Shown here: positions 1 to 64,000 of the stretch, piece after piece
How positions within the stretch are numbered: position 1 is the stretch's first letter
How the letters are laid out: the number at the start of each line of letters is the position of its first letter
Sequence record: NC_048748.1
Reading direction: 5' to 3' (one strand)
Length of the DNA stretch: 64,000 nt
DNA from: Escherichia phage vB_EcoS_HdH2
Translations under genes and position numbers: made by a program
The notes under the pieces: generated by a model
Seen by the model: the letters and a program-made list of their open reading frames with translations, nothing else
What the model was told of the DNA's origin: nothing
Databases searched by the model: none

Positions 1-624
1 GTTGAACCTAATCTTGCACACTTGCGTATTGGTGAATGGTATAAGAAATATCCGGGTCAAGTAGTAAATTTGACTACTAACGTTGATGACCTTATTGAGC
101 GTGCTGGTGTTCCGCATAGTGACATTTTGCATATTCATGGATATTTAAAAGAGGTTGTTGTAGCTGACAGCTACAATAGTAGCAATAAACGAGTTATTGA
201 TGTTGGGTATAGCTCTATTGACCCAGATGATTATAAATGGGCTAAACCTAATGTAATCTTCTTTGGTGAGCATGCTCCAGCGTACGCAGAAATGTACAAT
301 ATTTTTGATGGTATTACCAGTCAAGATATGATCGTTGTGGTTGGTTGCTCTAACCAAGTAATTAACTTCTACTGGGAATTATTTCCTGTTCTTAATTTGA
401 CTGCTGCCAAATTAATGGTAGTTAACTACTATGATAGTGCCCTAGCGACAGAGCCAGGCTATCAAGGTATGACTCGTAGTGAGATGTACCAGCTGGAAGA
501 ACGCGGTATCCCTTACTGGAGTAAAGGGGCTGTAGATGCCTTCAGTGACCCTGATTTTATTGCTCGTGTAGAAGCTCATCTAGAGGGTAGACCTTATATG
601 CCGGGGAAACAAATATGTCCATAA
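1..624 (+). CDS. Sir2-like (sirtuin-family) protein, 5'-partial; reading frame is open to the window start
   Basis: Sirtuin-like motifs in order: PNLAH, TTNVDDLIERAG (cf. TQNIDxLxxxAG), HIHGY (HG), VIFFGE (FGE), VVVGCSNQV (GTSLxV-like). No CxxC zinc-ribbon cysteines between HG and FGE. Confidence 0.5.
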   Translation, partial: VEPNLAHLRIGEWYKKYPGQVVNLTTNVDDLIERAGVPHSDILHIHGYLKEVVVADSYNSSNKRVIDVGYSSIDPDDYKWAKPNVIFFGEHAPAYAEMYNIFDGITSQDMIVVVGCSNQVINFYWELFPVLNLTAAKLMVVNYYDSALATEPGYQGMTRSEMYQLEERGIPYWSKGAVDAFSDPDFIARVEAHLEGRPYMPGKQICP

Positions 625-797
625 TTAAATCTGTGTATACACACCCTGATGATATATTTGTATGGGCGGACGGTAGTTGGTGCTATCGCTGTGAGTTGTG
701 GGAAATGGACTATAAATCCGATGACTATGGTGTTATATATGTGGATACGGTTGAGTATGATACGTTCTTAGAAAGGAACAAAAATGGAAATAAGTAA
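615..797 (+). CDS. hypothetical small protein
   Basis: 60-aa ORF overlapping the stops/starts of both neighbours; no recognisable motif. Confidence 0.35.
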   Translation: MSIIKSVYTHPDDIFVWADGSWCYRCELWEMDYKSDDYGVIYVDTVEYDTFLERNKNGNK

Positions 798-1290
798 TAC
801 TCCAATTATTTTTCTAGACATTGATGGGGTGCTCAATTCGAGCATCTCCCACCATCATGCACCTGATGATGAAAAGATTTTCTTTGGAAGTGACTGGGTT
901 TTCAAACCGCTTCTCAAGGCTTTTCAGGACTTTATTCGTCCTTCTCCGATAATGATTGTTGGAGTATCCTCATGGTTCTCTGTCAGGAATGAGATGGAGA
1001 ACGTTCAGATTATGACCGGATTAGGTCTTATCGATCGTTTTCTTGGTACAACGGATTTTACTGGTGGTGGGCTATCTAGGGGTAATTCTGTTCTTCGCTT
1101 CGTTGAAAAGCATAAGCTCAAACATTGGTGTGTGCTGGATGATGCCGGTGCTATGATGTATCAGTATCCAACGGTTATAGTCAATGGTAGAACAGGAATA
1201 AATCTTCAGGATTTAAAAGCTGTTAGCTATATGCTAGAATTTAGCCCAGATCTTGAAATGTGTAAATCCTTACAACAATTTAAGGTGTAA
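784..1290 (+). CDS. HAD-superfamily hydrolase-like protein
   Basis: N-terminal IIFLDIDGVLNS (HAD motif I, DxDG) and later VLDDAG; 168 aa. Confidence 0.5.
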   Translation: MEISNTPIIFLDIDGVLNSSISHHHAPDDEKIFFGSDWVFKPLLKAFQDFIRPSPIMIVGVSSWFSVRNEMENVQIMTGLGLIDRFLGTTDFTGGGLSRGNSVLRFVEKHKLKHWCVLDDAGAMMYQYPTVIVNGRTGINLQDLKAVSYMLEFSPDLEMCKSLQQFKV

Positions 1291-1292
1291 AT

Positions 1293-1721
1293 ATGTTCAA
1301 TAATGTATTCTCTAAAGAAGCTAACCCAATTTTGGTTAACTTTTGGCGTACTCTCCCGGCTAGCCTGTATAATGAGGCTATTAACTCCTTGAAAATATGG
1401 TGTGAGAATAACGAAATCTCCTTTGCTTTTAAAGATGATATTGATGAGGCCCCCTGTATTGGTTTAATTGTTCAGGTAGAGGAGGGTCTTGAAGAAATTG
1501 TCGGCTGGAAAGAGTTAGATGAAATGGGCTTAGTTTTTGCGTTAAACTATAAGCTGTTTATGCCTGCTAAGCATCGCCTCGTTGTTAACTATAAAACCAG
1601 TGAATCTCCTGGCTTTCAAGTTAATGAACATTACGGTTGGTCTTACTCACCGGAAGAAGTAAATGAGGGGATTCAGAAACTTCGACGTTTCGGGTATATG
1701 ATCCCAGGTTTAACCGCCTAA
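1293..1721 (+). CDS. hypothetical protein, tandem paralogue A
   Basis: 142 aa; shares PCIG, EL(D/S)xMGL(V/I)(F/V)ALN(Y/F) and G(Y/I)(M/Y)(I/V)PGL blocks with the next ORF. Confidence 0.65.
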   Translation: MFNNVFSKEANPILVNFWRTLPASLYNEAINSLKIWCENNEISFAFKDDIDEAPCIGLIVQVEEGLEEIVGWKELDEMGLVFALNYKLFMPAKHRLVVNYKTSESPGFQVNEHYGWSYSPEEVNEGIQKLRRFGYMIPGLTA

Positions 1722-1730
1722 GGGGGCACA

Positions 1731-2123
1731 ATGGAACAAGTATATTGGCGTCAGATTGATCCTAGTTTGGTGAAGCGTGCGGAGAAGCTGCTACAACGTT
1801 GGTTGGTGGTAAGACAAGCCTCCTTCACTTTTCCGGAGCAGCAAACGGATGATCCATGCATTGGCGTTTTCCTGTCTGGATATGCCGGGGAGTGGGAATT
1901 GGATTGGAATGAATTGTCTGCTATGGGCTTGATTGTTGCCCTAAACTTCTCTATATTCCATCCACGTGGTTTGGCCATATGTCGTGTGCCTGATGACGGT
2001 TGTTCGCCCCATCTTTTACAGGTGGAAGATGATATTTGGGAGTACACTCCAGGTATTCTCAAAGAAGCTAAAGAACAATTAAATCGTGTTGGGATCTATG
2101 TTCCGGGGCTAAATGATGAATGA
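1731..2123 (+). CDS. hypothetical protein, tandem paralogue B
   Basis: 130 aa; paralogous to 1293..1721; followed by hairpin plus T-run. Confidence 0.65.
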   Translation: MEQVYWRQIDPSLVKRAEKLLQRWLVVRQASFTFPEQQTDDPCIGVFLSGYAGEWELDWNELSAMGLIVALNFSIFHPRGLAICRVPDDGCSPHLLQVEDDIWEYTPGILKEAKEQLNRVGIYVPGLNDE

Positions 2124-2146
2124 GTTTTATTAGCTGAACTCTGATT

Positions 2147-2171
2147 ACCGAGTCATTTTGGCTCGGTTTTA
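2147..2171 (+). terminator. intrinsic terminator
   Basis: accgag/ctcggt stem followed by tttt, directly after stop of 1731..2123. Confidence 0.55.
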
Positions 2172-2214
2172 TCCGTACTCAAGACCAGTGATAGCATCTT
2201 TGGAAAAAATTTAC

Positions 2215-2243
2215 TTGCATGATGCTCAAAATCTTGATATAAT
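2215..2243 (+). promoter_or_regulatory. sigma70-type promoter
   Basis: TTGCAT, 17-bp spacer, TATAAT. Confidence 0.65.
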
Positions 2244-2740
2244 ATTTATATTGAATCGAGAGACATTAGTAAAAATTAATTTTGCTAATTTTTCTTGTTT
2301 ACAATCCGCGATACGGAACAGTTAGGCTGCCCCATTAAGGGTTGTTTTAACTATTACTAGTGTTTATATTGCATTAGTTAATCTTCAATTAAGTGATCTG
2401 TGTACCCTGAATTCGGAAAGGTAAATCCAAACCGTGCATATTTAGCTCGTTATATAGGCAGAGTTTTATATGGGGGTGCGAACGAAAAGAGCAGCGAATG
2501 GCGGCACGTACAGTAGTCACCTACCAATAGGATAGTGAGGACAAATAGAATCGGCTTAGCGGCCAATGACCTAGGTTCTATTCTGTATATGAGCGAAGAG
2601 AGCACAGCACTGAGATATGATAACTTATTCATATTGTTTGATGATAATTGATGTTTACGTAAATAGTAGTAATAGTTGTTCTATTCTTTCTGAATAGTCC
2701 TAAAGAAAAGATTTCGATTAACCAACACAGGAGTATTGTT

Positions 2741-5530
2741 GTGTTTTCTATCCTCCAAGGTCACGCTGGGTTTTCTCGTGATTTAGCAACAGGTATTTGG
2801 CGAGAAATCAAAGCGGAAGATTATACCTTTGCCAAGCGATTCTCGAAAGAGCATCCAGAAGGTAAACCAGCTTCTATGCCCTTCAAATTTGATGTAATAG
2901 AAGAGCACGACCCTCAAAGCCTTGCCGAAATGTTACCACTTATGAGACGTTTAACGTCTGACCCTCATATCGTTGCGGTACGAGGTCGGTGTCTTGCACC
3001 TAAAAATAACGTGCGACGTAAGAAAGGTAACTTTAATGTATCTAATCCTAGTAATATTATTGCTATGGACGTGGATGGTATCCTAGATACCGGTGGGTAT
3101 GACAAGTTTAACCTTGTTGGTATGGCCCGCCACATTATTAAGATGTTGAATAGTATTAGTGAGGACATGTTCCCTCTTGATGCAGGCTTTATAGCTCATG
3201 CATCGTCTTCGGCTGGGCTAAAACCAGGTATCCGAATGCACTTAATGCTAGAATCTAACGTCAAGGTAACTCAGGGTCAGTTAAAGTTCTTATTTACATC
3301 TATCAACGATAGTAGTAAGCAAAAATTTGGTTTTGATATTGCCGACTTAGCTTATTATTCATCTGTCCAGCTCCACTATTTTGCCGACCCCTTATTTAGT
3401 GATGGTATTGTTGATCCGTTTAAAGCGGAGAGTAAGCCACGTCTGGTGTATGTTAAAGGTTCGAAAGTAAATTTGCCCAATAATCTGGTTGACTATGAAA
3501 CAACTAGAGGGGAGTTTAAGGAAGAGTTTTATTCTTTACTTGATCAAATTAAAGGCAAAAAGATCGCGTCTGATAAAGTAGAAGAAACCATCAGCGAATT
3601 GGAAGAAGCTGAGGATGGGGTGTACCTGCGTATTATCCCCAAACTCTACCATAGAGCATTAGAGGATGGTGTTGATTTTGCATGGCTAGAACGTGAGATT
3701 AAACCCGCTTTATCTGAATATATTGCAACTAAAGATAACAGTCGTAATATTCAAGATTACTTTAATAACGGTCGTAAGCAGGCTCTCAAAGCGTTTGTTA
3801 ATAATTCTAAACGTGAGATTCCATTAAATCTGAAAGGTGTTCCGCTCAAGAAATTAGAAGTGGATTCTCCACCAGAAGTTCCGTACCTGAAGATTAACAT
3901 TGTGCCTCCAAAAGGCCATATAACATTTGTTAAAGCAAGTCTTGGTACTGGTAAGACTACGGCAGTAACTAAATGGCTGGACGCAGGTGTTCTTCCTGGC
4001 AACTTTTTAGCAGTTACAAATACTAGAGCACTGGTATCTTCAAACGCTAAGAAATTTAGCGCAGGACAATATGATAAGTCTGTAGATATGCTCAACTTTA
4101 AACGTGGAGCTATTGATCGTATGTCCACGACTATTCACTCTTTGCATAAGTTCAAAAGTTTTATTGGTCAAATAGATACCATTTTTATTGATGAATGTGA
4201 TGCTGTAATGAATGATCTATTATTCGCACCTGTTGTTAAGCAACGTCGCGAATGTATTCAAGTTCTACGTGACATCCTCATGACAGCTAAAACTGTAATT
4301 CTATCAGATGGTGATATTAGTGCCGAAACTATTGAAGCATATGGTTCTCTAATTGATTTTGATAAACCAGTAGCATTTTATAATCATCACCGTAAGATGC
4401 TGTCAAAAGCTCATGCTTATGAGTTCCCTGATGAATCCAGTATTTGGGTTGCACTTCAGACTTCCCTGGAGATGGGTGAGAAATCTATCCTAGTATCTGA
4501 CTGTGGGCCAGATGAACTGAATGAGAAGGGCATGGCGTTGCGTCGTAATACGGGTGCGTTAGTTAAGGAAATCCACTCAAACTCTACGTCTGATGTAGAT
4601 ATTAGACGTATTCTGGATTACACAACTAATGAACTAATTGATCAACAAATTGATTGCTTATTATGTAGTCCATCCGTAACGAGTGGTGTTGACTTTAACT
4701 ATTTTGATAACGTATTTGTTATTACTAGAACTAGTAATCAAGCGCCAAACATGCGCTTTCAAGCAATCAGGCGCGACCGTGGTGCTCAGAATATCTATTA
4801 TTTTATTGATAAATCCACTAGTGGATTCTCCGCAGGTTCTGAACAGTATAATATTGATGAAGGTTGGCTGGAGTTAGCACAGCAATTATACGCACGTCGC
4901 AGGGAGCTGGAATCTAGGAACTATACTAGTACTTTACGTTATTACTTGCTTGATCAAGGTGCAACTATTGATATTTTCAGCGAAAGCTGGGGAACTATTG
5001 AAGGTGCTGGTAAAGAATATACAGAAGAGCGAATCAAAGCCATTCTGCATTCAACTCCGGATTATTGTGCTCCACGTCATGCGGATGCGTATGAAGCTAA
5101 ACTACTTCTTGTTCGCTATTATCATCTTGAGTCTATTAAAGATGTAACAGTTGAGCATGTTGAACAATATATCAAAGATAAACCGAATGATCGAGCCGCC
5201 TTCTTCCATAAGATGCACGAGATGTTTTGGGAAGATATTAAGAAGTGTTCAAATGTAACCATTAAACCATTCATAGAAGCTCTGAAAGGTAAGAAAAAGG
5301 ACTTCTTCCTTAAAACAGGTCAAAGTGCTAACCCAAAATATGCTAGAATGTATCTTGGTATGATGGGTATTGGTAAGGATATGAACACTGAAAATATCGT
5401 AGACTGGTATAGAACCTATTGTAAAATCGAGTGTATGCCAATCCCTTATAAGTTCATGACTGACGAGGAAAGACATATGCACGATGAAGCAATGGCAGAG
5501 CTAGGTGCTAGAAATGACAGTGAAGAATAA
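2741..5530 (+). CDS. SF2 helicase-like ATPase, replication-origin-binding-protein type
   Basis: 929 aa; Walker A KASLGTGKTTAV and Walker B IFIDECD; GTG start 6 nt after AGGAG. Confidence 0.6.
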   Translation: MFSILQGHAGFSRDLATGIWREIKAEDYTFAKRFSKEHPEGKPASMPFKFDVIEEHDPQSLAEMLPLMRRLTSDPHIVAVRGRCLAPKNNVRRKKGNFNVSNPSNIIAMDVDGILDTGGYDKFNLVGMARHIIKMLNSISEDMFPLDAGFIAHASSSAGLKPGIRMHLMLESNVKVTQGQLKFLFTSINDSSKQKFGFDIADLAYYSSVQLHYFADPLFSDGIVDPFKAESKPRLVYVKGSKVNLPNNLVDYETTRGEFKEEFYSLLDQIKGKKIASDKVEETISELEEAEDGVYLRIIPKLYHRALEDGVDFAWLEREIKPALSEYIATKDNSRNIQDYFNNGRKQALKAFVNNSKREIPLNLKGVPLKKLEVDSPPEVPYLKINIVPPKGHITFVKASLGTGKTTAVTKWLDAGVLPGNFLAVTNTRALVSSNAKKFSAGQYDKSVDMLNFKRGAIDRMSTTIHSLHKFKSFIGQIDTIFIDECDAVMNDLLFAPVVKQRRECIQVLRDILMTAKTVILSDGDISAETIEAYGSLIDFDKPVAFYNHHRKMLSKAHAYEFPDESSIWVALQTSLEMGEKSILVSDCGPDELNEKGMALRRNTGALVKEIHSNSTSDVDIRRILDYTTNELIDQQIDCLLCSPSVTSGVDFNYFDNVFVITRTSNQAPNMRFQAIRRDRGAQNIYYFIDKSTSGFSAGSEQYNIDEGWLELAQQLYARRRELESRNYTSTLRYYLLDQGATIDIFSESWGTIEGAGKEYTEERIKAILHSTPDYCAPRHADAYEAKLLLVRYYHLESIKDVTVEHVEQYIKDKPNDRAAFFHKMHEMFWEDIKKCSNVTIKPFIEALKGKKKDFFLKTGQSANPKYARMYLGMMGIGKDMNTENIVDWYRTYCKIECMPIPYKFMTDEERHMHDEAMAELGARNDSEE

Positions 5531-5747
5531 AAAATGGGAAACAAGGAAGTTTCCAGTAAAAGAACGTAAAGTTCCTGTTTACGATACTTCGGAAAAGCTA
5601 TGTAGGGTGGTACCGCACAGATTAGCTGGCATCCCTAACATATCCGAATGGTTACTTAAACAACGGAGGACTAACGTATCTCTTCGCATAGGGTTTGAGT
5701 TAGATAAAGTATATGCTGAACTTTCTTCTTTGCTCAAAGAATCATAA
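5505..5747 (+). CDS. hypothetical small protein (start uncertain, GTG 5505 or ATG 5514)
   Basis: 80-aa ORF overlapping end of upstream gene; no motif. Confidence 0.3.
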   Translation: MLEMTVKNKKWETRKFPVKERKVPVYDTSEKLCRVVPHRLAGIPNISEWLLKQRRTNVSLRIGFELDKVYAELSSLLKES

Positions 5748-5756
5748 AAAATTTAT

Positions 5757-5785
5757 TTGCTTTCAGGAAAATTTTTCTGTATAAT
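5757..5785 (+). promoter_or_regulatory. T5 PN25-type early promoter
   Basis: TTGCTT, 17-bp spacer, TATAAT, then AGATTCATAAATTTGAGAGAGAGGAG; matches the classic PN25 promoter sequence from memory. Confidence 0.8.
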
Positions 5786-5818
5786 AGATTCATAAATTTG
5801 AGAGAGAGGAGTTTAAAT

Positions 5819-6523
5819 ATGGCTGGTTCTCGCAGAAAGAAACATATCCATGAAATCCCGGATGAAGTCTTTAAAAAAGTTATAGAGCATCTGGAGAACG
5901 GTGGTACTAAGAAAGCAGCATGTGAAATGCTCGGCGTATCATCCAACCCAACTATGGAAAGGATGATAGAAGAGTGGCAAGATCGCCAAATTCAAGTTGC
6001 CGAGATGAAGAAAAAGAAACGTGGCACACTCATTGAAGGCATTGAGTTAGCTAACGTTATTGAGCAGTATTTATCTGGTGATTCTTTTGAAGAAATTGCC
6101 GATCGTAATTACCGCTCTGTAGCAATGGTTAAATCTGTTCTGGAACGATATGGTGCTCTACTTCGTTTGAACGATATTGTAGATCCATTGAATCCTCCAA
6201 TTATTCCTGATGATGCTGTAGCAGAAGAATTTGCAGTTGGTGAGCTTGTTTGGGTTCCTGGGTACCAGTGTATCGGTGAAATCAAAAAAGCAATGGATAA
6301 TCCTGTTGGCTGTTATCGAGTCTGGTTACTATCGGAAGGCAAACAACAGAACGTTCATTATATGAATTACGAGCTGGCCTCTGTTAAACATCTGGAAAAG
6401 TTAGGGGTTGATGTAAAGTCTCTGGGGTATAAATGGACTCGGGAAGAAGTCATTACGTTGATTAACGAAGCTGTTAAGGCCGCCTTGAAACTTGATAAAG
6501 AAAAAGGAAAACGCCGTGAGTAG
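5819..6523 (+). CDS. putative DNA-binding protein with N-terminal helix-turn-helix
   Basis: ATG 5819 preceded by GAGAGAGGAG; the ORF-track TTG at 5798 lies only ~12 nt from the -10 hexamer. HTH-like segment GGTKKAACEMLGVSSNPTMERMIEEW. Confidence 0.65.
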   Translation: MAGSRRKKHIHEIPDEVFKKVIEHLENGGTKKAACEMLGVSSNPTMERMIEEWQDRQIQVAEMKKKKRGTLIEGIELANVIEQYLSGDSFEEIADRNYRSVAMVKSVLERYGALLRLNDIVDPLNPPIIPDDAVAEEFAVGELVWVPGYQCIGEIKKAMDNPVGCYRVWLLSEGKQQNVHYMNYELASVKHLEKLGVDVKSLGYKWTREEVITLINEAVKAALKLDKEKGKRRE

Positions 6524-6767
6524 ACTAACTGATTTACTTAAAGATGGGGAAGTAAAAACACTATATCGTAGAAGCTGGGATAACGATAATAACGGCTTAG
6601 TGTTACTAACTTTAGATGCTGACTCGGATGTAGCTACTCAGCATACCTGGGTAGCCGGTAACTATCCATACAGCGAGGTTGTTTCATTAACAGTATGCGA
6701 AGCTATTGCAGACGATTGGGAGGTTGCCAGCATCGAGGATATGCTCGCTGTTGGCCTGGTGGAGTAA
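6516..6767 (+). CDS. hypothetical protein
   Basis: Likely GTG start at 6516 after AAAGGAAAA (ORF track extends to 6492). Confidence 0.45.
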   Translation: MSRLTDLLKDGEVKTLYRRSWDNDNNGLVLLTLDADSDVATQHTWVAGNYPYSEVVSLTVCEAIADDWEVASIEDMLAVGLVE

Positions 6768-6784
6768 CTACTTAAAAATTTCAG

Positions 6785-6813
6785 TTGCTTAATCCTACAA
6801 TTCTTGATATAAT
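6785..6813 (+). promoter_or_regulatory. sigma70-type early promoter
   Basis: TTGCTT, 17-bp spacer, TATAAT. Confidence 0.7.
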
Positions 6814-6870
6814 ATTCTCATAGTTTGAAAGAACTATTCTGTTTAATTCTTAATTAAGGAAATATAAAAT

Positions 6871-7281
6871 ATGACTACTCCAACTCAGTGGACTGATGAA
6901 CTGTTCGAAAAAATGTCTTCCGAATACGTTGCTCGTATGGAGCAATTCCCAGAGGATGAACGTCCGGGTGTTAGCATGGAAATTGTTAGCGAAATTGCCC
7001 AGGAAAACGGCGTAACTCCGAACGGTTTTCGTATGAAGCTGACTAAAGCAGGTTTGTATATCAAGAAAGCTGCTGGCTCTGCTTCTAAATCTAGCGCATC
7101 TACTGGAGAAAAAGCTTCCAGTGGTTCTCGTACCTCCAAAGCCCAGGCTCATGCCGACCTTCGTTCAGCATTCTCTGATGCTGGCCTAGCACCAGATTTT
7201 CTGGATGATGCAATTATCGACAAACTGACCGGCAAAGCGGCTGCTCATCTGGCAGAAGCAATCCGAGCTATCACTAAGTAA
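6871..7281 (+). CDS. hypothetical early protein with host-optimal codon usage
   Basis: 136 aa; GC3-rich codon choice (ctg, cgt, ggt, gct, ccg); segment EIVSEIAQENGVTPNGFRMKLTKAGL resembles the repeat modules of 10183..10950. Confidence 0.75.
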   Translation: MTTPTQWTDELFEKMSSEYVARMEQFPEDERPGVSMEIVSEIAQENGVTPNGFRMKLTKAGLYIKKAAGSASKSSASTGEKASSGSRTSKAQAHADLRSAFSDAGLAPDFLDDAIIDKLTGKAAAHLAEAIRAITK

Positions 7282-7317
7282 TTTTTAGATAAATCCACCA
7301 ACAAAAGGAACACAGTT

Positions 7318-7614
7318 ATGACCAAAGCTGAAATTATTGCACAATGTGAAAAATTTGGTGAGTTTTATCTTCATTACGAGAAACTTCGTCAGAAAGGAAC
7401 CACATACCTTCAGGGTACGATGGAATTTGATCCAGCCCAGGATAAATATCTGGCTGAGCGTATTAAACGTGAACGTATTCGTAAAGCGAAAGATGATGAA
7501 ATCCTTGTCTTCTCTCGTACTAATGATAGTTTCCGTTTTATTCCTGTCGAGAAAGTCCGTCGTGTGACTAGCCTCCAATCAGAGTTAGATCGTGCCTCTC
7601 CAGTAGGCCGATAA
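7318..7614 (+). CDS. hypothetical protein
   Basis: 98-aa ORF with AAAGGAA upstream; followed by terminator. Confidence 0.6.
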   Translation: MTKAEIIAQCEKFGEFYLHYEKLRQKGTTYLQGTMEFDPAQDKYLAERIKRERIRKAKDDEILVFSRTNDSFRFIPVEKVRRVTSLQSELDRASPVGR

Positions 7615-7624
7615 GAAACCAATT

Positions 7625-7648
7625 AGCCCCTATATGGGGCTTTTTGTG
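7625..7648 (+). terminator. intrinsic terminator
   Basis: agcccc-tatat-ggggct followed by ttttt. Confidence 0.7.
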
Positions 7649-7664
7649 TATTTGGGATATGTAA

Positions 7665-7973
7665 ATGAGCGAACAGGTAAATCAAAACTATGAAGGACAC
7701 GTTGATGACCAGTCCATCATACTTTGGGAGAAGGAGGGAGAACAAGTAAGATTAACAGTATCTGAATTTCGTGGGAATCTATACATGGGTATTCGTTACT
7801 GGCTTCTTGATATTAATGATGAATGGTTTCCAACGAAATCTGGCTTCTCTTTTCCTTACACTCTAGAAACAACATCACAGCTTTTCTATGCGTTTACACA
7901 GATTCTTAGCGAATCTGAGGTTTTACATGAAGTACAGAAACGAGCTGAAGAACTCAAAGCCAAGAATGCCTAG
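7665..7973 (+). CDS. hypothetical protein
   Basis: 102-aa ORF; terminator immediately downstream. Confidence 0.6.
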   Translation: MSEQVNQNYEGHVDDQSIILWEKEGEQVRLTVSEFRGNLYMGIRYWLLDINDEWFPTKSGFSFPYTLETTSQLFYAFTQILSESEVLHEVQKRAEELKAKNA

Positions 7974-7990
7974 TTCTTGGCTTTTTCTTT
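7958..7990 (+). terminator. intrinsic terminator
   Basis: agccaagaa / ttcttggct stem followed by ttttcttt; the stop codon sits in the loop. Confidence 0.65.
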
Positions 7991-8000
7991 ATAAATGTAT

Positions 8001-8029
8001 TTGCTTTCAACTCAGTTTTGTTATATAAT
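8001..8029 (+). promoter_or_regulatory. sigma70-type early promoter
   Basis: TTGCTT, 17-bp spacer, TATAAT, then ATTTATATAAATTGATAAG box. Confidence 0.7.
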
Positions 8030-8058
8030 ATTTATATAAATTGATAAGAGGATCAATT

Positions 8059-8247
8059 ATGAAAGTAACACTTCCAAAAATTCAAGCAAAGCTAAATCTA
8101 GTATCGAATGCTAGAAATAACTATCTAGATAACTTTGGTGGAATCAACGATAAAGCGTACAAAGATGCGTGGTTGAAAGAAGCGCAAGAGTTAGCCGATC
8201 TCATTGCTCAGTATAATAAAGAACTACGGGTAGAAATGAATGACTAA
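8059..8247 (+). CDS. hypothetical small protein
   Basis: ATG 8059 after AAGAGGA; ORF track begins at an upstream TTG. Confidence 0.5.
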   Translation: MKVTLPKIQAKLNLVSNARNNYLDNFGGINDKAYKDAWLKEAQELADLIAQYNKELRVEMND

Positions 8248-9211
8248 TGTAAAAGACTTTATTAAACGCTGTCAAGAAGCATATTATCAAGGCATGTCTT
8301 TAATCTCTGATGAAGAATATGATCGCCTGGTAAAACGCTTCCCATTAGAAGAAGAGATTGGGCCTAAGGGTGATATTCCACATCTGTACCGTATGTATTC
8401 TTTACAGAAAGTTTATTATAATCGTGGAGATAAACCTCCGTTTAACCCATTAGGTCAGGTAGAAACTGATAAGTTAGATGGTTGTGCGATTTCTCTGCTA
8501 TATATTAATGGCGAATTTGTTCAAGCACTAACTCGTGGTAATGGTATTCTAGGAAATGATGTCACAAGCAACGTAAGATTGCTGAACATCCCCAAAAAGA
8601 TTTCCCAAAAAGTACCTACTCAAATCACTGGTGAAGTTCTAATTACAAAAGAAGTAGAAAATAAACGTAACTTTGCCTCTGGTGCTATTAACCTCAAAGA
8701 TAGCGATGATTTCGTACAACGTATCGGGGAAGGTGGTTTAATCTTCGTTGCATATGGTATCCAGTGTTCTGCTGAATCTGTAGGTATTACAGAAGCGTAT
8801 TTAAAAGATATGCTTTGGCTGGAGAATGAGAACTTCTTAACAGTTGTTAATGTGCGTTCCTTCTTTAAATGGATTCCTACTGATGGTAAAGTTGTTCGTA
8901 TTAATGACAACAACAAATTCTTCCGAGAAGGCTGGACTAATAAATTCCCTCGTGGAGCATTCGCTATTAAAGAGGATGAAGAAGGCGAGATTACAACTCT
9001 TACTAAAGTTGAGTGGCAGGTAGGGGCTTCTGGTAAAGTAACTCCAGTTGGTTATTTCGAACCGGTAATTATTGATGATGCTACGATTGTTAAAGCGACT
9101 CTCAATAACGTTGATTATATTAACTCTCTCGATCTAGAGATCGGTTGCCAGATTCGAGTGATTCGTGCTGGTGGTGTAATCCCGTGCATAGTAGAGCGAG
9201 TATACGATTAA
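8240..9211 (+). CDS. ligA: NAD-dependent DNA ligase, subunit A (adenylation/OB part)
   Basis: KxDG adenylation motif in ETDKLDGCAISLLY; 323 aa, equivalent to the N-terminal two-thirds of bacterial LigA. Confidence 0.85.
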   Translation: MTNVKDFIKRCQEAYYQGMSLISDEEYDRLVKRFPLEEEIGPKGDIPHLYRMYSLQKVYYNRGDKPPFNPLGQVETDKLDGCAISLLYINGEFVQALTRGNGILGNDVTSNVRLLNIPKKISQKVPTQITGEVLITKEVENKRNFASGAINLKDSDDFVQRIGEGGLIFVAYGIQCSAESVGITEAYLKDMLWLENENFLTVVNVRSFFKWIPTDGKVVRINDNNKFFREGWTNKFPRGAFAIKEDEEGEITTLTKVEWQVGASGKVTPVGYFEPVIIDDATIVKATLNNVDYINSLDLEIGCQIRVIRAGGVIPCIVERVYD

Positions 9212-9261
9212 TACATAACCCTTTGCTACCCATCTACCATATCGGAATTATAAAGTGGTTA

Positions 9262-9290
9262 TTGACATTTTCGCCGCTTAGGTATATACT
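9262..9290 (+). promoter_or_regulatory. sigma70-type promoter between the ligase halves
   Basis: TTGACA, 17-bp spacer, TATACT. Confidence 0.6.
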
Positions 9291-9354
9291 ATTATCATTC
9301 AGTTGAGGGATAGAAAGTTATGGCGAGGGTAAGCAAAGTTAATTAAAATTGTAG

Positions 9355-9383
9355 TTGCTAAATGCTTAAATACTTGCTATAAT
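9355..9383 (+). promoter_or_regulatory. sigma70-type early promoter
   Basis: TTGCTA, 17-bp spacer, TATAAT, then ATTTATATAAATTGATAAGGAAG. Confidence 0.7.
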
Positions 9384-9413
9384 ATTTATATAAATTGATA
9401 AGGAAGAAATTTG

Positions 9414-10190
9414 ATGAAAATCGAAATTCCAACACAATGTCCCTCTTGTGGTTCTAAGCTAGATCTTGTCAACGGACAATTATTCTGTCGTAATAAGTCC
9501 AACTGTCCAGCGCAATCAAGTAAGTTAATTGAGAACTTCTGTACAAAAATGAAGTTAAAGGGCTTTGGCCCGAAAACTATTGAGAAGCTGGAGCTGACGA
9601 AGATTTCAGAACTATTTTACCTAACCGAAGAAGATTTGGTTAGAGCCGTGGGTAGCAAGGTTGCCGCTAAGTTAATTAGCGAATTAAATACTAAAGTTCG
9701 CGGAGACATTGACTTTGGTTCAGTTCTCGGTTCTTTAGGAATCCCTCTAATTGGAGAGGTTGCAGCAAAGAAATTATCCCAAAATTGCACTAGCTTTCAA
9801 GATGTGAGAGCTGACGGCAAGGCTGGAGAAAACTATAAAGCCTGGCTAAATTCCCCACAAGGCAAGGATGTTATCGAATTACCGTGGAAATTCTCAAATG
9901 GTATTAAGGGTGCTAAAGCTGAGGTCATCACTGATGGTCTAGTAGCCCAACCAAACGGAATAACGGTATGTATTACCGGATCTTTGCAAGATTTTGCAAA
10001 TCGAACGGATGCAACAAACTATTTAGAAGGTCTAGGATATACGGTTAAGAAATCCGTTACTAAAGACGTCAAATACCTAATCTGTGAGGATGAATCGAAG
10101 CGTTCTTCCTCATCTTATAAGAAAGCCGAAACGAATGGGATAGAAATCCTGTCGATTAAAGAACTATTGGAGAAAAATAATAATGTCTAA
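9414..10190 (+). CDS. ligB: NAD-dependent DNA ligase, subunit B (Zn-finger/HhH/BRCT part)
   Basis: Cys4 zinc finger CPSCGSKL...CRNKSNCPAQ typical of LigA C-terminal half; 259 aa. Confidence 0.85.
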   Translation: MKIEIPTQCPSCGSKLDLVNGQLFCRNKSNCPAQSSKLIENFCTKMKLKGFGPKTIEKLELTKISELFYLTEEDLVRAVGSKVAAKLISELNTKVRGDIDFGSVLGSLGIPLIGEVAAKKLSQNCTSFQDVRADGKAGENYKAWLNSPQGKDVIELPWKFSNGIKGAKAEVITDGLVAQPNGITVCITGSLQDFANRTDATNYLEGLGYTVKKSVTKDVKYLICEDESKRSSSSYKKAETNGIEILSIKELLEKNNNV

Positions 10191-10950
10191 ACTGAACTGG
10201 AACGTAGAAGGTGTAACCGAGTCTCTGAAAGCAAAAGCCACTGCTCTGGGTGTTGATGTAATCTCTCAAGAACAAGTAGCTGCTATCGCCGCTGAACTGG
10301 CTGCTGAAACTGGCAAAGACGTTACCGCTCGCTCTGTTGGCTCTAAGCTGCGTAAAGAAGGTTTCGAAGTACAGAAAGCTAACGAAGTACAGAAATCCCC
10401 GTGGACTCCTGAGCAGGAAGCTGAACTGGTTGATTTCCTGAACGCTCATGCTGGTCAGTATACTTATGCTGAAATCGCTGCTGCTGTAGCTGGTGGTCAG
10501 TTCGGTGCTAAACAGGTACAGGGTAAGATCCTGAGTCTGGAAATGACCGCTTCTGTTAAACCAACTGAAAAAGCTGCTGCTGTTCGTTCCTTCACTCCTG
10601 ATGAAGAAACTGATTTTGTTAATCAGGTTGTTGCTGGGGCTACTATTGAAGCTATCGCTGCTCACTTCGGTCGTAATATCAAACAGATCCGTGGTAAAGC
10701 TCTGAGTCTGCTCCGTGAAGGTCGTATCGCTGCTATGCCGGTACAGGAAACTTCAAGTGCTAAAACTCGTGAAGATCTGCTAGAAGGTCTGGATCTGGTT
10801 AACATGACCGTTGCTGAGATCGCTGAGAAAACTGGTAAGTCTGAGCGTGGTGTTAAATCTATGCTGTCTCGTCGTGGTCTGGTTGCTAAGGACTATGATG
10901 GTGCCGCTAAGCGTGCTAAACTGGATGCAAAAGCTGCGGCTGCTGAATAA
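10183..10950 (+). CDS. hypothetical abundant early protein with four tandem ~55-aa HTH-like repeats
   Basis: 255 aa; four modules of pattern (I/V)AxxxGxxxxxxxxKLxxxG; strongly host-optimal codon usage unlike neighbours. Confidence 0.8.
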   Translation: MSKLNWNVEGVTESLKAKATALGVDVISQEQVAAIAAELAAETGKDVTARSVGSKLRKEGFEVQKANEVQKSPWTPEQEAELVDFLNAHAGQYTYAEIAAAVAGGQFGAKQVQGKILSLEMTASVKPTEKAAAVRSFTPDEETDFVNQVVAGATIEAIAAHFGRNIKQIRGKALSLLREGRIAAMPVQETSSAKTREDLLEGLDLVNMTVAEIAEKTGKSERGVKSMLSRRGLVAKDYDGAAKRAKLDAKAAAAE

Positions 10951-10967
10951 TCTGGTAAATTAAACCT

Positions 10968-10999
10968 AAGGGGAGGGGGCTATGCTCCTTCCCCTTTTT
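10968..10999 (+). terminator. intrinsic terminator
   Basis: aaggggaggg / ccttcccctt stem followed by ttttt. Confidence 0.7.
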
Positions 11000-11032
11000 G
11001 CATTTAGAAGGCACGAAAGCGTGCAAAGGAGA

Positions 11033-12505
11033 ATGACCTTGTTTAACGTGCAAGCTGTAGTGTTGAAGATGCTTCTAGCTTCCGAACAGAAGCAAATAGC
11101 ATTGGAAACATTCTCAAAACTGCATAAAGATCATTTTAATGACGCTTTCTCCTCAATTTACCAAGCCGTCCAGAATTATTATAAAAAATATAACACAATG
11201 CCGTCCATTGACGCACTTATGCTTGAAGCTAATAGGAACGCCCGCCTTTCTCAAGCTCTAGTCGTCTTAGCTAACACTCAAATTCCAGAAGTGAGCATGG
11301 AACAGGCACTTGAAGTCCTAGAAGCCGAATATACACAGGATTTATTCCTGAAGCTTCTAGAAACAGACGTGCTTCAAGATTTAACAATGCTGGATCAGGG
11401 AGAAATTCTCAACCGAGTTGCCTCCCTTCACTTAAAATTAGAAGAGAAAGTAACGAATACTGGAAAAGTATTCAACGCAGATAACATGCGTATTTTCCAG
11501 AGAGAAGAAGATACCAAACTGAACTTAATCGCTCTTGGTATTTGTAATGAGTTCGACGCTCAAATCGGTTTAGCTCGCACAGAAACGTTACTGCTTGGTG
11601 GTTGGCGTGGTACTGGTAAATCCATTATCTGTTCAAACATACAGGTTCAGCAATATTTGAATGGGGATATTGCTCCATACTTCTCAATTGAGATGAAAGA
11701 ACATGAAGTATTTAGACGTAATCTAGCCATGTTAGCTGGTGTATCAGCATTAGCAATGCGTAATAATACTCTAGAAGGTGCACCTCTATTGAGATTAGCC
11801 AGAACTAGAGCTAGAATGTTTAATGGGGGTGAAGAGCTTTTCGACAACTTCGTTAAACAGTACACAATGGCTAAGATGAGTGATTTCTACGATATGGAAA
11901 GTAAGCTAATAGAAGGGTATGAGCTACATACTCCTATGATTATTGTTTATGATCCTGAGCTGTCTATTACAACAGTTGACGTAGAATTAAATAAATTAGT
12001 TGCTAGATATGGGGATAAAGTTACAGTAGCTTTATTGGACTATATTAACCAAACCCGACTTCCAGATTCTAAAACCATTGATATGTATGACTGGAAAGAA
12101 CAGATGGTTGTTAGCTCGTCTTTCAAATCTATCTGTCAGAAACATAACGTGGCTGGTGTAGCTCCTTACCAGATCGATCAAGATGGTAGAACACGTATGT
12201 CAAAAGGGATTCTTGATTCCGCAGACATGGCTGCTAATCTTAATGCTGCAAAAGCTGATAATGGTCAAGGTGCTATTATGTTTGACTTCGTTAAGACCCG
12301 TTCTTCTGATAGCGTGAAGTTTATGCCTAAAATGAACTGGGAAACCCTGCGGATGGATAACACTACCAACCTAGCAATGGAAGATATATCTCAAATGGAA
12401 GCTGAGTTCGTTATCCCTATTGAGAAGGATAAGCCAGCTCAATCTAAACGTGCTAAGAAAGACAAAGCTGAAAATTCAACAGGTGAACAGGCCAGCGATA
12501 TATGA
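11033..12505 (+). CDS. DnaB-like (RecA-fold) replicative helicase; start uncertain
   Basis: Walker A LLLGGWRGTGKS about 190 aa from N-terminus; ORF-track start 10982 lies inside the upstream terminator hairpin, so ATG 11033 (after AAGGAG) is preferred. Confidence 0.6.
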   Translation: MTLFNVQAVVLKMLLASEQKQIALETFSKLHKDHFNDAFSSIYQAVQNYYKKYNTMPSIDALMLEANRNARLSQALVVLANTQIPEVSMEQALEVLEAEYTQDLFLKLLETDVLQDLTMLDQGEILNRVASLHLKLEEKVTNTGKVFNADNMRIFQREEDTKLNLIALGICNEFDAQIGLARTETLLLGGWRGTGKSIICSNIQVQQYLNGDIAPYFSIEMKEHEVFRRNLAMLAGVSALAMRNNTLEGAPLLRLARTRARMFNGGEELFDNFVKQYTMAKMSDFYDMESKLIEGYELHTPMIIVYDPELSITTVDVELNKLVARYGDKVTVALLDYINQTRLPDSKTIDMYDWKEQMVVSSSFKSICQKHNVAGVAPYQIDQDGRTRMSKGILDSADMAANLNAAKADNGQGAIMFDFVKTRSSDSVKFMPKMNWETLRMDNTTNLAMEDISQMEAEFVIPIEKDKPAQSKRAKKDKAENSTGEQASDI

Positions 12506-13035
12506 TAACACAGGAACGACTAAAAGAACTGTTTGACTACTCCCCAGAGACTGGGGAGTTTATTAGAAAAGTATCTAGAGGCAGCCAGAAAGCCGGGAGT
12601 ATAGTAACTAGAAAGGATTCAAACGGTTATATAATTATCGGTATAGATGGTAGGGATTATAAAGCCCATCGTATGGCCTTCCTATTTATGGAAAACACGT
12701 TACCTGAAAAAGTAGACCATGTAAATAGAATACCCTTTGATAACCGATGGTGTAATCTAAGAGACGCCACAGCCCAGGAAAATAGTAGAAATAAAACCGC
12801 ATGTAGTAAGTCTGGATATTTGGGAGTTGCTTGGGATATAGAAAAACAAAGATGGAGAGTTCAAGTAAGAGACTCTAATAGCACTCTTAAAAATGGTGGC
12901 AGATTTAAGTATGAAGAGCTAGAGCTAGCTGTAAATTCAGCAAATATATTAAGGGCTAAGTTACATGGAGAACGTGCTGTTATAGAAATTTTTGATACAT
13001 CTAATTATCCTTCGCTGGAGGAGTTAAATTCATGA
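12502..13035 (+). CDS. free-standing HNH homing endonuclease with AP2-like DNA-binding domain
   Basis: HNH motif AHRMAFLF...DHVNRIPFDNRWCNLRDAT; AP2-like YLGVAWDIEKQRWRVQVR; ATGA overlaps at both ends. Confidence 0.8.
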   Translation: MITQERLKELFDYSPETGEFIRKVSRGSQKAGSIVTRKDSNGYIIIGIDGRDYKAHRMAFLFMENTLPEKVDHVNRIPFDNRWCNLRDATAQENSRNKTACSKSGYLGVAWDIEKQRWRVQVRDSNSTLKNGGRFKYEELELAVNSANILRAKLHGERAVIEIFDTSNYPSLEELNS

Positions 13036-13922
13036 GTAGAATAACAGAGTTACTTGATCTAAAAGGAATTGAGTACAAGGATACAGGCGGGGATATTCTT
13101 ATATGCTGTCTCAATCCAGATCATGACGATAAACACCCGAGTTTGCGTATTGACCCTGAAACAGGTATTATGCACTGCTTGAGTTGTGGCTTCGGTAAAG
13201 GTATACCGAGCATTTACCATTATTTTAATGAGACTCAGTACAGACAGTCCCCAAGGCTATCGCAAGTACGTAAAAAGATTTCAGAGATTAGGAATGGATC
13301 AACGAATCTTGCAATTCCTGAATCTGCTTACCTTTTCGAAGGTGATTTCCGAGGTATAAGTTCTAAGACCTTGAAGAAATATTTTGCTTTCCAACATCAA
13401 GCAGACTGGGAAGGCAGAATTGTATTCCCAATCACAGATGCTGTTGGACGCAATATCCTATTTTTGGGTCGTTCTATAAACAGTTCTGCCCCTCCTAAAT
13501 ACTTAGTAAAACCAAAACAAGTTTCACCACCAATTTTTCCTGTACGATATAATACTCCAGTTCTTATTCTAGTTGAAGGCATCTTTGATATGCTGAACCT
13601 AGAGGATAATGGTATAGACTATGCTTCTTGCTGCTTTGGTACACATCAGTTTACTTCGGATAACATTGCAGATAAGTTCAGTCCTTACATTATTGCCGGT
13701 GTAAAAGTTGTTGTTATCTTACTAGATAATGATGCTTCTGGTAATAAAGCTGCACAAGCACTGGCCAAGCTAATTCGTACAAAAACGCGTTTAACACCTG
13801 TAGTTGCTAACTTTCTTCTGCCTGAAGGTAAGGACCCTGGTGACTTAAATAAAGAAGAGATTGATATGTTAGCAAAACGTATTGAAATTTTAGTTGCTGA
13901 ATCGCTTAAAGATTTGGTATAA
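13032..13922 (+). CDS. DNA primase (zinc-finger plus Toprim)
   Basis: Zinc finger CCLNPDHDDKHPS...HCLSCG; Toprim-like LVEGIFD and LLDNDASG. Confidence 0.75.
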   Translation: MSRITELLDLKGIEYKDTGGDILICCLNPDHDDKHPSLRIDPETGIMHCLSCGFGKGIPSIYHYFNETQYRQSPRLSQVRKKISEIRNGSTNLAIPESAYLFEGDFRGISSKTLKKYFAFQHQADWEGRIVFPITDAVGRNILFLGRSINSSAPPKYLVKPKQVSPPIFPVRYNTPVLILVEGIFDMLNLEDNGIDYASCCFGTHQFTSDNIADKFSPYIIAGVKVVVILLDNDASGNKAAQALAKLIRTKTRLTPVVANFLLPEGKDPGDLNKEEIDMLAKRIEILVAESLKDLV

Positions 13923-13984
13923 TATATTGGTAAGTTAGAGAAGAAACACTGAAGTTATACTTACTTACCAAGAGGAGATTAAAT

Positions 13985-16552
13985 TTGAAAATCGCAGTAG
14001 TTGATAAAGCTCTAAATAATACTCGTTATGATAAACATTTCCAGCTATACGGCGAGGAAGTTGATGTATTCCATATGTGTAACGAGAAGTTATCTGGTCG
14101 TTTGCTTAAAAAGCACATTACTATTGGAACACCAGAAAACCCATTTGATCCGAATGATTATGATTTTGTTATACTAGTAGGTGCTGAACCTTTCCTGTAC
14201 TTTGCAGGTAAGAAAGGTATTGGTGATTATACCGGTAAACGTGTAGAGTATAATGGATATGCTAACTGGATTGCGAGTATCAGCCCAGCCCAGTTACACT
14301 TTAAACCTGAAATGAAACCAGTTTTTGATGCAACAGTAGAGAATATCCACGATATTATCAATGGTCGTGAGAAGATTGCAAAAGCTGGTGATTACCGTCC
14401 TATTACTGACCCTGATGAGGCAGAAGAATATATCAAGATGGTGTATAATATGGTTATCGGACCTGTCGCATTCGACTCCGAAACCTCAGCACTATACTGT
14501 CGAGATGGTTATCTGCTTGGTGTTTCTATGTCTCACCAAGAGTATCAGGGTGTATATATCGATTCTGATTGTCTCACAGAGGTTGCAGTATATTATCTCC
14601 AGAAAATTCTAGATAGTGAAAACCACACTATTGTTTTTCACAACTTGAAGTTTGATATGCACTTTTATAAGTACCATCTGGGACTTACTTTTGATAAAGC
14701 ACATAAAGAACGCAGGCTCCATGATACCATGTTGCAGCACTATGTTCTAGATGAACGTCGTGGTACTCATGGCTTGAAATCTCTAGCAATGAAGTATACC
14801 GATATGGGTGACTACGACTTCGAACTAGATAAGTTCAAAGATGATTACTGCAAAGCACATAAAATCAAGAAAGAAGATTTCACCTATGATTTAATTCCAT
14901 TTGATATTATGTGGCCGTATGCTGCGAAAGATACAGATGCTACCCTACGTTTACACAACTTCTTTTTACCAAAAATTGAGAAGAATGAAAAACTTTGCAG
15001 TCTGTATTACGATGTTCTAATGCCTGGTTGTGTATTCCTACAGCGTGTCGAAGATCGTGGAGTACCTATATCTATTGATCGTTTGAAAGAAGCTCAGTAT
15101 CAGTTAACTCATAACCTGAATAAAGCCCGTGAGAAACTGTATACTTATCCAGAAGTTAAACAGCTAGAACAAGATCAGAATGAAGCATTTAACCCGAATT
15201 CTGTTAAGCAACTTCGTGTTCTTCTGTTCGATTATGTTGGTTTGACTCCAACTGGTAAGTTAACGGATACTGGTGCAGATTCTACAAACGCAGAAGCTCT
15301 GAATGAACTGGCTACGCAGCATCCGATTGCTAAAACTCTTCTAGAGATTCGTAAACTGACTAAGCTGATCTCTACTTATGTTGAGAAGATTCTACTGAGT
15401 ATTGATGCAGATGGTTGCATTCGTACTGGTTTCCATGAACATATGACTACTTCTGGTCGTCTAAGTTCTTCTGGTAAACTGAACCTGCAACAGTTACCTC
15501 GTGATGAATCTATCATTAAGGGTTGTGTAGTTGCACCACCTGGATACCGTGTAATCGCATGGGACTTAACAACTGCGGAAGTTTATTATGCTGCTGTTCT
15601 ATCTGGTGATAGAAATATGCAACAAGTATTTATCAACATGAGAAATGAACCTGATAAATACCCTGACTTCCACTCTAACATCGCCCACATGGTATTTAAA
15701 TTGCAATGTGAACCCCGTGATGTTAAAAAGTTGTTCCCAGCTCTGCGTCAGGCTGCTAAGGCAATTACCTTCGGTATTCTGTATGGCTCTGGCCCGGCTA
15801 AAGTAGCTCATTCTGTTAATGAAGCTCTTCTGGAACAGGCTGCTAAGACAGGAGAACCGTTTGTTGAATGTACTGTTGCGGATGCGAAGGACTATATCGA
15901 AACTTACTTCGGTCAGTTCCCACAGCTTAAGCGTTGGATTGATAAGTGCCACGATCAAATCAAGAATCATGGGTTTATCTATAGTCACTTTGGTCGTAAA
16001 CGTCGTCTGCATAATATCCATTCCGAAGACCGTGGCGTTCAGGGTGAAGAAATTCGTTCTGGATTTAACGCAATCATTCAGTCTGCTTCTTCTGATAGTC
16101 TCCTTTTAGGTGCTGTAGATGCAGATAATGAAATCATTTCTCTTGGTTTAGAACAAGAGATGAAGATTGTTATGCTGGTTCATGACTCCGTAGTTGCTAT
16201 TGTTCGTGAGGATTTGATCGACCAATACAATGAAATCCTGATTCGTAATATTCAGAAAGACCGTGGTATCAGTATTCCTGGCTGTCCGATTGGTATTGAT
16301 TCAGATTCTGAAGCTGGAGGTTCTCGTGACTATTCTTGTGGTAAGATGAAGAAACAGCACCCATCAATCGCTTGTATTGATGATGATGAATATACTCGTT
16401 ATGTCAAGGGTGTATTACTTGATGCAGATTTCGAGTATAAGAAATTAGCTGCAATGGATAAAGAGCATCCAGACCACAGCAAGTACAAGGATGATAAGTT
16501 TATTGCTGTATGCAAAGATCTGGATAACGTGAAAAGGATTCTCGGTGCTTAA
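13985..16552 (+). CDS. DNA polymerase, family A, with 3'-5' exonuclease domain
   Basis: 855 aa; exo motif VAFDSETSAL; motif B RQAAKAITFGILYG; motif C LVHDS; TTG start 8 nt after GAGGAG. Confidence 0.95.
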   Translation: MKIAVVDKALNNTRYDKHFQLYGEEVDVFHMCNEKLSGRLLKKHITIGTPENPFDPNDYDFVILVGAEPFLYFAGKKGIGDYTGKRVEYNGYANWIASISPAQLHFKPEMKPVFDATVENIHDIINGREKIAKAGDYRPITDPDEAEEYIKMVYNMVIGPVAFDSETSALYCRDGYLLGVSMSHQEYQGVYIDSDCLTEVAVYYLQKILDSENHTIVFHNLKFDMHFYKYHLGLTFDKAHKERRLHDTMLQHYVLDERRGTHGLKSLAMKYTDMGDYDFELDKFKDDYCKAHKIKKEDFTYDLIPFDIMWPYAAKDTDATLRLHNFFLPKIEKNEKLCSLYYDVLMPGCVFLQRVEDRGVPISIDRLKEAQYQLTHNLNKAREKLYTYPEVKQLEQDQNEAFNPNSVKQLRVLLFDYVGLTPTGKLTDTGADSTNAEALNELATQHPIAKTLLEIRKLTKLISTYVEKILLSIDADGCIRTGFHEHMTTSGRLSSSGKLNLQQLPRDESIIKGCVVAPPGYRVIAWDLTTAEVYYAAVLSGDRNMQQVFINMRNEPDKYPDFHSNIAHMVFKLQCEPRDVKKLFPALRQAAKAITFGILYGSGPAKVAHSVNEALLEQAAKTGEPFVECTVADAKDYIETYFGQFPQLKRWIDKCHDQIKNHGFIYSHFGRKRRLHNIHSEDRGVQGEEIRSGFNAIIQSASSDSLLLGAVDADNEIISLGLEQEMKIVMLVHDSVVAIVREDLIDQYNEILIRNIQKDRGISIPGCPIGIDSDSEAGGSRDYSCGKMKKQHPSIACIDDDEYTRYVKGVLLDADFEYKKLAAMDKEHPDHSKYKDDKFIAVCKDLDNVKRILGA

Positions 16553-17042
16553 TTTCAAATTGCCCGTCTATGCGTTACGGGCGTTTGTATCAATTGAGCA
16601 AGAAGGTGATTATTCCGTAATTACAACAAGATATAATAAATATGTGCTAGATAACAGGAAGTTGCCTGGCACGTTTTCTCAACGTAGGCTTATTCTATTT
16701 GAGAAACGGAAAGAATTACCATACAAGCTCTATCCTATTAGGGGTAGAATATCAATGTTGTCTCAATTAGTTGGGTCAAAGCGTAACCAATTTATAGATT
16801 CTGATGGAAATCTTATTAATTGGAAGAAAACTACGTTCTATGATGTTGTCACCTCTAAAGTTTTGCATTCAGCTAGAATTTATAATGGAAAATACCAATG
16901 CTATGTGGCTAAAGTCCCTTATCCGTTTGTATTATCCTATGTTCCAGCTTATATAAGCTATATTCTGGTAAATAATAGCCCTGTTATTTATCAAGTCCAT
17001 CAAGAGGAGCCTGAAATTCCTAGACTTAGAATAAAATTATGA
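16545..17042 (+). CDS. hypothetical protein (start uncertain, GTG)
   Basis: 165-aa ORF between polymerase and helicase; no in-frame ATG near the 5' end. Confidence 0.4.
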   Translation: MLNFKLPVYALRAFVSIEQEGDYSVITTRYNKYVLDNRKLPGTFSQRRLILFEKRKELPYKLYPIRGRISMLSQLVGSKRNQFIDSDGNLINWKKTTFYDVVTSKVLHSARIYNGKYQCYVAKVPYPFVLSYVPAYISYILVNNSPVIYQVHQEEPEIPRLRIKL

Positions 17043-18391
17043 AGGTTGTTATATCTAATAAAGCCTATTTCAAGCCCGATGATGAACTTTGGGATTATTG
17101 TAGTAAGCAAACCACTTATCACATAGAGACAATGACTAGTAAATACCCTATTATGTATAAGAATAGTGGTGTTGTTGCCAAAGAGATTAAGTGGATTCCT
17201 ATTACGCGTCTGGACTTACTAGATGCTAAAGGAGTAAAATACGAATTAGTCGATAAACGCACATTAGCTCCGGTAGATATACCAAAACCTAAGTTCAAAC
17301 TGCGTGAAGAAGATCAGCTTCCAATATACGAAGAATGCGATGATACTTGTATTATTAATGGTAAGCCTGGATTTGGTAAAACTATCCTAGCCCTTGCACT
17401 TGCGTATAAATTTGGCCAGAAAACTCTGGTAATTTGTACGAATACATCCATTCGTGAAATGTGGGCGGCAGAAGTTCGTAAATGGTTTGGGTTTGAACCA
17501 GGCATCATAGGTTCTGGGAAATACAATATCGATCCACCAATTGTAGTCAGTAATATTCAAACAGTGAATAAACATGCGAATAATCTTTCTAAAGTATTCG
17601 GTACTGTTATAGTTGATGAAGTTCACCATTGTGTGGCTACAACTTTCACTAACTTCCTAGAAATATCATGTGCTCGCTATAAAATTGGACTATCCGGTAC
17701 ACTAAAACGAAAAGATGGTTTGCAAGTTATGTTCAAAGATTTCTTTGGGTATAAAATCTTTAGTCCTCCAGTTAATAATACTGTTGCTCCTACAATCCAC
17801 AGGTACTCAGTACCAGTTGAATTGTCTGGAAACCAAAACGTACCGTGGGCATTACGTGCTAACGATGTGTATAATCATCCTGAATATCGAGAGACTATTA
17901 TAAACCTAGCACATTTATATGTGAATATGGGACATAAAGTACTCATTGTAAGTGATAGAACAGAGTTAATCCAAACAGTACTAGAAGCACTATCTCAGAG
18001 AGGAATCACAACCTATGAAATTATAGGAGCAACCCACTTAGATGACCGATTAAAAATTCAGGAAGATATAGCAAAAGGTGGGCCTTGTGTACTTGCAGCA
18101 GCTCAAAGTATCTTCTCTGAAGGTATTTCCCTTAATGAGCTGTCTTGTTTAATAATGGGAAGCCTCATTAATAATGAATCTCTCATTGAACAGCTTGCAG
18201 GCCGTGTTCAACGTATTGTCGAGGGCAAACTCGACCCTATTGTTGTAGATCTAATTATGAAAGGTGGTACTGGTCTAAGACAGGCTTCTGGACGTATGGC
18301 AGTATATCGTAACAACGGGTGGAAAACTATTACCATGACTCCTGAGAAAGCAGTTCAATTAGCTAAAATTGCATTTGGCAACAGCTCATAA
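17039..18391 (+). CDS. SF2 DEAH-type helicase (T5 D10-like)
   Basis: 450 aa; Walker A NGKPGFGKT, DEAH box VIVDEVHH; ATGA overlap with upstream ORF. Confidence 0.75.
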   Translation: MKVVISNKAYFKPDDELWDYCSKQTTYHIETMTSKYPIMYKNSGVVAKEIKWIPITRLDLLDAKGVKYELVDKRTLAPVDIPKPKFKLREEDQLPIYEECDDTCIINGKPGFGKTILALALAYKFGQKTLVICTNTSIREMWAAEVRKWFGFEPGIIGSGKYNIDPPIVVSNIQTVNKHANNLSKVFGTVIVDEVHHCVATTFTNFLEISCARYKIGLSGTLKRKDGLQVMFKDFFGYKIFSPPVNNTVAPTIHRYSVPVELSGNQNVPWALRANDVYNHPEYRETIINLAHLYVNMGHKVLIVSDRTELIQTVLEALSQRGITTYEIIGATHLDDRLKIQEDIAKGGPCVLAAAQSIFSEGISLNELSCLIMGSLINNESLIEQLAGRVQRIVEGKLDPIVVDLIMKGGTGLRQASGRMAVYRNNGWKTITMTPEKAVQLAKIAFGNSS

Positions 18392-18403
18392 ATGATGTAT
18401 AAT
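18375..18403 (+). promoter_or_regulatory. sigma70-type early promoter
   Basis: TTGGCA, 17-bp spacer, TATAAT, then ATATACATAAATTTGAGAGAG. Confidence 0.6.
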
Positions 18404-18474
18404 ATATACATAAATTTGAGAGAGAAAGTTTCGGATTGATAAGAAAGTCCGAAGCAGAAAAATAAAAATTTTAG

Positions 18475-18504
18475 TTGCTAAATTCTCTCGAAATCTAGTA
18501 TAAT
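18475..18504 (+). promoter_or_regulatory. sigma70-type early promoter
   Basis: TTGCTA, 18-bp spacer, TATAAT, then ATATATATACATAAATTCGAGGAG. Confidence 0.65.
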
Positions 18505-18615
18505 ATATATATACATAAATTCGAGGAGAAAACAAAAATTAAATTCTTCGATTATGAAAAGCTATACTTACTAGCTAGAGGAAATTCCGACCTAATTATT
18601 AAGCTCTTCAAAAGA

Positions 18616-18900
18616 ATGCTTACAGAGCCTGATGCTCACCAATTATTGGTCGGTTCCTCATTCATTTTAAATGAATCAACAATAGTTAATAATCCAAATA
18701 AATTGTCTAATAGACAACTGGCAGAATATCTAGGAATTTTAAGTCTACGAAATTATGCCGAATACAAGTTTACAAACGATCCTAGTTTGGACATGCAATA
18801 TGTTCCAGTATGGATACCACGTTTAGTAATCGACACTAACCCACTAATCGCAATTAACAAATCGAAATTAATCTTTAAAGAGGAAATAAAATATGGCTAA
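18616..18900 (+). CDS. hypothetical protein (may begin upstream at a non-ATG codon, see findings)
   Basis: 94-aa ORF from ATG 18616 with no SD; frame is open upstream to 18538, which has a strong SD. Confidence 0.5.
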   Translation: MLTEPDAHQLLVGSSFILNESTIVNNPNKLSNRQLAEYLGILSLRNYAEYKFTNDPSLDMQYVPVWIPRLVIDTNPLIAINKSKLIFKEEIKYG

Positions 18901-19666
18901 GTCTTGGGGCGAAACTACTGGCGGTTCTAACGATAAAATCGAATTCCTGAAGTTCAACAACGGTATCACTCGTGTCCGTATCGTTTCTGGTGTTCTTCCA
19001 CGTTATGTCTATTGGCTGACTAATAAAGAGGGTAGCGTAGCTCCTTTCGAATGTCTTCGTTTCAACCGTGACAAAGAGAGCTTTGTTCGTGGTAAAGCTG
19101 ATCCGGTTCATGAGATGGGTTTCTTCGAGAAAGAGCTGGATAAAGATGGTAATCGTGTTCCGCTGAAACCGAAGAAAAACTATATCGCTTTTGTTATCGA
19201 CCGTTCTGATAACAAACTGAAAGTAATGGAAGTCAAAGCTACTATTCTGAAAGGCATCCAGTCTATCATGAAGCAGTTGAATCTGGCAACTCCGTTTGAT
19301 ATTGATATTTCTATCGAGAAAAAAGGCAAAGGTTTCGATACTGAGTATGATGTACAGCAGATTGCTGCTATGCAGTTCCAGATTAAGCTGCAAGATCCTA
19401 ACAGTGCAGAATCTAAGCAATATGCTGCGGATGTAGATCTGATTGGTGAAGCTATGTGTGATGAAGATGGCGACATCATTAAGTTCGAAAAAGTTCCTTC
19501 TCTGGAACAAACCTATCCGGTTCCTACCTATGAAGAGCAGAAAGAAGCAATTCTAGCCTTCATGGAGGGTCGCGAGAATAAAGATGATGATGCCAAATCT
19601 GGTAATAGCAATGCAGGCTCCCAGAAAGGTATTGACTCAGAAGCTGCAAGCGATCTGGATGACTAA
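18893..19666 (+). CDS. abundant early protein with acidic C-terminal tail; candidate ssDNA-binding protein (D11 position)
   Basis: 257 aa; host-optimal codons; SD AAAGAGGAA; C-terminus DSEAASDLDD; terminator downstream. Confidence 0.6.
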   Translation: MAKSWGETTGGSNDKIEFLKFNNGITRVRIVSGVLPRYVYWLTNKEGSVAPFECLRFNRDKESFVRGKADPVHEMGFFEKELDKDGNRVPLKPKKNYIAFVIDRSDNKLKVMEVKATILKGIQSIMKQLNLATPFDIDISIEKKGKGFDTEYDVQQIAAMQFQIKLQDPNSAESKQYAADVDLIGEAMCDEDGDIIKFEKVPSLEQTYPVPTYEEQKEAILAFMEGRENKDDDAKSGNSNAGSQKGIDSEAASDLDD

Positions 19667-19672
19667 TAGATA

Positions 19673-19698
19673 GAGGGGCTTCGGCCCCTTTCTTTTTA
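19673..19698 (+). terminator. intrinsic terminator
   Basis: aggggc-ttcg-gcccct followed by ttctttttaa. Confidence 0.75.
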
Positions 19699-19702
19699 AC
19701 TT

Positions 19703-20680
19703 ATGAGAATATTATTTAGTGCTGATCATCATATCAAACTAGGACAAGATAAAGTTCCAAAGGAATGGCAGAAGCGTCGCTTCCTGATGCTAGGAGAACG
19801 GTTAAATGATATATTCCATAATCATAACTGTGATCTTCATATTGCTGGTGGTGATATACTTGACGTTGCCGACCCGTCGTCAGAAGAAATAGAACTGCTT
19901 GAACAGTTCATGTCAAGACTCGACCATCCAGGCAAAATCTTTACTGGAAATCATGAAATGTTAACTAAAACCATTTCATGTCTATATCATTATGCAGGAG
20001 TTATTAATAAAGTAACGAGTGGTAAGTGGGAAGTAATTACTAAACCATATCGTTCCCCTGAATTTGATATTGTTCCATATGACGAAATCCATAAATCTAA
20101 GTGGAAACCATCTGAATCAAAACTATGTTTCACACATGTTCGTGGTGAAATCCCTCCACATGTAAAACCAGAAATTGATCTAACTAAGTATAACTGTTAT
20201 GATACTGTAATTGCTGGCGATTTACATTCTTATACTAATAGCCAGACTATCGGATCTACTAGACTTCTCTACCCAGGGTCTCCATTAACTACATCGTTCC
20301 ATAGAGAACGCACAAAAGGTACAAATGGTTGCTTTATCATTGATACCGACACATTAAAAGTAGAATGGATTGAACTAGGGGATTTACCACAACTGATTCG
20401 TAAAACAATCGGAGCTGGTGAAGAGATGGAACCTAGTGATTATGATCGTGTAGTCTATGAAGTTACTGGTGACGTTGTTCAATTAAAGTCTATTAAAGAC
20501 TCTGATTTATTAGATAAGAAGATTAACCATCGAGTTACTAAAGATGCTAAGTTAAATCTTGTTGATCTTGATATGTTAGGTGAACTTGAACTTTACTTCC
20601 GTGAAGTCGAGAAGCTATCTCAAGGCGACATTGATAGAATCTTGGCTAGAGCTGCGAAATATGTCAAAGATTACAATTAA
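19703..20680 (+). CDS. SbcD/Mre11-like nuclease subunit (T5 D12-like)
   Basis: Calcineurin-type motifs FSADHH, IAGGDILD, GNHE; 325 aa. Confidence 0.8.
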   Translation: MRILFSADHHIKLGQDKVPKEWQKRRFLMLGERLNDIFHNHNCDLHIAGGDILDVADPSSEEIELLEQFMSRLDHPGKIFTGNHEMLTKTISCLYHYAGVINKVTSGKWEVITKPYRSPEFDIVPYDEIHKSKWKPSESKLCFTHVRGEIPPHVKPEIDLTKYNCYDTVIAGDLHSYTNSQTIGSTRLLYPGSPLTTSFHRERTKGTNGCFIIDTDTLKVEWIELGDLPQLIRKTIGAGEEMEPSDYDRVVYEVTGDVVQLKSIKDSDLLDKKINHRVTKDAKLNLVDLDMLGELELYFREVEKLSQGDIDRILARAAKYVKDYN

Positions 20681-22499
20681 GACACTAAAATTTAGTAACG
20701 TTATGTCTTACGGTAAGGACATCGTAATTCATTTCGATAAGAATCCAGTTACTCAACTAATTGGTGGCAATGGGCTAGGGAAATCCACCATCGCTACGGT
20801 TATCGAGGAATTGTTTTATAACAAGAACTCACGTGGTATTAAGAAAGATGCTCTGTTCTCTTGGAATGCCCCTAAGAAAGAATACGATATGCACGCTTAC
20901 TTTTCAAAAGATGATGATGAGTATGAGCTGCATAAAGTAGTTAAGTCAACTGCTAAAGTAACGTTGATTAAGAATGGGGAAGATATTAGTGGACATACGG
21001 CAACCCAAACATACAAGATAATTGAAGAGATTATGGGTGGTGACTTTCAAACATTCACCAAACTGATTTATCAATCAGTGGGTTCCAACCTAGATTTTCT
21101 AAAAGCAACAGATGCAACACGTAAGGCTTTTCTTGTTAACTTGTTCAATCAAGAGCAATACAAAGAAATGTCGGAAACTGTTAAGGCTGACCGTAAAGAA
21201 ATAGCAAATACCTTAAATAATTTGCAGGGCCAGATGGCTGTAATTACGAAAATCCTTAATGGGAAAAATAATCTCGGGAGTTTACAGGAACCGGTTGAAG
21301 TTCCTGAGTTTGATGAAGAACCATTAGCACAAGAACTTACTGAATCGAAAATTAAGGCGGCATTAGCCAAGTCTCAAGAGGCTAATATTACTAAATTGCG
21401 TAATTTGGACAAAGCTGTACAAGTTGCCGAACAATCTTTCGAGCCTTTCAAAAATTTGCCCGCGCCCACTGACCAAAACGAAGAGATCTCAAGTGTTACG
21501 CGTGACCTAACGATTGTGACCTCACGTGCGGGCGAAGTTAAGAAACGTTATCAGAAGTTCAAGCAAGAAGCTTCAAATACTGAATGCCCTACTTGTGGTA
21601 CTCATCTGGATACAACTGCTGCTCAAAAAGCAATGGATATGGCTAGAATAGAATATGATCCTCTGTTCAAAGAGAAGCAATCTCTTGAAGCTAAGCTAGA
21701 ACAGTTGAAGAAAGAACAACTTGAGTACGTTGCGTATACTAGAGCAAAGGATGCTTTGGATAAAGCGGTGGTAGCTAGAGACGAGTTCAAAAATTCAATG
21801 AGTGATGCTTCTTTTGAAGAACTCAATGTGCAAATCCTACAGGTGCAAATCCGACAATTAGAACAGGCAATCGCTGATGGACGTTCTAAGGTTGCAATTG
21901 CCAAAGAGCATAATGCAAATGTCGAATTAGCTAATGCAAAATATAAAGCGAAAATAGAACAGATTGAGAAAGCTGAAGCAGAAATGTCTGAGATTACTTC
22001 CAAACTGAATGGAGTATCAGAAGCTGTAGCTGATCTTGATATTCTAATTGCTGCTTTGAAAAATCTGGTGGGATATAAATTAGAGCATAGTGTGAAAGTA
22101 TTTGAAGAACTAATTAATAAATACCTTTCCATTATGACTGGAGGTAAATTCGCACTTGGATTTGAACTTGATGAAACAAAATTACAAGTAGTAATCTTCA
22201 ATGATGGAAACCGTACCAGTATGGAGAACTGCTCTACTGGTCAGCAAAGTCGAATTAATCTAGCAACATTGTTAGCGATTCGTATGCTGTTAACATCTAT
22301 TAGTAAAGTTAATATTAATCTTCTATTCCTTGATGAAGTAATTAGCTTTATTGATACGAAAGGACTTGATACTCTCGTTGAACTATTAAATGAGGAAGAA
22401 AGTCTAAATTCTATCATTGTTTCTCATGGGCATACGCATCCATTAGCTCATAAGATTACTGTCAAAAAAGATGCAGAAGGATTTTCCTACTTAGAATAA
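20661..22499 (+). CDS. SbcC/Rad50-like ATPase subunit (T5 D13-like)
   Basis: Start moved to ATG 20661 (MSKITIKTLKFSNV, typical Rad50 N-terminus); Walker A GGNGLGKST, zinc-hook-like CPTCG in coiled-coil, LLFLDEV near C-terminus. Confidence 0.8.
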   Translation: MSKITIKTLKFSNVMSYGKDIVIHFDKNPVTQLIGGNGLGKSTIATVIEELFYNKNSRGIKKDALFSWNAPKKEYDMHAYFSKDDDEYELHKVVKSTAKVTLIKNGEDISGHTATQTYKIIEEIMGGDFQTFTKLIYQSVGSNLDFLKATDATRKAFLVNLFNQEQYKEMSETVKADRKEIANTLNNLQGQMAVITKILNGKNNLGSLQEPVEVPEFDEEPLAQELTESKIKAALAKSQEANITKLRNLDKAVQVAEQSFEPFKNLPAPTDQNEEISSVTRDLTIVTSRAGEVKKRYQKFKQEASNTECPTCGTHLDTTAAQKAMDMARIEYDPLFKEKQSLEAKLEQLKKEQLEYVAYTRAKDALDKAVVARDEFKNSMSDASFEELNVQILQVQIRQLEQAIADGRSKVAIAKEHNANVELANAKYKAKIEQIEKAEAEMSEITSKLNGVSEAVADLDILIAALKNLVGYKLEHSVKVFEELINKYLSIMTGGKFALGFELDETKLQVVIFNDGNRTSMENCSTGQQSRINLATLLAIRMLLTSISKVNINLLFLDEVISFIDTKGLDTLVELLNEEESLNSIIVSHGHTHPLAHKITVKKDAEGFSYLE

Positions 22500-22502
22500 A
22501 AC

Positions 22503-22985
22503 ATGGCTGTAGATAGTAGAGAGAAAGGTAAACGTGGTGAATATCAGGTAAGAGATATTCTACGTGAGCGTACAGGTCTTGAGTGGGAACGTGTTCCTGG
22601 CTCTGGTGCTTTTGGCCAGAGCCACGGACTGAAGGGTGACATCTACCTTCCACCACAAAGCGGACACATTAGTAAATACTGCTTCGAGGTTAAGTGGTAT
22701 AAAGATGATAATATATCAAGTAATTTATTTAATGTTGGTGAATCCACTCTAGAGAAGTGGTGGCAGCAGTGCTCACGTGAAGGTGAGCAGATGAACTCCA
22801 AACCTGCATTAATATTCAAGAAAGACAGAGGACAGTGGTTAATAGCTTTGGATAGCTCAGACCCGATGGTTGACAACTTAATGAGTCGTACCCATATGGT
22901 GTTAAATAAGAAAGACATGGAAATCGTAATTGGTTTATTTGAGCCATGGCTACATCATGCATCTGTTGAGGACTTAATTAAATAA
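22503..22985 (+). CDS. hypothetical protein (D14 position), possible nuclease fold
   Basis: 160 aa between the SbcC-like and flap endonuclease genes; function not readable from sequence. Confidence 0.5.
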   Translation: MAVDSREKGKRGEYQVRDILRERTGLEWERVPGSGAFGQSHGLKGDIYLPPQSGHISKYCFEVKWYKDDNISSNLFNVGESTLEKWWQQCSREGEQMNSKPALIFKKDRGQWLIALDSSDPMVDNLMSRTHMVLNKKDMEIVIGLFEPWLHHASVEDLIK

Positions 22986-23860
22986 TGAGTAAATCCTGGG
23001 GAAAATTTATTGAAGAAGAGGAAGCTGAAATGGCTTCCCGTCGTAACCTAATGATTGTCGATGGAACTAACTTAGGCTTTCGCTTCAAACATAACAACAG
23101 TAAAAAACCATTTGCCTCAAGTTATGTTTCCACTATTCAGTCTCTAGCAAAATCTTATTCTGCTAGAACTACAATAGTTTTAGGGGATAAAGGGAAGTCT
23201 GCATTCCGCTTAGAGCATCTCCCCGAGTATAAGGGAAATCGAGATGAGAAATACTCACAGCGTACGGAAGAGGAGAAAGCGCTAGATGAGCAGTTCTTTG
23301 AGTATTTAAAGGATGCTTTCGAATTATGTGAAACTACATTCCCAACTTTCACTATTCGTGGTGTAGAAGCAGACGACATGGCAGCTTATATTGTTAAGCT
23401 CATCGGGCATCTATATGATCACGTTTGGTTGATTTCTACTGACGGTGACTGGGATACCTTATTAACTGATAAAGTTTCTCGCTTCTCTTTCACAACACGT
23501 CGTGAATATCATCTTCGTGATATGTACGAGCATCATAATGTTGACGATGTAGAGCAGTTTATCTCTCTGAAAGCAATTATGGGTGATTTAGGGGATAATA
23601 TCCGAGGTGTTGAAGGTATTGGGGCAAAACGCGGTTATAACATTATTCGTGAATTCGGTAACGTTCTGGATATTATTGATCAGCTCCCATTGCCTGGAAA
23701 ACAGAAATATATACAAAATTTAAATGCTTCGGAAGAGTTGCTTTATCGAAACCTAATTCTGGTTGATTTACCTACCTACTGTGTGGATGCTATTGCTGCT
23801 GTAGGTCAAGATGTATTAGATAAGTTTACAAAAGATATTTTGGAGATTGCAGAACAATGA
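22985..23860 (+). CDS. D15: 5'-3' exonuclease / flap endonuclease (T5 D15-type)
   Basis: 291 aa; MIVDGTNLGFR, GDKGKSAFRLEHLPEYKGNR, H3TH LKAIMGDLGDNIRGVEGIGAKRG. Confidence 0.95.
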   Translation: MSKSWGKFIEEEEAEMASRRNLMIVDGTNLGFRFKHNNSKKPFASSYVSTIQSLAKSYSARTTIVLGDKGKSAFRLEHLPEYKGNRDEKYSQRTEEEKALDEQFFEYLKDAFELCETTFPTFTIRGVEADDMAAYIVKLIGHLYDHVWLISTDGDWDTLLTDKVSRFSFTTRREYHLRDMYEHHNVDDVEQFISLKAIMGDLGDNIRGVEGIGAKRGYNIIREFGNVLDIIDQLPLPGKQKYIQNLNASEELLYRNLILVDLPTYCVDAIAAVGQDVLDKFTKDILEIAEQ

Positions 23861-24303
23861 TTAAAATTAAATTAACTCATCCAGATTGTATGCCTAAGAT
23901 TGGTTCCGAGGATGCCGCAGGTATGGATCTGCGAGCATTCTTTGGTACTAACCCTGCTGCAGATTTACGAGCTATTGCACCAGGTAAATCTCTAATGATT
24001 GACACCGGTGTCGCGGTGGAAATTCCGCGAGGTTGGTTCGGTTTGGTAGTTCCACGTAGTTCTTTAGGTAAACGCCATCTGATAATTGCAAATACCGCAG
24101 GGGTGATCGACTCAGATTATCGTGGAACTATTAAGATGAACCTGTTTAACTACGGTTCTGAAATTCAAACATTAGAAAATTTCGAGAGACTTTGTCAACT
24201 AGTAGTAGTACCACACTACTCAACTCATAATTTTGAAATCGTTGATAAACTAGAGGAGACTGATCGTGGAGAAGGTGGATTTGGAAGCTCAGGAAGTAAG
24301 TAA
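23857..24303 (+). CDS. dut: dUTP pyrophosphatase
   Basis: AGMDLRA, VIDSDYRGTI, C-terminal RGEGGFGSSG; 148 aa. Confidence 0.9.
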   Translation: MIKIKLTHPDCMPKIGSEDAAGMDLRAFFGTNPAADLRAIAPGKSLMIDTGVAVEIPRGWFGLVVPRSSLGKRHLIIANTAGVIDSDYRGTIKMNLFNYGSEIQTLENFERLCQLVVVPHYSTHNFEIVDKLEETDRGEGGFGSSGSK

Positions 24304-24538
24304 TTTTACTGATCCTAATGGAGTAGGCCTAGACTTAGCTGAACCTACTAATTTCTATCATGTGGCTGTTGCTCAGCCTGATCTTAACAAAATTGTACTT
24401 AAAGTCGATATGTTTGGTAATGTGGAACAGTGGGATGAGGAAGGATTCTTGAACCTATGTAATGAGTCTCAAGATCCAACTCTCAAAGCCATGTTAGCCG
24501 TGTATAACTTAGGTATTATCAAAGGAAGTAAAGATTAA
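24266..24538 (+). CDS. hypothetical protein
   Basis: 90-aa ORF ending just before the convergent terminator. Confidence 0.4.
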   Translation: MEKVDLEAQEVSNFTDPNGVGLDLAEPTNFYHVAVAQPDLNKIVLKVDMFGNVEQWDEEGFLNLCNESQDPTLKAMLAVYNLGIIKGSKD

Positions 24539-24544
24539 TAAAAA

Positions 24545-24574
24545 CCCCAGTGGATTGTCCACTGGGGTTTTCTT
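24545..24574. terminator. bidirectional intrinsic terminator between convergent early and late modules
   Basis: ccccagtgga-ttgt-ccactgggg flanked by A-run upstream and T-run downstream. Confidence 0.75.
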
Positions 24575-26818
24575 TTACTTAGCCTTTAACTCAGCTATCT
24601 GAAGTTTTAGCTCCTCTATCTGATTGCTTAGATTTTGAATTGCCGCTAGAGCATCTAATAGAAGCACATTCTCATCTAGGGCCAGAGAAGTAGAACCGTC
24701 GGAAGATTCGTATTTTCTTACATATTGACTATCAATCTCCTCTAGTTGTTGCGCGATAAAACCTCTACGTACCTGATTCCCTTTATCATATATGTACTTA
24801 AATGAGGTATACTCCATCTGCTTAATATTCTCCAGAGCAATGGAAGTACTTAAGGATTCAATATCCTTTTTCTTATTACGATCTGAAACTGGGGACTTAC
24901 TAAATATATAGTTAACAGTACCTGCATTATCACCAAAAGTAATATCATAACTAGTACCATTAAAGATAGTATTTCTAACAGCGTTACCACTAGGGGATTC
25001 CCCCGTACTAAGATCGTAATCCCAGCATTGCGTAAGCATTGCATTTGGGTGGGCGTTAATATCACTCCCCATAGTAAGTGTACCTAGAGCCGTATAGCTT
25101 CTCCAAGCGCCTCCAGGCCCTCCTGTACCTCCACCAACAATAGGGACAAAAGCTCCATAGAGGGAAGTATTCCACCAATCTTGTGCTCTAAAAGGAGTGT
25201 ACCCATAAGCTAAAGGAGTTGCAGAACCCCCTGTAGCTCTTCCCAGTCTAATTGCACCGTCTAACCCGAAATTAAAGTGGGCCACATCTATCTCACTTAC
25301 TAATTGGTTTTCTACAGCTATAACACCCACTAAGTTTCGTGCATAGGCACCTTGAGCATACATACGCATCCTATAGGCATCTGTTGTACCCACTCTGTAT
25401 TGAGAGGTTAGTTTACCACCTAATACAGTTGTACTAACTGCAGGAGCCGAGGCATCAGCATTAATAGAAGAAAAGTCTGTATTAGCAGCATTAAAAGAAC
25501 CATTAGCACGGATAATCCAAATACCTGTTGCATGGTTAGGGTATAGGTCACCAATAGGGCCAGTACCGCCGGGGTCTGATTGGTAAGCAGGACCACGTCC
25601 ATATGTCTTGTTACTTCTAGAGGCCGAAAATCCTAAGTGGTCTCCCTTATCTGAACCTCCTACAGTAAAGGAACTACCTGTATCTTGAGCATTTAAATAA
25701 AAAGCCCCCATGGCATCTGCAGCATCAGCGTTACTACCATGAGTATAGAAAGTACCAGTAATATTGGGGGCAGTCTGATTCCACACCTGATTAGCAGACG
25801 GTTCATTAGTGGCTCCAGAACTACCAGATAAGAATAGATGCTTAATACTATTTAACTGTGTACCATTAAGATCAGGAACTCGGAAAGTAGTAGAACCATC
25901 ACCAGTAGAGTAGGAAGCTCTCCAAGCGCTAGGTCTATTAGGATCCCCACTATTAATCCATAAAGCGTCGGAAACAGCGTAAAATAGACCACTAGATACC
26001 GCAGACCATAGATCTGCTGTTTTAGCATCAGTACGGCTAACTAACTGACCATCTGCTGGTATATAGCCGGCTGGCAGGTTAGTACGGTTACCATTGAACC
26101 ATTCAACAGCACCAATACGGTTATTCATAACTCCACTCATGCTAGCACCACCTCCTCCTGAGATATTAGCTAGCTGACGAACAGTAACAGCATCATAAGG
26201 TGCTTGACCATCGGCGGCTAATGCTAGAGGTTTACCATCTAGCAGCTTAGTTAAGGCCTCCGCAGGAGTACTAGCACCGGTACCACCAGATTGAATAGGT
26301 AAAGGTATAAATGTACCAGAAGCTGTGCTATAAACTCCCCATGTAGTACCTTCACCAACAGTAAGATAGTTTGTCGCATAAGGACTATATACTAGAGTTT
26401 CACCGGGGAACTGCTTAAACCTATTAAGCTCTAAGTTAGCTCTAGCATTTTCCGCAGTGCTAGCCCCTGTACCACCCTGAGCAACCGTAATAGCCTTAGT
26501 AAGTGCGTTTAGTTCAGTAATATCGTTATTAGCACCTTTAGCAGCTTTAGTGTTAAGAGTACTATTAATACTACCAATTGCAGTATTAATATTCCCAATA
26601 GCATCAGTGTTACTTTTGATAGAGCTATCAATACCAGTTAAACGCGTATTAAGTTCTTGCTGATCTAAGTTATATTTAGAAATTTGTAGATATTTGGATG
26701 TTAGTACGACAGCACCAGCTTCTCCATCAACAGAGAAAACGCCGGCAACTGCGGCGTCTCTATTAACTACAACATAGGGGGCCATAGCCCCACTTTTTGG
26801 CATTAAATTACGTGACAT
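24575..26818 (-). CDS. ltfB: L-shaped tail fibre protein B-like (LtfB-like), with C-terminal intramolecular chaperone domain
   Basis: 747 aa; GGTGAST...AR.NL repeats (x2); C-terminal block NKKKDIESLS...RRGFIAQQLEEID...LLLDALAAIQNL typical of self-cleaving S74-type chaperone. Confidence 0.75.
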   Translation of the reverse strand: MSRNLMPKSGAMAPYVVVNRDAAVAGVFSVDGEAGAVVLTSKYLQISKYNLDQQELNTRLTGIDSSIKSNTDAIGNINTAIGSINSTLNTKAAKGANNDITELNALTKAITVAQGGTGASTAENARANLELNRFKQFPGETLVYSPYATNYLTVGEGTTWGVYSTASGTFIPLPIQSGGTGASTPAEALTKLLDGKPLALAADGQAPYDAVTVRQLANISGGGGASMSGVMNNRIGAVEWFNGNRTNLPAGYIPADGQLVSRTDAKTADLWSAVSSGLFYAVSDALWINSGDPNRPSAWRASYSTGDGSTTFRVPDLNGTQLNSIKHLFLSGSSGATNEPSANQVWNQTAPNITGTFYTHGSNADAADAMGAFYLNAQDTGSSFTVGGSDKGDHLGFSASRSNKTYGRGPAYQSDPGGTGPIGDLYPNHATGIWIIRANGSFNAANTDFSSINADASAPAVSTTVLGGKLTSQYRVGTTDAYRMRMYAQGAYARNLVGVIAVENQLVSEIDVAHFNFGLDGAIRLGRATGGSATPLAYGYTPFRAQDWWNTSLYGAFVPIVGGGTGGPGGAWRSYTALGTLTMGSDINAHPNAMLTQCWDYDLSTGESPSGNAVRNTIFNGTSYDITFGDNAGTVNYIFSKSPVSDRNKKKDIESLSTSIALENIKQMEYTSFKYIYDKGNQVRRGFIAQQLEEIDSQYVRKYESSDGSTSLALDENVLLLDALAAIQNLSNQIEELKLQIAELKAK

Positions 26819-29800
26819 TAACTAGTACCTTTCATTTTGTCTAACTCTGCTTCTATATTTGATAATCTAGTCATCAAATCAAGCTTTTCGTTAATGTTGT
26901 CAATAACAGTGGACATCTCCTGTAATTTAGTCTCAAGAGACTTATTTCTTTCAGATAATACTTTAATAGCAGCTAAAGCATCCATTAATAATGGGTTGGT
27001 ATCTAGAGTTAAAGTAATATCGTCAGTTTCAGGGTTGCCAACAGATTTAACATATTGAGGATCAATCAACTCTAATTGTTGTGCAATAACACCACGTCTA
27101 ATATTCTTTTTCTTATCAAACTTATATGTGAATTTCTTGAACTCCATTTTTTCAATATTTTCAAGAGATTCTTCACCCGATACGTCCTGAATATTATCTT
27201 TTAAATTGATATCAGATACCGCATTTTTAGTATAAGTAAAGTTAAAGACAACGTTATCATAGTCTGATCCCCATCCGTTAATATCCCCTGACATGTGGAA
27301 CTGGTAGGTGCATGCCCAATTAGAGTCCCCGCGCAGTCTAAATACATAGGCAGGCCAAGCAGTAGGGCCACTGGCTATTAATCCAGTAGTAGCCCTCATC
27401 GGGTAACCACCTGTAGATTGAGTTCTGGCACTAATAATAGGCACAAACCCGTGATCATTATCTACTACATCAGAAGCTTGAAAAGGAGCGAAGAAACCAA
27501 ATGAATCCCCATCCCAGGGTTTCTGGTATCCTTGAGTATGCATGCGCTCTGCATTCCAAGCCCCGGAATCCATATACAGATTAGCATATTTAGTAGCAGT
27601 AAAGGAACCGTCTGCAGTACGTCTATAGGCAGCTATCGTAGCTCTTTCAGTAAGAGATTGGCCATAATTACCTTCTGAGTAAAATAGCGCTTCTAAACGA
27701 GGTGTGTCTGGATCCACCGAGTTATCCAACTGGACTTGTGCAGAAAAAACCTCCGATCCTATGTAAGATCCCGCCGAAGGAACCGCGTGGTATTTACGGG
27801 AAATAACACCACCATTCTTAATATTAATAGGCCAACCTTCCAGATTACGTAGCTGAGTAATATCGAAGTTAATACCAGCACTTGCAGCCTCTAGGTTTTT
27901 TCTAGCTTGAGCTGGCTCAGTAGCTCCAGTACCCCCATGCTCAACAGGTAAAGATACCCACTTGTTCTCAGAATGGTCGTATACTCCCCAGTTTTTAGTG
28001 TCTTGGACCATAAACACTATATTTTGATCCTGAGAGGTTATATGTGTTCCTCCTTCTAGCTGCTTTACTCTATCCACTTCTAGGTTAGTTTTGGCGGAAC
28101 TAACTGTAGAAGCTCCTGTCCCTCCTTTAGCTAGACTTAAGACACCTTGAGTATCACCATTTAGATCTGGCTTGTTAACAGTACCATAAAGAATATTAGT
28201 ATGAACAATAGGGTTTTCACTATCTAAACCAGCATCATTGATTGCAGCTACAAATACTGCGGCACTACCATACCCAGCACAGATAAATGAATTAGTATCT
28301 GCTACCCTAGAGTAGAAACCTGCAGAATACGAGGGCAAGCCCTCAACTCCAGTATCATTGCGATAATATCCAGAACCAAAAGCTCTCATAGCTTTAAAGA
28401 AGGATACTAGATCTGGCTCATTTAACGTAATACCAGCACCACCTAAGCCAAAAGCACCGCGAAGTAGAACTTCCCCATCAGTACCATTCCAAGCATTCTT
28501 AGTAACAACGTTACCTAGTGCTAGGTTACCATTCTCGTCTGGTATAATAGTTCCATTAACCATAGCCACGTAAGGGAGCTTAATAGCTCCAGTATCGTCA
28601 GCAGGACTAATCCCATTCACAGTGGTAATATAAGGAATTTGTTCTTTGATAGCACCAGCATCTTCTTCACCCTTAGTTGGTGCACGGAATGCCTGTCCCT
28701 GCATCATATCTGGTAGACGGAAAGTAGTAGTACCATTACCAGTGGAGAAATAGAGAGTTGCACCTGCTTGCCATTGTTCTTCGGTAACAGAAGGGATTAA
28801 GCCAGCCTCAATAGCTTCCCAAGTATCTGGGTAGTCTACACGAAGAACTTCACGACCATCAGCAGGAAGAACACCAGGGTAGCCAACACCTGAATCTTTA
28901 TCATAAGGGAACCAAGTAACTTCACCCAGCCATAAAGAGGGGTTACCACCAGGAAGAGTAATCTGTACGTTACCTGCGTCATCTGCACGAACGTTGTTAA
29001 TAGAAACTAGCTTTTGCTCTGTCTCTACTAACTCTAATACTGGAGTCTCAGCAGTTCCAGCTACTTTGTACCAACCGTACTTTGAATCAGTTTGATTCCA
29101 TACTAAAATCTTTTCACCTAATACACGACTAGATACATCTGCATCAGCTTCAGCTTTAGTTTTATATACTTTGATAAATCCAGAAATATCTTCTTTATCA
29201 AGTTTAGTGTCTACTATTTGAGCAGCACGATCAGCTTCTGCTTTAGCGCGATTAGCCTCAGTAGTTGCATTTCCTGCCTGATTAGTGGCTTCACCCTCAG
29301 ATGCAGCAGCATTAATCTCAGACGTTTTAGCATTTAATTCCGATTGCTTAGCAGCAGCAGCATGTTCTCCAGCAGTTGTAGCAGAATTAGCAGCTTTTAT
29401 TTCGGAAGAGGCGGTTCTTTTCTCAGCAGCTTCTGCACCAGTTTGGGCTGTCTGTGCAGCTATTTTAGCCTGTTCAGCTAATAAACGACTTTGTTCAGCA
29501 TTCTGCGCTGCCAATTCGGCAGAGTCTCTAAATCCCTTTGATTCTTGCGCAGAAGCTGCAGAATTATCTGCACTGCTTTGGGCTAATCCCGCCTGTTTTT
29601 CTGACTCAGTAGCAGAGGCAGCAGATTGAGTTGCTGAAGCTTCGGAAGCACCAGCATGAATACCTGCCTGAATCTCTGAATCTTTAGCTTTATTTTCAGA
29701 GTCTTTAGCTGCTATTTCAGAACCTTTAGCAGCAGCAGCGGATCCTGCAGCGGCCTCTACAGCAGCAGTTAATTCACCAGCAGTAATAGAACTAATAGAA

Positions 29801-29901
29801 TTACCTAAAACTACTGTATATTTAGGATACTTACTAGCAGTAGTTGTAGTATCATCTATGTTCAGAATCTGCTGTACAATAATTTTAGTTTTAAGTGCCA
29901 T
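26818..29901 (-). CDS. ltfA: L-shaped tail fibre protein A-like (LtfA-like), with C-terminal intramolecular chaperone domain
   Basis: 1027 aa; Ala/Ser/Glu-rich repetitive N-terminus; GGTGAST repeats; C-terminal block NLKDNIQDVS...RRGVIAQQLELID...LLMDALAAIKVL. Confidence 0.75.
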   Translation of the reverse strand: MALKTKIIVQQILNIDDTTTTASKYPKYTVVLGNSISSITAGELTAAVEAAAGSAAAAKGSEIAAKDSENKAKDSEIQAGIHAGASEASATQSAASATESEKQAGLAQSSADNSAASAQESKGFRDSAELAAQNAEQSRLLAEQAKIAAQTAQTGAEAAEKRTASSEIKAANSATTAGEHAAAAKQSELNAKTSEINAAASEGEATNQAGNATTEANRAKAEADRAAQIVDTKLDKEDISGFIKVYKTKAEADADVSSRVLGEKILVWNQTDSKYGWYKVAGTAETPVLELVETEQKLVSINNVRADDAGNVQITLPGGNPSLWLGEVTWFPYDKDSGVGYPGVLPADGREVLRVDYPDTWEAIEAGLIPSVTEEQWQAGATLYFSTGNGTTTFRLPDMMQGQAFRAPTKGEEDAGAIKEQIPYITTVNGISPADDTGAIKLPYVAMVNGTIIPDENGNLALGNVVTKNAWNGTDGEVLLRGAFGLGGAGITLNEPDLVSFFKAMRAFGSGYYRNDTGVEGLPSYSAGFYSRVADTNSFICAGYGSAAVFVAAINDAGLDSENPIVHTNILYGTVNKPDLNGDTQGVLSLAKGGTGASTVSSAKTNLEVDRVKQLEGGTHITSQDQNIVFMVQDTKNWGVYDHSENKWVSLPVEHGGTGATEPAQARKNLEAASAGINFDITQLRNLEGWPINIKNGGVISRKYHAVPSAGSYIGSEVFSAQVQLDNSVDPDTPRLEALFYSEGNYGQSLTERATIAAYRRTADGSFTATKYANLYMDSGAWNAERMHTQGYQKPWDGDSFGFFAPFQASDVVDNDHGFVPIISARTQSTGGYPMRATTGLIASGPTAWPAYVFRLRGDSNWACTYQFHMSGDINGWGSDYDNVVFNFTYTKNAVSDINLKDNIQDVSGEESLENIEKMEFKKFTYKFDKKKNIRRGVIAQQLELIDPQYVKSVGNPETDDITLTLDTNPLLMDALAAIKVLSERNKSLETKLQEMSTVIDNINEKLDLMTRLSNIEAELDKMKGTS

Positions 29902-30323
29902 TATTGAGTTACTCCATCGCTGATGTATACTTTACCTTCCATAATACGGAAAGAACTGACTTCAGAGCCAATTACATCACGAGTCATTAGGATATCATAA
30001 TAACCAGCAAAGCGTTGTCTTGGGTTATACTTATCACGTTCTTTAGATGCTTTTTCACCAATATTAGTAACGTCTGCAACGGAAAGACTAATTGCAGCAG
30101 CACCTTGAGCAGCATCAATAACGCGAGTTTTAAAGTTAGCTAGAACTTCGGCGTTCTCGTCTAAGCTAGACTTAATAGTTCCTCGGAGTGAATATCCGGT
30201 TAAGTTAACAGGAACTTCTGTTGGTGGATACACACTATCATCAACATCCATAAATTGCATGATAAGACCATAAGGTACTTTTTCATCAATAACAATATCA
30301 ATAACTCTATTTTCAGTACTCAT
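29901..30323 (-). CDS. tail collar protein (T5 p132 position)
   Basis: 140 aa, between straight-fibre gene and ltf genes; call by size and synteny. Confidence 0.45.
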
Positions 30324-30329
30324 TATTTA

Positions 30330-32402
30330 TTACCTTATATGAATATACCCGCTATTTAGGTCTATCTTCATCTTGTAGTATGCCTCAGGGTTTCCTGATA
30401 ACGCAGCGTTCCTATCATAAATGATGTTAACACCGATCTGAGATAAGAAAGCATTTCCTGCTACAATTTTATCTGCCGTCACCGTCCCATTAACAATCAT
30501 GTTTCCGTGGAGAACCATTGCAGGGTTAACCCAACCAGACCCATTCCATTGTCTTGTAAATGCTGATTGTGGAGCATTACTATTAAATTCGGTTAATACA
30601 TCATATCTAACAGGAGGACTACCAAAGTTATTCTGGAAGAAGGCATTAGCCTGCCCATCATCCCAACCCCCAAGACCAGGAATACCTAAGGAGTACATTC
30701 CAGGACCACGTTGTCCATCATGTCCTATAGTACCTTCAGTACCACTCCACTGAACTACATCAGACCAGCTAGTACCTTCAAGAAGTTTGTTAGTAACGGG
30801 ATCAAGCGTACCTGTAGTGGCATAGATATTTTGTGTCATATCTGTACGGTTAGGTGGAGTTTTTGACCAACCAGGAGGCGGATAATCTTGTTCTAGTGGT
30901 TTAGCAGGTAGAGATGTTGCTAACTTATAAACAAATACTGTTTGCTTACCTTGCATACCAGTACCTAGATCTACATCGCCATTAGGAGTTCCAATAACTA
31001 CTCCACTAGAAATACGTAGCACATCACCATCATAACGAATCCACTGTGTGGCATTACCAATGTCTAGTTTTGCTTTGGCTGAAGTATTATCCATACCCAT
31101 CCAAATACCAGAGTTATTATCCCCCCAGGATTTACCTTGTGTGTAGATTGCTGGATTATCTTTACCAGATAAGTTAGTCATGATAAAGTTAGCAGCATTG
31201 ATATCTCTAGTAATTACTTTACCATCAACGTTAACAACACGGTTTATAGGGTCAAAAGAAATGGGTGCTTTCCCTTCTTCATCTAGTAGACCAATGTTAA
31301 TAGCACCAGTAGCTGCGTCGATTAAGAATGTCTGTCTCCAGATTTCTCCATCTTTCATACTACCCTTAATAAAGGCATAGTTAACATCAATACCCGTCTC
31401 ATTGACAAAGCTGTTGTCTAGAGGAGTATCTTCATTCAATATAAATGTTACAGGAGCTGATTCTGTTATATCCTGTTTATTTGGTCCCCAGGCAATTGAC
31501 GAAACCTTAAAGGTATGTTCAACTTTCCACGGGAATGATATAATCGTTGCAGCTCTAGCAGCCCCAACGTTTATCTTTTGAGCTTTAGCCCAGCCAGTCT
31601 TAGCGTATTCTTCAGAGTTTATATAAGTAACCAGAAATTCACGGACATTAGCACCCGCACCACGTTCCCAGTCCCACTCTATTCTAACATCATATCGTTC
31701 CTTACCATCTGCGATTCGTGCAGCTTTAAAGGCAATATTAGTAGGTGCGGTAGGTGGTACGAAATTATAAGCTACAGTGAAAACGCTAGGATATTCATAA
31801 TAACCAGATGAGTCAACTGTAACACCATCTGGCATCGTAATTTGACCAGATATTCTGATCTTATAGTCGCCAACAGGAACACCACCAAATTTGATAGTAG
31901 GTCCCAGTGCGCCTATATAATATTTAACCCATTCACTATCTTCTGATGCAGTACTTTTTAATTCAATAGTGCAGTAACTAGCTTCACCAGCCGTCTCTAC
32001 AACAACTATTGGAGCACCAACACCAACGTCAACGGGTTCTGATTCAGATCTTGCTGCAGTAATTATTGGCTTTTCCTTTGTTCTAAAGTTAGTTTCATTA
32101 GAGAGGTTGATACCAATCTTAGCTTCCAGTAACTCTGAGTCAATAATTGAGTCATAGAAAGCCCCCTGGATCTCATAGGAGGTAGAGGGGGTTAGATTAT
32201 TAATCATTACGAAGAAAGTATCTATACCGGTGTAATCACGTCTATCTATACTTTCTCCTATTTTTAACCAAAAAGATCTACCAATAACATCATAATCAGT
32301 ATAAATGGAGTGCTGGACATAAGCCAAAGTATATCCAGTCATTATACTATTTAAGACCATTTTGGCTGGTGCATTATTTGAAATCATTAAATGGATGCCC
32401 AC
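30330..32402 (-). CDS. central straight fibre / baseplate protein (T5 pb4-like)
   Basis: 690 aa, directly downstream of the hub gene; call by size and synteny. Confidence 0.6.
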   Translation of the reverse strand: MGIHLMISNNAPAKMVLNSIMTGYTLAYVQHSIYTDYDVIGRSFWLKIGESIDRRDYTGIDTFFVMINNLTPSTSYEIQGAFYDSIIDSELLEAKIGINLSNETNFRTKEKPIITAARSESEPVDVGVGAPIVVVETAGEASYCTIELKSTASEDSEWVKYYIGALGPTIKFGGVPVGDYKIRISGQITMPDGVTVDSSGYYEYPSVFTVAYNFVPPTAPTNIAFKAARIADGKERYDVRIEWDWERGAGANVREFLVTYINSEEYAKTGWAKAQKINVGAARAATIISFPWKVEHTFKVSSIAWGPNKQDITESAPVTFILNEDTPLDNSFVNETGIDVNYAFIKGSMKDGEIWRQTFLIDAATGAINIGLLDEEGKAPISFDPINRVVNVDGKVITRDINAANFIMTNLSGKDNPAIYTQGKSWGDNNSGIWMGMDNTSAKAKLDIGNATQWIRYDGDVLRISSGVVIGTPNGDVDLGTGMQGKQTVFVYKLATSLPAKPLEQDYPPPGWSKTPPNRTDMTQNIYATTGTLDPVTNKLLEGTSWSDVVQWSGTEGTIGHDGQRGPGMYSLGIPGLGGWDDGQANAFFQNNFGSPPVRYDVLTEFNSNAPQSAFTRQWNGSGWVNPAMVLHGNMIVNGTVTADKIVAGNAFLSQIGVNIIYDRNAALSGNPEAYYKMKIDLNSGYIHIR

Positions 32403-35236
32403 TCCACAGACTGTTCTCCATCATCCCCTTCTGCCCTAATACGAAAATACAATTTTCTATTTATACCTAGAGCACCGCTGTTCTGGAGAGCAAAGTCTGC
32501 CTTATTATATGTTAATAAATAGTCATAAGTATACTGATTTTCAATACGTACACTTCTTAACATCCTATTTTGCGAATCGTGTATTTCAAGGGTATAAAAT
32601 ATACTCTCTATTATATCTTCTTCAGGTATTCTATCCCAGGCTAGTTTCACATCTGGGCCAACAAACTCAGTTACATCTCCAGAGGCAGTATTAGTTACCC
32701 TAAAATTAGATACTACGCTTAGGTTTTTAGCAGAGTTAAGTTCTATAGATAATGTTACTGGAGAACTTCTTCTACCATTAATATCTACTGCCCTTATTTC
32801 AAATATTGCTAAACCTGCAGGCTCTCCAATTATCTCTTGGATCATGCGTTCATTGGGATTTGTTTCTAGTTGCTGCACAATATAAGGTTCAGCATGACCG
32901 GAATGCACAATAGAGTAGTAAACTACATTATTGGTTAGACTCGGAAGCCAGGATAACTCACCATTTTTACCTATAGAGCCTACTAAACCGCTAGGAGTAG
33001 GAGTATATTTAAAGTCTCTAGGAGGAAGGACATTGTTACTAATATCAGGAATATCATTACCGCTATTATCAACCTGCTCAGAGTTGATGAATACATCCTC
33101 TCCATACTCCTGTAAGGTAACATTTATCTTTCCTTCTCTAGAGTTTTCCACTTCGTCTACTAGGAAATACTTTTTGTCCCATCCATAACGATCATATGTG
33201 AATGCAATAGCATCATTAGGCTCAATACCAATGAATTGATATGGCAATGAGAAAGAAAGTGTTCTTGAGTATCTGGATTTCTTAAGTTCTCTATCCGCAA
33301 AACTTCTTGCAGTATAGTAATTAGTAATATTAGCAAAAGATAGTTGTAATTTTTTATCTAGGTTCTTGTCCTGTTCCTTATACTTAGAGTTATAGAATGT
33401 AATGGAATTAGTTTTCCAGCTAAGGGCTGGATCTACGATAGATGCTTGAACTGAGTTGAATTTATTTCTACCAGTAGTATCTGATAGCTCCAAATCACCG
33501 TAAGTATCTAGAAAATTAATCTCTAATGGAGTATTAGAGTATTTTTCTACAGTAACCCTGTACTGGCCAGATAAGTTGTTAATAGCCCCACCGTAGGACT
33601 CTAATAAACCTTGCACATTTTTAAATACTGATTCAGATGTATCCAGAATAGTATTCATTTGTACTATTTGTCTATTTTCTGCTAGTGGATCAGTCCACCC
33701 AACGTATCTCCAATATGGCTGCCAAGATACCTGATAGGATTCATCTATAATATCTAAAATAGCTGCTTCCTGTATTAATTGCTGAAGGGGGAACTGATCA
33801 ATGGTAATATTAGCGCCGTATCTATCAGAGGTTAAGTAATCAAGTGTTTGCCAAATACCATTTAAACTAGTACTATTAGCAGTTACTCTACCATCAGAAT
33901 GGTAAATTTTTATCTTCTTACCCTGAATCTCAGCACTAACTTCAGGAATCTCAGTCCTATTTTCATTAATAGTGAAGCGCACCACTGCGTATGCAGTATC
34001 TAGTAGTTTATACCTAGCATCCCAGTACTCCGGTCCATTGCCATTCATATTCTGAAGGTAGAACCCACGTTCTTTAGCTATATCTACTAGTACTTCAGAA
34101 GCCGTTTGGTCAGGTTTTCCATGATACGTCCAAATTCTTATGTCACCATTACCATCATTATACTTATACTCCTGCCCATGCACGGAAGGGCTACTAGAGG
34201 AGGTTCCGGATGCTATCCTCTGCATTGTATCTCCTGCTATTTTTTTAGTACCAAAGCAGGTTCTAGCAGAGCTATCATTAGCATCTACACAAATCATAGG
34301 GTTATCACCAAAGGAGAAATCAAGAAAACCATCAATCTCTCCCTCAGCAAAAGCGTATACGACATAAACTATATTGGGATTGTGTAGTTCTGTATCAGCA
34401 AAAATGGGTATTCCAGGAATTTTTTGAACTCCATAAACCACCGGTATGTATTTAGCAGCAAGGTTAAAATCTATATCCACTTCTTTAGTGACAGTTTCAT
34501 AGTATTTTTTAAGGCTGTAGCTTCTAGATAAACCGAATAATTTTTTCTTTGATTTTAGCTTGTATCTTTCTTCCTGAACCTGATATTTTGCTAGGATAGA
34601 GATACTTTTATTAGAGTGGAAGAAGCCGTAGTCTTCTTGATACTCTGGTCTTTTAGCACCATTAGATGGTACTAACTGTCCAGCTACAACTTCAAGCCCC
34701 CTATGGGAAGCGTCATCAGTATATCTACCATTAACTCTATCAAAGTCATAGAATTGGTTAGAACAATTCCAGGTAATTGTAGAGGTTCCCACTCCAGAGG
34801 TACTAATGTTATCTTTAATACCCCCTCCAGTAATCCTCCCCCTAAAATATAGTAAAGGACCATTTGTATCTGGGTCTACTGGCAGAATAGAACCATCTTC
34901 AGTAATAATTGCTTGATGAATTGATACGGTTCTATCTAAGAAGGACACACCATTTTGTACTAGTTTTAGTACTTCATCCTGTGCTGTACCAGTAATAGTA
35001 AAAGATAGACTACCAATAGATAAATCTCTATTTTGTTTGTGTGAGCTAATAGACTTAACTTTACCCGCCTGGTATAAGATGCCATTATATAGTACATCCC
35101 TAAAATAATCAGTTAAATAAATAAAAGCAGTACTAGTACCAGTAGAGCCAGGTAACTCTAGAGAAATTAGACTAGCAGTTTTTATTCTGCTATTATTTTT
35201 TAAGTAGTTTCTAGCACTATCTAGTATTTTTTTCAT
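32387..35236 (-). CDS. baseplate hub protein (T5 pb3-like)
   Basis: 949 aa; position after distal tail protein and tape measure. Confidence 0.7.
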   Translation of the reverse strand: MKKILDSARNYLKNNSRIKTASLISLELPGSTGTSTAFIYLTDYFRDVLYNGILYQAGKVKSISSHKQNRDLSIGSLSFTITGTAQDEVLKLVQNGVSFLDRTVSIHQAIITEDGSILPVDPDTNGPLLYFRGRITGGGIKDNISTSGVGTSTITWNCSNQFYDFDRVNGRYTDDASHRGLEVVAGQLVPSNGAKRPEYQEDYGFFHSNKSISILAKYQVQEERYKLKSKKKLFGLSRSYSLKKYYETVTKEVDIDFNLAAKYIPVVYGVQKIPGIPIFADTELHNPNIVYVVYAFAEGEIDGFLDFSFGDNPMICVDANDSSARTCFGTKKIAGDTMQRIASGTSSSSPSVHGQEYKYNDGNGDIRIWTYHGKPDQTASEVLVDIAKERGFYLQNMNGNGPEYWDARYKLLDTAYAVVRFTINENRTEIPEVSAEIQGKKIKIYHSDGRVTANSTSLNGIWQTLDYLTSDRYGANITIDQFPLQQLIQEAAILDIIDESYQVSWQPYWRYVGWTDPLAENRQIVQMNTILDTSESVFKNVQGLLESYGGAINNLSGQYRVTVEKYSNTPLEINFLDTYGDLELSDTTGRNKFNSVQASIVDPALSWKTNSITFYNSKYKEQDKNLDKKLQLSFANITNYYTARSFADRELKKSRYSRTLSFSLPYQFIGIEPNDAIAFTYDRYGWDKKYFLVDEVENSREGKINVTLQEYGEDVFINSEQVDNSGNDIPDISNNVLPPRDFKYTPTPSGLVGSIGKNGELSWLPSLTNNVVYYSIVHSGHAEPYIVQQLETNPNERMIQEIIGEPAGLAIFEIRAVDINGRRSSPVTLSIELNSAKNLSVVSNFRVTNTASGDVTEFVGPDVKLAWDRIPEEDIIESIFYTLEIHDSQNRMLRSVRIENQYTYDYLLTYNKADFALQNSGALGINRKLYFRIRAEGDDGEQSVEWASI

Positions 35237-35847
35237 AAACTTTCCCGTAAATTTAATGAGATGCCGGAATATGTTCCGTTATTATTTAATGTAGATCCGA
35301 AAGCATCACCATTCATGAGTTTTGTTCTAAATAGTATCCCATTAAATACTGGTTTTTCAGCTCCAGTAGTAGTTACAAATAAATCAGGATATATGTTAAT
35401 AGACCATGAATTACCAGATCTATTAAATGATGTTATTTTATAAACTTTTGGGTGATTGGATAATTTAAATAAATCACCTGGTTTAGGGATACCGGTAAGA
35501 ACACCTTTTGTATCCATAGTAATATTGGAACCTTTTTGTCCTGCTGGTATATTTACTAAGTTAGTATTACCCCTAACCCTAAAAGCCTCATACTGAGGTA
35601 ATATAACATCAATGTAACCTCCTGTCCTCTTATACTCTAGAATAAAGGAATCTAGAACACTATATTCATCAGGAAACAATTCTGGGTAAGAAATATTTAT
35701 ACCCCAGTACTGAGCAGATACCTTAACTTCGTTAACTTTACCATTAGGTAACTCATCACGAATTACTGGGTCATTATCAATCAGGTTAACACTTTCGAAT
35801 CCTAATCCTGAAAGTTCTGGATTCGTGTATGGGTCTGGTAATCTCAT
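35233..35847 (-). CDS. distal tail protein (T5 pb9-like)
   Basis: 204 aa, immediately downstream of tape measure gene. Confidence 0.6.
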   Translation of the reverse strand: MRLPDPYTNPELSGLGFESVNLIDNDPVIRDELPNGKVNEVKVSAQYWGINISYPELFPDEYSVLDSFILEYKRTGGYIDVILPQYEAFRVRGNTNLVNIPAGQKGSNITMDTKGVLTGIPKPGDLFKLSNHPKVYKITSFNRSGNSWSINIYPDLFVTTTGAEKPVFNGILFRTKLMNGDAFGSTLNNNGTYSGISLNLRESL

Positions 35848-35956
35848 AGTTAATTTCTCCTCTTAGATACAATTATTATAATAGTATTAGAAAATTTTAT
35901 CAAGAAATTTTTATTTTTCCATAAAGAAAAGGAGGACTCAAAGTCCTCCTCCAGTT

Positions 35957-38900
35957 TTAAGAATTTCCTAGTGTTTTTAGGCTAGCACCGTTCTCATTCA
36001 GAGCTAATTCTACTGCGTCTCTTAGAGCACCACTATTACTAGAAGCAAACTCTCTAAAACTTGCAGCATCCATAGCACTAATATTCAAGATGATAGGTCT
36101 TCCTGAAGTTGAGTTAGATGAGGTTTTTAGCTCATCATTAGGCGTAGCTTTCATAGGAACCATAGGGGTAACTACTTCTGTACCATGCTCACCCATTTGA
36201 TAGCTAACCCCAGGGTACATATTACCACCCTCAGCACGAGGAACGAAAGAGTTAGCACTACCTATACCTTGATCGCCACGAATATAAGATAGTTCACCTG
36301 CATTAGCAGACATGGACACATCTATATTCTTTTGACGCTCTCCTAAGGTTAAGTAACTAGTTGTATCCGCTCCAGAATCTGCAATAGAAGACATACCAGA
36401 TGCAGAAGATGCTTGAGCAAGAGCTAAGGCACCTGCCAAACCTGCTGCCACCATCAAAGGAATAGAGAATGGGTACGGTACAGCTGTCGCCGCCTGCATT
36501 ACAGCTACTGCAGTTTGGATGATGATCTGCTTCTTAGCTGCGTCTTGTTGAATCTTCAACTTTTCAGCTTCCAACTTCTTCAACTTAGCTTTAGATGCTT
36601 CTGATTTACCATCACGTTTCTGTTCTGCTGCAATAGCCTGATCAATTGCACTAACCTGTTGACTAGTACTATATTGAATCATAGAGGCTACGGTCTGCAT
36701 ACCGGAAGCAATCATAGATGTAGTATCTAAAGATCCCTGAGAGAATTGAATCATAGCATTAGTTAGGTTACCCATGCTTTGAGCTACAGCGGTTGCTTCA
36801 GAGTTTAGCTCAGATAGTTTAGAGATTGCCTGATCATAGGAGGCCATTCTATTTTGCATATCAGCAAAATCTTTATCCTCCCCAGATAGTCCAGTTGTAG
36901 GAGTATATACAGCACCTACAGAAGATCCCACCTGTTGCTGCATCTGGGTATCTCTCTGTTTTCTAAGCTGCTCTAAGGCCGCCGAAGTTTTATAAATCTC
37001 ATTACGATATTTAATTTCTTCCTCAGTATTGCCCTTAGACAGCTCCAGCTGTTGCTGCAGAATGGATAATCTTTCAGTAAGAATTTGAGATTGACCAGTA
37101 ACATTCCTCTGCGTTTGGCTGACCTCTAGCGCATCCATGAGAGCTGATACATGTGAGGCAGTTGCCTGTTTCTCCGCTTCCCATATTTCTCTACTTATTT
37201 GTGCTTGAGCACGTCTAGACTGTTCTGCCTCTTTCTGTTTGTCCGCTTGTTTTGTATACCATTCGTACTTCTCTTTCTCTATAGTTAGTTCTAGTTTTAG
37301 CTGAGCTAATCTATATTGAGTAGTAGTCATAGTGCGGTCATTCAGAAGAGCTATCTCACGATCTACACCAAGAATTTTATCTGTGTAATCTTTAACCTTC
37401 TTCTGGGCTTCCATACCCTGATTAGTAAGTTTAAGCTTCTCCAGCTGAATTTTTTCAATTTCTTTTTCAACAGCTTTATTTCCCTGGTTTGTTTGAAGAA
37501 CACGGCGTAAAGCAGCTTCTTGCTCTTCTAACTGTTGCAACTCTAAACGTCTACCAGCTTCCTGAGCCTTTTCCTTATCCTTAGTTTGATTATACACATC
37601 GGCTATTTTCTGTTGAACTGCTAACTGATTTTTAGTTTCATTACCAGTTAGTTTAACATACTCGGACAAGGCCTGAGAAGCAGTTTTCATCTCAGATAAC
37701 GTATTATAGCCTAAATTAAGATTTTTAACATACTCATCTGCACTTTTACCAGTACCTAGAGATAGAGATTCTATGTTTTTTATAGCATCTGCTAAAGTAG
37801 CACTAGTTTTAGCAGCAGTATCTGTATTCTGAGCAACGTTCTGTATATCATTAGCTAAGTCACTAGCAGTTTTCTTAGTCTGATTGTACGCTTTCTGCTG
37901 CTCGGTTAGTCCTTTTAATACAGTAGAGTTAAAATCGTATACAGCACCAGGATCAGTAGTATCTCTCTGTAGATTAATTTGCTTCTGAAACTCGGGGTTA
38001 GCTTTTGCAGCAGCAGCTCCAGCAGCTTGATACGCTGATTTCCAGGCATTAAGGTTTTCAGTAGAATCCTCTACTTCCTTACCAAGTCTAGTTACTTGTA
38101 GACCCATAGCTGCAGTTTCTGCTACAAATTGCTTATTGGCCTCCGAAGCACCTGCTGCTGCAAGACCAACAGGAATACCTTCACCAACTTGACGTATAGC
38201 TAGTTTTGTATAGAAATCTGCTTGTTCCATTCGTTTATCGAACTCAGATTTTAGCTTATTACGCTTATCAAGAGATTCCTTATACATATCTAGAGCTTTA
38301 TTATAGCCTTCTTCAGAAGCAGCTAAACTTAAAGCAACAGCACCAACGTTGGTAGGGTCTATCTGTCTATTGGTTTTTTCTTGAGCTCTAGCTGCCTCCG
38401 CAGATACAGAAGCCTGAGAAGTATAAAATACTGTGTTGATAGCATCAATTACTGGCCCTAAGTACTTAGCAGCAGCCTGCTGAATCTTTCTCAGTGCGGC
38501 ATCAGCATTAGCGGCAAACTGCTCCCACGGAGTAGCACGTAAAACTTCATCTAAGTAACCAAAACGTTTAGTAGACTCTGCTATAACAGCATTAGCATAC
38601 GCTTGCTGTTTCTGGAAGGTAGTAAGGCTATTAATATTATATGTTATACCTGTGTTTGCAGCATTTAACTGTTTAACGTAATCAGCATAAGCATCGTTAA
38701 GACGAATAGTAACACCAAGCTCATCCAGAAGTTCGATTTCCTGTTTAGATACACCCTTAATTACACGGTTAAGTGCATCGGTCATATCAACGCCAAGAAC
38801 AGCAGCAGCACGACGAGCTACTAGACCAAATTTATTAAGTTGTTCAGCATCAAATCCGTACGCAGAAGCTGAGGATGCTTGTCTCATTGCTTCTTCAAAG

Positions 38901-39637
38901 GAGATTGCATAGCCAGCTGCCTCTTGTAGTGATCTAGCAAGGGACTGAACAGGAGTACCTGTCTGAGTACCCACTATAACACCAAATTTTTCTAGACGAT
39001 TTAGCTGATCACCTAGTTTGAGTTGTTCGAATGCAGATTGCAAAACGAAGATGTTAGAAGCAATAGCAGCGTATAATAATGGTAAACCACCACCAACTTT
39101 AGCCATTGCAGCAAAATCACGGGTAGCACCACGAGCTGAACCAGAAGTATTACCAATGGCTCTAGACGCTCTGCCAGCGGCACCAGCAGTATCATTAAAG
39201 CCTCTAGTTGTACCGCCTAAAACTCTATTGGTGTCATACAATCTATCTTGAACTTTCTCTGTTGCAGCTGCAACATCATTACCCATTGCTTTAACAGATC
39301 TAGAAACTCCATCGAATCCAATTTCTAGTTTATCTGTTACTTCAATAAGTTGGATAGCCAGGTAATCTAGCTTATCACCAATACCATCAATGGATTTAGT
39401 GATGCCAGCCATACCCCTACTAGCTTGCATTTTAGTAAGACTTTTTGCTGCTCTGTCTGCTGCCCTCTCAATGGAATATAGAGTTTTGGGCATTTTACCT
39501 AACTGTTCATTTGTCAGTTCGGAAGCAGCAGCAGCATTTTCTAATGCATCAGATACGTTTTCAATAGACTTTGCAGTACGGGTTGCCCCCTTCTGTTTAA
39601 CGTCTATTAGTAATTCTCGTATTAGCTTATCAGTCAT
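35957..39637 (-). CDS. tape measure protein (T5 pb2-like)
   Basis: 1226 aa, long coiled-coil-type sequence, hydrophobic C-terminal segment (AVPYPFSIPLMVAAGLAGALALA). Confidence 0.9.
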   Translation of the reverse strand: MTDKLIRELLIDVKQKGATRTAKSIENVSDALENAAAASELTNEQLGKMPKTLYSIERAADRAAKSLTKMQASRGMAGITKSIDGIGDKLDYLAIQLIEVTDKLEIGFDGVSRSVKAMGNDVAAATEKVQDRLYDTNRVLGGTTRGFNDTAGAAGRASRAIGNTSGSARGATRDFAAMAKVGGGLPLLYAAIASNIFVLQSAFEQLKLGDQLNRLEKFGVIVGTQTGTPVQSLARSLQEAAGYAISFEEAMRQASSASAYGFDAEQLNKFGLVARRAAAVLGVDMTDALNRVIKGVSKQEIELLDELGVTIRLNDAYADYVKQLNAANTGITYNINSLTTFQKQQAYANAVIAESTKRFGYLDEVLRATPWEQFAANADAALRKIQQAAAKYLGPVIDAINTVFYTSQASVSAEAARAQEKTNRQIDPTNVGAVALSLAASEEGYNKALDMYKESLDKRNKLKSEFDKRMEQADFYTKLAIRQVGEGIPVGLAAAGASEANKQFVAETAAMGLQVTRLGKEVEDSTENLNAWKSAYQAAGAAAAKANPEFQKQINLQRDTTDPGAVYDFNSTVLKGLTEQQKAYNQTKKTASDLANDIQNVAQNTDTAAKTSATLADAIKNIESLSLGTGKSADEYVKNLNLGYNTLSEMKTASQALSEYVKLTGNETKNQLAVQQKIADVYNQTKDKEKAQEAGRRLELQQLEEQEAALRRVLQTNQGNKAVEKEIEKIQLEKLKLTNQGMEAQKKVKDYTDKILGVDREIALLNDRTMTTTQYRLAQLKLELTIEKEKYEWYTKQADKQKEAEQSRRAQAQISREIWEAEKQATASHVSALMDALEVSQTQRNVTGQSQILTERLSILQQQLELSKGNTEEEIKYRNEIYKTSAALEQLRKQRDTQMQQQVGSSVGAVYTPTTGLSGEDKDFADMQNRMASYDQAISKLSELNSEATAVAQSMGNLTNAMIQFSQGSLDTTSMIASGMQTVASMIQYSTSQQVSAIDQAIAAEQKRDGKSEASKAKLKKLEAEKLKIQQDAAKKQIIIQTAVAVMQAATAVPYPFSIPLMVAAGLAGALALAQASSASGMSSIADSGADTTSYLTLGERQKNIDVSMSANAGELSYIRGDQGIGSANSFVPRAEGGNMYPGVSYQMGEHGTEVVTPMVPMKATPNDELKTSSNSTSGRPIILNISAMDAASFREFASSNSGALRDAVELALNENGASLKTLGNS

Positions 39638-39654
39638 ATTTTATTTTTCCCAAT

Positions 39655-39685
39655 AAAAAAGGCTCTGGGCAAATCACCCAGAGCC
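39655..39685 (-). terminator. intrinsic terminator upstream of tape measure gene
   Basis: Minus-strand ggctctggg-tgatttg-cccagagcc followed by tttttt. Confidence 0.65.
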
Positions 39686-39720
39686 AAGCCTCATCGTGGA
39701 ACGCCCATTGGAGGAAACTT

Positions 39721-40089
39721 TTACCGTGCTCGAGATTTGGCGTGCGGCTTAACGTTAGGTATTCTACCGTTTTGCGGCTTATGCTTCTCAGCACGTTTAC
39801 GTGCAGCGTCTACAGCTTTAGCATCAAATATATTGATAATGTGTAGAACAAATTCTTTTTCTATAGGATCAGTAATCCCATAAATATCAAATAAAACACC
39901 TAAAGCAGCTTTGTCTTTACCTATAAAGATAGGGAAGTCACCAGGTATGAAACAGTCAACTAGACTATTATAAATATTCATACTAATAGCTACAATAGGT
40001 GGAAAGTCTTCAAGTTCAACAGGCATAGCCTTAGGATCAGGTTCTATACCCATTGACTCACAGAGTATTAAATATTGTTGTTTAGTCAT
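39721..40089 (-). CDS. putative tail assembly chaperone
   Basis: 122 aa; position between tail tube and tape measure genes. Confidence 0.35.
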   Translation of the reverse strand: MTKQQYLILCESMGIEPDPKAMPVELEDFPPIVAISMNIYNSLVDCFIPGDFPIFIGKDKAALGVLFDIYGITDPIEKEFVLHIINIFDAKAVDAARKRAEKHKPQNGRIPNVKPHAKSRAR

Positions 40090-40150
40090 TTTAGATGCTG
40101 AGCTTTTAATACACTTATCTGCAAAATCAGCAACAGCATCTAGTAGTTCT

Positions 40151-40570
40151 TTACGCTTTTGAGCTACGAAAAGTGTCTAAATGGAACACTGTCTGGTTGA
40201 TCCAAGAATCAAACGCAGCAGAGTTCTGCATAAGCATTACAGCATTATCACGACTAAAGGGAACTTCAGTAGCAGGATCAGCATCTGTTTCAATCAGCAT
40301 GAGTTTTTCAACGTCACCCACAGTCAAACCAGTCCAACCTTTAATAGCAGCATCAACAAATGCTTCAATGAACTTATCATCATCCTGTACCTGAATCAAA
40401 GTACCATTAACCCACTCGTCACGCTTAGCAGAGGTGATAACTCGTTTAGAAGTAGCACGAGACATATAATTAAGCTCTAGCTTAAAGTTTGGCATACCTG
40501 GGTATGAAAGAGTGACAGTACGAGTATCAAGAGTAATATCTTTTAAGTTAATCATTTTTAATTTCTCCAA
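40151..40570 (-). CDS. putative tail assembly chaperone / tail protein
   Basis: 139 aa; position only. Confidence 0.35.
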   Translation of the reverse strand: MEKLKMINLKDITLDTRTVTLSYPGMPNFKLELNYMSRATSKRVITSAKRDEWVNGTLIQVQDDDKFIEAFVDAAIKGWTGLTVGDVEKLMLIETDADPATEVPFSRDNAVMLMQNSAAFDSWINQTVFHLDTFRSSKA

Positions 40571-41450
40571 AGAAATCTATTCTCACTGGGTCTGAAGAAG
40601 CAGTAGGTATAATATCCCACTCAACTTTATACACATCTGAGAAATCTAGGCGTTTTGTAATACGTGCTAAAGGAAAATCTATAGAAATATTATTATTTCT
40701 TATATTTAAAGGTACATCGGTCTCTGGTTCGATATTGTAAACCATATCTCCAGCAAAACGTTTTAAGTAATATAGAGAAATGGTTGCTGAAGCATTCATT
40801 TCATTTACATAGGCTCTTTTATTATTATAGATTTTATTTATGTCAAAAACACTCTTATCTTCTCTCCAAGAGCATTGCTGTTGAAAAGATAAAGAAGCGG
40901 AAATAAGGCCAGGTAAGATGCTACCGTTAGTAGAAGCTATTACTGGGCTATAAGATATTACTTCACCCTGTATAATAGAAGCTGCTTCTCTATATGTAGA
41001 TACTTCGGAGAATTTCCCTGACTCAATACCAACATTAAGAATTGGTATATTCTTATCTAAAGAAAAATCTACTGTAGATACATAGCAGTTCTCAAAGTAT
41101 ACACAGTTATTATCTTTATTTACTATATAGATATTAAACATAATAGGTTCAATATTGTTACTATATAGTGGTAGTAAGAAAGTATTACCTTTTCTATCAA
41201 AACCTAGCCATTCAAAGAAGTTAGCTTCAGTAAGAGTATTACTAAAATTTATTGCTAATGATATAGAAGAAGGAGTTTGAGCATTTATAATAGAGTCTGC
41301 ATAGTTAGTTCTACGATGAATAGTCCTACGAAGGGTCTTAAATTCTTCGTAGGAGGTTTGTACATCATAGTTTGATAGGGCATCAAAATGAAATGCCCTA
41401 CCATCATACTCAACTATAACTTTTGACTCTCGCATTAGAGAGTAGTACAT
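40548..41450 (-). CDS. tail protein (p140/p141-type position)
   Basis: 300 aa, directly downstream of tail tube gene. Confidence 0.4.
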   Translation of the reverse strand: MYYSLMRESKVIVEYDGRAFHFDALSNYDVQTSYEEFKTLRRTIHRRTNYADSIINAQTPSSISLAINFSNTLTEANFFEWLGFDRKGNTFLLPLYSNNIEPIMFNIYIVNKDNNCVYFENCYVSTVDFSLDKNIPILNVGIESGKFSEVSTYREAASIIQGEVISYSPVIASTNGSILPGLISASLSFQQQCSWREDKSVFDINKIYNNKRAYVNEMNASATISLYYLKRFAGDMVYNIEPETDVPLNIRNNNISIDFPLARITKRLDFSDVYKVEWDIIPTASSDPVRIDFFGEIKND

Positions 41451-41454
41451 TTAT

Positions 41455-42861
41455 TTAACCACCAGCACTAACTGTGATAGTTTTAGTACCTTCTACACCA
41501 GAACCATCTTTAGCTACAGCCTTCACAGTAACTGCACCAGTTCTAGAAGCATCGGCTGTTAATAGTCCAGATTCTGCATCAATCGTAGCTGCATTACCAC
41601 TAGAAATAGACCAAGTTACAGCCTTATTAGTAGCTTCTGGAGGTGTTACCTCAACAGACATCTGTAAAGTATTACTATTTGTTACAGAAACAGCCTCACC
41701 TGCCGATTTAACTGTAATGGATTTAACGGGAACTGGAGGAGTTTTAGCACCATCCCCCGTAGCAATCAGATTAGCCACAGTAGTTTTTGTATACTTGTTA
41801 GAAAATCCAAGATAACCTTCGTCACCAGTATCCAAATCTGTAGGAATAGCTTTAAACTCTACTGAAGTACCAAGTACATCATCAGTCTCAATAGTAGGGA
41901 TGTTAACGTGCGCCTGTTTAGCAACTAACACAGCTGCCGGTCGCTCATCATCGTATTCACCACCCAAAATAAGTGCAATTTCAAAACGGTTAACTACCTT
42001 AAGGGTTTTGACAAGATCTTTGTACAGTTCCATGGAACCAAGAGACTTATCATTAAGGTATGCTGTCAAAGAACCTGTTAACTCAAACGCACCAGTAAAT
42101 GAACCGATAGGAATATTTACACGTGACATAATATTCGGGGTTAGGTACGTGATGTTGTTATTAATGGTAAAAGTACCACCAGTAATAGGAATATCATATG
42201 CCTTATCAGAATCCATATCCTTAATTTTTAGGATAGTTAACTTGTTCTTAATGTAAGAACTCTGAATAGTCATATAGGTTTCATCATCAATACCTAATGC
42301 ATCTGGATCAAATGGTTGGCTATCTAACGGGATGAGCTGATTACCATTACCAGACCAGGTTACACGACCAATATCCTCAATATCAACGTTAACTTCTGCC
42401 TGGTTGATCTGGCAAGAGTCAATGTAACTCCACGCATTGTCAGTCAGAATGTAGATATGCAGCATAGCTAACTCATGGTAAGAATTATCTTTGAAGTTAA
42501 CCATGAAGTTAGTAGCATTATTATGTGCTCCAGTATCTCCGTCAAGATTAATAGCTTTACCACTAGAAAGTGCATGCCATAACATATAGTCAGGAACAAT
42601 TTGTTTGCTAGTAGTTTTATCCTTGTATGGCAGGATATATGTGGAGAAGCTCCACTCAGCCGCGTTCAAGGAATCGTTAAAACGTTTAGAACCACGAGTA
42701 GGACGCGGACCAGCTTCGTTAACAGTAATATCTGTTGAGTTACTGTCCTGACCCCAAGAAATATCATCCTGAACTAGAATCTCTTGCGTGTTGGTCTTAT
42801 CGTGACCAGTCTTAACCGTAGACACGAAGATTCGAGTATTACGTAATAGTTGTAAAGACAT
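41455..42861 (-). CDS. major tail tube protein (T5 pb6-like) with C-terminal Ig-like domain
   Basis: 468 aa; C-terminal Big_2-like segment ITVKSAGEAVSVTNSNTLQMSVEVTPPEATNKAVTWSISS...VTVKAVAKDGSG. Confidence 0.8.
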   Translation of the reverse strand: MSLQLLRNTRIFVSTVKTGHDKTNTQEILVQDDISWGQDSNSTDITVNEAGPRPTRGSKRFNDSLNAAEWSFSTYILPYKDKTTSKQIVPDYMLWHALSSGKAINLDGDTGAHNNATNFMVNFKDNSYHELAMLHIYILTDNAWSYIDSCQINQAEVNVDIEDIGRVTWSGNGNQLIPLDSQPFDPDALGIDDETYMTIQSSYIKNKLTILKIKDMDSDKAYDIPITGGTFTINNNITYLTPNIMSRVNIPIGSFTGAFELTGSLTAYLNDKSLGSMELYKDLVKTLKVVNRFEIALILGGEYDDERPAAVLVAKQAHVNIPTIETDDVLGTSVEFKAIPTDLDTGDEGYLGFSNKYTKTTVANLIATGDGAKTPPVPVKSITVKSAGEAVSVTNSNTLQMSVEVTPPEATNKAVTWSISSGNAATIDAESGLLTADASRTGAVTVKAVAKDGSGVEGTKTITVSAGG

Positions 42862-42887
42862 TTAATTATTTTCTCCTAATCTGTAAC

Positions 42888-43373
42888 TTATCTGCGAAGT
42901 GACCTACGTGGAGGCTGATACCTCACTGTTACATTTATTTCTGCTAAACCATATGGGGCCAGTAGACCCTCATCTGTACTAACTGATGTAATGCTCATAT
43001 CAGTCGCCTCACATGGGAAGGTCGATCCATTAGGTTTACTAACAGTATATTCTAAATTTCCACCTGTGTCAATAACGGTTTTTATATCCGCTACGAGTTT
43101 TTCAAGTTGCTCTTGAATGTCTGTTTTCTCTTTATCATACACCAGGATAGGAAGTTCTAAAAACATCCACTGTTGACCTGAGGGAAGATACTGCCCAGTT
43201 TCAGTTCCGATATGAACTGCAACATAAGGAAACTCTCGTATCTCCTCAAACTTATAAGTTTGACGTGAGACGTTTCCATACAAGTTATTAAAATATTCAT
43301 CTGGTTGAGAGCCATCCATTTGTTTGGCTATTCGGTCAACCAGAGCTTGTGCTATACTTGTTCTGTGATCCAT
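42888..43373 (-). CDS. head-tail joining / tail completion protein (by position)
   Basis: 161 aa between capsid and tail tube genes. Confidence 0.35.
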   Translation of the reverse strand: MDHRTSIAQALVDRIAKQMDGSQPDEYFNNLYGNVSRQTYKFEEIREFPYVAVHIGTETGQYLPSGQQWMFLELPILVYDKEKTDIQEQLEKLVADIKTVIDTGGNLEYTVSKPNGSTFPCEATDMSITSVSTDEGLLAPYGLAEINVTVRYQPPRRSLRR

Positions 43374-43376
43374 TTA

Positions 43377-44144
43377 TTAGGTTCCTTGATTAACCTTAAT
43401 TTTGTACCTGGAGTGAATTAAGTCTCTTGCAGCTTTAGCTATCGCCTCTCCAATTAGTCTTTGGGGGTTTCTAGCACCTGGGTAGGGTCGTAATGACAAT
43501 CTTCGATATGTAGATACTGCAGGATTAAATACTGAATATGGACGTACCATATAATTATATGTAACATTTAATTCAGGAGCACCTTTGCTAGTTCCAGCAT
43601 CTCTAAGCATAACATCTTTAACTTTTAGAGAATTTGCAAAACGACCTGTTCTAAATTTAAGGGGAGCTCCTGCTTTTTTCATATCCTTTATTAAGTATTC
43701 TTTAGCAACCAACTCCAGAATAACCTTCATATTACTATTTGATACAAAACGACCAGAAGCACCTGTTACTGCACCAGAATATCCATCTTCTACGTCTCTA
43801 GGATCCCCAAAGTTTACTTGAACTCTACCAGTAGAACGTTTTTTACCTATAGAGGATTTTTTACCGGCGGTTGCTTGAATAAGACTTTCTAAAGCCCCTA
43901 AGTCTCCTGTTAGATCTAAGCTAGAAGAAACTGCTTTTAGAATAGAAGCGGTCCTAACATTAAGGAGATCTTGGGATACAGGTTTTGAGAACTTAAAAGA
44001 TACCTGAGCAACAGTACCATCCCTAGTAGGATCTTTTAGTCCTGTTTCAACAGAATATACAACAGTATTCTTATTGTTCTCGGAACGCCCAACATTATCT
44101 AGCTGCTCCTTAATAATTTGTGTAGCTAAATCAGAAAGAGACAT
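43377..44144 (-). CDS. head-tail joining protein (by position)
   Basis: 255 aa; position only. Confidence 0.35.
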   Translation of the reverse strand: MSLSDLATQIIKEQLDNVGRSENNKNTVVYSVETGLKDPTRDGTVAQVSFKFSKPVSQDLLNVRTASILKAVSSSLDLTGDLGALESLIQATAGKKSSIGKKRSTGRVQVNFGDPRDVEDGYSGAVTGASGRFVSNSNMKVILELVAKEYLIKDMKKAGAPLKFRTGRFANSLKVKDVMLRDAGTSKGAPELNVTYNYMVRPYSVFNPAVSTYRRLSLRPYPGARNPQRLIGEAIAKAARDLIHSRYKIKVNQGT

Positions 44145-44656
44145 TATACTCTCCTGTAAACTTCAATAATAGTACGAATATGTTCTGGAATACCAGACTT
44201 AGTATTATTAAAAGTAACTGTTTCTCCACCAATTGTTTTAGCTTGACGGTAATCCTGTTTATGCCAATGATCTACTAGCATACATGCTGCAAGTTTGAGA
44301 TCTTCAGGAATTGGGTTAAATCCACCTTGTGTGTACTCTACATCCATATAACCTTCTGGAGGACTAAATTTAAGAAGTATAACCCCATCAGAATACAACT
44401 TATACTGTTCAGGATCTATCTCCTTGTCGTTAATAGTCATTTTGGTTACTGAAGTAGCCGAGGGAGAACTTAAGAAGTATTTTTTACGAGTAGGTTTTGT
44501 ATTGATTAACTGGTCTACCGCATCAGCATCATCCATACCCAGGAGGCTGGTAATCAGCGCGTTGGCAGCAGTAATCATCATTTCTACACCAGATTCTAGT
44601 TCAGGTCGTTTTAACCCGCCGTATAATCTATAGTCTTCAGCTGTGATTATTTGCAT
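44144..44656 (-). CDS. head completion protein (by position)
   Basis: 170 aa; first gene after the post-capsid terminator. Confidence 0.35.
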   Translation of the reverse strand: MQIITAEDYRLYGGLKRPELESGVEMMITAANALITSLLGMDDADAVDQLINTKPTRKKYFLSSPSATSVTKMTINDKEIDPEQYKLYSDGVILLKFSPPEGYMDVEYTQGGFNPIPEDLKLAACMLVDHWHKQDYRQAKTIGGETVTFNNTKSGIPEHIRTIIEVYRRV

Positions 44657-44670
44657 TTATTTTTCCCAAT

Positions 44671-44696
44671 AAAAAAGGAGAGCCGAAGCTCTCCTT
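44671..44696 (-). terminator. intrinsic terminator after major capsid gene
   Basis: Minus-strand ggagagc-ttcg-gctctcc followed by tttttt. Confidence 0.7.
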
Positions 44697-44715
44697 ATCG
44701 GCTGAAAAGCCTGTA

Positions 44716-46092
44716 TTAAGCGGTAGCGTAAGCACCGGATACAACACCATTACTAAAGTAACGTTGCAGGTTAACACGCTGAGTAACGTAGTATGCATCA
44801 CGCTGTTTACCAGCTTGGCGCTCACGTTCAACAGTAACAGCACGCTGACGTGGCATTACGAAGTTATCTTTATAAACAATAACTGCGAACTCTTTCTCAG
44901 CCGCTTTAGCTGGGAAGTACTCAGAAACCACAACCGGCAGACCATAAATACGACCAACCTGACCTTGCAGTTTAACAGCATCGTTACCAACCTGTGCAAC
45001 ATCCTGCCATTCTTCATCTTCCAGAAGATCATAATAAGCATCCATAGATACGATAAGTACCAGTTTGCTCAGTTTCAGACCATGACGGCCCAGTTTACGA
45101 CGCAGTTTAGAGATAGTTTTAGCAGTTACCAGAACAGAACCATCAGCTTTAGCTTCAGTAGTAACTTTAGCACCATCATCTTCAGCCAGTTTCAACAGAC
45201 CTTTCGGCTTACCAGTACCATCACCAGTCATAAAAGCTTCTTCGATAGAAACAGCGTGTGCTTCAATCAGACGCTTACGCAGCAGCGGCAGCAGGGAGAA
45301 GATTGCATCTTCTTCAGTTTCATCAGTAATGAAGGACTTAGCAGCCAGTTTGTAGGTTTTAAAACTAATTTCAGTTAATGTACCTTTAACTTCGTTACCA
45401 ACAGTAGCATCAGTACCGTAGGAACCAGCATCTACCCAAGTAGCTTTTCCAGCTTCAGGCTCAACCAGCATAGTAAGAATTTTGCTGGACATTGGCAGTT
45501 CATCGAACAGTGCACCAACTACTAACTCTTTCTGCAGGTCACGAAGGATACGGGTAGAGAAAATAGTTTCGTAGTTTTCACTGGAAACCTGTACAGAGGA
45601 AGAAGTATTAACAGCTTTAACGTGGGCTTTACCATGTTCAGTTTCAAATACGTCCTTCTCCATCATATAAGACAGGAGAACTAGTTTTTCAACTTCATCT
45701 TCAAAAGCTTCCTGAGTACCATACAGTGCTTTAGCTACACTATCACCGACGAAGGAACGACCTTCACGAGCTGCTAGCAGAGATTTAATTTCATCCTGAA
45801 GACCAACAATGGTTTCCTGCTGCTTTTCTACAGTCTGTGCGAACAGTTCTGCGCTCTTTTTAGATTTTTCATCCAGGGACTTAACCAGTTCCAGAGCTTG
45901 TTCCAGTTTCTGACGATCTTCGCCAACTGCTTTAGAAACCAGGTCATTCATACGAGCCAGTTCTTTTTCTTCCTGCTCTTTACGCATACGTTCAGCTTCC
46001 TGAGCTTTCTGAGCAGCGGTCAGACCTTCCAGAGATTTAGCCAGATCACCCAGACCAAGTTCTTCTTTCAGCTTATTAATATCAATAGTCAT
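44716..46092 (-). CDS. major capsid protein precursor (T5 pb8-like, HK97 fold)
   Basis: 458 aa; host-optimal codon usage; N-terminal coiled-coil scaffold-like region. Confidence 0.9.
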   Translation of the reverse strand: MTIDINKLKEELGLGDLAKSLEGLTAAQKAQEAERMRKEQEEKELARMNDLVSKAVGEDRQKLEQALELVKSLDEKSKKSAELFAQTVEKQQETIVGLQDEIKSLLAAREGRSFVGDSVAKALYGTQEAFEDEVEKLVLLSYMMEKDVFETEHGKAHVKAVNTSSSVQVSSENYETIFSTRILRDLQKELVVGALFDELPMSSKILTMLVEPEAGKATWVDAGSYGTDATVGNEVKGTLTEISFKTYKLAAKSFITDETEEDAIFSLLPLLRKRLIEAHAVSIEEAFMTGDGTGKPKGLLKLAEDDGAKVTTEAKADGSVLVTAKTISKLRRKLGRHGLKLSKLVLIVSMDAYYDLLEDEEWQDVAQVGNDAVKLQGQVGRIYGLPVVVSEYFPAKAAEKEFAVIVYKDNFVMPRQRAVTVERERQAGKQRDAYYVTQRVNLQRYFSNGVVSGAYATA

Positions 46093-46109
46093 TTTTAAAT
46101 AATTCTCCG

Positions 46110-46742
46110 TTATTCTTTAACGTAGCCTAAAGCTATCGCAAGTTTTTCTAGTTCAGAAAGATTACGTTCTTGAGCTGGGACAGCTTTAGAACTTATTGCA
46201 GTAAAAGATTTACGCCATTCAGTATAATCGTGACCATTCATGCTCTTAGCGAGATTGAACGTTGAGTCCTGATTACAAGGTACAGAAACTACCGAAACTT
46301 CGTATAGTTCTAAATCTTTAATAATAAATATATCAGTAGCTTCATCCCACTCTGCATCTAGGCAGCGGAATCCGATACTAAAAGTTTTCAGTACACCGTT
46401 TTTAATTAGTGAAAAGATAGCCGGATCAGAACTTTCATAGATCTCGCATTCGATTTCGAGACCCATTTCAGTAGGGTTAAGATCAATACACTTGCCGATT
46501 GGACGACGATGATCGTGTCCGAAAAGAATAATCGGGTTTTTCATGTAGTTAGCAAGTGCATTAGATGTTTTCCATGCCGAAGCAGGAATTACATCACCAG
46601 CACGATCTTTACTAATTGTATTAGCAAATCCACGGATTTTTACAACACCCTCTTTGGATTCGCTATCAATAGATTTAATATAAGCATCTAAATGAACGGG
46701 TGCTGATTTTAACTTGTTATAGTCAATAGCAGCTTGTGTCAT
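46110..46742 (-). CDS. prohead maturation protease (T5 pb11-like)
   Basis: 210 aa, between decoration/portal and capsid genes. Confidence 0.7.
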   Translation of the reverse strand: MTQAAIDYNKLKSAPVHLDAYIKSIDSESKEGVVKIRGFANTISKDRAGDVIPASAWKTSNALANYMKNPIILFGHDHRRPIGKCIDLNPTEMGLEIECEIYESSDPAIFSLIKNGVLKTFSIGFRCLDAEWDEATDIFIIKDLELYEVSVVSVPCNQDSTFNLAKSMNGHDYTEWRKSFTAISSKAVPAQERNLSELEKLAIALGYVKE

Positions 46743-46745
46743 TTA

Positions 46746-47237
46746 TTAGCCTCCAACCCCAGGGTTAACTGTCACAGTACACGCAGTAGAATCCTTACTT
46801 ACTCGCTTACTATCTGTTACAGTTACTTTATAAGAGCCAGCATCCTCAGCTGCTGCTATAGGCTTAGTATAGGTAGCCCCTGAAGCACCAGGAATAGCAG
46901 AACCATCTTTAGTCCATGCATAAGTATATGGACCAGTACCACCAGTTGCAGTAACAGAAAGAGTTAACGTTGCTCCAGTATCAACTGACATGCTCGCAGT
47001 TAAATCTTTAGAAAGAGTTAATGGTGGGGCCGGTGGAGCAGGAGGAACTGCTTTACCATAAGCCTCTACAAATTTCTTCCATACTTTACGGTTAGTATGC
47101 GCAGATGAAAGCCCTAGTTCTCTACGCAGAAAAGCATAGCTAGGAACATATTTATGCGCAGCAACCGTAGCAAAGAAGATATGAGATTCTGGCAGTTTTT
47201 CACCAAAAATGGTCTTTAGACCACTATAATCAATCAT
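46746..47237 (-). CDS. head decoration protein (T5 pb10-like), capsid-binding domain plus Ig-like domain
   Basis: 163 aa; Pro-rich linker PPAPPAPP; Ig-like ATLTLSVTATGGTGPYTYAWTKDGSAIPGASGATYT...AGSYKVTVTD. Confidence 0.7.
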   Translation of the reverse strand: MIDYSGLKTIFGEKLPESHIFFATVAAHKYVPSYAFLRRELGLSSAHTNRKVWKKFVEAYGKAVPPAPPAPPLTLSKDLTASMSVDTGATLTLSVTATGGTGPYTYAWTKDGSAIPGASGATYTKPIAAAEDAGSYKVTVTDSKRVSKDSTACTVTVNPGVGG

Positions 47238-48451
47238 TCTTTATCTCCCTCGGTGGAACCTTGAGGTCTACCACCTTCTTGACCAGATACACCTGTTGCA
47301 GAACCAGCAACGTTAGCAGGAATACGAATCCTATCCATCTGCTCATCATCTAAAGGTTCAAGGTTCAGCTCTAAACGAGCTTCGTTACCAGTCATAATAC
47401 CATTATTAACCAATGAGGTTAAATGTTTAGCCTCAGCTTCTTTATCTGGTGTTAATGCAGCTACTTCCTTAGTATTAGGAGTAATCTTATAACCAAAAAA
47501 GAAAGTAAGAGAACTAGTCAGTTTGTTCAGCATAGGAATGATAGTCATATAATAGAACAGTTCGATGTTTGGTCGAATATTCGCATTATTACCACCATCA
47601 AGCAGTACTTGCGGAACTCCAAAGGCTAGACAAATAGATTTATTAAACCCTTCGATGTCTTCCTTAAAGTCTAGATCTTTAAAAGAGGATATTTGGGAGT
47701 ACGGTTTAGCTTTCATACCACCATCTAGAATCAGGACAGAAGACTGACCCGTACTAGGATTATAATCGAGTTGTAATTCTTCTTGTTTACGCTCACGCAA
47801 TTTCTTGTTCAGGATTTCATCCGTTTCAAGAATAAGACCAATCACGGTTCCGTTATCGAGGAACTTCTCTTTAAAGTTAAGCATCTTAGAACGCTTCTCA
47901 AGAGAATCAATAACAGTAGCAACACGAGATTGTCCAGAAATTTGAGAATTTGTGCCACACACGTAACTGTTATCCTTTATAAAGATAATCTCATCTACGC
48001 GATAGTCTATCTGATTATTAAATATAAATTTTTTGATAAACTTATTGGCATCTGCCTCGACCTGCATAAGAGCAGCCGGGACGTGGTAAAGCGATGTGCC
48101 ATCCCAATAGATGTATGCACAGCCTTCAAAAAGTAGGTCAGTGACTACAAGTCTACGGAATGTGCTTATATCCATGAATGGATTAGGTCGTACATTTAAG
48201 AGAGTGTCTAGAGTCTTTGTTTTGACGCCATTAGCGTACGTAACAATATTATATTTATCTCCGACAGTATAAGAACACTCCGCCGCACTATCTATAACCA
48301 TATTGGCAGTTCGATTGAGAATCTCAATCTTGCTATAGGCTTGTCCAGTGGTAAAAGGCTTACGGTTAGTGCGATGACTAACTGGTTCCATGTCTCTTAT
48401 AATACGTTGACCCGGATTTAACTTTTCAGTAATCCAGCTTTTTAAACCCAT
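47234..48451 (-). CDS. portal protein (T5 pb7-like)
   Basis: 405 aa; position between terminase and protease. Confidence 0.8.
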   Translation of the reverse strand: MGLKSWITEKLNPGQRIIRDMEPVSHRTNRKPFTTGQAYSKIEILNRTANMVIDSAAECSYTVGDKYNIVTYANGVKTKTLDTLLNVRPNPFMDISTFRRLVVTDLLFEGCAYIYWDGTSLYHVPAALMQVEADANKFIKKFIFNNQIDYRVDEIIFIKDNSYVCGTNSQISGQSRVATVIDSLEKRSKMLNFKEKFLDNGTVIGLILETDEILNKKLRERKQEELQLDYNPSTGQSSVLILDGGMKAKPYSQISSFKDLDFKEDIEGFNKSICLAFGVPQVLLDGGNNANIRPNIELFYYMTIIPMLNKLTSSLTFFFGYKITPNTKEVAALTPDKEAEAKHLTSLVNNGIMTGNEARLELNLEPLDDEQMDRIRIPANVAGSATGVSGQEGGRPQGSTEGDKE

Positions 48452-48975
48452 TATAAGAACCTTGCGAATCCTGATTTTATTTCAGTCTTGACTTGTGTCT
48501 TTTCTTGAGGATTCTGTAATTTGTCTTTCTGCTTTTGAACCCATGCTTTCTGTTTATTAGCAGAAAATAATGGAGGTTCTTTCGTGTAAACCTTATGTAA
48601 TAGTTGGTGATGGTGTACACAAAGGGTAACAGTGTCTTCTACTAGCTCATGCCTATATCGATCATAGAATGCCGTCCTATTTGAAAGGACTATTTCTTCG
48701 TCAGTGAAATCCAATTGGAGTTCTTTAGCAAATTTTTTAACTAGTAGAGACACCGTATGGTAATGATGAAGCTCTAATTCTTCAGCACAACCGCAGATAG
48801 CACATTGAGAGTCTTTTTTATATTGACTTTTTATTCCGTCTCTCATAAGGGATATAGCATCGCGTTTATATTTTATATTGCTTGCCATAGTGTTCTCCTC
48901 AACTGTATGAATATAGTATACATAATCGTATCGAATTTGTAAAGGGGATTTTAAAATACAGGAATGGGATACCAA
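48451..48975 (-). CDS. HNH endonuclease (zinc-binding)
   Basis: CAICGCAEELELHHYH...CVHHHQLLH; between terminase large subunit and portal genes. Confidence 0.6.
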   Translation of the reverse strand: MVSHSCILKSPLQIRYDYVYYIHTVEENTMASNIKYKRDAISLMRDGIKSQYKKDSQCAICGCAEELELHHYHTVSLLVKKFAKELQLDFTDEEIVLSNRTAFYDRYRHELVEDTVTLCVHHHQLLHKVYTKEPPLFSANKQKAWVQKQKDKLQNPQEKTQVKTEIKSGFARFL

Positions 48976-49003
48976 CTCAGTTGGTATCCCATCCTATATT
49001 TAT

Positions 49004-50320
49004 TTATTTACCACGGGAAATAGAATAAATTCCATAGCGGAGCGCATCACAAAGGTGAGAGTTAGCATCATGACGTGGTTTTTCACGTGATAATTTCTCT
49101 TCGCCTTCTTGGAAGTCCCACTTATAGTTCTGCAATGCATGAATTAAGGAGGAACATGAGGCATCCACAATAATTTTCCCTTGCTGAAATAACGCTTGCA
49201 AACATGCTAGGCCATCTAGGACAGATTTTTTAGCTGGAGCTGATGCAATTTCGTGCTCATAAGCTAAGTCCTGGCGGAACTGAGCGGCGGCAGAGTCAAC
49301 AAAAATACGATCAACTTTATAACGATTTATACAATGCTGAATATAAGCAGCATGCTGGGCTGTAGTTTTTTCCGCCTGCTGGTACTCTTCTAATACATAG
49401 TAAGTATCCGTATCGTAATGATATTTAATAGTAAGAACTGCTGTAGGATCACGATAACCAACGTCAATACCAAGCAATGTTTCGAATGCTTCATCATCTT
49501 TAAAGAAGTGACGCATACCTTTGAGGTCTTTAACATGATCGATAGCATTAAAGGTATCGAAGATCTGACCTTCGAATACAGAGAAGTCAGCCTCGTATTC
49601 TTGGCGGAAGTAGTTTTTACTAACAGTACGACGTGCTTCCTCAATATCATTCAGGTCAGCACGTGGATTATCACGATATGTACCATGAATAGATACCCAG
49701 TTAGGTAATGTATCATCAAATCCATAGGCATAAAACTCTTTAAACCAGTTACCACCACGAGGAGTAGAGATAAATAGAGCCTTAGAATTAGGCTTATCTA
49801 GAGTAGGACGCAGCTGAACTCTAAAGGCATCACCACCTACATCGGAAATTGCCGCCTCGTCAAAAATGATAAAGTCATATGAACGTCCAACTGCGGAGTC
49901 AGCCTGAGCAGCGGAAGCTAGTTTAAACAGAGAACCATTAGCTAACTCAATTTCCTTATCTTTAGCGTTCTCACGTTCAGTTTGTAGGCCATATTTTTTA
50001 ATAAGACCACGAATCTGAGACCATCCGATGTTGGCCAGTGAATAGTTAGGAGCAACTACTAACACCTTCACATTAGGTTCCAGCAATTTTAGGAACCCAA
50101 GAGTATATGCGATGAAGGATTTACCTACACGGCGTGATACACACGCCGTTACAAAACGATGTCTAGGGTCCTCTAGAGCATTAATAATCGCTATTTGAGG
50201 ACCATTAGGTGTAATACCTTCTTGTGCTAGTATTCCCGAAACAGGTAGACGAAAGAAACGTTTATCTATTCCGAAATCAATAACATCTACTGTATTAACG
50301 TAAGGTCTTGATACTTCCAT
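49004..50320 (-). CDS. terminase large subunit
   Basis: 438 aa; Walker A CVSRRVGKSF, Walker B YDFIIFDEAA. Confidence 0.9.
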   Translation of the reverse strand: MEVSRPYVNTVDVIDFGIDKRFFRLPVSGILAQEGITPNGPQIAIINALEDPRHRFVTACVSRRVGKSFIAYTLGFLKLLEPNVKVLVVAPNYSLANIGWSQIRGLIKKYGLQTERENAKDKEIELANGSLFKLASAAQADSAVGRSYDFIIFDEAAISDVGGDAFRVQLRPTLDKPNSKALFISTPRGGNWFKEFYAYGFDDTLPNWVSIHGTYRDNPRADLNDIEEARRTVSKNYFRQEYEADFSVFEGQIFDTFNAIDHVKDLKGMRHFFKDDEAFETLLGIDVGYRDPTAVLTIKYHYDTDTYYVLEEYQQAEKTTAQHAAYIQHCINRYKVDRIFVDSAAAQFRQDLAYEHEIASAPAKKSVLDGLACLQALFQQGKIIVDASCSSLIHALQNYKWDFQEGEEKLSREKPRHDANSHLCDALRYGIYSISRGK

Positions 50321-50802
50321 TACTTCTTACCTCCAGTAGCTAGGGAAGTAATTAAGTCCATGTAGTTTTGATCCCCAGCTCCAGCAATAATATTATTCTG
50401 GATGTTGGTCTGATTGGCTGGAGTACGGGCTGCTGCCTTCACTTTCTCCAGTTCTACCATCATTTTCATTTCTTCCATCTTCATCTTGTGTGCCTTCCAG
50501 AGAATGTCCATAATATCCTGGTCAGAACCCATGCCGGTTTCTTCTAGTTCCTCCAGCTTACGCTTGATAACTTCATCCAGAACACCAAATAAACGATCCC
50601 TATTACGGAAACCACTCTCCATAAAAATATCGTTTAAGTAGTTTTTAACTTCACTACGATTCATAATATCTCGGAAAGCAATTTCAGACATTCCAAGACT
50701 ACGTGCCGCAGAAGGCACATCGCTACCACACTGTAAATAAGCTTCAATCACATCCATCCCTTCAGGGGACATAAGATCTGGTACTAATACATCATTTGCC
50801 AT
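50320..50802 (-). CDS. terminase small subunit (by position)
   Basis: 160 aa immediately upstream of large subunit; AGGAGG SD. Confidence 0.5.
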
Positions 50803-50812
50803 ATTTCCTCCT

Positions 50813-52600
50813 TTAGGTAAGGCGTTGAACTGTTACTCTTAATCTCGGTAGGAAAATAGCTGCAGCCTCATCAGCGTGAATAATTACGCCCAATTCAGCA
50901 TTACCATTTCCTAGATTTTTAATAGTATAAATATATCCGTTTCTTCTAAATGTTAACTCATCAGGTCTACTTGCCCAAGTTTGAGTATAACTGTATGCAG
51001 TAGTGGAGTGATAAGGGACTAAGTATCCAGGAGGTAAGGTTAATATTTGATGGAATATTCCATCACCTTCCGTGTAACTATGCTGTCTTCTTCCTTGTAC
51101 TTGCCAAGCAACACCACCATATGTGCGTATAGCTCCTCCTGCGGTATTAATATTCCCCATGATAACTTCAGTAGTTAATATTACTGTTGCGTTAGCATTA
51201 GGCAATCCTAATCCTATGGTGGCCAAAGCTCTATAGTAGTTACCTGCTCCAGGATATGTTGGAGTTATATCATCGCCAACGTAAGTGCTAGCAACATTAT
51301 TAGGAAATAGTCTTAAGGGTACAGTACTAGGACTCCACACAGCTCCATGCTCATTACCTATAGTGTTATTACTTGAGTTTACGTACCATTGTTTACCCGC
51401 TCCGAATTTGTAAATACTAATTTGAGACTTAGCCCCTCCATAATCTACGGGAGACCATAAAGATCCATTACTAGATCCTACAATTTCACAGCGCGCAGTA
51501 GTATCCCCGAAGGCTCCAGTGTACGCTGCGTTATTTCCAATGTACTCCATATCTGGCCTATAGCCTAAGTTACCAAAAGCATTTTGGTTGATAAACTTAT
51601 ATCCAGTATTTGGTAAACTAACCCCTTTTATAGTAAAATTAGATGGAGTTATAAGTATATCTGACCCAGTAAATGGATTACCGGATACGCCCATATTACC
51701 ATTAGAGTACCTTAGATTAAGTACATACCAAATAACTTTGGTAGGTGTAATATTATAACCATCCTGCACATATACTTTCTTAGCGGCCTGTGCCGCTAAA
51801 TTAGATGTTGAACCTTTGCATATGTAAACCTTATCAGGGTAAGTAGGAGATTGATACAATAAGTTAACATTAGCCGGTACTGTGCCCTTTTTACCTACAT
51901 AACCTCGTATATTAGAGTTACAAACGTAAAACCAATTATGCCCTCTATGGGCGGCCCCTATAGGAGCTTGCCAATTAGGGTGCCAGTAGTCAGCATTACC
52001 ACCATCTATAGGTACTGTAGACGCTCCTGCTGGAAATCCTGCTAAAGTCCATGCCCTACCTATAGCCTCACCAGCATATGCTCCTCCCGGTCTATATAAA
52101 TTAAACCCAGAGGCTTGAGATATGGTACCACCTGTACCCTGCCTAGCAATTGATTCTTCATGCCCTAAACCAGAGTTATAAATATAGGTGCCATGTGCTA
52201 AACTATTACCGGATGCAAAAGCTGACGTAAGACCTACTTCTGCACCTGCCCTACCAATAGGCGGATCTTCAAAAAATGCAGTAAATTGACCAACTTGAGA
52301 TTGAGTACCATTAAGAAAAGCTCTGTGAGTACCATTTATCTCAATAGCAGTTAGTATAACTCTACCTGGGTCGTTGGATTTAATATTTATTATGTCAGAG
52401 GGCATTTGACATACAAAAAACCCATTCCCGGCATTACCTAATGCAGCCTCATAAGTACCATCAACTAGGACAAATGGCATATCACTATGAAAAATACTAT
52501 TGGCATTTGGACTATAGTGACGATTAATGTCACCACCAGATTCAGTATTTAAAGATAGTACGGTCTTACCATCGCTATATTTTCCAGCGAAAAAACCCAT
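50813..52600 (-). CDS. receptor-binding tail protein (T5 pb5/oad-type)
   Basis: 595 aa; divergently adjacent to a lipoprotein gene as in T5 oad-llp; Gly/Asn/Tyr-rich. Confidence 0.6.
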
Positions 52601-52625
52601 ATAATCTCCTATTATAAAAATGTAT

Positions 52626-52654
52626 TTGCTTTCATCCCTCTATTTTGCTATAAT
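52626..52654 (+). promoter_or_regulatory. sigma70-type early promoter for llp
   Basis: TTGCTT, 17-bp spacer, TATAAT, then AGATTCATAAATTAGAAATGGAGAG. Confidence 0.7.
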
Positions 52655-52685
52655 AGATTCATAAATTAGAAATGGAGAGATAAAT

Positions 52686-52952
52686 ATGAAAAAGTTTGTG
52701 ATTGCACTAGTTGCCGCAGTTATGTTGTCTGGTTGTGCACCTACCCCCAAACCATTTTGTACGGGATTTGTAAAATCTTTTGGCGGTGCTGGGGAGGAGC
52801 ATTACGGCCTCAAGGTTCAAAAAGTTCGTATTAAGGGAGATCGCTTCCCAGTAGTACAGCTCCGTACTAAGTTTGGGTGGTGGGATCTCAGTCAGTTTGA
52901 CCTTAAATACGGTGATTGTAAATTTAAACTAGAGCAATCTAACTACCTGTAA
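52686..52952 (+). CDS. llp: lytic-conversion (superinfection exclusion) lipoprotein, Llp-like
   Basis: Signal peptide plus lipobox MKKFVIALVAAVMLSGC; 88 aa; divergent from receptor-binding protein gene. Confidence 0.7.
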   Translation: MKKFVIALVAAVMLSGCAPTPKPFCTGFVKSFGGAGEEHYGLKVQKVRIKGDRFPVVQLRTKFGWWDLSQFDLKYGDCKFKLEQSNYL

Positions 52953-53128
52953 TTAGTATAAAGCAAAAAGACATCCAAGTAAACTAAATTTTTTATTTCT
53001 TGGATGGTGTACTGGCAGAAACCACTATATAAGAAAAGTAGAAGTCCTTCTAGGAGTTCACAGGCACGGTTGGTTGTACACAAATTATAGAATATTTCAA
53101 AAATCACATTTATAGGAGTATGAAAGAT

Positions 53129-53257
53129 ATGTCAAACAAAAGAAAGAGCAGACGCGGAGAAGTGTACGATAGCTGGATTAATAGTTTTGGACTTGGTACT
53201 ATCCTATTCTTTATTTTCGTAGGTTTTTGGTTAGCAGCTATGGCGGGGTGGATTTAA
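53129..53257 (+). CDS. small membrane protein (42 aa)
   Basis: AGGAG 9 nt upstream; MSNKRKSRRGEVYDSWINSFGLGTILFFIFVGFWLAAMAGWI; not in ORF track (below its size cutoff). Confidence 0.5.
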   Translation: MSNKRKSRRGEVYDSWINSFGLGTILFFIFVGFWLAAMAGWI

Positions 53258-53364
53258 TGGAATGGGTAATTATTGCACTACTAGGGATTGTGATTATCGG
53301 GCAATGTATTTTAGATAATCACTTAGCTAGAATTGAAACCTTATTAACGGAGAAGCGTAAATGA
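53257..53364 (+). CDS. small membrane protein (35 aa)
   Basis: TAATG overlap with previous ORF; MEWVIIALLGIVIIGQCILDNHLARIETLLTEKRK. Confidence 0.45.
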   Translation: MEWVIIALLGIVIIGQCILDNHLARIETLLTEKRK

Positions 53365-53555
53365 TGGAAGTAGTAGCTACACTAATAGTAATACTAGTAT
53401 GGGCAACTTTCATTGTTTCTTATAACGCGTATGTTCGCCTAAAAACTCTAGAAGCTCAAGTAAAACAACAACAAGTTACTCTAGAAAAGCTAGTACTACT
53501 GCAACGTTGTGATAGCACCCGTATTCTGCAAATTGAGAGGGAATTAGATGTTTAG
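53361..53555 (+). CDS. small membrane protein (64 aa)
   Basis: ATGA overlap; N-terminal hydrophobic helix VVATLIVILVWATFIVSY. Confidence 0.5.
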   Translation: MMEVVATLIVILVWATFIVSYNAYVRLKTLEAQVKQQQVTLEKLVLLQRCDSTRILQIERELDV

Positions 53556-53793
53556 TATTATAATTGCTTTTATTATAGGGGTATTTGCGGGAGTTTTCGG
53601 GATGACTGCGGCTATTAACAAGCATCGTAAATATATTGCGGAAGTATCGCGGGAGATTGCGGAAAGGGAGCGGAAGTTTGACGAGAAACGTGCGGAGTTT
53701 GAGCGGGAGTGGTCGGATGGATCTCGGGCGTCGCGGAAGAGATTCCGTGAGTTTAGACCAGAACACAGGTTCGATGGCCCTTCTATGCGCTAA
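53548..53793 (+). CDS. small membrane-anchored protein with charged tail (81 aa)
   Basis: Hydrophobic IIIAFIIGVFAGVFGMTAAI then Arg/Glu-rich tail. Confidence 0.5.
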   Translation: MFSIIIAFIIGVFAGVFGMTAAINKHRKYIAEVSREIAERERKFDEKRAEFEREWSDGSRASRKRFREFRPEHRFDGPSMR

Positions 53794-53898
53794 TTGGGAA
53801 ATCTCGAAATTTCATAAGATTACACATGGAGGTGTGTCCAGTGGCCCCCCAGATGAGAATGAGTCTCATTACCGCCCGTTACTATTACCATGCTAACT

Positions 53899-53935
53899 GT
53901 TTCACCCTGCAACCATTTTAATTGCAAGGTGAAAC
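53899..53935. other. 13-bp-stem hairpin between convergent genes
   Basis: gtttcaccctgcaa / ttgcaaggtgaaac (one mismatch); no flanking U-run. Confidence 0.4.
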
Positions 53936-53952
53936 AATATCAACTTTAATTA

Positions 53953-54687
53953 TTACGCAACTTTTAATTTCTCGATATATTGTTGCGGGCTGCAACTATA
54001 TTCTGCGCGTTCTTCTTCTGTCATACTTTCCCAACATAATTGCAAGCGATCGGCTAGGAACTGATAATCATTATCATCCTCAAGAGATTCATCAATAAAG
54101 GTTTCACCTATCAATGTGACGCCGATTGATAGAATATCGTTAATAGCTTGCGCGTCCAGCGTTTTAAATCCATATGATGCCGCCGCTGATAGCACGCCTT
54201 TATGATCGTCGATCATCGTGAAATCAGCGTTCGGGTATAGCTGTTTGAATAGCTCAAAATAATGGCTTTTATAAATAGCGTCCTTACTGTGGTATATTTC
54301 GCTAACTTTATCAGCCGTAAAATATTTGTGAAGTGTATCGCGGGAAAATACACGGATATTACTATCCCCACGCCCTCGCAATCCTTGCTTGCGCAAATAA
54401 TAATAGTCCGACTTGCTCATCAGTCGAGCGGTACAAATAATGTTTAACGTGTTGGCGTCATTCATGCACTGGCGCATATATGTAACAAGCGGCAATAAAG
54501 TATCCTGCATTATTAAATCATGTTTACATGCTTCATTTTTATACTTATTTAAATCTAAATTCCCATCGCTATCAAAGCAAGGCGCTACGCGATGAAATGA
54601 ATTGATGATTGTTCCGTCCAGATCCCAAATCATGACGCGGGAAATATGCGGGAAATTACGGGTAATATTCGTTTTAACTTGATTCAT
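53953..54687 (-). CDS. dmp: HAD-family phosphatase, candidate 5'-deoxyribonucleotidase (dmp-like)
   Basis: 244 aa; HAD motif I MIWDLDGTIINS; located in pre-early-type block with A1-like gene. Confidence 0.5.
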   Translation of the reverse strand: MNQVKTNITRNFPHISRVMIWDLDGTIINSFHRVAPCFDSDGNLDLNKYKNEACKHDLIMQDTLLPLVTYMRQCMNDANTLNIICTARLMSKSDYYYLRKQGLRGRGDSNIRVFSRDTLHKYFTADKVSEIYHSKDAIYKSHYFELFKQLYPNADFTMIDDHKGVLSAAASYGFKTLDAQAINDILSIGVTLIGETFIDESLEDDNDYQFLADRLQLCWESMTEEERAEYSCSPQQYIEKLKVA

Positions 54688-54761
54688 TTTGTTACGTTCT
54701 CCGTTTAAGGGATTAAATTAAATTAATCCAGCCCACTGGATGGGCCGGACTATTCCAGCTA

Positions 54762-55154
54762 TTAAAGACCATAAGCCAACGCATCAGCGATAAAACTAAT
54801 ATCCTCACCTGATACATCGGAACGGATGCCCGCGCATGTAAATACCTTCGCGCTCATTAGCTGATCATCAAGGCAAGCGGGGCAAGGGGCAACTACTGCG
54901 AAAGCTAACCCCGATTTCACCGCGTCGATGATAGTCGTTTCTTGTTTCATCGTGTCAATATAAACGCCTTTCGCCTTGATGCGGCTGGATAGTTTGCCCG
55001 TGGTATAGGCAAAGGTAGTAACCTGCAAAGCGTCATTAAAATCTAATAGGTCATCAACAACGTGCCCCGCCTCAACGTGATACCGCTCACCATTAGAATA
55101 AACTAGGACGATGGAAGAATGAGCGCGATCGAATGGAATATTTTGCTTTTTCAT
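54762..55154 (-). CDS. hypothetical pre-early protein (A2 position)
   Basis: 130 aa, downstream of A1-like gene. Confidence 0.4.
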   Translation of the reverse strand: MKKQNIPFDRAHSSIVLVYSNGERYHVEAGHVVDDLLDFNDALQVTTFAYTTGKLSSRIKAKGVYIDTMKQETTIIDAVKSGLAFAVVAPCPACLDDQLMSAKVFTCAGIRSDVSGEDISFIADALAYGL

Positions 55155-55175
55155 ATTTATAAAACTCCAATTAGT

Positions 55176-55685
55176 TTAATAAGGGATATTAAATTCTTTA
55201 CACTTTGATTTAACCCATTCTAAAAGAATAGATAAATCATAATTGCCTTTTGAAACATATTTATTTGTTATAGGGTTTTTAATTTTTGCCCTGTAATATT
55301 CTCCCGCTATGGGATCAACTTTATCAAGATAAATATATTTCGGTAGTTTATTACGCCTTTTATAATCACTCTTATTTGTCATATTAACCGCATGAGTAAC
55401 TAGGCGTAAATTATTTATATCGTTGTTAACGGGGTAAGAAATTATTTTATGATCTATATCTAAATCAGGGTTAATTTCTTTATTAAATAAAACCCAAATT
55501 AAACGATGAGCTTTATATAATTCACCATTAATCATTACATCATAATAGCCTGTCTGATTTAATGTTCCCGCTACACTTCCAGCTTTCACACCGGGCTTAC
55601 TTATTTTCCATCGTAAAAATGATGGGCTAGATTCATCATAATAAACATTCTCGTTAACTTCATTAAAATCTATTTCTTTTGCCAT
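55176..55685 (-). CDS. free-standing HNH homing endonuclease
   Basis: YKAHRLIWVLF...DIDHKIISYPVNNDINNLRLVTHAVN; paralogue of 59474..59821. Confidence 0.75.
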   Translation of the reverse strand: MAKEIDFNEVNENVYYDESSPSFLRWKISKPGVKAGSVAGTLNQTGYYDVMINGELYKAHRLIWVLFNKEINPDLDIDHKIISYPVNNDINNLRLVTHAVNMTNKSDYKRRNKLPKYIYLDKVDPIAGEYYRAKIKNPITNKYVSKGNYDLSILLEWVKSKCKEFNIPY

Positions 55686-55755
55686 TTATATTCCTCCAAT
55701 TAATATTATCTCATTAATTGGAGGATTTAGGCAAATAAGGTTTTAATTTATCGGC

Positions 55756-57429
55756 TTACTGTACAAAGAATTTACCGTTCTTAAAGTCGATCAAAGTACG
55801 CTGGCCGTTCGCATAGGTAATAACATGCGTTTGCGTCCAGCTTGACGCGCCAACGTTGTAACCCATATCCAGACTACCAGACACGCCGGCAGTGTATACG
55901 CCGCCGTAAATGCTGGCGGTGTGAGTGTGCCCCGTGTTTAATTTGCCCAATTTCTTAAATTGCTTCGGATTGCCACGGCTCCCGTTAATGCCATTGTGAC
56001 CGTGTACGCCGCATTCAATGCCTGCAATTTTAAATGATTGGTCAGTGGTCAGGAAAATAGCGTTAAATTCACAACCTGCAACCTTGCGCAGCGCATAATC
56101 TAGCACGTTGAAAGTATCGTCTTTTTCTGCAATAGCTCCGTAAATCGCAGCATTAAGGCGGTGATATAGTTCCGCGTTGGCTGGATCGTCTTTAATGTTA
56201 GCATTACGATCATCAAGCCAACGGGATAACGCCAGATCATGGTTAGATTCAACAATGATCGTTTGAGCAAAATCGCGCTCCATTGATTCCAGTACGCGCC
56301 CGGTATCGATCAAATCATCAATAACCTTATCACGTCCGGCGGCGTATTGTTTTGCTAGGAATACACCAGACGCACGATTATGATGATTGCGTGATGTAAA
56401 ATCATGCACGTCATGCACAAACTGATATTTTGGCTTCAGAATATCAACAAGCCCGTAGGTGTCACCATGCCCCCACGACGCAGCGGCGCACTCCTCATCT
56501 AATTTTTCAGCGTGAATATCGCCATATTGTAAACCTAAAACGTGCCCCGTTGTTTCATAGCATCCGGCGGGAGTGGCGCAAATATTCAAATCGTAAAACA
56601 TGCCGCTTTCGTCCATCGTTTCAAGCTGGCGAACAAAAAATTCCCCGTCCTCGTCGAACTCAACGACAAGCGCACCAAAGTTATGTAGCGCCTCGGCCTT
56701 TTGCCCTGCTTTCTGCTGGATGTAGTTTTTAAGCGTTGCCGTGCCCGTTGAATACATGCGGCGCACTACTTCACCTTTTAAAGCTGGCACGCTTTCGGCG
56801 GTGATTTTAGCCGCCCCGATTGCCAGACCTTCCAGATTAAGCGCCGTTGCAGTTTCAGCGAATCCAGAAAGCGGATAATCTGCGGTAGGTAACACGTTAA
56901 TCTCCGCCATGAAAGCAAAACGGCGATTATTTAAAAACACGTTTTTGCTGCAAATATATTTATCAAATGCAGAATCATATTTGATTCCGTCCGCGCCCTC
57001 ACCATTTTGGAATCCGTTTTTATTATAAATATACTTAGAAACAAGCAAATCAGCGCCGATAAACTGGGCATATTGTTCAAGCGAGGCTAAAAAGTTTTTA
57101 TGCGGGAAAGTATTATTCTGAATCGAGGTAATAATAAAGCGTTTGCCTTGTTTTACTTCCCAGCTTTCCACCGTGCTAGAAATAACTCCGGCGGCTTCAG
57201 GGCGGTCATCGTTTTTAATAGCTTTTACAGTTTTTGCCGCTTTTGGTTTCGCTGGTTTATTTGCTTCCAGCCAATCACAAATAGCGGTGGAATGCTTTGG
57301 AGTATCGTAAACCGCTTTCGAAATATCGTCGCATACTTCCAGTTTAGTAGCGCGCAGACGTTTACCATAGAAATTGAAGTCAGCGGCAAGGTTCAGGATA
57401 ACGGTTTGTTTTTCTGCGGAAATAATCAT
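55756..57429 (-). CDS. A1: A1-like pre-early protein, calcineurin-type metallophosphoesterase
   Basis: 557 aa; motifs GLQYGDIHAEK, VESNHD, GVHGHNG, GHTH. Confidence 0.7.
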   Translation of the reverse strand: MIISAEKQTVILNLAADFNFYGKRLRATKLEVCDDISKAVYDTPKHSTAICDWLEANKPAKPKAAKTVKAIKNDDRPEAAGVISSTVESWEVKQGKRFIITSIQNNTFPHKNFLASLEQYAQFIGADLLVSKYIYNKNGFQNGEGADGIKYDSAFDKYICSKNVFLNNRRFAFMAEINVLPTADYPLSGFAETATALNLEGLAIGAAKITAESVPALKGEVVRRMYSTGTATLKNYIQQKAGQKAEALHNFGALVVEFDEDGEFFVRQLETMDESGMFYDLNICATPAGCYETTGHVLGLQYGDIHAEKLDEECAAASWGHGDTYGLVDILKPKYQFVHDVHDFTSRNHHNRASGVFLAKQYAAGRDKVIDDLIDTGRVLESMERDFAQTIIVESNHDLALSRWLDDRNANIKDDPANAELYHRLNAAIYGAIAEKDDTFNVLDYALRKVAGCEFNAIFLTTDQSFKIAGIECGVHGHNGINGSRGNPKQFKKLGKLNTGHTHTASIYGGVYTAGVSGSLDMGYNVGASSWTQTHVITYANGQRTLIDFKNGKFFVQ

Positions 57430-57526
57430 AGTAATAAAGCTCCATTAAAGGGATTAAAAACGTTTGTTATTGGCAAATATTGCCAGATATAACGCCGCTT
57501 ATTTACAGCGTTATAACTTGCAATAT

Positions 57527-57772
57527 TTAACTAATCGGCATAAGGCTAGAACTAACACCACAAGCAACGGCGGCAATAAAGCAAAGTAAGCCCAACCGCT
57601 TTGCTAATTTAGATTTACGTTTAAAATAATATGAATCTAAATCATTTTGAAAATAAGCGAACAATAATGAGGCCGCTACAATAAATAAGCCTAAAATTAG
57701 CGATTCAGTGGGGTAAAAGATCATTTTAATAACTCCAGTCAAAGGGAAATTATAGTGGGGAATATTCCCCAC
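57527..57772 (-). CDS. small membrane protein
   Basis: 81 aa; two hydrophobic helices. Confidence 0.5.
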   Translation of the reverse strand: MGNIPHYNFPLTGVIKMIFYPTESLILGLFIVAASLLFAYFQNDLDSYYFKRKSKLAKRLGLLCFIAAVACGVSSSLMPIS

Positions 57773-57781
57773 TAATTAAAT

Positions 57782-58189
57782 TTATTCGCCTGCGGCTTGT
57801 TTTACTTCATCGGCAACGCCTAACAGCTGCGCCACGGCGTCCAACGTTTCTAATTTTGCGCTTTCCAGTGATGCCAGATCGTCAACGTCTTTGATAATGC
57901 CGGAATCAATGGCATGTTTAGCGATAACACGCACATAATGCGCTTTACGAATGGAACTGCCGCCGCCAACTTTACGCGGCTTATCGCTTTTCTGATACGC
58001 TTTCGCGCTGGTCAATTTTGAGCGAACGGACACGGGGGAGGCCGCACCTACTGCTTTCGCAATCTCTTTCAAGCCGTCGCTATTTGCGAAATCTAAACCG
58101 TTTTCATTGATTAGCTGCTGATACATGGAAACAGCCTGCTGGGTGTTTTCTTCATTCCAAGAAAATTTTGCGGTTTTAACGTTAGTCAT
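57782..58189 (-). CDS. hypothetical pre-early protein
   Basis: 135 aa; AGGAG SD. Confidence 0.55.
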   Translation of the reverse strand: MTNVKTAKFSWNEENTQQAVSMYQQLINENGLDFANSDGLKEIAKAVGAASPVSVRSKLTSAKAYQKSDKPRKVGGGSSIRKAHYVRVIAKHAIDSGIIKDVDDLASLESAKLETLDAVAQLLGVADEVKQAAGE

Positions 58190-58290
58190 GATTATAACTC
58201 CTATTGAATTAATTTAAGGGATAAGATTAACATAATGTTAATCGTTATATCCCCCGAACTACTGGGGGATATAAAAGTAACACTATAAAC

Positions 58291-58542
58291 TTATGCTACA
58301 GCTTCCCATTTTTCGTTACGCTGGATAACCTTTACAGCGTCGCCGGATTTAACCCGAACGCTATAAATAGTTTTTCCGTTGTTACTCCGTTCCGTTTCAG
58401 CGTATACCGCATCAATTACATCAAACGGCATAAGCGCCGCGCCTTTGATGCGTTCGGTTTTTCCGGTTGCCTCATCCGTTTTAGTAACGAAAGGAATAAA
58501 AACGGATTGACCAATTTTAGGCGCATTAGTAACGTTTTGCAT
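58291..58542 (-). CDS. hypothetical small protein
   Basis: 83-aa ORF. Confidence 0.45.
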   Translation of the reverse strand: MQNVTNAPKIGQSVFIPFVTKTDEATGKTERIKGAALMPFDVIDAVYAETERSNNGKTIYSVRVKSGDAVKVIQRNEKWEAVA

Positions 58543-58774
58543 AGTATAAACTCCAGTTTATTTAGTGGATTGTTCCGCATTACCTGCTGTAAAAGTAGTG
58601 GCAGGTAATAAGTAACAATCCGCTCGCCATTATAATCAATTTAAGGAACTCCACTCAGGCCGCTATATCCCAGTTAGGGGGCGGGGCACATTATGGCAAG
58701 TACCGGCCGTCAAATTTTATCAAGTTATCGCTCTCATCGAACTGGGTACATCTTAAAGCCTATCGGCTAGGGTG

Positions 58775-58978
58775 TCAAACAATTTTTTGCAGTTTTTTAT
58801 GATTCTCTTTCAAGTCAATCATAATATTGCGCCAGATCATTTCCAACCCTTGCTGGCGGCCTTTCTTGTACTGCGTGAATCTATATTTTACGGATTGCTG
58901 AGCTATTGTCAACAATTTTTTAGTAGTACCATCCAATTTTTTGGCTGGTTTACCAGTTATTAAAAGCGTTTGTTTCAT
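58775..58978 (-). CDS. hypothetical small basic protein, enclosed by 24-bp inverted repeats
   Basis: 67 aa, Lys-rich; AAGGA SD. Confidence 0.4.
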   Translation of the reverse strand: MKQTLLITGKPAKKLDGTTKKLLTIAQQSVKYRFTQYKKGRQQGLEMIWRNIMIDLKENHKKLQKIV

Positions 58979-59473
58979 ATCTGCGATTCCTTATATAATT
59001 GATAAGTTTACCGCCGATAGACTTTAAGATGTACCCAATTTTTAAAGAGCGCGGCGGTAAACTTTCCCGCCGTGTAGTTCGTCATTGCCGCCCTACGAGA
59101 TAAATAATAGGGGATACCCAAAAATGGCGCAACCTTATTTTTGTAAAGAAATGTAAAGAAGGCAACACGCCCGGCGCTCACATAAGTTTAAAGGAAACGG
59201 GCGCGCGGATACCACAAAACACAGCAGATAGGCAAGTAATTTTTTCATTTATATTTGCCTTGCCCTACTTGACAAAACTTAAAAAGCTCGTGGTAGCGAT
59301 AAACGAGGGTAGGCAATGCAATGGCATACCTGAAAATTTTACCGCTTTCTAGGGCGTTTTAGGCGGCCTAAAATTGATTTAACAAATATTTAACAACTGC
59401 AAAATTGAAAAATAGTTGGAAAAGGTATTGACTTTTAAAAATCAAGACTAAATGAGTTATTTTATAAAATTAA

Positions 59474-59821
59474 TTAATTGACTTTCTTTTTATATTGTGA
59501 AGGCCGGTTTTTATTGTTTTCGGCCTGCGTTACTTGTCTAAGGTTATCCCCTTTATTATTTAGCTTGTTACGATCAATATGATCAATCATTAGATTACTA
59601 TCTATTTCACCATGTAATAGTAACCATACGACACGATGTACTAAATAACATTCTTTATTAAGTCGAACGATATAATAACCTTGTGAATAGTAAGTACCTG
59701 CAACTGTATCTTTCCTAACTCTTCCCTTATTGACTTTCCAGCGTAGTGACGTTTTCGATGTTTCATCATAATAAAAGTAATGATTAAACAAGTCATAATC
59801 CATTTCTTTATATTTACCCAT
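59474..59821 (-). CDS. free-standing HNH homing endonuclease
   Basis: YLVHRVVWLLLHG...DHIDRNKLNNKGDNLRQVTQAEN; N-terminus parallels 55176..55685. Confidence 0.75.
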   Translation of the reverse strand: MGKYKEMDYDLFNHYFYYDETSKTSLRWKVNKGRVRKDTVAGTYYSQGYYIVRLNKECYLVHRVVWLLLHGEIDSNLMIDHIDRNKLNNKGDNLRQVTQAENNKNRPSQYKKKVN

Positions 59822-59876
59822 TGTTATAGTTTCCTTATGTTATTAATTTAATCTCTATTATATTATATCAAAACCA

Positions 59877-59959
59877 TTAGCAGACTACCTAATGAGTTTT
59901 TCAAGTTTAATTAGCAGACTACTAATCCCGGAAAATCTCATTAGCCAACTAACTATTTC
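59877..59959 (+). repeat. three direct repeats of TTAGC(A/C)(G/A)ACTA(C/A)
   Basis: Copies at 59877, 59911, 59941 in the intergenic region upstream of the HNH gene start. Confidence 0.6.
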
Positions 59960-60085
59960 TTGAGTTATAATATAAATATAAATTAATGAGAAATAATCAC
60001 TATAAAAATAATCACTACGATAATAATAACAACAAGAAACTATCGGCCTAAGTGAGAACCACTATCATTTAAGTTATTCACAAAG

Positions 60086-60181
60086 TTATCCACAGCACAA
60101 AATGATTTGACACGATAGGCGGCGATATACGGGCTTATCCACAGACTTATCCACAGGTTATCCTACTGTATAAATATACAG
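60086..60181 (+). promoter_or_regulatory. left inverted-repeat module: three DnaA boxes plus a LexA-like SOS box
   Basis: TTATCCACA at 60086, 60135, 60147; CTGTATAAATATACAG at 60166..60181. Confidence 0.7.
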
Positions 60182-60448
60182 GGTAGAAAGGTAGTGTTAA
60201 CGACTGCAATCAATTTTATGCCGCCTAAAACGCTTTCTAACGAGCTAAATGCGGTGGGGTAATATTAAAGTAAAGCCGCAACGCGTCGCCCTGGTGGCTT
60301 CGCCGTGTTTTGCTCTTTACTATGCCGCTGCGCGGTTAGCATAAAACTAGGTGTTAGGCAAGGAAAATAAAAAGGTAAAATAATATTTGCCCCTAGAAAG
60401 AAAATACCTTTATCATTCACTCACCGATTAACGAGGGAGGCCGAACAA

Positions 60449-61426
60449 ATGAGGCTTTATAAACCAGATAACGCAACCGTCTTAAAAGGTGCATTGCGCA
60501 ACCTGCTGGATGGTAGCAGAACAACCAGCATTAAACACTTTGTTAACAAGGCCGAAGATATTCACCAAAATTTTTTTGATGATTTCGACGCCTATGATAT
60601 GAGTAGCTTTTTGCAACTATATAAGCAAGGGGCAACGATTATCTTATATAATCGAGATAATCACCTGCTTACTAGCAGGGGGCCGGACACTGATTTCATA
60701 ATCGTAAAAGGTAACACAGTAAAAGCCTATGATACTGGGGCGGGCTTAGAAGTTTTTTCAATAGAAAACTATGAAGCCAACCCCAATGATCTTTATGACG
60801 TTGAAAACTTTCTTGATTCATTTTGGCGTTATTTATCCGTTGGCTGGAATCGGTCAATTGGTGACGGGTATCGTCTGGCGGCTGTAATGGCTTTTGATGA
60901 TAACGGTAATTTTTTGTTACCGTCGGAAGTATACCCATACGTATATGATGGGGATATAGAAAGCGCGGGCTTTTCTTTCTGGAAGGAGGAGGATCAGCCT
61001 ATTGACAACACGGAAAAACATGCTGTAAATTCTAACACTCAAACCATTGAAAACAAAGGAAAAAATGCCATGACCAAGATCGCTAATATCGTTGCCGCTA
61101 ATAAGTCCGCCGTTGTAAATGCTGCAAAACTGGAAGCGGGTAAAATTGCACTGACTCAAATTACGAAAGTAGCGGCTAAAAAAGCACCGTTTATTATCAA
61201 GGGTTATATTGATACGCCGATTGGTCGGGTAGTGATTGCCAACCTGCTGAGCGTAGCGGTTGACCAGTACTCCCCTAGCAACCAAAAGGCGAAAGCGGTA
61301 GCGGATGCAGCTATGGAAGCGGCTATGTTAGAAATGGTACAAAGTTTTAACATCGCTGAAATGATTGACGAAATGGTGAAAGGTATTGATATTTCTACTT
61401 TTACCGTTAACACCGAAAACGAGTAA
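60449..61426 (+). CDS. hypothetical protein
   Basis: 325 aa; GAGG SD; terminator downstream. Confidence 0.65.
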   Translation: MRLYKPDNATVLKGALRNLLDGSRTTSIKHFVNKAEDIHQNFFDDFDAYDMSSFLQLYKQGATIILYNRDNHLLTSRGPDTDFIIVKGNTVKAYDTGAGLEVFSIENYEANPNDLYDVENFLDSFWRYLSVGWNRSIGDGYRLAAVMAFDDNGNFLLPSEVYPYVYDGDIESAGFSFWKEEDQPIDNTEKHAVNSNTQTIENKGKNAMTKIANIVAANKSAVVNAAKLEAGKIALTQITKVAAKKAPFIIKGYIDTPIGRVVIANLLSVAVDQYSPSNQKAKAVADAAMEAAMLEMVQSFNIAEMIDEMVKGIDISTFTVNTENE

Positions 61427-61451
61427 TAGTTAACCTAGTGTAAAGTTTTGT

Positions 61452-61480
61452 AAAGGTCGCCATAATCGGCGACCTTTTTT
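61452..61480 (+). terminator. intrinsic terminator
   Basis: aaaggtcgcc-ataat-cggcgaccttt followed by tttttt. Confidence 0.7.
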
Positions 61481-61544
61481 GTTATAATGCCTTTACACCG
61501 TTCGAGGACGGTTGAAAATTTTCCCAAAAATTTGGAGGCTTAAA

Positions 61545-61775
61545 ATGGTTGCTTATTCTTCTTCTGACTCTCTTTTCACTGGAAAAGGTTGGGTGTCCAA
61601 TCGCTGGATCATTCAAGAAATGGTGCAAGAATACGGCATTGCTAAAACTTACACTACCATTCAGGCGCTTTATGATAATGATCAGATTGATCAGCAGACA
61701 GCTGGCTTTTTGCTGGATACCCTGAAGGCGGAACATTGTACTAAAAAACAAGCCGCCAAAATCGTTTTAATGTAA
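61545..61775 (+). CDS. hypothetical small protein
   Basis: 76 aa from ATG 61545 after TGGAGG. Confidence 0.5.
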   Translation: MVAYSSSDSLFTGKGWVSNRWIIQEMVQEYGIAKTYTTIQALYDNDQIDQQTAGFLLDTLKAEHCTKKQAAKIVLM

Positions 61776-61821
61776 TTAATAACGGGGCGTTATTTTCGCC
61801 CCACTAACTAGGAGAATGAAA

Positions 61822-61968
61822 ATGGTTATTTTTCGAGCTATTCTGGCGGGTATCTTGGGCGCTATTTTATCTTTGTTTGCAATAGCTTTCGACGTTCACG
61901 CGGTTATTATTGGCGCGGGTATCGCTGTTTTTTCTTATTTGCTGGGCTGCATGAATAAAGGAGAATAA
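61822..61968 (+). CDS. small membrane protein (48 aa)
   Basis: AGGAG upstream; MVIFRAILAGILGAILSLFAIAFDVHAVIIGAGIAVFSYLLGCMNKGE. Confidence 0.5.
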   Translation: MVIFRAILAGILGAILSLFAIAFDVHAVIIGAGIAVFSYLLGCMNKGE

Positions 61969-61970
61969 AA

Positions 61971-62183
61971 ATGATCCGCAACGTTTCTCTTGCTCGTTCA
62001 AAAGGTTTTAAGCTGGTGGACGTTAACACGTTCGAACGGGAAGATTGTAAAATCGAATATATAGCACGGAATAAAAACGCCTTCCGTGTTACAGAAAAGA
62101 AATTCGATAAACGGGGTAACGTGATAGCTGAAACGGTTAAATATTTTGCCACCTTTTACGCTGCGTTTCGTGGGGTACTATGA
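61971..62183 (+). CDS. hypothetical small protein
   Basis: 70 aa, AAAGGAG upstream. Confidence 0.5.
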   Translation: MIRNVSLARSKGFKLVDVNTFEREDCKIEYIARNKNAFRVTEKKFDKRGNVIAETVKYFATFYAAFRGVL

Positions 62184-62305
62184 AAAGCGTTATTGTTATT
62201 CTCCTTGCAATGGTTGGCGGTTTTACCGCCACCTTATTTAAGAATGATCCCCTTTTACTGGGGATTTTTATGCTTTTATCTGGTTATCTGATCGGGAGGT
62301 TATAA
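62180..62305 (+). CDS. small membrane protein (41 aa)
   Basis: ATGA overlap; MKSVIVILLAMVGGFTATLFKNDPLLLGIFMLLSGYLIGRL. Confidence 0.45.
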   Translation: MKSVIVILLAMVGGFTATLFKNDPLLLGIFMLLSGYLIGRL

Positions 62306-62306
62306 A

Positions 62307-62651
62307 ATGGTAATTTATGAGGGCAACCGCTTTGTTACTAATTGCCGCCCGGCATTATTAGCAAACTACTTAAACCAGCTTTCACCTGAATATAAGGGCG
62401 TTGTTAATATTTACGAGGGAAAAGCGCATTATAAGATTAATGCGGTCGTTGCCCGTGAACTAGCATTTCAATTTTTGACCTTCGCATCGTGTGATATTCA
62501 GGTCATGGGTGAAGCATTAATAGCAGAAAATGAAGACGATTTTATTAATATTTTCCGCAAGGTATGCACCGAGCGCCTGATCATGAAAGGTGTATATATT
62601 CAATCAACGGCGGAAAGTATTGAAACGGCTTTTCGAAAGGTGGCACAATGA
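62307..62651 (+). CDS. hypothetical protein
   Basis: 114 aa; GGGAGG SD. Confidence 0.55.
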   Translation: MVIYEGNRFVTNCRPALLANYLNQLSPEYKGVVNIYEGKAHYKINAVVARELAFQFLTFASCDIQVMGEALIAENEDDFINIFRKVCTERLIMKGVYIQSTAESIETAFRKVAQ

Positions 62652-62753
62652 GATTATATATTTTCGCGGGTAATGTTGAGGCTGCAAATGATTCCGCTGG
62701 TGGCGATAATGTTCGCCACTATTGGCAAAAATATATTTACTAGGAGCTATATA

Positions 62754-62948
62754 ATGGGCAAGAATATTATTGTGACCAAAATCAGTACAATGGTTGACGT
62801 TTTTTACGTGCCCGATACGCCAGAAAACCGGCAAGCGGTCGAGCGGGGCGATTATGGTAGCGTTATTTATGATCACGATGGCTATTATCGGCATTTGGTC
62901 GATTCCTATGGGGAGGAGGAGAAGATCACGCATCGACTACCAGACTAA
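62754..62948 (+). CDS. hypothetical small protein (start uncertain)
   Basis: ATG 62754 after AGGAG; ORF track extends the frame to 62673. Confidence 0.45.
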   Translation: MGKNIIVTKISTMVDVFYVPDTPENRQAVERGDYGSVIYDHDGYYRHLVDSYGEEEKITHRLPD

Positions 62949-63025
62949 TAATCACGGGGCGCAACTATCAGGGAGTGCCCCAATTCCCAAATGAGAATCA
63001 TTCTCATTTGACCGCGCCCGTGATG

Positions 63026-63093
63026 GTTAGCCCGCTAACGATTAGGGTGTTACGTGTTGCCTTGTGTGATCGTTAGCGGGCTAACTAATTTTT
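63026..63093 (+). terminator. large hairpin plus T-run after the small-gene operon
   Basis: gttagcccgctaacg ... cgttagcgggctaac (15-bp arms, ~30-nt loop) followed by taattttt. Confidence 0.45.
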
Positions 63094-63205
63094 AAGCCTC
63101 CTCCAATTTTGCCCTTGTTTTAGTATCCCCACCAAAATTAAACGCGTTAGAATGCGATTCAGGACGTTTTAGCGGTATATTAGAATTATTCACTACATAG
63201 GAATA

Positions 63206-63313
63206 CTGTATAAATATACAGTAGGATAAGCTGTGGATAAGTCTGTTAATAACGCCTCAAAATGGCTAGGATTCTGTCAAGTCAAATCGTGCTGTTAATA
63301 AGTCTGTGGATAA
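63206..63313 (-). promoter_or_regulatory. right inverted-repeat module: LexA-like SOS box plus two DnaA boxes
   Basis: TACTGTATAAATATACAGTA (19/20 to LexA consensus); TGTGGATAA at 63232 and 63305 (TTATCCACA on minus strand). Confidence 0.7.
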
Positions 63314-63511
63314 CTTAAATAACAGTGTTTCTCACTTCCATTCTTAAACGAGAATGATTCTCATTTGCATTCCACTGTCTAACCGATAATCATTTCCTTT
63401 CTTAAATGAGAATCATTTCACTTTTTGAATAGTTCTCATTTCACTTCTTAAATGAGAATCATTATCATTCGCATTCCACTTCTTAAATGATAATGATTCT
63501 CATTCAAAGTC

Positions 63512-63536
63512 GCAGGGCAATTGCCCTGCGCTTTTG
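63512..63536 (+). terminator. palindromic hairpin plus T-run
   Basis: gcagggcaattgccctgc followed by gcttttg. Confidence 0.5.
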
Positions 63537-63755
63537 TGCAAATCCGACATGTGCTCCAAGGGTTACGTGCTGGCGTGTATGTGCAAATCCGACAATTTTT
63601 GGTAGTGTGCAAATCCGACCCGAAAAATTTATAAATTCGTGAGAGTGACGAATCTGTCTCCTAAAAACTCCAGCAATCACGAACTGCGTTCGAATCCTGT
63701 GGAATTAGCTAGAGTATGTGCAAATCCGACATGTGTTGAGCTGTGCGAATCCGAT
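63536..63755 (+). repeat. five direct repeats of GTGC(A/G)AATCCGA(C/T)
   Basis: Copies at 63536, 63581, 63607, 63718, 63743 with irregular spacing. Confidence 0.7.
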
Positions 63756-63779
63756 GAAATTTTTGTGACTTCGATGAGA

Positions 63780-63940
63780 GGGTGTGTGATTGTATAGGTT
63801 TGAGGAGAAGATGAGAGAGCGAGAAAAATTTGGGAGGCTAGAAGGATGTGGGTGCAGGATTGGTGCGGAGCACCTGATTTGCGGGGATTTTGGGGAAGAG
63901 TTGAGAAGATTTGGGAAGATTTGAGATAGGTGCAGAAAAA
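63780..63940 (+). repeat. purine-rich strand-asymmetric tract with GATTTGGGAAG-type repeats
   Basis: About 160 bp almost devoid of C on the plus strand; repeated gagaagat and tttggg(g)aag units; no ORF. Confidence 0.6.
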
Positions 63941-64000
63941 GCGAAATTTTATTAGCTAAATGGGGCAAAATAGCTTGACAAGTGAAAATTCTTGTGGCTC

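Follow-up and report, generated by a model that had tools for sequence, protein, structure and literature searches.

T5-like phages differ in their receptors. According to the literature, BF23, SPC35, EPS7, DT57C, DT571/2 and phiR2-01 use BtuB, the vitamin B12 transporter of the outer membrane, T5 uses FhuA and H8 uses FepA (PMC8624392, PMC10644984, PMC4728585); the first of these papers has EPS7, SPC35, DT57C, DT571/2 and BF23 as BtuB users, SPC35 at second hand. The FhuA-specific prototype is the oad (pb5)-llp gene pair of T5 (8A8C, 8B14, 8A60, 7QJF). The lipoprotein of this pair, Llp, binds a non-native conformation of the FhuA plug, loops EL7 and EL8 fold over the pb5 site, and a disulfide links Cys11 to Cys58 (PMC9586334). 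Lipoproteins that act on BtuB have been described as well. Cloned llp of DT57C lowered the plating of DT57C-type phages and of BF23 by a factor of more than 100 but had no effect on T5 (PMC4728585), and for the BF23 Llp a drop in plating of more than 10^6 is ascribed in the same paper to Mondigler et al. 2006. The Llps of the BF23 type and that of T5 are called non-homologous (PMC4728585, PMC10644984).

The DNA discussed here, called the window in the following, is a stretch of 64,000 nucleotides from Escherichia phage vB_EcoS_HdH2 (NC_048748.1). Two of its genes concern us most. The first starts with ATG, occupies positions 50813-52600 of the minus strand and encodes 595 aa; it is taken as a receptor-binding protein gene of the pb5/Hrs/oad family and of the BtuB type. 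The second, at 52686-52952 of the plus strand, encodes 88 aa and is taken as llp, the gene of a BF23-type receptor-blocking lipoprotein (lytic conversion / superinfection exclusion). They are separated by a divergent intergenic region of 85 bp (52601-52685). The divergent pair proposed in the original prediction was thus found as described, and, judging from the hundreds of full-length homologues of each, neither ORF is a product of chance. Together they very probably make up the BtuB-type host-recognition module of a T5-like phage, i.e., a BtuB binder at the tail tip combined with a lipoprotein that blocks BtuB. Four things support this reading: the structure of the genes, the families to which their products belong, the near-identity of these products to proteins typed by experiment, and the conserved promoter.

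The neighbourhood is the familiar one. For pb5/Hrs-type receptor-binding protein genes a synteny rule has been stated (PMC8594841), and the window conforms to it: the small and large terminase genes directly follow the receptor-binding protein gene, and pb4 is present. The small terminase subunit gene (50320-50802, minus strand; phrog_3802, E 6.5e-91) lies immediately downstream, in the order of T5.156/T5.157, and is followed by the large terminase gene (49004-50320, minus strand; Terminase_6N/6C). The straight central fibre protein pb4 is encoded at 30330-32402 of the minus strand and recognised by three PB4 Fn3 domains as well as by the Pfam model PB4_spike (E 3.5e-199). The synteny of the receptor-binding protein/llp region is identical in T5, BF23, SPC35, DT571/2 and SSP1. 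The receptor-binding protein gene had been assigned to the end of the tail/packaging module. On the map this is correct: the gene borders on that of the small terminase subunit and closes the late block of the minus strand on the right. In terms of transcription, however, it comes first in the block.

The intergenic region is near-identical to those of BF23, SPC35 and DT571/2; with T5 included, the mean column identity is still 91%. [quoted passage not shown] The one of llp, GGAGAG at 52674-52679 of the plus strand, was assigned from the sequence and, in the intergenic alignment, is kept in BF23, SPC35 and DT571/2. Between them lies the llp promoter (52626-52654, plus strand), which consists of the -35 hexamer TTGCTT at 52626-52631, a 17-nt spacer and the extended -10 element TGcTATAAT at 52646-52654. 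It was assigned by alignment to the annotated promoters of BF23 and T5. In every base, its hexamers coincide with the minus_35 and minus_10 signals that the BF23 record DQ097178 gives for llp; both are invariant in T5, too, and the RefSeq entry of T5 has a promoter at the same place. As judged from its sequence, the promoter is sigma-70-like and reads towards the lipoprotein gene. The claim that llp has a promoter of its own has the backing of the BF23 annotation. A generic scan for promoter consensus sequences did not list the site, because TTGCTT matches TTGACA at only three of six positions. In the intergenic region, the same scan listed no promoter-like site on the minus strand from which the receptor-binding protein gene could be transcribed.

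Downstream of llp, the plus strand carries four small ORFs (53120-53793) of 45, 45, 64 and 81 aa. They are homologues of T5.159-T5.162 and match phrog_8596, phrog_6369, phrog_5851 and phrog_6447 with E values of 1e-26 to 1e-46; one of these PHROGs is named 'membrane protein'. In the second ORF, the true start is probably an internal one, Met11, the residue at which the match to the PHROG sets in. The promoter/terminator scan detected no terminator-like site between llp and these ORFs, and RNA folding of the 181 nt after llp (z-score -1.75) yielded no convincing terminator. As no terminator-like site separates them, the four ORFs may be co-transcribed with llp. Early expression of llp and late expression of the receptor-binding protein gene cannot be read from the sequence; such a timing would correspond to that of T5, for which the basis is the title of a paper, Decker et al. 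1994, in the references of PMC9586334.

A few observations on the remainder of the window may be added. The right part of the window (about 53835-64000) can be compared with SPC35, in which the right terminal repeat follows the gene of the 81-aa membrane protein at a distance of 42 nt. By synteny, the long terminal repeat that carries the pre-early genes is expected to start near 53835 here. The predicted repeat region contains a 244-aa ORF (53953-54687) that matches phrog_415, a 557-aa ORF at 55756-57429 and, on the minus strand at 55176-55685, an HNH_3 protein (Pfam, 26.8 bits). Another ORF (48451-48975, minus strand), rich in Cys and His and 174 aa long, has the portal gene on one side and the large terminase gene on the other; it matches phrog_3497 (3e-69) and, weakly, an HNH PHROG, and its listed TTG start is probably too far upstream. 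Both the ORF at 55176-55685 and that at 48451-48975 are putative homing-endonuclease-like genes. Finally, two adjoining tail-fibre genes on the minus strand, 24575-26818 (747 aa) and 26818-29901 (1027 aa), both match tail-fibre PHROGs. Whereas T5 and BF23 have a single ltf gene, this pair is more reminiscent of DT57C-type phages, in which two proteins, LtfA and LtfB, make up a branched lateral tail fibre.

The 88-aa protein has the attributes of a lipoprotein precursor. Its N-terminus (MKKFVIALVAAVMLSGC) comprises a positively charged n-region (MKK), a hydrophobic core and the lipobox L14-S15-G16-C17, encoded at 52725-52736 with the Cys17 codon at 52734-52736. The lipobox LSGC had been pointed out in the original prediction, and the Pfam model LPAM_1 recognises it with 23.9 bits at a cutoff of 20. 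Processing would yield a mature protein of 72 aa beginning with the lipidated Cys17. In position +2 after this cysteine there is Ala, not Asp. Lipoproteins without Asp at +2 are sorted to the outer membrane in a Lol-dependent way, a rule that therefore predicts the outer membrane as destination of this Llp. An alignment of 12 Llp homologues shows Cys17, Cys25 and Cys78 to be invariant; they are residues 1, 9 and 62 of the 72 in the mature protein.

With the Llp of BF23 (AAZ03643, 'receptor-blocking protein') the protein shares 87 of 88 residues, the sole difference being Thr20 instead of Ala20. It is identical to that of phage VAH1, 97.7% identical to those of SPC35 and DT571/2 and 66% identical to the EPS7 type. 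The mature part differs from the Llps of both BF23 and DT57C only by Thr20, which is Ala in those phages. An exclusion function of the BF23 type is predicted from this distance of one residue to Llps that have been tested or reported to exclude.

The relationship to the Llp of T5 is more complicated. The pair had been likened to oad-llp of T5. The likeness holds for the arrangement but not for the lipoprotein, which is no close relative of T5 Llp and is homologous to the BF23 protein instead. A forced global alignment of the two proteins gives 28% identity. When the 12-sequence Llp alignment was compared with T5 Llp by hhalign, only residues 1-29, that is the signal peptide and the first cysteine, could be aligned. 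A sequence search of the PDB did not retrieve T5 Llp at E <= 10, although T5 Llp is deposited there; it yielded chance matches only (ovomucoid, cellulase; E >= 0.2). Foldseek with a model of the window Llp gave no significant match in the PDB either, and in BFVD only the Llp of phiR2-01 (E 1e-8) and one protein of phage CEC_Kaz_2018 that is labelled 'super-infection exclusion protein' (E 4e-3). The two proteins do meet in one PHROG, phrog_1119, which the window Llp matches with an E of 2.6e-26 and T5 Llp with an E of 1.1e-19. This PHROG, however, probably holds members of the BF23 and the T5 type already and hence provides no independent evidence of kinship. As to sequence homology, the window Llp is a BtuB-blocking Llp of the BF23 type; what it has in common with T5 is arrangement and function.

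Does this mean that lipoproteins of this kind have been invented twice? The mature proteins have a common pattern of three cysteines, C1, C9 and C62 in the window Llp versus C1, C11 and C58 in T5 Llp. A common fold and a common mechanism are plausible, if not demonstrated. In our judgement, the chances are evenly balanced that the BF23-type Llp is a divergent member of the small beta-barrel lipoprotein fold of T5 Llp and has the same terminal disulfide. In that case it would exert the same 'reverse allostery' on BtuB by jamming the plug from the periplasm, one ancient exclusion scaffold would have been retargeted to different TonB-dependent transporters, and there would be no need to assume two independent inventions. 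Alternatively, Llp might block BtuB in a way that differs from that of T5 Llp, e.g., by extracellular masking or by hindering the insertion or maturation of BtuB. The lack of detectable sequence homology beyond the N-terminus, the Foldseek search without a match in the PDB and the verdict 'non-homologous' in published papers all speak for such a difference. We rate a deviating mechanism as rather unlikely.

We now turn to the affiliation of the receptor-binding protein. Membership in the pb5 family was checked by similarity and came out clearly. By its sequence, the 595-aa protein is a full-length member of the pb5/Hrs family: it matches phrog_4815 ('receptor binding tail protein') over residues 1-595 with an E of 3.9e-281 and the T5 pb5 chains 8b14_B and 8a8c_B with an E of 6e-46 in two stretches, residues 1-225 and 280-595. 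In a tblastn search of 50,697 phage records, 536 records were matched, 522 of them with at least 80% query coverage. Global alignment, by which the SPC35 protein was compared, gives 99.3% identity to SPC35, 74% to SSP1 and 67% to DT571/2. The length of 595 aa had been considered indicative of the BF23 type rather than of T5 pb5, and rightly so: BF23 Hrs also has 595 aa and is 83.9% identical, whereas T5 pb5 has 640 aa and an identity of only 30-37% (37% in global alignment, 29.8% by tblastn). The values for the H8 protein are similarly low (35% and 27.7%, respectively). When the tblastn identities are ranked, BF23 (84%), DT571/2 (66%) and phiR2-01 (59%) are separated by a clean gap from the rest at about 31%; among the matches listed, only one partial match below the gap reaches 31%. 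On these similarities, the protein falls in the BtuB-binding cluster, apart from the FhuA and FepA types.

That the phage of this window uses BtuB is predicted from homology, its protein being four substitutions away from that of SPC35. A member of the BF23/SPC35 cluster might nevertheless bind a receptor other than BtuB, be it by virtue of a few substitutions or of mosaic recombination, and the conserved Llp would then be mismatched. Mosaics indeed occur in the cluster. Compared with SSP1, the receptor-binding protein is 98-100% identical in residues 1-100 and 90-98% in residues 301-400, but only 48-60% in residues 101-300 and 451-550. Despite this patchwork, the SSP1 Llp stays 97% identical to that of the window, and the Llps of the cluster in general are 97-99% identical. 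A near-invariant Llp beside a mosaic receptor-binding protein has been described before for DT57C versus BF23 (PMC4728585), and mosaic receptor-binding proteins next to a constant Llp imply, there as here, that recombination occurs between or within the two genes. A non-BtuB receptor is still very improbable in the present case: no more than four of 595 residues distinguish the protein from that of SPC35, a listed BtuB user, and even the more divergent proteins of DT57C (67%) and phiR2-01 (59%) use BtuB.

A related pair of genes in Citrobacter phage Cit2 (OP745948.1, 758-2515 and 2601-2867) deserves a remark. A recent paper (PMC12980165, 2026) reports 96.9% identity of its receptor-binding protein to T5 pb5, infers FhuA as the receptor and calls the BtuB-type Llp 'decoupled'. 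Our own alignment gives the Cit2 protein 36% identity to T5 pb5 (NC_005859) and 97% to the SSP1 protein. These values place it in the BtuB cluster, and the decoupling therefore looks like the result of a mislabelled comparison.

Least of all do we believe that the 88-aa lipoprotein is no receptor blocker but another small outer-membrane lipoprotein, e.g., an unrelated moron or an o-spanin. It is true that o-spanins are among the lipobox-bearing small lipoproteins of phages, that the Pfam match is only to a generic lipid-attachment site, and that with the NCBIfam Cor model the protein attains 16.1 bits, below the cutoff of 31. Yet the near-identity to BF23 Llp with its reported receptor blocking, the match to phrog_1119 and the gene context speak against this reading: the receptor-binding protein gene adjoins, and none of the flanking ORFs is i-spanin-like or otherwise a lysis gene. 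On account of the BF23 Llp identity and this context, an o-spanin identity was rejected.

Returning to the BtuB-type module, its operation is best pictured as follows. The phage is a T5-like one (Demerecviridae, Markadamsvirinae, Tequintavirus-like). Its receptor-binding protein would sit at the tip of the straight pb4 fibre and bind irreversibly to BtuB, whereupon the DNA would be ejected. Soon after infection, Llp would be made from its strong sigma-70 promoter; the precursor would be cut at Cys17, receive its lipid and reach the outer membrane, in whose inner leaflet the protein would inactivate BtuB as a phage receptor, with two likely benefits: superinfecting phages that depend on BtuB would be excluded, and the progeny would not be wasted on receptor in cell debris. 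How the block is brought about we infer from T5 Llp and FhuA: the lipoprotein would bind the periplasmic face and the plug, and extracellular loops would fold over the phage site. Jamming of the plug from the periplasm has been shown for T5 Llp and FhuA only; the same action of a BF23-type Llp on BtuB would be an analogous one.

The pair predicts BtuB as the terminal receptor and infected cells that are refractory to other BtuB-dependent T5-like phages. This matters when phages are combined into cocktails against Salmonella and E. coli, since btuB mutants would be cross-resistant. The module is also widely distributed. The 2.9-kb region is present in at least 243 deposited phage genomes at a coverage of at least 80%, and its nucleotide identity amounts to 95-97.5% in OSYSP, NBSal003, KPP2018, SPC35 and others. 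When 25 kb are compared, NBSal003 (94.5%) and OSYSP (93.6%) come closest, and the surrounding genome is about 91-95% identical to the closest records. The phage may represent a distinct isolate or species.

The module as such is nothing new; existing records annotate it as 'receptor-binding protein / receptor-blocking protein'. In the Salmonella/Escherichia phage SPC35 (NC_015269) it corresponds to gp143-gp144, a receptor-binding tail protein and a 'Cor superinfection exclusion protein', with the same order and orientation of large terminase, small terminase, receptor-binding protein and divergent llp genes. The two proteins have the same lengths as here, 595 and 88 aa, and the intergenic regions are identical in the aligned stretch. 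The proteins differ by A53G, T448A, R457T and V497T in the receptor-binding protein (window residue first) and by two substitutions in Llp. BF23 has the same module in hrs-llp (DQ097178; Mondigler et al. 2006), with coinciding -35 and -10 hexamers of llp; its Hrs, however, diverges along the whole length, with identities of 76-92% per 50-residue bin. To this literature on SPC35, BF23 and DT57C we can add a single point, the hint at a common fold of BtuB-type and FhuA-type Llps, which is weak and structural in nature.

T5 oad-llp shares with the module the position in the genome, the divergent orientation, the promoter hexamers and the family of the receptor-binding protein, the N-terminal 50 residues of which are 50% identical. 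Both lipoproteins have the three-cysteine pattern and match phrog_1119. Apart from the receptor and the larger pb5, T5 differs by an Llp of 77 aa without significant pairwise similarity past the first ~30 residues. More remote are the Cor proteins of T1/phi80-like phages (Drexlerviridae, lambdoid). These are likewise small lipoproteins of the outer membrane and keep superinfecting phages out by putting a TonB-dependent receptor out of action, in the classical cases FhuA. They belong to other phage families, and the window Llp misses the NCBIfam equivalog model of Cor. They share its PHROG and match it weakly by tblastn, with identities of 28-34% and E values of 7e-4 to 0.2.

Follow-up and report, generated by a model that had tools for sequence, protein, structure and literature searches.

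What is encoded by the four tiny, overlapping open reading frames (ORFs) that lie downstream of the lipoprotein gene llp in Escherichia phage vB_EcoS_HdH2, and what would a T5-like phage use them for? The window, meaning the whole stretch of 64,000 nt analysed here (NC_048748.1), carries this cassette, o1–o4, on the plus strand at 53129–53793, ending 42 nt short of the right terminal repeat, which begins at ~53835 (Table 1).

Table 1. Coordinates of the o1–o4 cassette and neighbouring features in the window.
Feature	Coordinates	Strand	Description
llp	52686..52952	+	BF23/BtuB-type receptor-blocking lipoprotein; phrog_1119, lipobox, LPAM_1
llp–o1 spacer	52953..53128	+	176 nt, variable slot
o1	53129..53257	+	42 aa; = T5.159, phrog_8596; core gene
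o2	53257..53364	+	35 aa; = T5.160, phrog_6369; accessory, copy number varies
o3	53361..53555	+	64 aa; = T5.161, phrog_5851; accessory gene
o4	53548..53793	+	81 aa; = T5.162, phrog_6447 ('membrane protein'); core gene
Hairpin	53898..53936	.	Between o4 and convergent dmp; dG -17.6 kcal/mol

ORF calls and hydropathy confirmed the preliminary description of four ORFs of these sizes with one hydrophobic helix each, every product showing a single 17-residue window with a mean Kyte–Doolittle hydropathy of 2.3–2.7. The chaining by TAATG and ATGA that was described for the whole series holds at the first two junctions, where a 1-nt overlap (TAATG) puts the o2 start on the o1 stop and a 4-nt overlap (ATGA) puts the o3 start on the o2 stop, but not at the third, an 8-nt overlap (ATGTTTAG). 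These start/stop overlaps suggest that synthesis of the four proteins is linked, at a constant ratio. A Shine–Dalgarno site precedes each gene, with anti-SD pairing of -6.3 to -6.8 kcal/mol, equal to that of llp; the o1 site (AGGAG, 53114–53118) falls within the llp–o1 spacer. The 42-aa start of o1 is the right one: eight phages share this AGGAG and its ATG (53129) without change, whereas three of the eight lack the upstream ATG at 53120.

Within the 64-kb window, o1–o4 are the sole chain of at least three coupled ORFs with transmembrane (TM) helices. Among 100 simulated 64-kb sequences of matched dinucleotide frequency, the longest such chain was one ORF and none reached even two, which rules out a chance origin; without the TM requirement, none of the 100 held a chain of four. 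Comparison with 12 relatives gave dN/dS values of 0.03–0.58 (o1, 0.03–0.37; o3, up to 0.58) with all four frames kept, and frames, starts, Shine–Dalgarno sites and overlaps are retained down to ~74% nucleotide identity. o1–o4 are real, conserved genes under purifying selection. The central proposal of translationally coupled membrane ORFs is thereby borne out as a set of single-pass micro-protein genes conserved in related phages, and the loss of their frames in those phages, which would have spoken against it, is not seen. A 96-aa antisense ORF (53476–53766) is a shadow ORF: in T5 and nine other relatives, stop codons interrupt its frame.

By sequence, o1–o4 are already known as T5 ORF148–ORF151 (AY587007), which correspond to T5.159–T5.162 in the numbering of NC_005859, so the novelty implied at first does not stand: the ORFs are annotated in T5 and represented in PHROGs. 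Full-length PHROG profile matches were obtained for o1 (phrog_8596, E 3.8e-32), o2 (phrog_6369, E 2.8e-26), o3 (phrog_5851, E 4.7e-34) and o4 (phrog_6447, E 4.8e-46), and the CRISPRi-ART annotation table gives T5.159–162 those same families (8596/6369/5851/6447) (PMC11879866). Amino acid identity to T5 is 100% for o1, 97% for o2, 80% for o3 and 89% for o4, the cassette as a whole being ~92% identical at the nucleotide level. Gene order, strand, overlaps and location, with llp/pb5 on one side and the right terminal repeat on the other, are shared as well; T5 differs in carrying FhuA-type llp and pb5, which are unrelated to those here, and in that the annotated ORF148 has a longer N-terminus than o1. 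More than 400 T5-like genomes annotate orthologues, as hypothetical or membrane proteins.

A survey of 38 loci revealed an invariant pair and a variable remainder: o1 and o4 were present in 38/38, an o2-family gene in 36/38 and o3 in 26/38, with zero to two paralogous copies of o2 per genome. All junctions in these loci are start/stop overlaps of 1, 4, 8 or 13 nt, and the overlap survives the loss of o2 and/or o3 or the gain of an o2 paralog. The extra copy is exemplified by bas33_0190 (51 aa), a paralog of o2 (z = 6.5, 0/500 shuffles); a paralogous relationship of o3 to o2 or bas33_0190 was unsupported (z 0.4–2.5). The most divergent of the four is o3, at 37–44% amino acid identity to the Epseptimavirus version.

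Beyond this lineage, searches with o4 returned little. A word-indexed search of 5.8 billion proteins gave 81 matches, every one T5-like and at least 70% identical, and the o4 profile, run as an exhaustive HMM search against 1.84 billion representatives, gave five, all T5-like members of the same family and no remote homologue among them; on this sequence evidence o4 is an orphan restricted to the T5-like lineage. Searches of all four peptides against Pfam, NCBIfam and PADLOC yielded nothing above curated cut-offs, and the o4 profile, run against PDB sequences, yielded coiled-coil noise only. In the literature, T5.159–162 were not found in the main text of any paper, neither the genome paper on BF23 nor the preprint on two-step injection in T5 mentions the orthologues, and the HIDEN-SEQ phage set includes no T5-like phage. 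In Klebsiella Sugarlandvirus, K7PH164C4_LOCUS150 and LOCUS149 (74 and 151 aa) are positional analogues in the same slot, divergent from the RBP gene and convergent with dmp. Each likewise has an N-terminal TM helix and a second helix that is Arg-rich or coiled-coil, and the smaller product (74 aa) starts MEVVI... like o2 and o3; the slot differs in holding two genes only and no llp. Homology to o3 or o4 was not demonstrable (hhalign probability 19% for the 74-aa protein against o3; no match of the 151-aa protein to o4).

The neighbouring llp had been taken as a clue to function, the cassette being placed directly downstream of it. That position is correct approximately, given the 176-nt spacer, which contains what is left of the 3' end of an ORF still intact in EPS7, SH9, C13 and Shivani and which in other relatives is the insertion site of a homing endonuclease. 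In BF23 a predicted promoter is annotated in this spacer; a structured RNA there was rejected, the fold being no better than that of shuffled sequences (z = -0.94) and its hairpin not kept in EPS7. The pb5–llp receptor module is exchanged independently of o1–o4: T5 combines its ~92% identical cassette with a non-homologous FhuA-type llp, Shivani has all four ORFs in a region without a lipoprotein gene, and the cassette is conserved across both FhuA-type (T5) and BtuB-type (BF23, this window) modules. Because the cassette is also found without llp, functional inference from the neighbourhood is weak, and the earlier argument from proximity fails; llp is not a member of the conserved cassette, and the tie between them is one of position alone. 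Nor do o1–o4 belong to the Cor/Llp-type receptor-blocking lipoproteins (phrog_1119), since a lipobox is absent from all four and they are not co-inherited with a matching receptor-binding protein. Llp is an outer-membrane lipoprotein specific to one receptor, whereas o1–o4 are conserved whatever the receptor type.

Expression is nevertheless probably shared, llp and the cassette adjoining on the same strand and probably forming one early transcription unit. In T5, an early promoter is annotated ahead of llp and none ahead of ORF148, with a terminator past ORF151. The hairpin downstream of o4 is kept in T5 and BF23, sits just inside the right terminal repeat and coincides with a putative rho-independent terminator in the T5 record; it is the probable transcription stop of the llp–o4 unit. 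In Bas33 RNA-seq data at 20 min, from a library without strand specificity, TPM values in two replicates were 219/127 for llp, 162/137 for the o2 paralog and 462/408 for o3, all of which fell to 0 when daunorubicin blocked second-step transfer (SST), with pre-early dmp still high (PMC13250531, Dataset S1). The cassette region is transcribed in Bas33 in an SST-dependent manner and at approximately the level of llp. Counts for o1, o2 and o4 were low (o4, 22/13 TPM) (PMC13250531, Dataset S1); short-gene counting explains the low reads of o1 and o2 but not those of o4, where reads drop from the level of o3.

In the CRISPRi-ART knock-down of T5, T5.159–162 and llp were all 'Not Fit' (PMC11879866). 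The screen is insensitive, with just 17 Fit genes and several virion genes scored 'Not Fit' (PMC11879866), and dispensability of T5.159–162 on the laboratory host is therefore weakly shown.

The TM prediction and the flanking charges, evaluated by the positive-inside rule, gave one TM helix per protein, with the C-termini of o2–o4 and the o1 N-terminus on the cytoplasmic side and practically no periplasmic residues. o1 begins with the basic sequence MSNKRKSRRGE and ends in a TM helix that reaches the final residue, and is predicted to be tail-anchored with its N-terminus inside. o2 starts with its TM helix (MEWVIIALLGIVIIGQCIL) and continues into a short amphipathic tail ending in RIETLLTEKRK, whereas o3 couples an N-terminal TM helix to a heptad-patterned helix and carries the conserved C-terminal motif R-I-x-Q-[IL]-E-[RK]-E-L-D-V. 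In o4, the TM helix runs from residue 1 and contains a glycine zipper (G11/G15/G18); beyond it follow an invariant juxtamembrane AINKHR and a long Arg/Glu-rich helix with the invariant EREWSDGSRASRKRF, the tail being variable beyond approximately residue 66. The Arg/Glu-rich tail reported at the outset is present in the quoted form, and an AlphaFold2 model of o4 shows one helix over residues 2–69 (pLDDT 72).

We tentatively favour the explanation that the cassette specifies an accessory inner-membrane complex of micro-proteins that modifies the envelope by exclusion or membrane protection, while regarding it as possible rather than probable. A small, tightly coupled operon on the llp strand, probably part of an early second-step-transfer-dependent unit shared with llp, would give rise to four single-pass micro-proteins of the inner membrane. 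Its invariant core would consist of tail-anchored o1, with its basic cytoplasmic N-terminus, and of o4, with its glycine-zipper TM helix and long, conserved Arg/Glu-rich cytoplasmic helix, while o2 and o3, in which an N-terminal TM helix leads into a cytoplasmic one of amphipathic or coiled-coil type, would serve as exchangeable accessory subunits. The four may associate by their TM segments as a hetero-oligomer in the infected cell's cytoplasmic membrane. This complex would modify that membrane in an accessory, receptor-independent way, whether by protection, by re-sealing or by exclusion of superinfecting T5-like DNA at the inner-membrane step, and would complement Llp yet act independently of it. 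It is no component of the lysis system, the virion or the replication machinery; its formation, the topology of the proteins, a transcript shared with llp and the function are all four what we infer.

The closest functional parallels are T4 Imm and Sp, which are small, early, inner-membrane proteins of a virulent coliphage, dispensable on laboratory hosts and without sequence similarity to o1–o4. Inner-membrane superinfection exclusion (T4 Imm/Sp, HK97 gp15, P22 SieA) is a functional class and not a sequence family, and by analogy the class of T4 Imm and Sp would be the most likely one for o1–o4. T4 Imm has two TM helices and T4 Sp a periplasmic domain. Most characterised inner-membrane exclusion proteins, among them T4 Sp and HK97 gp15, possess a periplasmic domain, whereas none of o1–o4 does, which counts against the explanation we favour; because of this absence, any exclusion would have to work inside the bilayer or from its cytoplasmic side. 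A more specific version, which we consider rather doubtful, is that o1–o4 form an unrecognised complex giving T5-like phages a second, receptor-independent layer of exclusion, or re-sealing the membrane after DNA entry, by acting in the bilayer or on its cytoplasmic face, for example against the tape-measure/pb2 channel, which is conserved, of whatever T5-like phage comes in, in which case the variable o2 and o3 would reflect rivalry among related phages.

The strong conservation of the cytoplasmic helix in o4 points to a partner in the cytoplasm and would suit host take-over or anti-defence equally. It is conceivable, if still somewhat improbable, that this membrane-tethered helix, aided by o1, binds a host protein associated with the inner membrane and inhibits it, with o2 and o3 adapting the system to different hosts; among the candidate targets are a defence or abortive-infection sensor anchored in the membrane, FtsH, LapB-type regulators and the division machinery. 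The invariant AINKHR and EREWSDGSRASRKRF would suit a specific cytoplasmic partner, as would the absence of periplasmic residues; accessory subunits that vary in copy number and evolve faster, as seen in the dN/dS of o3, resemble an arms race; and the lack of a fitness effect on a laboratory strain is expected of conditionally needed genes. The LapA/YciS domain (PF06305) and ZapG/YhcB-like bitopic proteins place a charged cytoplasmic helix after a TM helix, as o4 does, and 12 of 15 o4 family members matched the Pfam LapA domain below threshold (best E 9.7e-5), with weaker ZapG-like and FtsL matches. All of these matches, however, fall under curated cut-offs and are not reciprocal, the best LapA score being 22.6 bits against a 28-bit gathering cut-off, and the o4 profile retrieved no LapA-family or other bacterial protein from the 1.84 billion representatives; the likeness of o4 to LapA is most likely compositional or architectural. 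PADLOC gave no match, and the core genes o1 and o4 are so well conserved over phages infecting E. coli, Salmonella and other hosts that housekeeping is a better fit than an arms race.

Where small bitopic phage membrane proteins have been characterised, they are mostly lysis proteins, and a holin-like role was among those named in the preliminary description. Regulation of lysis timing, with o1–o4 as antiholin-like or holin-like partners modulating the T5 holin in the membrane or via its cytoplasmic face, would draw on this general precedent and on the generic holin-like build of o4, a TM helix with a highly charged C-terminal domain; small size and an N-terminal TM helix with a coiled-coil or charged domain are features that Rz-type i-spanins and holins share with the cassette proteins. 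We nonetheless judge it unlikely. The holin and spanin roles are filled by a complete T5-like lysis cassette elsewhere, comprising holin, endolysin, i-spanin and o-spanin (PMC4342426), and o1–o4 match no holin family in Pfam, PHROGs or NCBIfam. Matches of o3 and o4 to the PHROG 'Rz-like spanin' are very weak and not significant (E 0.14–0.18), and their predicted C-terminus-in topology is the reverse of that of i-spanins, so a spanin identity was rejected. A two-component spanin is likewise not found here: Llp, the sole nearby lipoprotein, has been characterised as a receptor blocker, and the cassette also occurs where no lipoprotein is encoded. Moreover, the cassette lies in an early unit with llp, distant from lys (T5.040), and the T5 holin was 'Fit' in the knock-down screen in which T5.159–162 were not (PMC11879866).

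A toxin/antidote pair, for instance o1 as a depolarising type-I-toxin-like peptide with o4 as its antagonist, is very improbable. The size and build of o1, 42 aa with a charged end and a TM helix, recall small hydrophobic toxins, and o1 and o4 always co-occur, a pattern for which a complex accounts equally well; an addiction module has no obvious rationale in a strictly lytic phage, homology to type I toxin–antitoxin or other toxin families was found in none of PHROGs, Pfam, NCBIfam and PADLOC, and the antisense ORF is not conserved. The pair as first proposed finds no support, and none of the holin, spanin and toxin–antidote readings has specific support; of the roles first suggested, exclusion or a membrane-acting module may apply.

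A non-functional origin, as chance ORFs or as a cis-acting DNA element beside the terminal-repeat (packaging) boundary, would accord with the 42 nt that separate the cassette from that boundary, with proteins not detected so far and with a knock-down of T5.159–162 that gave no phenotype, but we assign it a negligible probability, as it is effectively refuted already by dN/dS, the locus survey and the simulations: most substitutions are synonymous, frames, start codons, Shine–Dalgarno sites and overlaps persist at ~74% identity, gene losses are in-frame and re-create the coupling, and the chance expectation from 100 simulations is zero.

As a discovery the cassette carries little weight, being annotated in T5, assigned to existing PHROG families and already included in a genome-wide knock-down screen. 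What it leaves is a lead for further work: o1 and o4, two orphan membrane micro-proteins of a classical model phage, are conserved universally as a pair, with swappable accessory subunits beside them and strict translational coupling. At less than 700 bp, the cassette offers an easily cloned target for the study of how T5-like phages may handle the inner membrane once their DNA has been injected in two steps, or may exclude competitors that use different receptors.

Downstream of llp, which encodes a receptor-blocking lipoprotein of the BF23/BtuB type, lies a cassette of four small ORFs, o1-o4, whose coordinates and lengths agree with those in a preliminary description of this DNA. Each encoded protein has one strongly hydrophobic segment, as that description had also stated. 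The junctions are TAATG (o1/o2, 1-nt overlap), ATGA (o2/o3, 4 nt) and ATGTTTAG (o3/o4, 8 nt), and all four starts carry Shine-Dalgarno sites equal in strength to that of llp. For o1, the earlier choice of the second ATG (53129) is correct: this codon and its AGGAG are invariant in eight phages, and the upstream ATG at 53120 is absent from three of the eight. No other run of at least three overlap-coupled transmembrane (TM) ORFs occurs in the window; in 100 composition-matched random 64-kb sequences, the longest such run had a length of one.

Features of the cassette and its surroundings (window positions)
Feature	Position	Strand	Remark
pb5-type receptor-binding protein	50813-52600	-	
llp, BtuB-type lipoprotein	52686-52952	+	
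llp-o1 spacer	52953-53128		
o1-o4 cassette, four small ORFs	53129-53793	+	
o1	53129-53257	+	42 aa
o2	53257-53364	+	35 aa
o3	53361-53555	+	64 aa
o4	53548-53793	+	81 aa
Antisense ORF, rejected	53476-53766	-	96 aa, GTG start
o4 tail	53746-53793	+	residues ~67-81
Right terminal repeat, start	~53835		alignment to annotated T5 and BF23 boundaries
Conserved hairpin	53898-53936		14-bp stem
dmp, pre-early gene	53953-54687	-	
HNH_3 homing endonuclease	55176-55685	-	169 aa
A1, pre-early gene	55756-57429	-	

The four ORFs are real genes. Lack of conserved reading frames in related phages had been named as grounds against them; tblastn recovered the same frames from 12 annotated relatives, at nucleotide identities as low as ~74%. 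Nei-Gojobori dN/dS values of relatives against the window were 0.03-0.37 for o1, 0.04-0.41 for o2, 0.05-0.58 for o3 and 0.11-0.53 for o4. The antisense ORF over o3/o4, open in the window, was rejected as a shadow ORF because stops break it in T5 and nine other relatives. The T5 annotation (AY587007) places the four genes, as ORF148-151, after llp and ahead of the right terminal repeat; in BF23, DT57C and HildyBeyeler they are entered as hypothetical or putative membrane proteins. They match PHROGs 8596, 6369, 5851 and 6447 (o1 to o4) end to end, the same families that a CRISPRi-ART re-annotation of T5 assigned to T5.159-T5.162 (PMC11879866), and matches to the 700-bp cassette occur in 444 phage records. 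Being annotated already in a model phage and hundreds of relatives, the cassette is therefore not novel.

Across 38 loci from partly overlapping collections, o1 and o4 were both present in every locus, at least one o2-family gene in 36 and o3 in 26. Three genomes, including HildyBeyeler (Bas33), carry a fifth coupled ORF between o1 and o2. This 51-aa ORF (bas33_0190, positions 2158-2313 of the HildyBeyeler locus L013; also in loci L024 and L029) is an o2 paralog (z = 6.5, a score reached by 0 of 500 shuffles), sharing the MEWVII start and RIETLL-E-RK end of o2 and having an added helical segment; a relationship between o3 and o2 was not demonstrable. All junctions of all variants in the 38 loci are start/stop overlaps of 1, 4, 8 or 13 nt; thus, gene loss or gain has always restored translational coupling. 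This pattern argues for co-ordinated production of the cassette proteins, which would fit subunits of one assembly.

The o1 protein has a basic N-terminus (five K/R within 14 residues) followed by a TM helix reaching the C-terminus, and o2, o3 and o4 begin with the TM helix (at most three residues ahead of it) with K/R directly after. From this K/R placement, the positive-inside rule predicts cytoplasmic soluble parts and almost no periplasmic exposure for all four. Invariant features of o4 are a glycine zipper (G11, G15, G18), a juxtamembrane AINKHR and the EREWSDGSRASRKRF block, and AlphaFold2 predicts residues 2-69 as one continuous helix (mean pLDDT 72). Past residue ~66, relatives carry alternative, unrelated tails, in at least four versions (EFRPEHRFDDPSMR, AKVSDEE, MSESGDKPVDRRSS and IDDKI); the tails diverge at the point of insertion of the homing endonuclease genes that follow o4 in Shivani and HildyBeyeler.

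Neither indexed nor profile searches found o4 relatives outside T5-like phages: all 81 indexed matches were at least 70% identical, and a profile run against 1.84 billion representatives yielded just five hits, all from the o4 family itself. Searches of Pfam, NCBIfam, PADLOC and PDB gave nothing above threshold. Membership of the LapA domain, matched by 12 of 15 o4 family members, was rejected, the matches being below the gathering score and non-reciprocal. In Klebsiella Sugarlandvirus, the slot between the receptor-binding protein gene and dmp contains two ORFs of 74 and 151 aa (4353-5036 in L014, the locus of Klebsiella phage vB_Kpn_K7PH164C4) and no llp-like lipoprotein. Both proteins combine an N-terminal TM helix with a coiled coil or an Arg-rich helix, and the 151-aa one has a long C-terminal tail of low complexity, rich in Ser and Gly. 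The pair is a partial positional analogue of the cassette; homology was not demonstrable. Proteus and Vibrio family members have nothing comparable in the slot.

The source phage is a T5-like Tequintavirus resembling BF23, chee24 and HildyBeyeler, and many Tequintavirus records share 91-96% identity with the 1.4 kb surrounding the cassette. The o4 stop lies 42 nt before the right terminal repeat, so the remaining ~10.2 kb of the window (53835-64000) belongs to the repeat, which carries dmp and A1, both pre-early. The hairpin (dG -17.6 kcal/mol), located where o4 and dmp converge, is almost unchanged in T5 and BF23, and the T5 annotation lists it as a putative rho-independent terminator; it is not followed by a T-run in either direction. 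Within the repeat, between a 130-aa ORF and A1, lies an HNH_3 homing endonuclease gene (Pfam 26.8 bits, cut-off 24.8); the matching spot in BF23 is without a gene.

The preliminary description had argued from adjacency to llp towards function, and three observations weaken that argument. The window has a BF23-type llp to which that of T5 is unrelated, yet the T5 cassette is ~92% identical in nucleotides (amino acid identities 100, 97, 80 and 89% for o1 to o4), which places the cassette outside the swappable receptor module. Shivani, reported without llp (PMC4342426), carries all four ORFs; a lipobox scan that recovers llp in T5 and the window found none there. The llp-o1 spacer varies in content: in EPS7, SH9, C13 and Shivani it contains an acidic ORF of 104-108 aa beginning MQDEEKSFQEP (slot positions 1267-1581 and 703-1029 in compared loci L004 and L012), reduced to its last ~50 nt in the window, BF23 and DT57C, and in polluks, falkor and Shivani the spacer is interrupted by an HNH homing endonuclease gene. 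Co-transcription of llp and cassette is nonetheless likely, since they share a strand and T5 is annotated with an early promoter ahead of llp, none ahead of ORF148 and a terminator past ORF151.

Published RNA-seq of Bas33, the window's closest relative (95.6%), at 20 min (two replicates, library not strand-specific) gave TPM values of 219/127 for llp, 162/137 for the o2 paralog, 462/408 for o3, 22/13 for o4 and 5136/3009 for the major capsid protein (PMC13250531 Dataset S1). With second-step transfer of phage DNA blocked, all cassette genes fell to zero and pre-early dmp was still high (PMC13250531 Dataset S1); the cassette is therefore transcribed only from DNA which that step delivers. Counts of ~2 for the 108- and 129-nt cassette genes (PMC13250531 Dataset S1) look like a read-length artefact, as other genes below 150 nt are likewise near zero. 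Gene length does not account for the ~20-fold fall in read counts from o3 (1704/1243) to the overlapping o4 (104/51), past which a homing endonuclease is high again (5363/3739; PMC13250531 Dataset S1); RNA processing or a separate promoter could produce it. In the T5 CRISPRi-ART screen, T5.159-T5.162 scored -3.86, -3.55, -4.11 and -3.60 (KS p 0.24-0.91), all 'Not Fit', as was llp (PMC11879866). With just 17 genes called Fit and several virion genes missed (PMC11879866), the screen can show no more than the absence of a strong requirement for the cassette on a laboratory host.

A receptor-independent envelope function complementing Llp, either inner-membrane protection or re-sealing or the exclusion of incoming T5-like DNA, is our tentative reading. 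Nearly equal to it is host take-over or anti-defence through the conserved cytoplasmic o4 helix, itself a somewhat doubtful proposal. Of the options raised earlier, a toxin/antidote pair found no specific support. A lysis role, including the holin/antiholin-like option, is unlikely because the holin, endolysin and both spanins of T5-like phages are encoded in a cassette of their own (PMC4342426), spanin PHROG matches were non-significant and the predicted topology is opposite to that of an i-spanin. The membrane module stands from the preliminary description, and its tie to llp and its lysis reading do not. This leaves an accessory assembly of inner-membrane micro-proteins, in which o1 and o4 would form the conserved core and o2 and o3 would be exchangeable subunits.

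Follow-up and report, generated by a model that had tools for sequence, protein, structure and literature searches.

Pyrimidine-rich or A/U-rich sequences directly 5' of a Shine-Dalgarno sequence (SD) bind ribosomal protein S1 and raise translation, and at the internal cistron manY an S1-bound enhancer is found together with a bipartite ribosome footprint (10.1101/808485). ACA motifs 5' of the SD also enhance translation, and the C/A-rich and ACA enhancers silenced by the sRNA GcvB can serve as both enhancer and repressor target (PMC3879156). In T7, the leader of gene 10 carries an enhancer 5' of its strong ribosome-binding site (RBS), the epsilon sequence UUAACUUUA. The targets of T4 RegB and RegA are a class-specific RBS feature of many early cistrons, with GGAG as the SD throughout. 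In phage T5, a classical model, the two-step injection of DNA requires that A1 and A2 be expressed rapidly from the leftward pre-early operon, and the literature handles the leftward pre-early genes as one operon. Here we describe a short element, conserved across T5-like phages, at the RBS of almost all cistrons of this operon in Escherichia phage vB_EcoS_HdH2 (NC_048748.1). No description of it was found in the T5 literature on pre-early expression, boxA and leaders, although a mention in Davison's 2015 review of pre-early functions is possible.

The window, by which we mean the whole 64,000-nt stretch of DNA analysed, belongs to a T5-like phage and ends within its terminal-repeat (first-step-transfer) region. 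Its leftward pre-early cistrons occupy 53953-58542 on the minus strand and are listed here from the one transcribed first:

58542-58291, minus strand: T5.007 homolog
58189-57782, minus strand: A2
57724-57527, minus strand: T5.005 homolog
57429-55756, minus strand: A1
55685-55176, minus strand: HNH endonuclease gene, at the position of T5.003
55154-54762, minus strand: T5.002 homolog
54687-53953, minus strand: dmp

The assignments follow T5 synteny and PHROG matches, and they replace two labels of the original prediction: the "135-aa gene" that it treated as separate is A2, and the gene that it placed at the A2 position is the T5.002 homolog. The motif itself is C-centred and 11 nt long, with the consensus WWATCCCTTWAAT (ATCCCTTWAAT), and its copies and the associated SDs are as follows:

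58572-58560, minus strand: degenerate copy CAATCCACTAAAT in the T5.007-homolog leader
58224-58212, minus strand: TTATCCCTTAAAT in the leader of A2 (135 aa), core TCCCTT at 58221-58216, first C at -31 from the ATG
57750-57738, minus strand: ATTTCCCTTTGAC in the T5.005-homolog leader (membrane protein of 65 aa)
57456-57444, minus strand: TAATCCCTTTAAT in the A1 leader, adjoining GGAG, first C at -23 from the ATG
55189-55177, minus strand: ATATCCCTTATTA in the leader of the 130-aa gene (T5.002 homolog), first C at -31 from the ATG
54715-54703, minus strand: TAATCCCTTAAAC in the dmp leader, adjoining GGAG, first C at -24 from the ATG
54699-54702, minus strand: GGAG SD of dmp
55165-55168, 57440-57443, 57733-57736 and 58198-58201, minus strand: the other GGAG SDs

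The four strings originally quoted (those of the dmp, T5.002-homolog, A1 and A2 leaders) are all present on the minus strand, each with GGAG and then ATG on its 3' side; the T5.005-homolog leader adds a fifth solid copy that had been overlooked, and the T5.007 leader a degenerate sixth. All five solid copies are on the strand that is transcribed; 4-13 nt separate their core from GGAG, and their first C occupies a position between -22 and -31 relative to the ATG. The gap between core and SD measures 4 nt in the dmp and A1 leaders, 12 nt in that of the T5.002 homolog and 13 nt in that of A2, and the spacing splits into two classes. The sixth copy may not be equivalent to the others, because its AACAATCC is predicted by folding to pair with an upstream GGATTGTT. 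In the promoter-proximal leader, a further candidate near position 58640, TTCCTTAAATT, was rejected as not conserved; T5 has TTCTTTAAATT there.

The hexamer TCCCTT occurs 29 times on the two strands of the window (128 kb), and five of these occurrences fall within the 30-nt leaders of five out of seven consecutive minus-strand cistrons, a placement with a binomial P of about 3e-10, or about 1e-6 when corrected for all hexamers. None of the remaining 24 has GGAG and ATG downstream. The 8-mer ATCCCTTW is not enriched window-wide (9 observed, 5.2 expected). When a weight matrix trained solely on the relatives' sequences was scanned over the whole window, its three best matches were the A2, A1 and dmp leaders, with A2 ranking first. 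The relaxed form WWCCCHW precedes 8 of the 73 SD-preceded ORFs in the window, and five of these eight are pre-early cistrons; the other ORFs of the window we take to be late genes. T5 itself carries the motif ahead of T5.001, T5.002, T5.004, T5.005, T5.006 and T5.007; across 107 T5 genes it is limited to the pre-early operon, and the leaders of the 90 early genes examined all lack it. The original proposal of a shared leader element specific to first-step-transfer genes is supported both by this count in T5 and by the counts for the window's ORFs.

Conservation among relatives follows the same placement. The ATCCC core is retained, with variable flanks, in about 40 relatives. Entropy of the A2-leader motif is 0.26 bit per column, against 0.77 and 0.89 in the flanking spacers (29 distinct relatives), and in the A2, A1, T5.002 and dmp leaders the motif is less variable by this measure than the sequence upstream of it; the SD gives 0-0.27 bit in the leader alignments. 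WWCCC is present in all 32 distinct A1 leaders, across two unrelated upstream contexts, and the dmp-leader motif in all 23 distinct dmp leaders, while most relatives retain TTTCCCTTT in the T5.005 leader. The T5.002 leader keeps the core beside upstream contexts of at least four kinds. In the diverged leaders of Klebsiella, Pantoea, Proteus and Vibrio Demerecviridae, a degenerate WWCCCW is followed by an A/U-rich spacer and then the SD, and the consensus differs by lineage (ATCCCTT in enteric phages, TAACCYTA in Vibrio phage JSF12). The WWCCCW element is absent from non-T5-like phages with an A1 homolog. Within the window, the copy ahead of the T5.002 homolog sits within the final codons of the inserted HNH gene. 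Because the core is kept beside unrelated upstream sequences, including this HNH insertion, which ends inside the core, the motif moves with the downstream RBS rather than with the upstream gene. It is real, operon-specific, strand-specific and conserved family-wide.

The element had also been proposed to be promoter-proximal. Two strong promoters serve the operon:

58750-58778, minus strand: strong sigma-70 promoter (TTGACA-17-TAAGAT), inside the T5-annotated P-D/E20 fragment (4338-4664) and coinciding, at 58778-58750, with the "T5P1" promoter of a second T5 record
58885-58912, minus strand: strong sigma-70 promoter (TTGACA-16-TAAAAT) within the T5.008 homolog, equivalent to T5 P-H22

Both lie 0.5-4 kb upstream of the motif copies, and a consensus scan of 53800-60500 found no overlap between a copy and any of 32 sigma-70-like sites. 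The weight matrix holds no -35 information; 5' of the core, its positions -10 to -5 do not exceed about 0.5 bit. The putative -10 in the motif has T, not A, at position 2. Neither of two independent T5 annotations places a promoter in a motif-bearing spacer. With strong promoters far upstream and none at the copies, the copies are therefore intercistronic leaders within a polycistronic mRNA, and the promoter-proximal part of the proposal is not borne out.

Each copy-bearing spacer has a recurrent layout, in which one or two stable predicted hairpins are followed by an A/U-rich tract and then by the motif:

54724-54752, minus strand: 13-bp hairpin in the T5.002-dmp spacer, equivalent to T5 "palindrome A", separated by 8 nt from the 13-mer motif copy on its 3' side
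about 57753-57774, 57471-57514 and 58227-58273, minus strand: similar hairpins before other copies

The motif-adjacent hairpins are predicted to be 9-13 bp long and lie 4 to about 20 nt from the motif. The motif is mostly unpaired in single-sequence folds and alignment folds, neither of which (20-32 distinct relatives per leader in the alignments) gave it a consistent pairing partner, and G accounts for 0-6% at its weight-matrix positions. There are no promoter features and no stable pairing at the motif. Sequestration of the SD by the motif was rejected: the alignment folds contain at most a 2-bp CC..GG contact (3-4 bp in dmp) in three leaders and none in two. By contrast, the SD of the HNH gene is fully paired in the predicted fold (unpaired probability 0.0). 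Pairing with the arms of the preceding hairpin was also rejected, since the complementarity present in the window's A2, T5.005 and dmp leaders is lost in T5 and other relatives. Rfam 15 gave no match at the motif and two sub-threshold matches elsewhere in the region (DapZ, CrcZ), and a T5 nick site was discarded, the annotated nick consensus Pu/GCGC being unrelated to the motif.

We consider it probable that the motif is an RNA-level element acting on the translation initiation of each cistron. A more specific and more tentative reading is that it is an enhancer or standby site of the S1 type, forming the upstream half of a bipartite RBS. The motif would then be a cis-acting mRNA element, not a DNA element, marking the 5' edge of an extended RBS at every cistron that is initiated independently on the long leftward pre-early mRNA. 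[quoted passage not shown] With such a site, a short GGAG SD could suffice for each cistron to be translated efficiently during the first minutes after infection, while phage transcripts would have to compete with the full host mRNA pool. What we infer is that the motif acts on RNA, that its effect is positive and that 30S and S1 are involved.

The likeness to the S1 enhancers and bipartite RBSs of thrS and manY supports the S1-type reading: the motif lies just upstream of the SD and within 30S reach, appears single-stranded, is G-free and pyrimidine-centred, and belongs, as at manY, to cistrons inside an operon. Such enhancers are expected to have an A/U- or pyrimidine-rich single-stranded tract directly upstream of the SD, and one is predicted here. 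The loose sequence requirement of S1 enhancers is not shared by the T5 motif, a defined 11-mer with an invariant CCC, family-wide and limited to one operon, whose CCC core and flanking T are conserved in orthologous and non-orthologous leaders. This specific core is the main mismatch, and a generic S1 site does not explain it. It is also odd for a general enhancer that the motif is unused on early genes and on the other ORFs of the window, a restriction that competition with host mRNA at the pre-early stage only might explain. The T5.002 and T5.007 leaders likewise count against the enhancer reading: some T5.002 leaders (those of a few relatives) have lost the motif, and in T5.007 leaders it is degenerate (ATCCCC or ATCCAC/ATCCAT in relatives). 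Both genes are dispensable according to the T5 literature. The epsilon element of T7 is a phage leader element in a comparable position, but it is absent from the pre-early leaders (TTAACTTTA in none of them), and pairing of the motif with 16S rRNA was rejected, as its best duplex energies with E. coli 16S are equalled or beaten by 12-71% of shuffled motifs.

The sequence-specific, conserved CCC core, unlike what a loose S1 site predicts, would be better accommodated if the motif were the operator of a specific trans-acting factor, whether a phage pre-early protein, a C-rich single-strand-binding host protein or a small RNA; we regard this as possible but rather unlikely. The factor would bind beside each SD and co-ordinately control the translation or stability of the whole operon, either privileging its translation during host shut-off or taking part in pre-early shut-off, in a manner akin to T4 RegA/RegB targets. 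Confinement to one temporal class and operon, one element per cistron and a consensus that shifts between lineages (as under co-evolution with a phage-encoded partner) all fit this possibility. But no candidate factor was found. Pfam searches on eight pre-early proteins and PHROG searches on six returned only DUFs, an HNH endonuclease, a DNA-binding protein, a membrane protein and unknowns, with no RNA-binding domain and no RegA or RegB homolog, and comparison of the T5.007 homolog, the T5.002 homolog and A2 with PDB sequences gave no informative match. RegB cuts inside GGAG and RegA binds over the start codon, whereas the conserved element of T5 phages lies upstream of the SD. Antisense control by T5 stable RNAs was rejected, the complementary seed AAGGGA(T) being absent from RNAI, RNAIII, RNAIV, RNAX, RNA1, RNA2, RNA2H and RNA3. 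The GcvB-silenced enhancers are likewise short C-containing elements directly 5' of the SD, but the T5 motif lacks ACA, and no cognate sRNA was found among the annotated T5 stable RNAs. The literature, moreover, ascribes A1-dependent shut-off to an effect on transcription from pre-early promoters, and the rightward pre-early operon contains only weak look-alikes of the motif.

The hairpin, A/U-rich tract and motif of every copy-bearing spacer could also be read as an RNA-processing signal, with the CCC marking or limiting an endonucleolytic cut, for example by RNase E, that yields a hairpin-protected upstream product and a downstream mRNA starting at the motif or close to it. Intercistronic processing is known from phage early operons, for example that of T7. 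We nonetheless judge this reading improbable: the predicted hairpins are shorter than typical RNase III substrates (an intercistronic RNase III site of the T7 early type has a roughly 20-bp double-stranded stem with an internal loop), and the variable distance from hairpin to motif differs from the two spacing classes between motif and SD. The preference of RNase E is not known to include CCC.

That the motif has no function of its own, and reflects shared leader ancestry, recombination junctions between gene modules or base composition, is very unlikely. The pre-early operon is mosaic, and within-genus conservation of the motif is weak evidence by itself because close relatives conserve entire leaders, but these circumstances do not accommodate its recurrence in five non-homologous leaders of one genome or the retention of the C core in genera whose leaders have otherwise diverged; CCC is rare elsewhere in the G/C-poor pre-early leaders. 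A DNA-level site, whether it acts as an internal promoter or is bound by a protein such as A2 (annotated as DNA-binding), is the most improbable reading, since the resemblance of TTWAAT 3' of the CCC to a -10 hexamer is set against the missing -35 information, the missing A at position 2, the lack of a promoter call at any copy or in either T5 annotation, and the same orientation and fixed SD relation of the five copies, which point to RNA.

Reloading of Nus factors at a boxA-like site was considered separately. The 3' part of the motif (CnCUUUAA or CnCUUAAA) looks like boxA, the NusB/NusE site GCUCUUUA, and the boxA literature describes base-specific contacts at all eight positions. The motif deviates at positions 1, 2 and 4 of the 8 nt, with A/U, U and C in place of the G, C and U of boxA and with G at 0-3% in the corresponding weight-matrix positions, and the candidate was rejected. 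A true conserved rrn-type boxA, GCTCTTTAAAAAT, is present at 59050-59038, at the operon head and separate from the motif, and a covarying long-range helix lies 3' of it. Taken together, motif, boxA and helix suggest that devices acting on RNA (Nus-factor antitermination, processing and enhanced initiation), missing from current T5 descriptions, underlie pre-early expression.

The motif may bear on efficient pre-early expression and its subsequent shut-off in T5, and an 11-nt element at each RBS offers a directly testable handle on that expression. If it proves to be a portable enhancer, the element under the S1-type reading may find use in the design of enterobacterial operons. Should there instead be a dedicated, phage-family-specific regulator (protein or RNA) bound beside the SD of every cistron of the essential first-step-transfer operon, which we doubt, it would either favour the translation of these mRNAs over that of others during host shut-off or later switch them off jointly, and would constitute an undescribed post-transcriptional layer of T5 pre-early control. 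In T5, the leader of T5.003, the gene whose place is taken in the window by the HNH endonuclease gene, carries TTCCCC followed by a hairpin and then the SD; this hairpin would bring TTCCCC and the SD together.

The first 5 kb of T5 is approximately 90% identical to window positions 53900-59000, which also match hundreds of T5-like phages; T5 annotations show the corresponding region as the terminal repeat in which the first-step-transfer (pre-early) genes lie. From gene order shared with T5 and from Pfam and PHROG matches, the minus-strand genes are assigned as follows:

58978-58775, minus strand, T5.008/hdi homolog
58542-58291, minus strand, T5.007 homolog
58189-57782, minus strand, A2
57724-57527, minus strand, T5.005 homolog (membrane protein)
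57429-55756, minus strand, A1
55685-55176, minus strand, HNH endonuclease, in place of T5.003
55154-54762, minus strand, T5.002 homolog
54687-53953, minus strand, dmp

By the same evidence, two genes of the original prediction are renamed: its "135-aa gene" as A2 and its "A2-position" gene as the T5.002 homolog. GenBank labels for A1 homologs conflict, ranging over "baseplate wedge subunit" (OM386660, ESCO40), "metallophosphoesterase", "DNA transfer protein" and "hypothetical protein".

The motif, a short C-centered element (core TCCCTT) ahead of a GGAG Shine-Dalgarno sequence (SD), had been quoted as four strings, all of which are found in the window. Two additional copies were recovered:

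57750-57738, minus strand, fifth motif copy, ATTTCCCTTTGAC, ahead of the T5.005 homolog
58572-58560, minus strand, degenerate motif copy, ahead of the T5.007 homolog

The non-randomness of the motif resides in its placement, not in its window-wide frequency. The motif 8-mer is not enriched over the whole window (9 observed versus 5.2 expected), and both strands together contain 29 occurrences of TCCCTT; of these, five lie 4-13 nt 5' of GGAG and an ATG, in five of seven consecutive cistrons, while none of the remaining 24 is followed by that context (binomial P ~3e-10 for placement; ~1e-6 once corrected for all hexamers). A weight matrix trained on relatives only, with consensus WWATCCCTTWAAT, gives its top three scores in the whole window to the leaders of A2, A1 and dmp, in that order. 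The first C of the motif falls at -22 to -24, or at -31, from the ATG.

Placement is matched by operon specificity. The first 60 kb of T5 has 107 annotated CDS; in an inspection of their leaders, WWTCCC(T/C) with GGAG 6-18 nt further on was seen for T5.001, 002, 004, 005, 006 and 007, which are cistrons of the leftward pre-early operon; the T5.003 leader runs from TTCCCC through a hairpin to the SD. The T5 early-gene leaders that contain CCC all coincide with either a tRNA gene's 3' end or an upstream coding region. Of 73 ORFs in the window that have an SD, 8 show the relaxed pattern WWCCCHW between -45 and -11, five of the eight being the motif-bearing pre-early cistrons. The shared leader element that was originally proposed is therefore borne out by leader placement and operon specificity, in T5 and in the window alike. 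The rightward pre-early operon has look-alikes only:

60403-60413, plus strand, AATACCTTTAT, 36 nt ahead of the T5.011 homolog
61519-61538, plus strand, TTTTCCCAAAAATTTGGAGG, ahead of the T5.012 homolog; pairing with the SD is possible through its CCAA/TTGG

Conservation was assessed in 80 loci around A1 homologs from IMG/VR (~40 of them T5-like) and four GenBank phages of other genera. Counted as distinct leader variants, WWCCC is present in 28/28 for A2, 32/32 for A1, 23/23 for dmp, 19/21 for T5.005, 16/19 for T5.002 and 15/27 for T5.007. The surroundings vary while the core stays: upstream of it, A1 leaders show two unrelated sequence contexts and T5.002 leaders at least four, among them an HNH gene whose end falls within the motif, and the spacer between motif and SD is variable among A2 leaders. 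In four leader alignments the motif columns have lower entropy than the upstream flank, namely A2 (0.26 vs 0.38), A1 (0.54 vs 0.77), T5.002 (0.48 vs 1.12) and dmp (0.28 vs 0.57); this is not so for T5.005 or T5.007. The order WWCCCW, A/U-rich spacer, SD is also seen in this operon's leaders in phages of Klebsiella (Sugarlandvirus), Pantoea, Proteus (Novosibvirus) and Vibrio (JSF12); the element is missing from A1-homolog-bearing phages outside Demerecviridae. The motif is a real, conserved feature. A literature search on T5 pre-early expression, boxA and leaders found no prior description.

In the window, the HNH homing-endonuclease region (55176-55727, minus strand) lies between A1 and the T5.002 homolog, and the T5.002-leader motif supplies the last codons of the HNH gene (N-I-P-Y-stop). 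In contrast to the motif leaders, the SD of this inserted gene is fully buried: a single-sequence fold places it in a hairpin of 14 perfectly matched base pairs, CCTCCAATTAATGA...TCATTAATTGGAGG, with an unpaired probability of 0.0.

The suggestion that the element is promoter-proximal does not hold. Two strong promoters lie upstream:

58912-58885, minus strand, corresponding to the experimentally known P-H22
58778-58750, minus strand, corresponding to the region of P-D/E20

A promoter scan found no promoter-like site overlapping a motif copy, the weight matrix holds no -35 information upstream of the core, both T5 annotations lack promoters in the motif-bearing spacers, and the literature treats the leftward pre-early genes as one operon; the motif copies are therefore intercistronic.

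The motif is mostly unpaired in single-sequence folds. In alignment folds, a CC..GG contact with the SD reaches at most 2 bp (3-4 bp in the dmp alignment) in three short-spacing leaders and is absent from the other two. Rfam gives no match at the motif, the motif is no more complementary to E. coli 16S rRNA than shuffled motifs are, the T7 epsilon sequence is absent from the motif leaders, and the annotated T5 stable RNAs contain no seed complementary to the motif. Its 3' part resembles boxA; the motif itself fails the 8-nt boxA definition, in which base-specific contacts are made at every position.

The motif is strand-specific, keeps a fixed relation to the SD, lies within reach of the 30S subunit, is mostly unpaired and stays with the downstream RBS despite upstream gene exchange. 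Together these features point to an mRNA-level element that acts on initiation at every cistron. Among established mechanisms the bipartite RBS comes closest: there, a tract rich in pyrimidines or in A/U, located 5' of the SD, binds ribosomal protein S1 and promotes initiation, also at an internal cistron, manY (10.1101/808485). We tentatively favor such an S1-type enhancer, at somewhat less than even confidence. The rationale we infer is that pre-early cistrons, behind stable hairpins in a long mRNA and with an SD of just 4 nt, would need help with initiation while competing with host mRNA in the infection's first minutes. S1 enhancers, however, are not sequence-specific (10.1101/808485), whereas the motif has a conserved CCC core confined to one operon; for this reason binding by a specific factor remains a live rival, to which we give distinctly less weight. 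Less likely than either are an RNA-processing signal, which is improbable, a motif without function, which is more doubtful again given its placement and conservation, and a DNA-level site, the least probable, for a motif that is strand-specific and overlapped by no promoter-like site.

A separate element marks the operon head, an rrn/lambda-type boxA upstream of the first cistron, the T5.008/hdi homolog:

59050-59038, minus strand, boxA, CGCGCTCTTTAAAAAT
4976-4988, minus strand, boxA in locus L001

On the operon strand, GCTCTTTAAMAAT occurs in 46 of 87 loci, all 46 T5-like. Klebsiella phages carry two copies and Proteus phages four, plus one on the opposite strand; the Proteus form is CGCTCTTTAACAAT. 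The sequence suggests that NusB/S10-dependent antitermination may operate across this hairpin-rich operon; a literature search found no link between boxA and T5. Directly after boxA, a ~23-nt segment (59011-59035, minus strand) has its complement ~270 nt downstream, at ~58745-58768 (160-670 nt away across loci). These arms are the T5 "inverted repeat A/A'". The downstream arm overlaps the spacer, -10 and +1 of the 58778-58750 promoter (TTGACA-17-TAAGAT); the plus-strand copy of that core has no -35. Pairing is kept in four lineages (T5-likes, Pantoea, Proteus and another genus) with entirely different arm sequences, and within T5-likes most variable positions are transitions that turn a G-C or A-U pair into G.U, with a mismatch as well in one variant group. 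The layout resembles that of rrn operons, with boxA followed by a putative long-range leader-trailer RNA helix around the hdi-like cistron; alternatively, the arms could be a promoter core copied in inverted orientation.

The rightward operon is flanked on both sides by repeat-rich non-coding stretches (60075-60170 and 63215-63320; 62985-63500; 63540-63760). These carry DnaA-box-like TTATCCACA in inverted arrangement, repeated palindromes aatgagaatcattctcatt and direct repeats TGTGCAAATCCGAC. The right-hand set (~62985-63760) corresponds to the injection-stop-signal region annotated in T5, and the left-hand DnaA-box copies to inverted repeats C/D, annotated there immediately upstream of T5.011.

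Follow-up and report, generated by a model that had tools for sequence, protein, structure and literature searches.

A boxA-linked inverted repeat around hdi in T5-like phages: a candidate leader-trailer RNA helix

Introduction

In bacterial rrn operons, the leader elements follow the order boxB-boxA-boxC, and the helix formed between leader and trailer contains an RNase III site. An rrn helix of >17 bp is essential, and tethering through boxA and NusB has been proposed to aid its formation (PMC10250234). The boxA consensus of gamma-proteobacteria is GYTCTTTAANA, and BoxA is also able to regulate protein-coding genes; at suhB, Nus factors repress the downstream gene via BoxA (PMC5725501).

Here, we describe an inverted repeat in the final 9 kb of a 64-kb stretch of Escherichia phage vB_EcoS_HdH2 (NC_048748.1; hereafter the window), which represents the first-step-transfer (pre-early) region of a T5-like phage. 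Pre-early expression of T5 has been studied for 50 years, and the repeats of the first-step-transfer DNA have usually been treated only in terms of DNA injection. In T5, inverted repeats IRA and IRA' are listed in 'Repeat Region 1' of this DNA (Davison, bioRxiv 10.1101/866236). The literature names the pair, notes its conservation, and treats the region as untranslated repeats with no assigned role; that account draws no tie of IRA/IRA' to boxA, a promoter core, or an RNA helix (10.1101/866236). The gene between the repeats, T5.008 or hdi, encodes an experimentally shown FtsZ inhibitor, and its deletion leaves the phage viable at a cost in competition (PMC10714956). Both the repeat and the ORF are therefore already known, the repeat as an element to which the literature assigns no function.

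Results

Identity and geometry of the repeat

Over 1.28 kb, the region and T5 share 92% identity. In the T5 record AY587007, IRA is annotated at 4682-4706 and IRA' at 4950-4974. The left arm of the window repeat equals the T5 left arm exactly, the right arm carries the same single mismatch as in T5, and T5.007, A2, A1, and IRB are common neighbours in the two genomes. By sequence and by homologous position between T5.007 and IRB, flanking T5.008, the repeat is T5 IRA/IRA'. The features of the locus are collected in Table 1.

Table 1. Features of the hdi locus in the window, by position
Feature	Coordinates	Strand	Basis or remark
A1	55756-57429		neighbour of the repeat locus
A2	57782-58189		neighbour of the repeat locus
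T5.007 homologue	58291-58542		neighbour of the repeat locus
GAGAGCG, predicted outer-helix strand	58729..58735	-	MFE fold and duplex prediction
Downstream arm (T5 'inverted repeat A'), candidate trailer strand	58744..58767	-	repeat search, promoter scan, haplotype analysis
P-D/E20-like strong promoter, TTGACA-17-TAAGAT	58750..58778	-	promoter scan; T5 and S114 annotations
hdi (T5.008), 67 aa, helix cargo	58775..58978	-	phrog_4718 match, AY543070
P-H22-like promoter inside hdi, TTGACA-16-TAAAAT	58885..58912	-	promoter scan, T5 annotation
Upstream arm (T5 'inverted repeat A''), candidate leader strand	59013..59036	-	repeat search, fold, haplotype analysis
boxA-like element GCTCTTTAAAAA, candidate NusB/NusE binding site	59039..59050	-	consensus match, conservation
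GC hairpin CGGCGG-gaaagttta-CCGCCG, directly 5' of boxA	59052..59072	-	MFE fold
Predicted 'P_hdi' promoter, unannotated in T5	59104..59132	-	hexamer conservation in relatives

The left arm reads GGGTACATCTTAAAGCCTATCGGC, and the right arm is its reverse complement with one mismatch, in agreement with an earlier sequence-only reading of this DNA that had reported 24-bp inverted repeats matching at 23 of 24 positions. That reading placed the right arm correctly and the left arm one base off, at 58743-58766; base 58743, a T, lies outside the arm. A repeat search stretches the pair imperfectly to 39 nt at 82% identity (58729-58767 with 59013-59051). With up to 3 mismatches allowed, the arm occurs only twice in the 64-kb window, and two arm matches were found in 0 of 100 dinucleotide-preserving shuffles. 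The arms enclose ~245 bp, and their spacing in relatives is 217-430 bp. A DNA cruciform was set aside on these distances (217-430 bp), as cruciform extrusion requires short spacers.

On the minus strand, which carries hdi, the upstream arm starts 2 nt past boxA and ends 34 nt ahead of the hdi ATG. The downstream arm reads GCCGATAGGCTT-TAAGAT-GTACCC; it takes in 12 nt from the 3' end of the P-D/E20 spacer, the -10 hexamer, and 6 further nt as far as the predicted start. Beyond an internal loop, the predicted fold pairs GAGAGCG with the 5' half of boxA (CGCTCTT, 59051 to 59045) in an outer 7-bp helix, which in oselot-type phages lengthens into a continuous helix of 42 bp.

The hdi gene and the variable cargo

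The 67-aa ORF is, on the evidence of its homology and of purifying selection seen in the codon positions that vary, a real gene of the T5.008/hdi family. Its product matches phrog_4718 over the full length (E = 6e-39), it corresponds to T5.008 in AY543070, and the window and T5 Hdi proteins differ at 1 residue. Across 21 distinct Tequintavirus loci the ORF is constant at 67 aa, and its variable sites are in excess at third codon positions (11/8/22 by codon position in the first half, 9/5/13 in the second). With 13 Lys and 3 Arg, and with AAGGA 10 nt ahead of the ATG, it is the Lys-rich ORF with its own ribosome-binding site that had been described from the sequence.

The content between the arms varies among relatives. 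Epseptimavirus phages carry diverged hdi homologues of 72-73 aa, some relatives have an additional 52-aa ORF between the upstream arm and hdi, and DT57C-type phages have this additional ORF fused to the tail of hdi and have lost P-H22. Both arms are kept in all these variants, DT57C type included, at a spacing of 217-410 bp, and the S124-type relatives likewise retain the arms and lack P-H22. A T5.009-like leader peptide spanning the hairpin, boxA, and the leader arm was considered: its frame is unconserved and the window differs from T5 there by a 1-nt indel, so a conserved protein is unlikely, though the act of translation alone may have a role.

Promoters at the locus

Upstream of hdi we predict a promoter, P_hdi, with a -35 of TTGCGC (59132 to 59127), a 17-nt spacer, and a -10 of TATTAT (59109 to 59104), just downstream of the A/T-rich TTTCTTTACAAAAATAAGG. 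Its -35 matches at only 3/6 positions, and it scores under the threshold of a simple promoter scan. The hexamers are kept in 46 distinct relatives, in which the spacer varies in sequence and is fixed in length, and the same layout is present in Sugarlandvirus and My1, giving four genera in all. The GC hairpin follows the predicted promoter at a distance of ~45 nt.

In T5, both P-D/E20 and P-H22 are marked at this locus in AY543070. P-H22 has been placed wholly, and P-D/E20 partly, within hdi (preprint 10.64898/2026.04.02.716235). In the window, the -35 of P-D/E20 overlaps the hdi stop codon; one Epseptimavirus hdi homologue lacks the P-H22 hexamers. On the plus strand, the promoter scan disclosed no promoter-like site left of the arms, which makes antisense transcription through them unlikely.

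A boxA-like element preceded by a hairpin

On the minus strand, GCTCTTTAAAA (59050 to 59040) matches the boxA consensus GYTCTTTAANA perfectly. It is the 1 consensus match in the 64-kb window against 0.75 expected, which alone is not significant, and the case for boxA therefore rests on its position and conservation. The element is invariant in 46 distinct relatives, and over 102 loci the consensus gave 117 sense matches versus 1 antisense match. Tequintavirus is without the second boxA that other genera carry past the downstream promoter; no further leader-trailer helix follows the last boxA in My1, Sugarlandvirus, or Epseptimavirus. Two Vibrio Demerecviridae loci (L101, L102) have neither a boxA nor a comparable repeat.

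The GC hairpin occupies the position of boxB in rrn leaders. It is replaced by other hairpins in three loci (L090, L091, L095), and its loop is inverted in two (L026/L027). An intrinsic terminator composed of the hairpin and CGCTCTTT was rejected, as it was unflagged by the scan and its U-tract is interrupted.

Complementarity is kept across relatives

Arms from ~94 loci in IMG/VR, metagenomes, and GenBank were compared by local alignment; a second IMG/VR scan with the T5.007 alignment added 1 locus. All one-sided arm changes among the ~94 loci are transitions. Two-sided changes include a T:A to A:T replacement in both arms of all Epseptimavirus loci, compensated G:C to A:T changes at two further pairs, and, in L023/L057, an extra A in the upstream arm with a matching extra T in the downstream arm. 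Collapsed to 16 haplotypes, 98.3% of the cells are paired and 4 pairs are changed on both sides; neither the observed pairing nor the covariation was reached in any of 500 shuffles, and sliding the partner by one column reduced pairing to 40-47%.

More distant relatives carry arms of other sequence in the same arrangement. In one metagenomic locus (L087), in which T5.007 is 68% identical, the arms AATCTGGTGTCTATTATGCGCCGCT and AGCGGCGCATAATAGACACCAGATT are unlike those of T5 and complementary at 25/25 positions, the downstream arm covering the -10 (CATAAT) and the start. Sugarlandvirus arms, again different in sequence and at the same positions, pair over ~29 bp, including a single G·U and a single bulge. 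Pectobacterium phage My1 (Myunavirus) has two tandem modules, likewise with different arm sequences. In each, boxA is followed by the leader arm, by small ORFs, and by a trailer arm that lies within the next promoter; an hdi homologue is enclosed by the second module. For 14 lineage representatives, duplexes between the 60 nt past boxA and the region of the downstream promoter had dG values of -42 to -70 kcal/mol, compared with ~-16 kcal/mol for shuffles, of which 0/300 were as good.

The upstream arm is conserved as strongly as the promoter arm, and the neighbouring spacers are hypervariable. Taken together, covariation supports a predicted long-range helix of >17 bp that starts just past boxA and encloses the cargo. 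The arms covary among relatives and are not invariant, invariance without covariation being the pattern that the sequence-only reading had named as contrary to its proposals.

Comparison with rrn leaders and other known systems

The E. coli rrnH leader presents, in order, P2, a hairpin GCGAC...GTCGC, aaCT-GCTCTTTAACAA-TTT, and then ATCAGACAATCTGTGTGGGCACT, which pairs with the trailer AGTGCTCACACAGATTGTCTGAT located 3' of 16S. In the window, the predicted promoter is followed by CGGCGG...CCGCCG, C-GCTCTTTAAAAA-TT, and then GGGTACATCTTAAAGTCTATCGGC, for which duplex prediction gives pairing with the trailer past hdi. Common to the two are, in order, a promoter, which in the window is a predicted one, a hairpin, boxA, 2-3 nt, and the 5' strand of a 23-31-bp helix. 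The resemblance extends to the outer 7-bp helix with the 5' half of boxA (CUGCUCU/AGAGCAG in rrnH, GCGCUCU/AGAGCG in the window), the internal loop between the helices, and the long helix itself, which measures 31 bp in rrnH and 28 bp in the window, with duplex dG values of -59.4 and -62.1 kcal/mol, respectively. One G·U in the helix core is shared by E. coli rrn and the window. The elements, their order, spacing, and conservation, as well as the kept complementarity, are direct observations.

The two systems differ in several respects. The cargo is rRNA in rrn, whereas here a gene for a 67-aa protein, with an internal promoter and a ribosome-binding site of its own, takes that place, and the loop is ~1.6 kb in rrn compared with 245-430 nt in the phages. 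A GU-rich boxC is present in rrn, whereas the phage leader strand GGGUACAUCUUAAAGUCUAUCGGC has no UGUGUGGG-like element. Unlike in rrn, the trailer strand of the phage locus is the core of the next promoter. Because its cargo is hdi or other small ORFs, the locus is rrn-leader-like and not an rrn leader.

The suhB gene offers a second parallel, a boxA in the 5' UTR of a protein gene; here the element lies ~47 nt ahead of the Shine-Dalgarno sequence, and suhB has no leader-trailer helix. Lambdoid nut sites are similar in that a phage boxA lies near a hairpin soon after an early promoter, a predicted one here. However, the hairpin follows boxA in nut and precedes it here, in the rrn order; a long-range helix follows boxA, unlike in nut; and the phage boxA here has the rrn form (GCTCTTTAA) instead of that of lambda, CGCTCTTA. 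We know of no N-like protein for a T5-like boxA locus, and none of the neighbouring ORFs was identified as N-like. A lambda-type nut site was rejected on this absence and on the hairpin preceding boxA. In T7 early mRNA, host RNase III substrates between early genes split a polycistronic message, as the putative substrate here would; the T7 sites are local intergenic hairpins, in contrast to a long-range duplex around a whole cassette and coupled to boxA.

RNA helix or DNA-level repeat

The sense RNA from 59110 to 58700 is predicted to form the long-range helix in both the MFE and the centroid fold (z = -6.96), the 24-bp core becoming 28 bp in the fold. Within the core, 8 pairs vary only to sense-RNA G·U (23 cells), versus 3 cells of the A·C type, all of them in one metagenomic contig or the DT57C type. 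Counted as independent sites in the close set, the bias is ~8 versus 3 and not significant, and My1 adds A·C mismatches; we regard it as suggestive of sense RNA. Of the 14 representatives, 10 have a sense duplex of greater stability than the antisense one, and the position of one arm beside boxA, an RNA signal, likewise counts in favour of sense RNA. These observations lend comparative support to a long-range RNA stem, one of the possibilities offered by the sequence-only reading, through compensated changes, divergent complementary arms, the G·U bias, and the adjacent boxA. Rfam returned no family for 58200-59400, the only matches being at chance level (E >= 3).

Watson-Crick covariation and the compensated insertion would be equally expected from gene conversion or from paired protein-binding sites, and a DNA-level role is a serious rival. 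In its strongest form, the arms are paired DNA sites for a phage or host protein, such as an A1/A2 complex or an A1-dependent shut-off factor, acting by looping or promoter occlusion. One site would overlap the P-D/E20 core and the other would lie 220-430 bp upstream. One arm lies exactly over the spacer, -10, and start of a strong promoter in every lineage, and parallel change would likewise be expected of two sites that co-evolve with a single protein. According to earlier reports, A2 binds dsDNA and A1 dampens the pre-early promoters (10.1101/866236; 10.64898/2026.04.02.716235). The region is also rich in conserved repeats, not all of which are possible RNA helices: the neighbouring IRB/IRB' and IRC/IRD cannot share one transcript, so DNA-level repeats do occur here. 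Against DNA sites, each arm is asymmetric and the pair is always inverted, and the portion of the promoter covered differs between lineages, with the trailer arm extending from -25..-10 in My1 module 2 to -24..+14 in My1 module 1. Uncompensated bulges are tolerated in the arms; the one-sided bulge of Sugarlandvirus and the compensated insertion of L023 are easier to accommodate in a helix than in a protein site. One-sided changes, all transitions and mostly to G·U in the sense RNA, point in the same direction, and DNA sites leave the adjacent boxA and the rrn-like layout unexplained. On balance, we consider paired DNA sites unlikely.

A relic is still less probable in our judgement. Here, an inverted duplication of the P-D/E20 core would be maintained by gene conversion and be functionless or at most a weak divergent promoter. 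The upstream arm, read on the opposite strand, does resemble the promoter from mid-spacer to ~+20 (39 nt, 82%), and gene conversion would give the same substitutions and insertion in both arms. However, the opposite strand has no -35 at the upstream arm, and a divergent promoter there was rejected: the window has TTGATA at a 20-nt spacing only, there is no such hexamer in T5 or L087, and the adjoining sequence is hypervariable. Repeats of 24 nt are poor conversion substrates, pairing persists in four genera with wholly different sequences and cargo, and the upstream arm, next to hypervariable spacers, matches the promoter arm in conservation.

A MITE-like miniature mobile element or an invertible segment carrying hdi and P-H22, the other proposal of the sequence-only reading, would fit the 24-nt terminal inverted repeats around ~245 bp and the differing cargo, and is nevertheless highly improbable, given that only two arm copies exist in 64 kb, no target-site duplication is seen (flanks AACT and AATT), ~100 related loci show a single orientation with neither inversion nor loss of the arms, the arms persist through deletion or replacement of the cargo (DT57C type), one arm forms an essential part of a promoter, and no transposase or invertase lies nearby.

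Discussion

Our preferred reading, which we hold tentatively, is that IRA/IRA' may function at the RNA level as a Nus-assisted leader-trailer helix that encloses the hdi cassette and is probably a substrate of RNase III. We are more confident that the arms are maintained by some function that depends on base pairing. Several considerations count against the helix: the outer helix, which takes in the whole of boxA in oselot-type phages, would make boxA inaccessible after synthesis of the trailer, a second boxA past the downstream promoter is missing from Tequintavirus, and the need for antitermination is not obvious for a gene of only 204 nt.

For the leader-trailer helix we infer that the upstream promoter is active, that Nus factors bind, that the helix forms in vivo, and that RNase III cleaves it. 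Pre-early transcripts would start at the predicted conserved promoter upstream of hdi and carry the hairpin, boxA, and the leader strand. Host NusB/NusE and other Nus factors could load at boxA, as its consensus match and conservation suggest, and would tether the leader strand in the vicinity of RNA polymerase until synthesis of the trailer. After transcription of hdi, the trailer would pair with the leader, the step to which the covariation speaks. RNase III cuts duplexes of about two helical turns or more, a general property under which the 24-42-bp duplex would be a likely substrate. The cut would part the mRNA of the hdi cassette from the downstream T5.007-A2-A1 message and leave a downstream RNA whose 5' end lies close to that of the P-D/E20 transcript. 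The location of the trailer inside a promoter may have a simple reason in the available space, this being the sole stretch past the stop codon of the cassette and ahead of the next transcription start. As an alternative at the RNA level, by analogy with suhB, the Nus factors may serve to repress a toxic hdi.

In the searchable literature, we found no paper that combines T5 with boxA or NusB. A link between the repeat and boxA is absent from the same literature, which leaves much older subscription work outside its reach. This is also the case for an rrn-like layout at the T5 repeat and for a modular design in four genera in which the trailer is the next promoter, with older subscription work again mostly outside. 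Should the RNA reading be wrong, the finding would amount to no more than a repeat already annotated, seen again around a gene already known.

Extended to the family, and with somewhat greater reserve than for the helix itself, our proposal is that T5-like phages (Markadamsvirinae, Sugarlandvirus, Myunavirus) could copy the host rrn leader for their takeover cassettes, with a helix chaperoned by Nus/SuhB and excision by RNase III. If true, an rrn-type module for antitermination and processing would for the first time be seen around protein-coding phage genes, and long-range RNA folding assisted by BoxA and Nus factors would extend beyond rRNA to the mRNAs of phages. It would also give one of the first-step-transfer repeats a concrete, testable role. 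The arrangement may account for the difficulty in cloning and engineering fragments of the locus, and it would offer a natural design for a 'cassette insulator', with a promoter core that doubles as an RNA processing arm. For the phage, Hdi expression would depend on host Nus factors and RNase III, as perhaps would the essential A1/A2 operon in genera with a second boxA. Nus/SuhB and RNase III would thus constitute a host dependency of T5 pre-early expression undescribed in the searchable literature.

Repeats and boundaries upstream of hdi

Beyond the FtsZ-inhibitor gene hdi, the HNH gene and the DnaA-box region lie between the arms of the repeat corresponding to T5 IRB/IRB', together with a promoter-like site at 60200->60173. 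The outer arm is located upstream of this promoter-like site, so the two arms cannot pair as a single RNA helix within the leftward transcript. The paired DnaA-box-like sequences are counterparts of the IRC/IRD DnaA boxes, which Davison (bioRxiv 10.1101/866236) treated in connection with the injection stop. According to the same work, the HNH insert is absent from most T5-like phages. The hegG CDS in the T5 record AY543070 is 519 bp, compared with an ORF of only 115 aa here, which may be truncated or may differ in its start. The GC-rich hairpin and T-rich tract recur at homologous positions in relatives; together they may act as an intrinsic terminator, keeping the hdi unit insulated from the HNH transcript.

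Features of the hdi region and related loci
Feature	Position	Strand	Description
Local hairpin	58564-58624	minus	24-nt arms; T5.007 5' UTR, immediately before the ribosome-binding site
Alternative pairing partner of the hairpin 5' of boxA	3' of the leader arm		CGGCGGTAAACTT; 13-bp pairing
GC-rich hairpin, then T-rich tract	about 59160-59172	minus	TCTTTACATTTCTTTAC; a short way upstream of the predicted hdi promoter
HNH homing-endonuclease ORF	59474-59821	minus	115 aa
IRB/IRB'	59338-59379 and 60208-60249		Inverted repeat, 42 nt, 81%
Paired DnaA-box-like sequences	60074-60156		TTATTCACA, TTATCCACA x3; 22-nt direct repeat, 61 bp apart
Tandem boxA/leader-trailer modules	503-1300 of L100 (Pectobacterium phage My1)		Two modules

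Hairpins and boxA alleles in related phages

Compensatory changes are clear across relatives in the 5' UTR hairpin of T5.007, the gene downstream of the trailer arm; stem variants include ACCTGC...GCAGGT, ATCTGC...GCAGAT, ACCTGA...TCAGGT and AGCGTT...GGCGCT. The hairpin is probably a structured RNA element, acting as a stabiliser or a processing site.

In the related loci L026/L027 (the same as L060/L061), the CGGCGGGAAGTTTACCGCCG hairpin 5' of boxA is swapped for its exact reverse complement, CGGCGGTAAACTTCCCGCCG. The swap is a small inversion of the palindromic hairpin, one that retains the stem and removes the alternative pairing with the segment 3' of the leader arm.

The second of the tandem modules in My1 carries My1_013, the hdi homologue, and a third boxA lies ~90 nt downstream of the T5.007 promoter. 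Directly 3' of the trailer arm, Epseptimavirus has two alleles (L067/L070/L092/L097 versus L088-L091). In the first, the 5' UTR belonging to the T5.007 promoter carries an additional boxA in direct orientation. In the second, boxA is present as its inverted complement, which lengthens the helix to 42 bp without a break (oselot, L090). The allele of Tequintavirus is a degenerate version of this inverted-complement form, so no boxA follows promoter P-D/E20 there.
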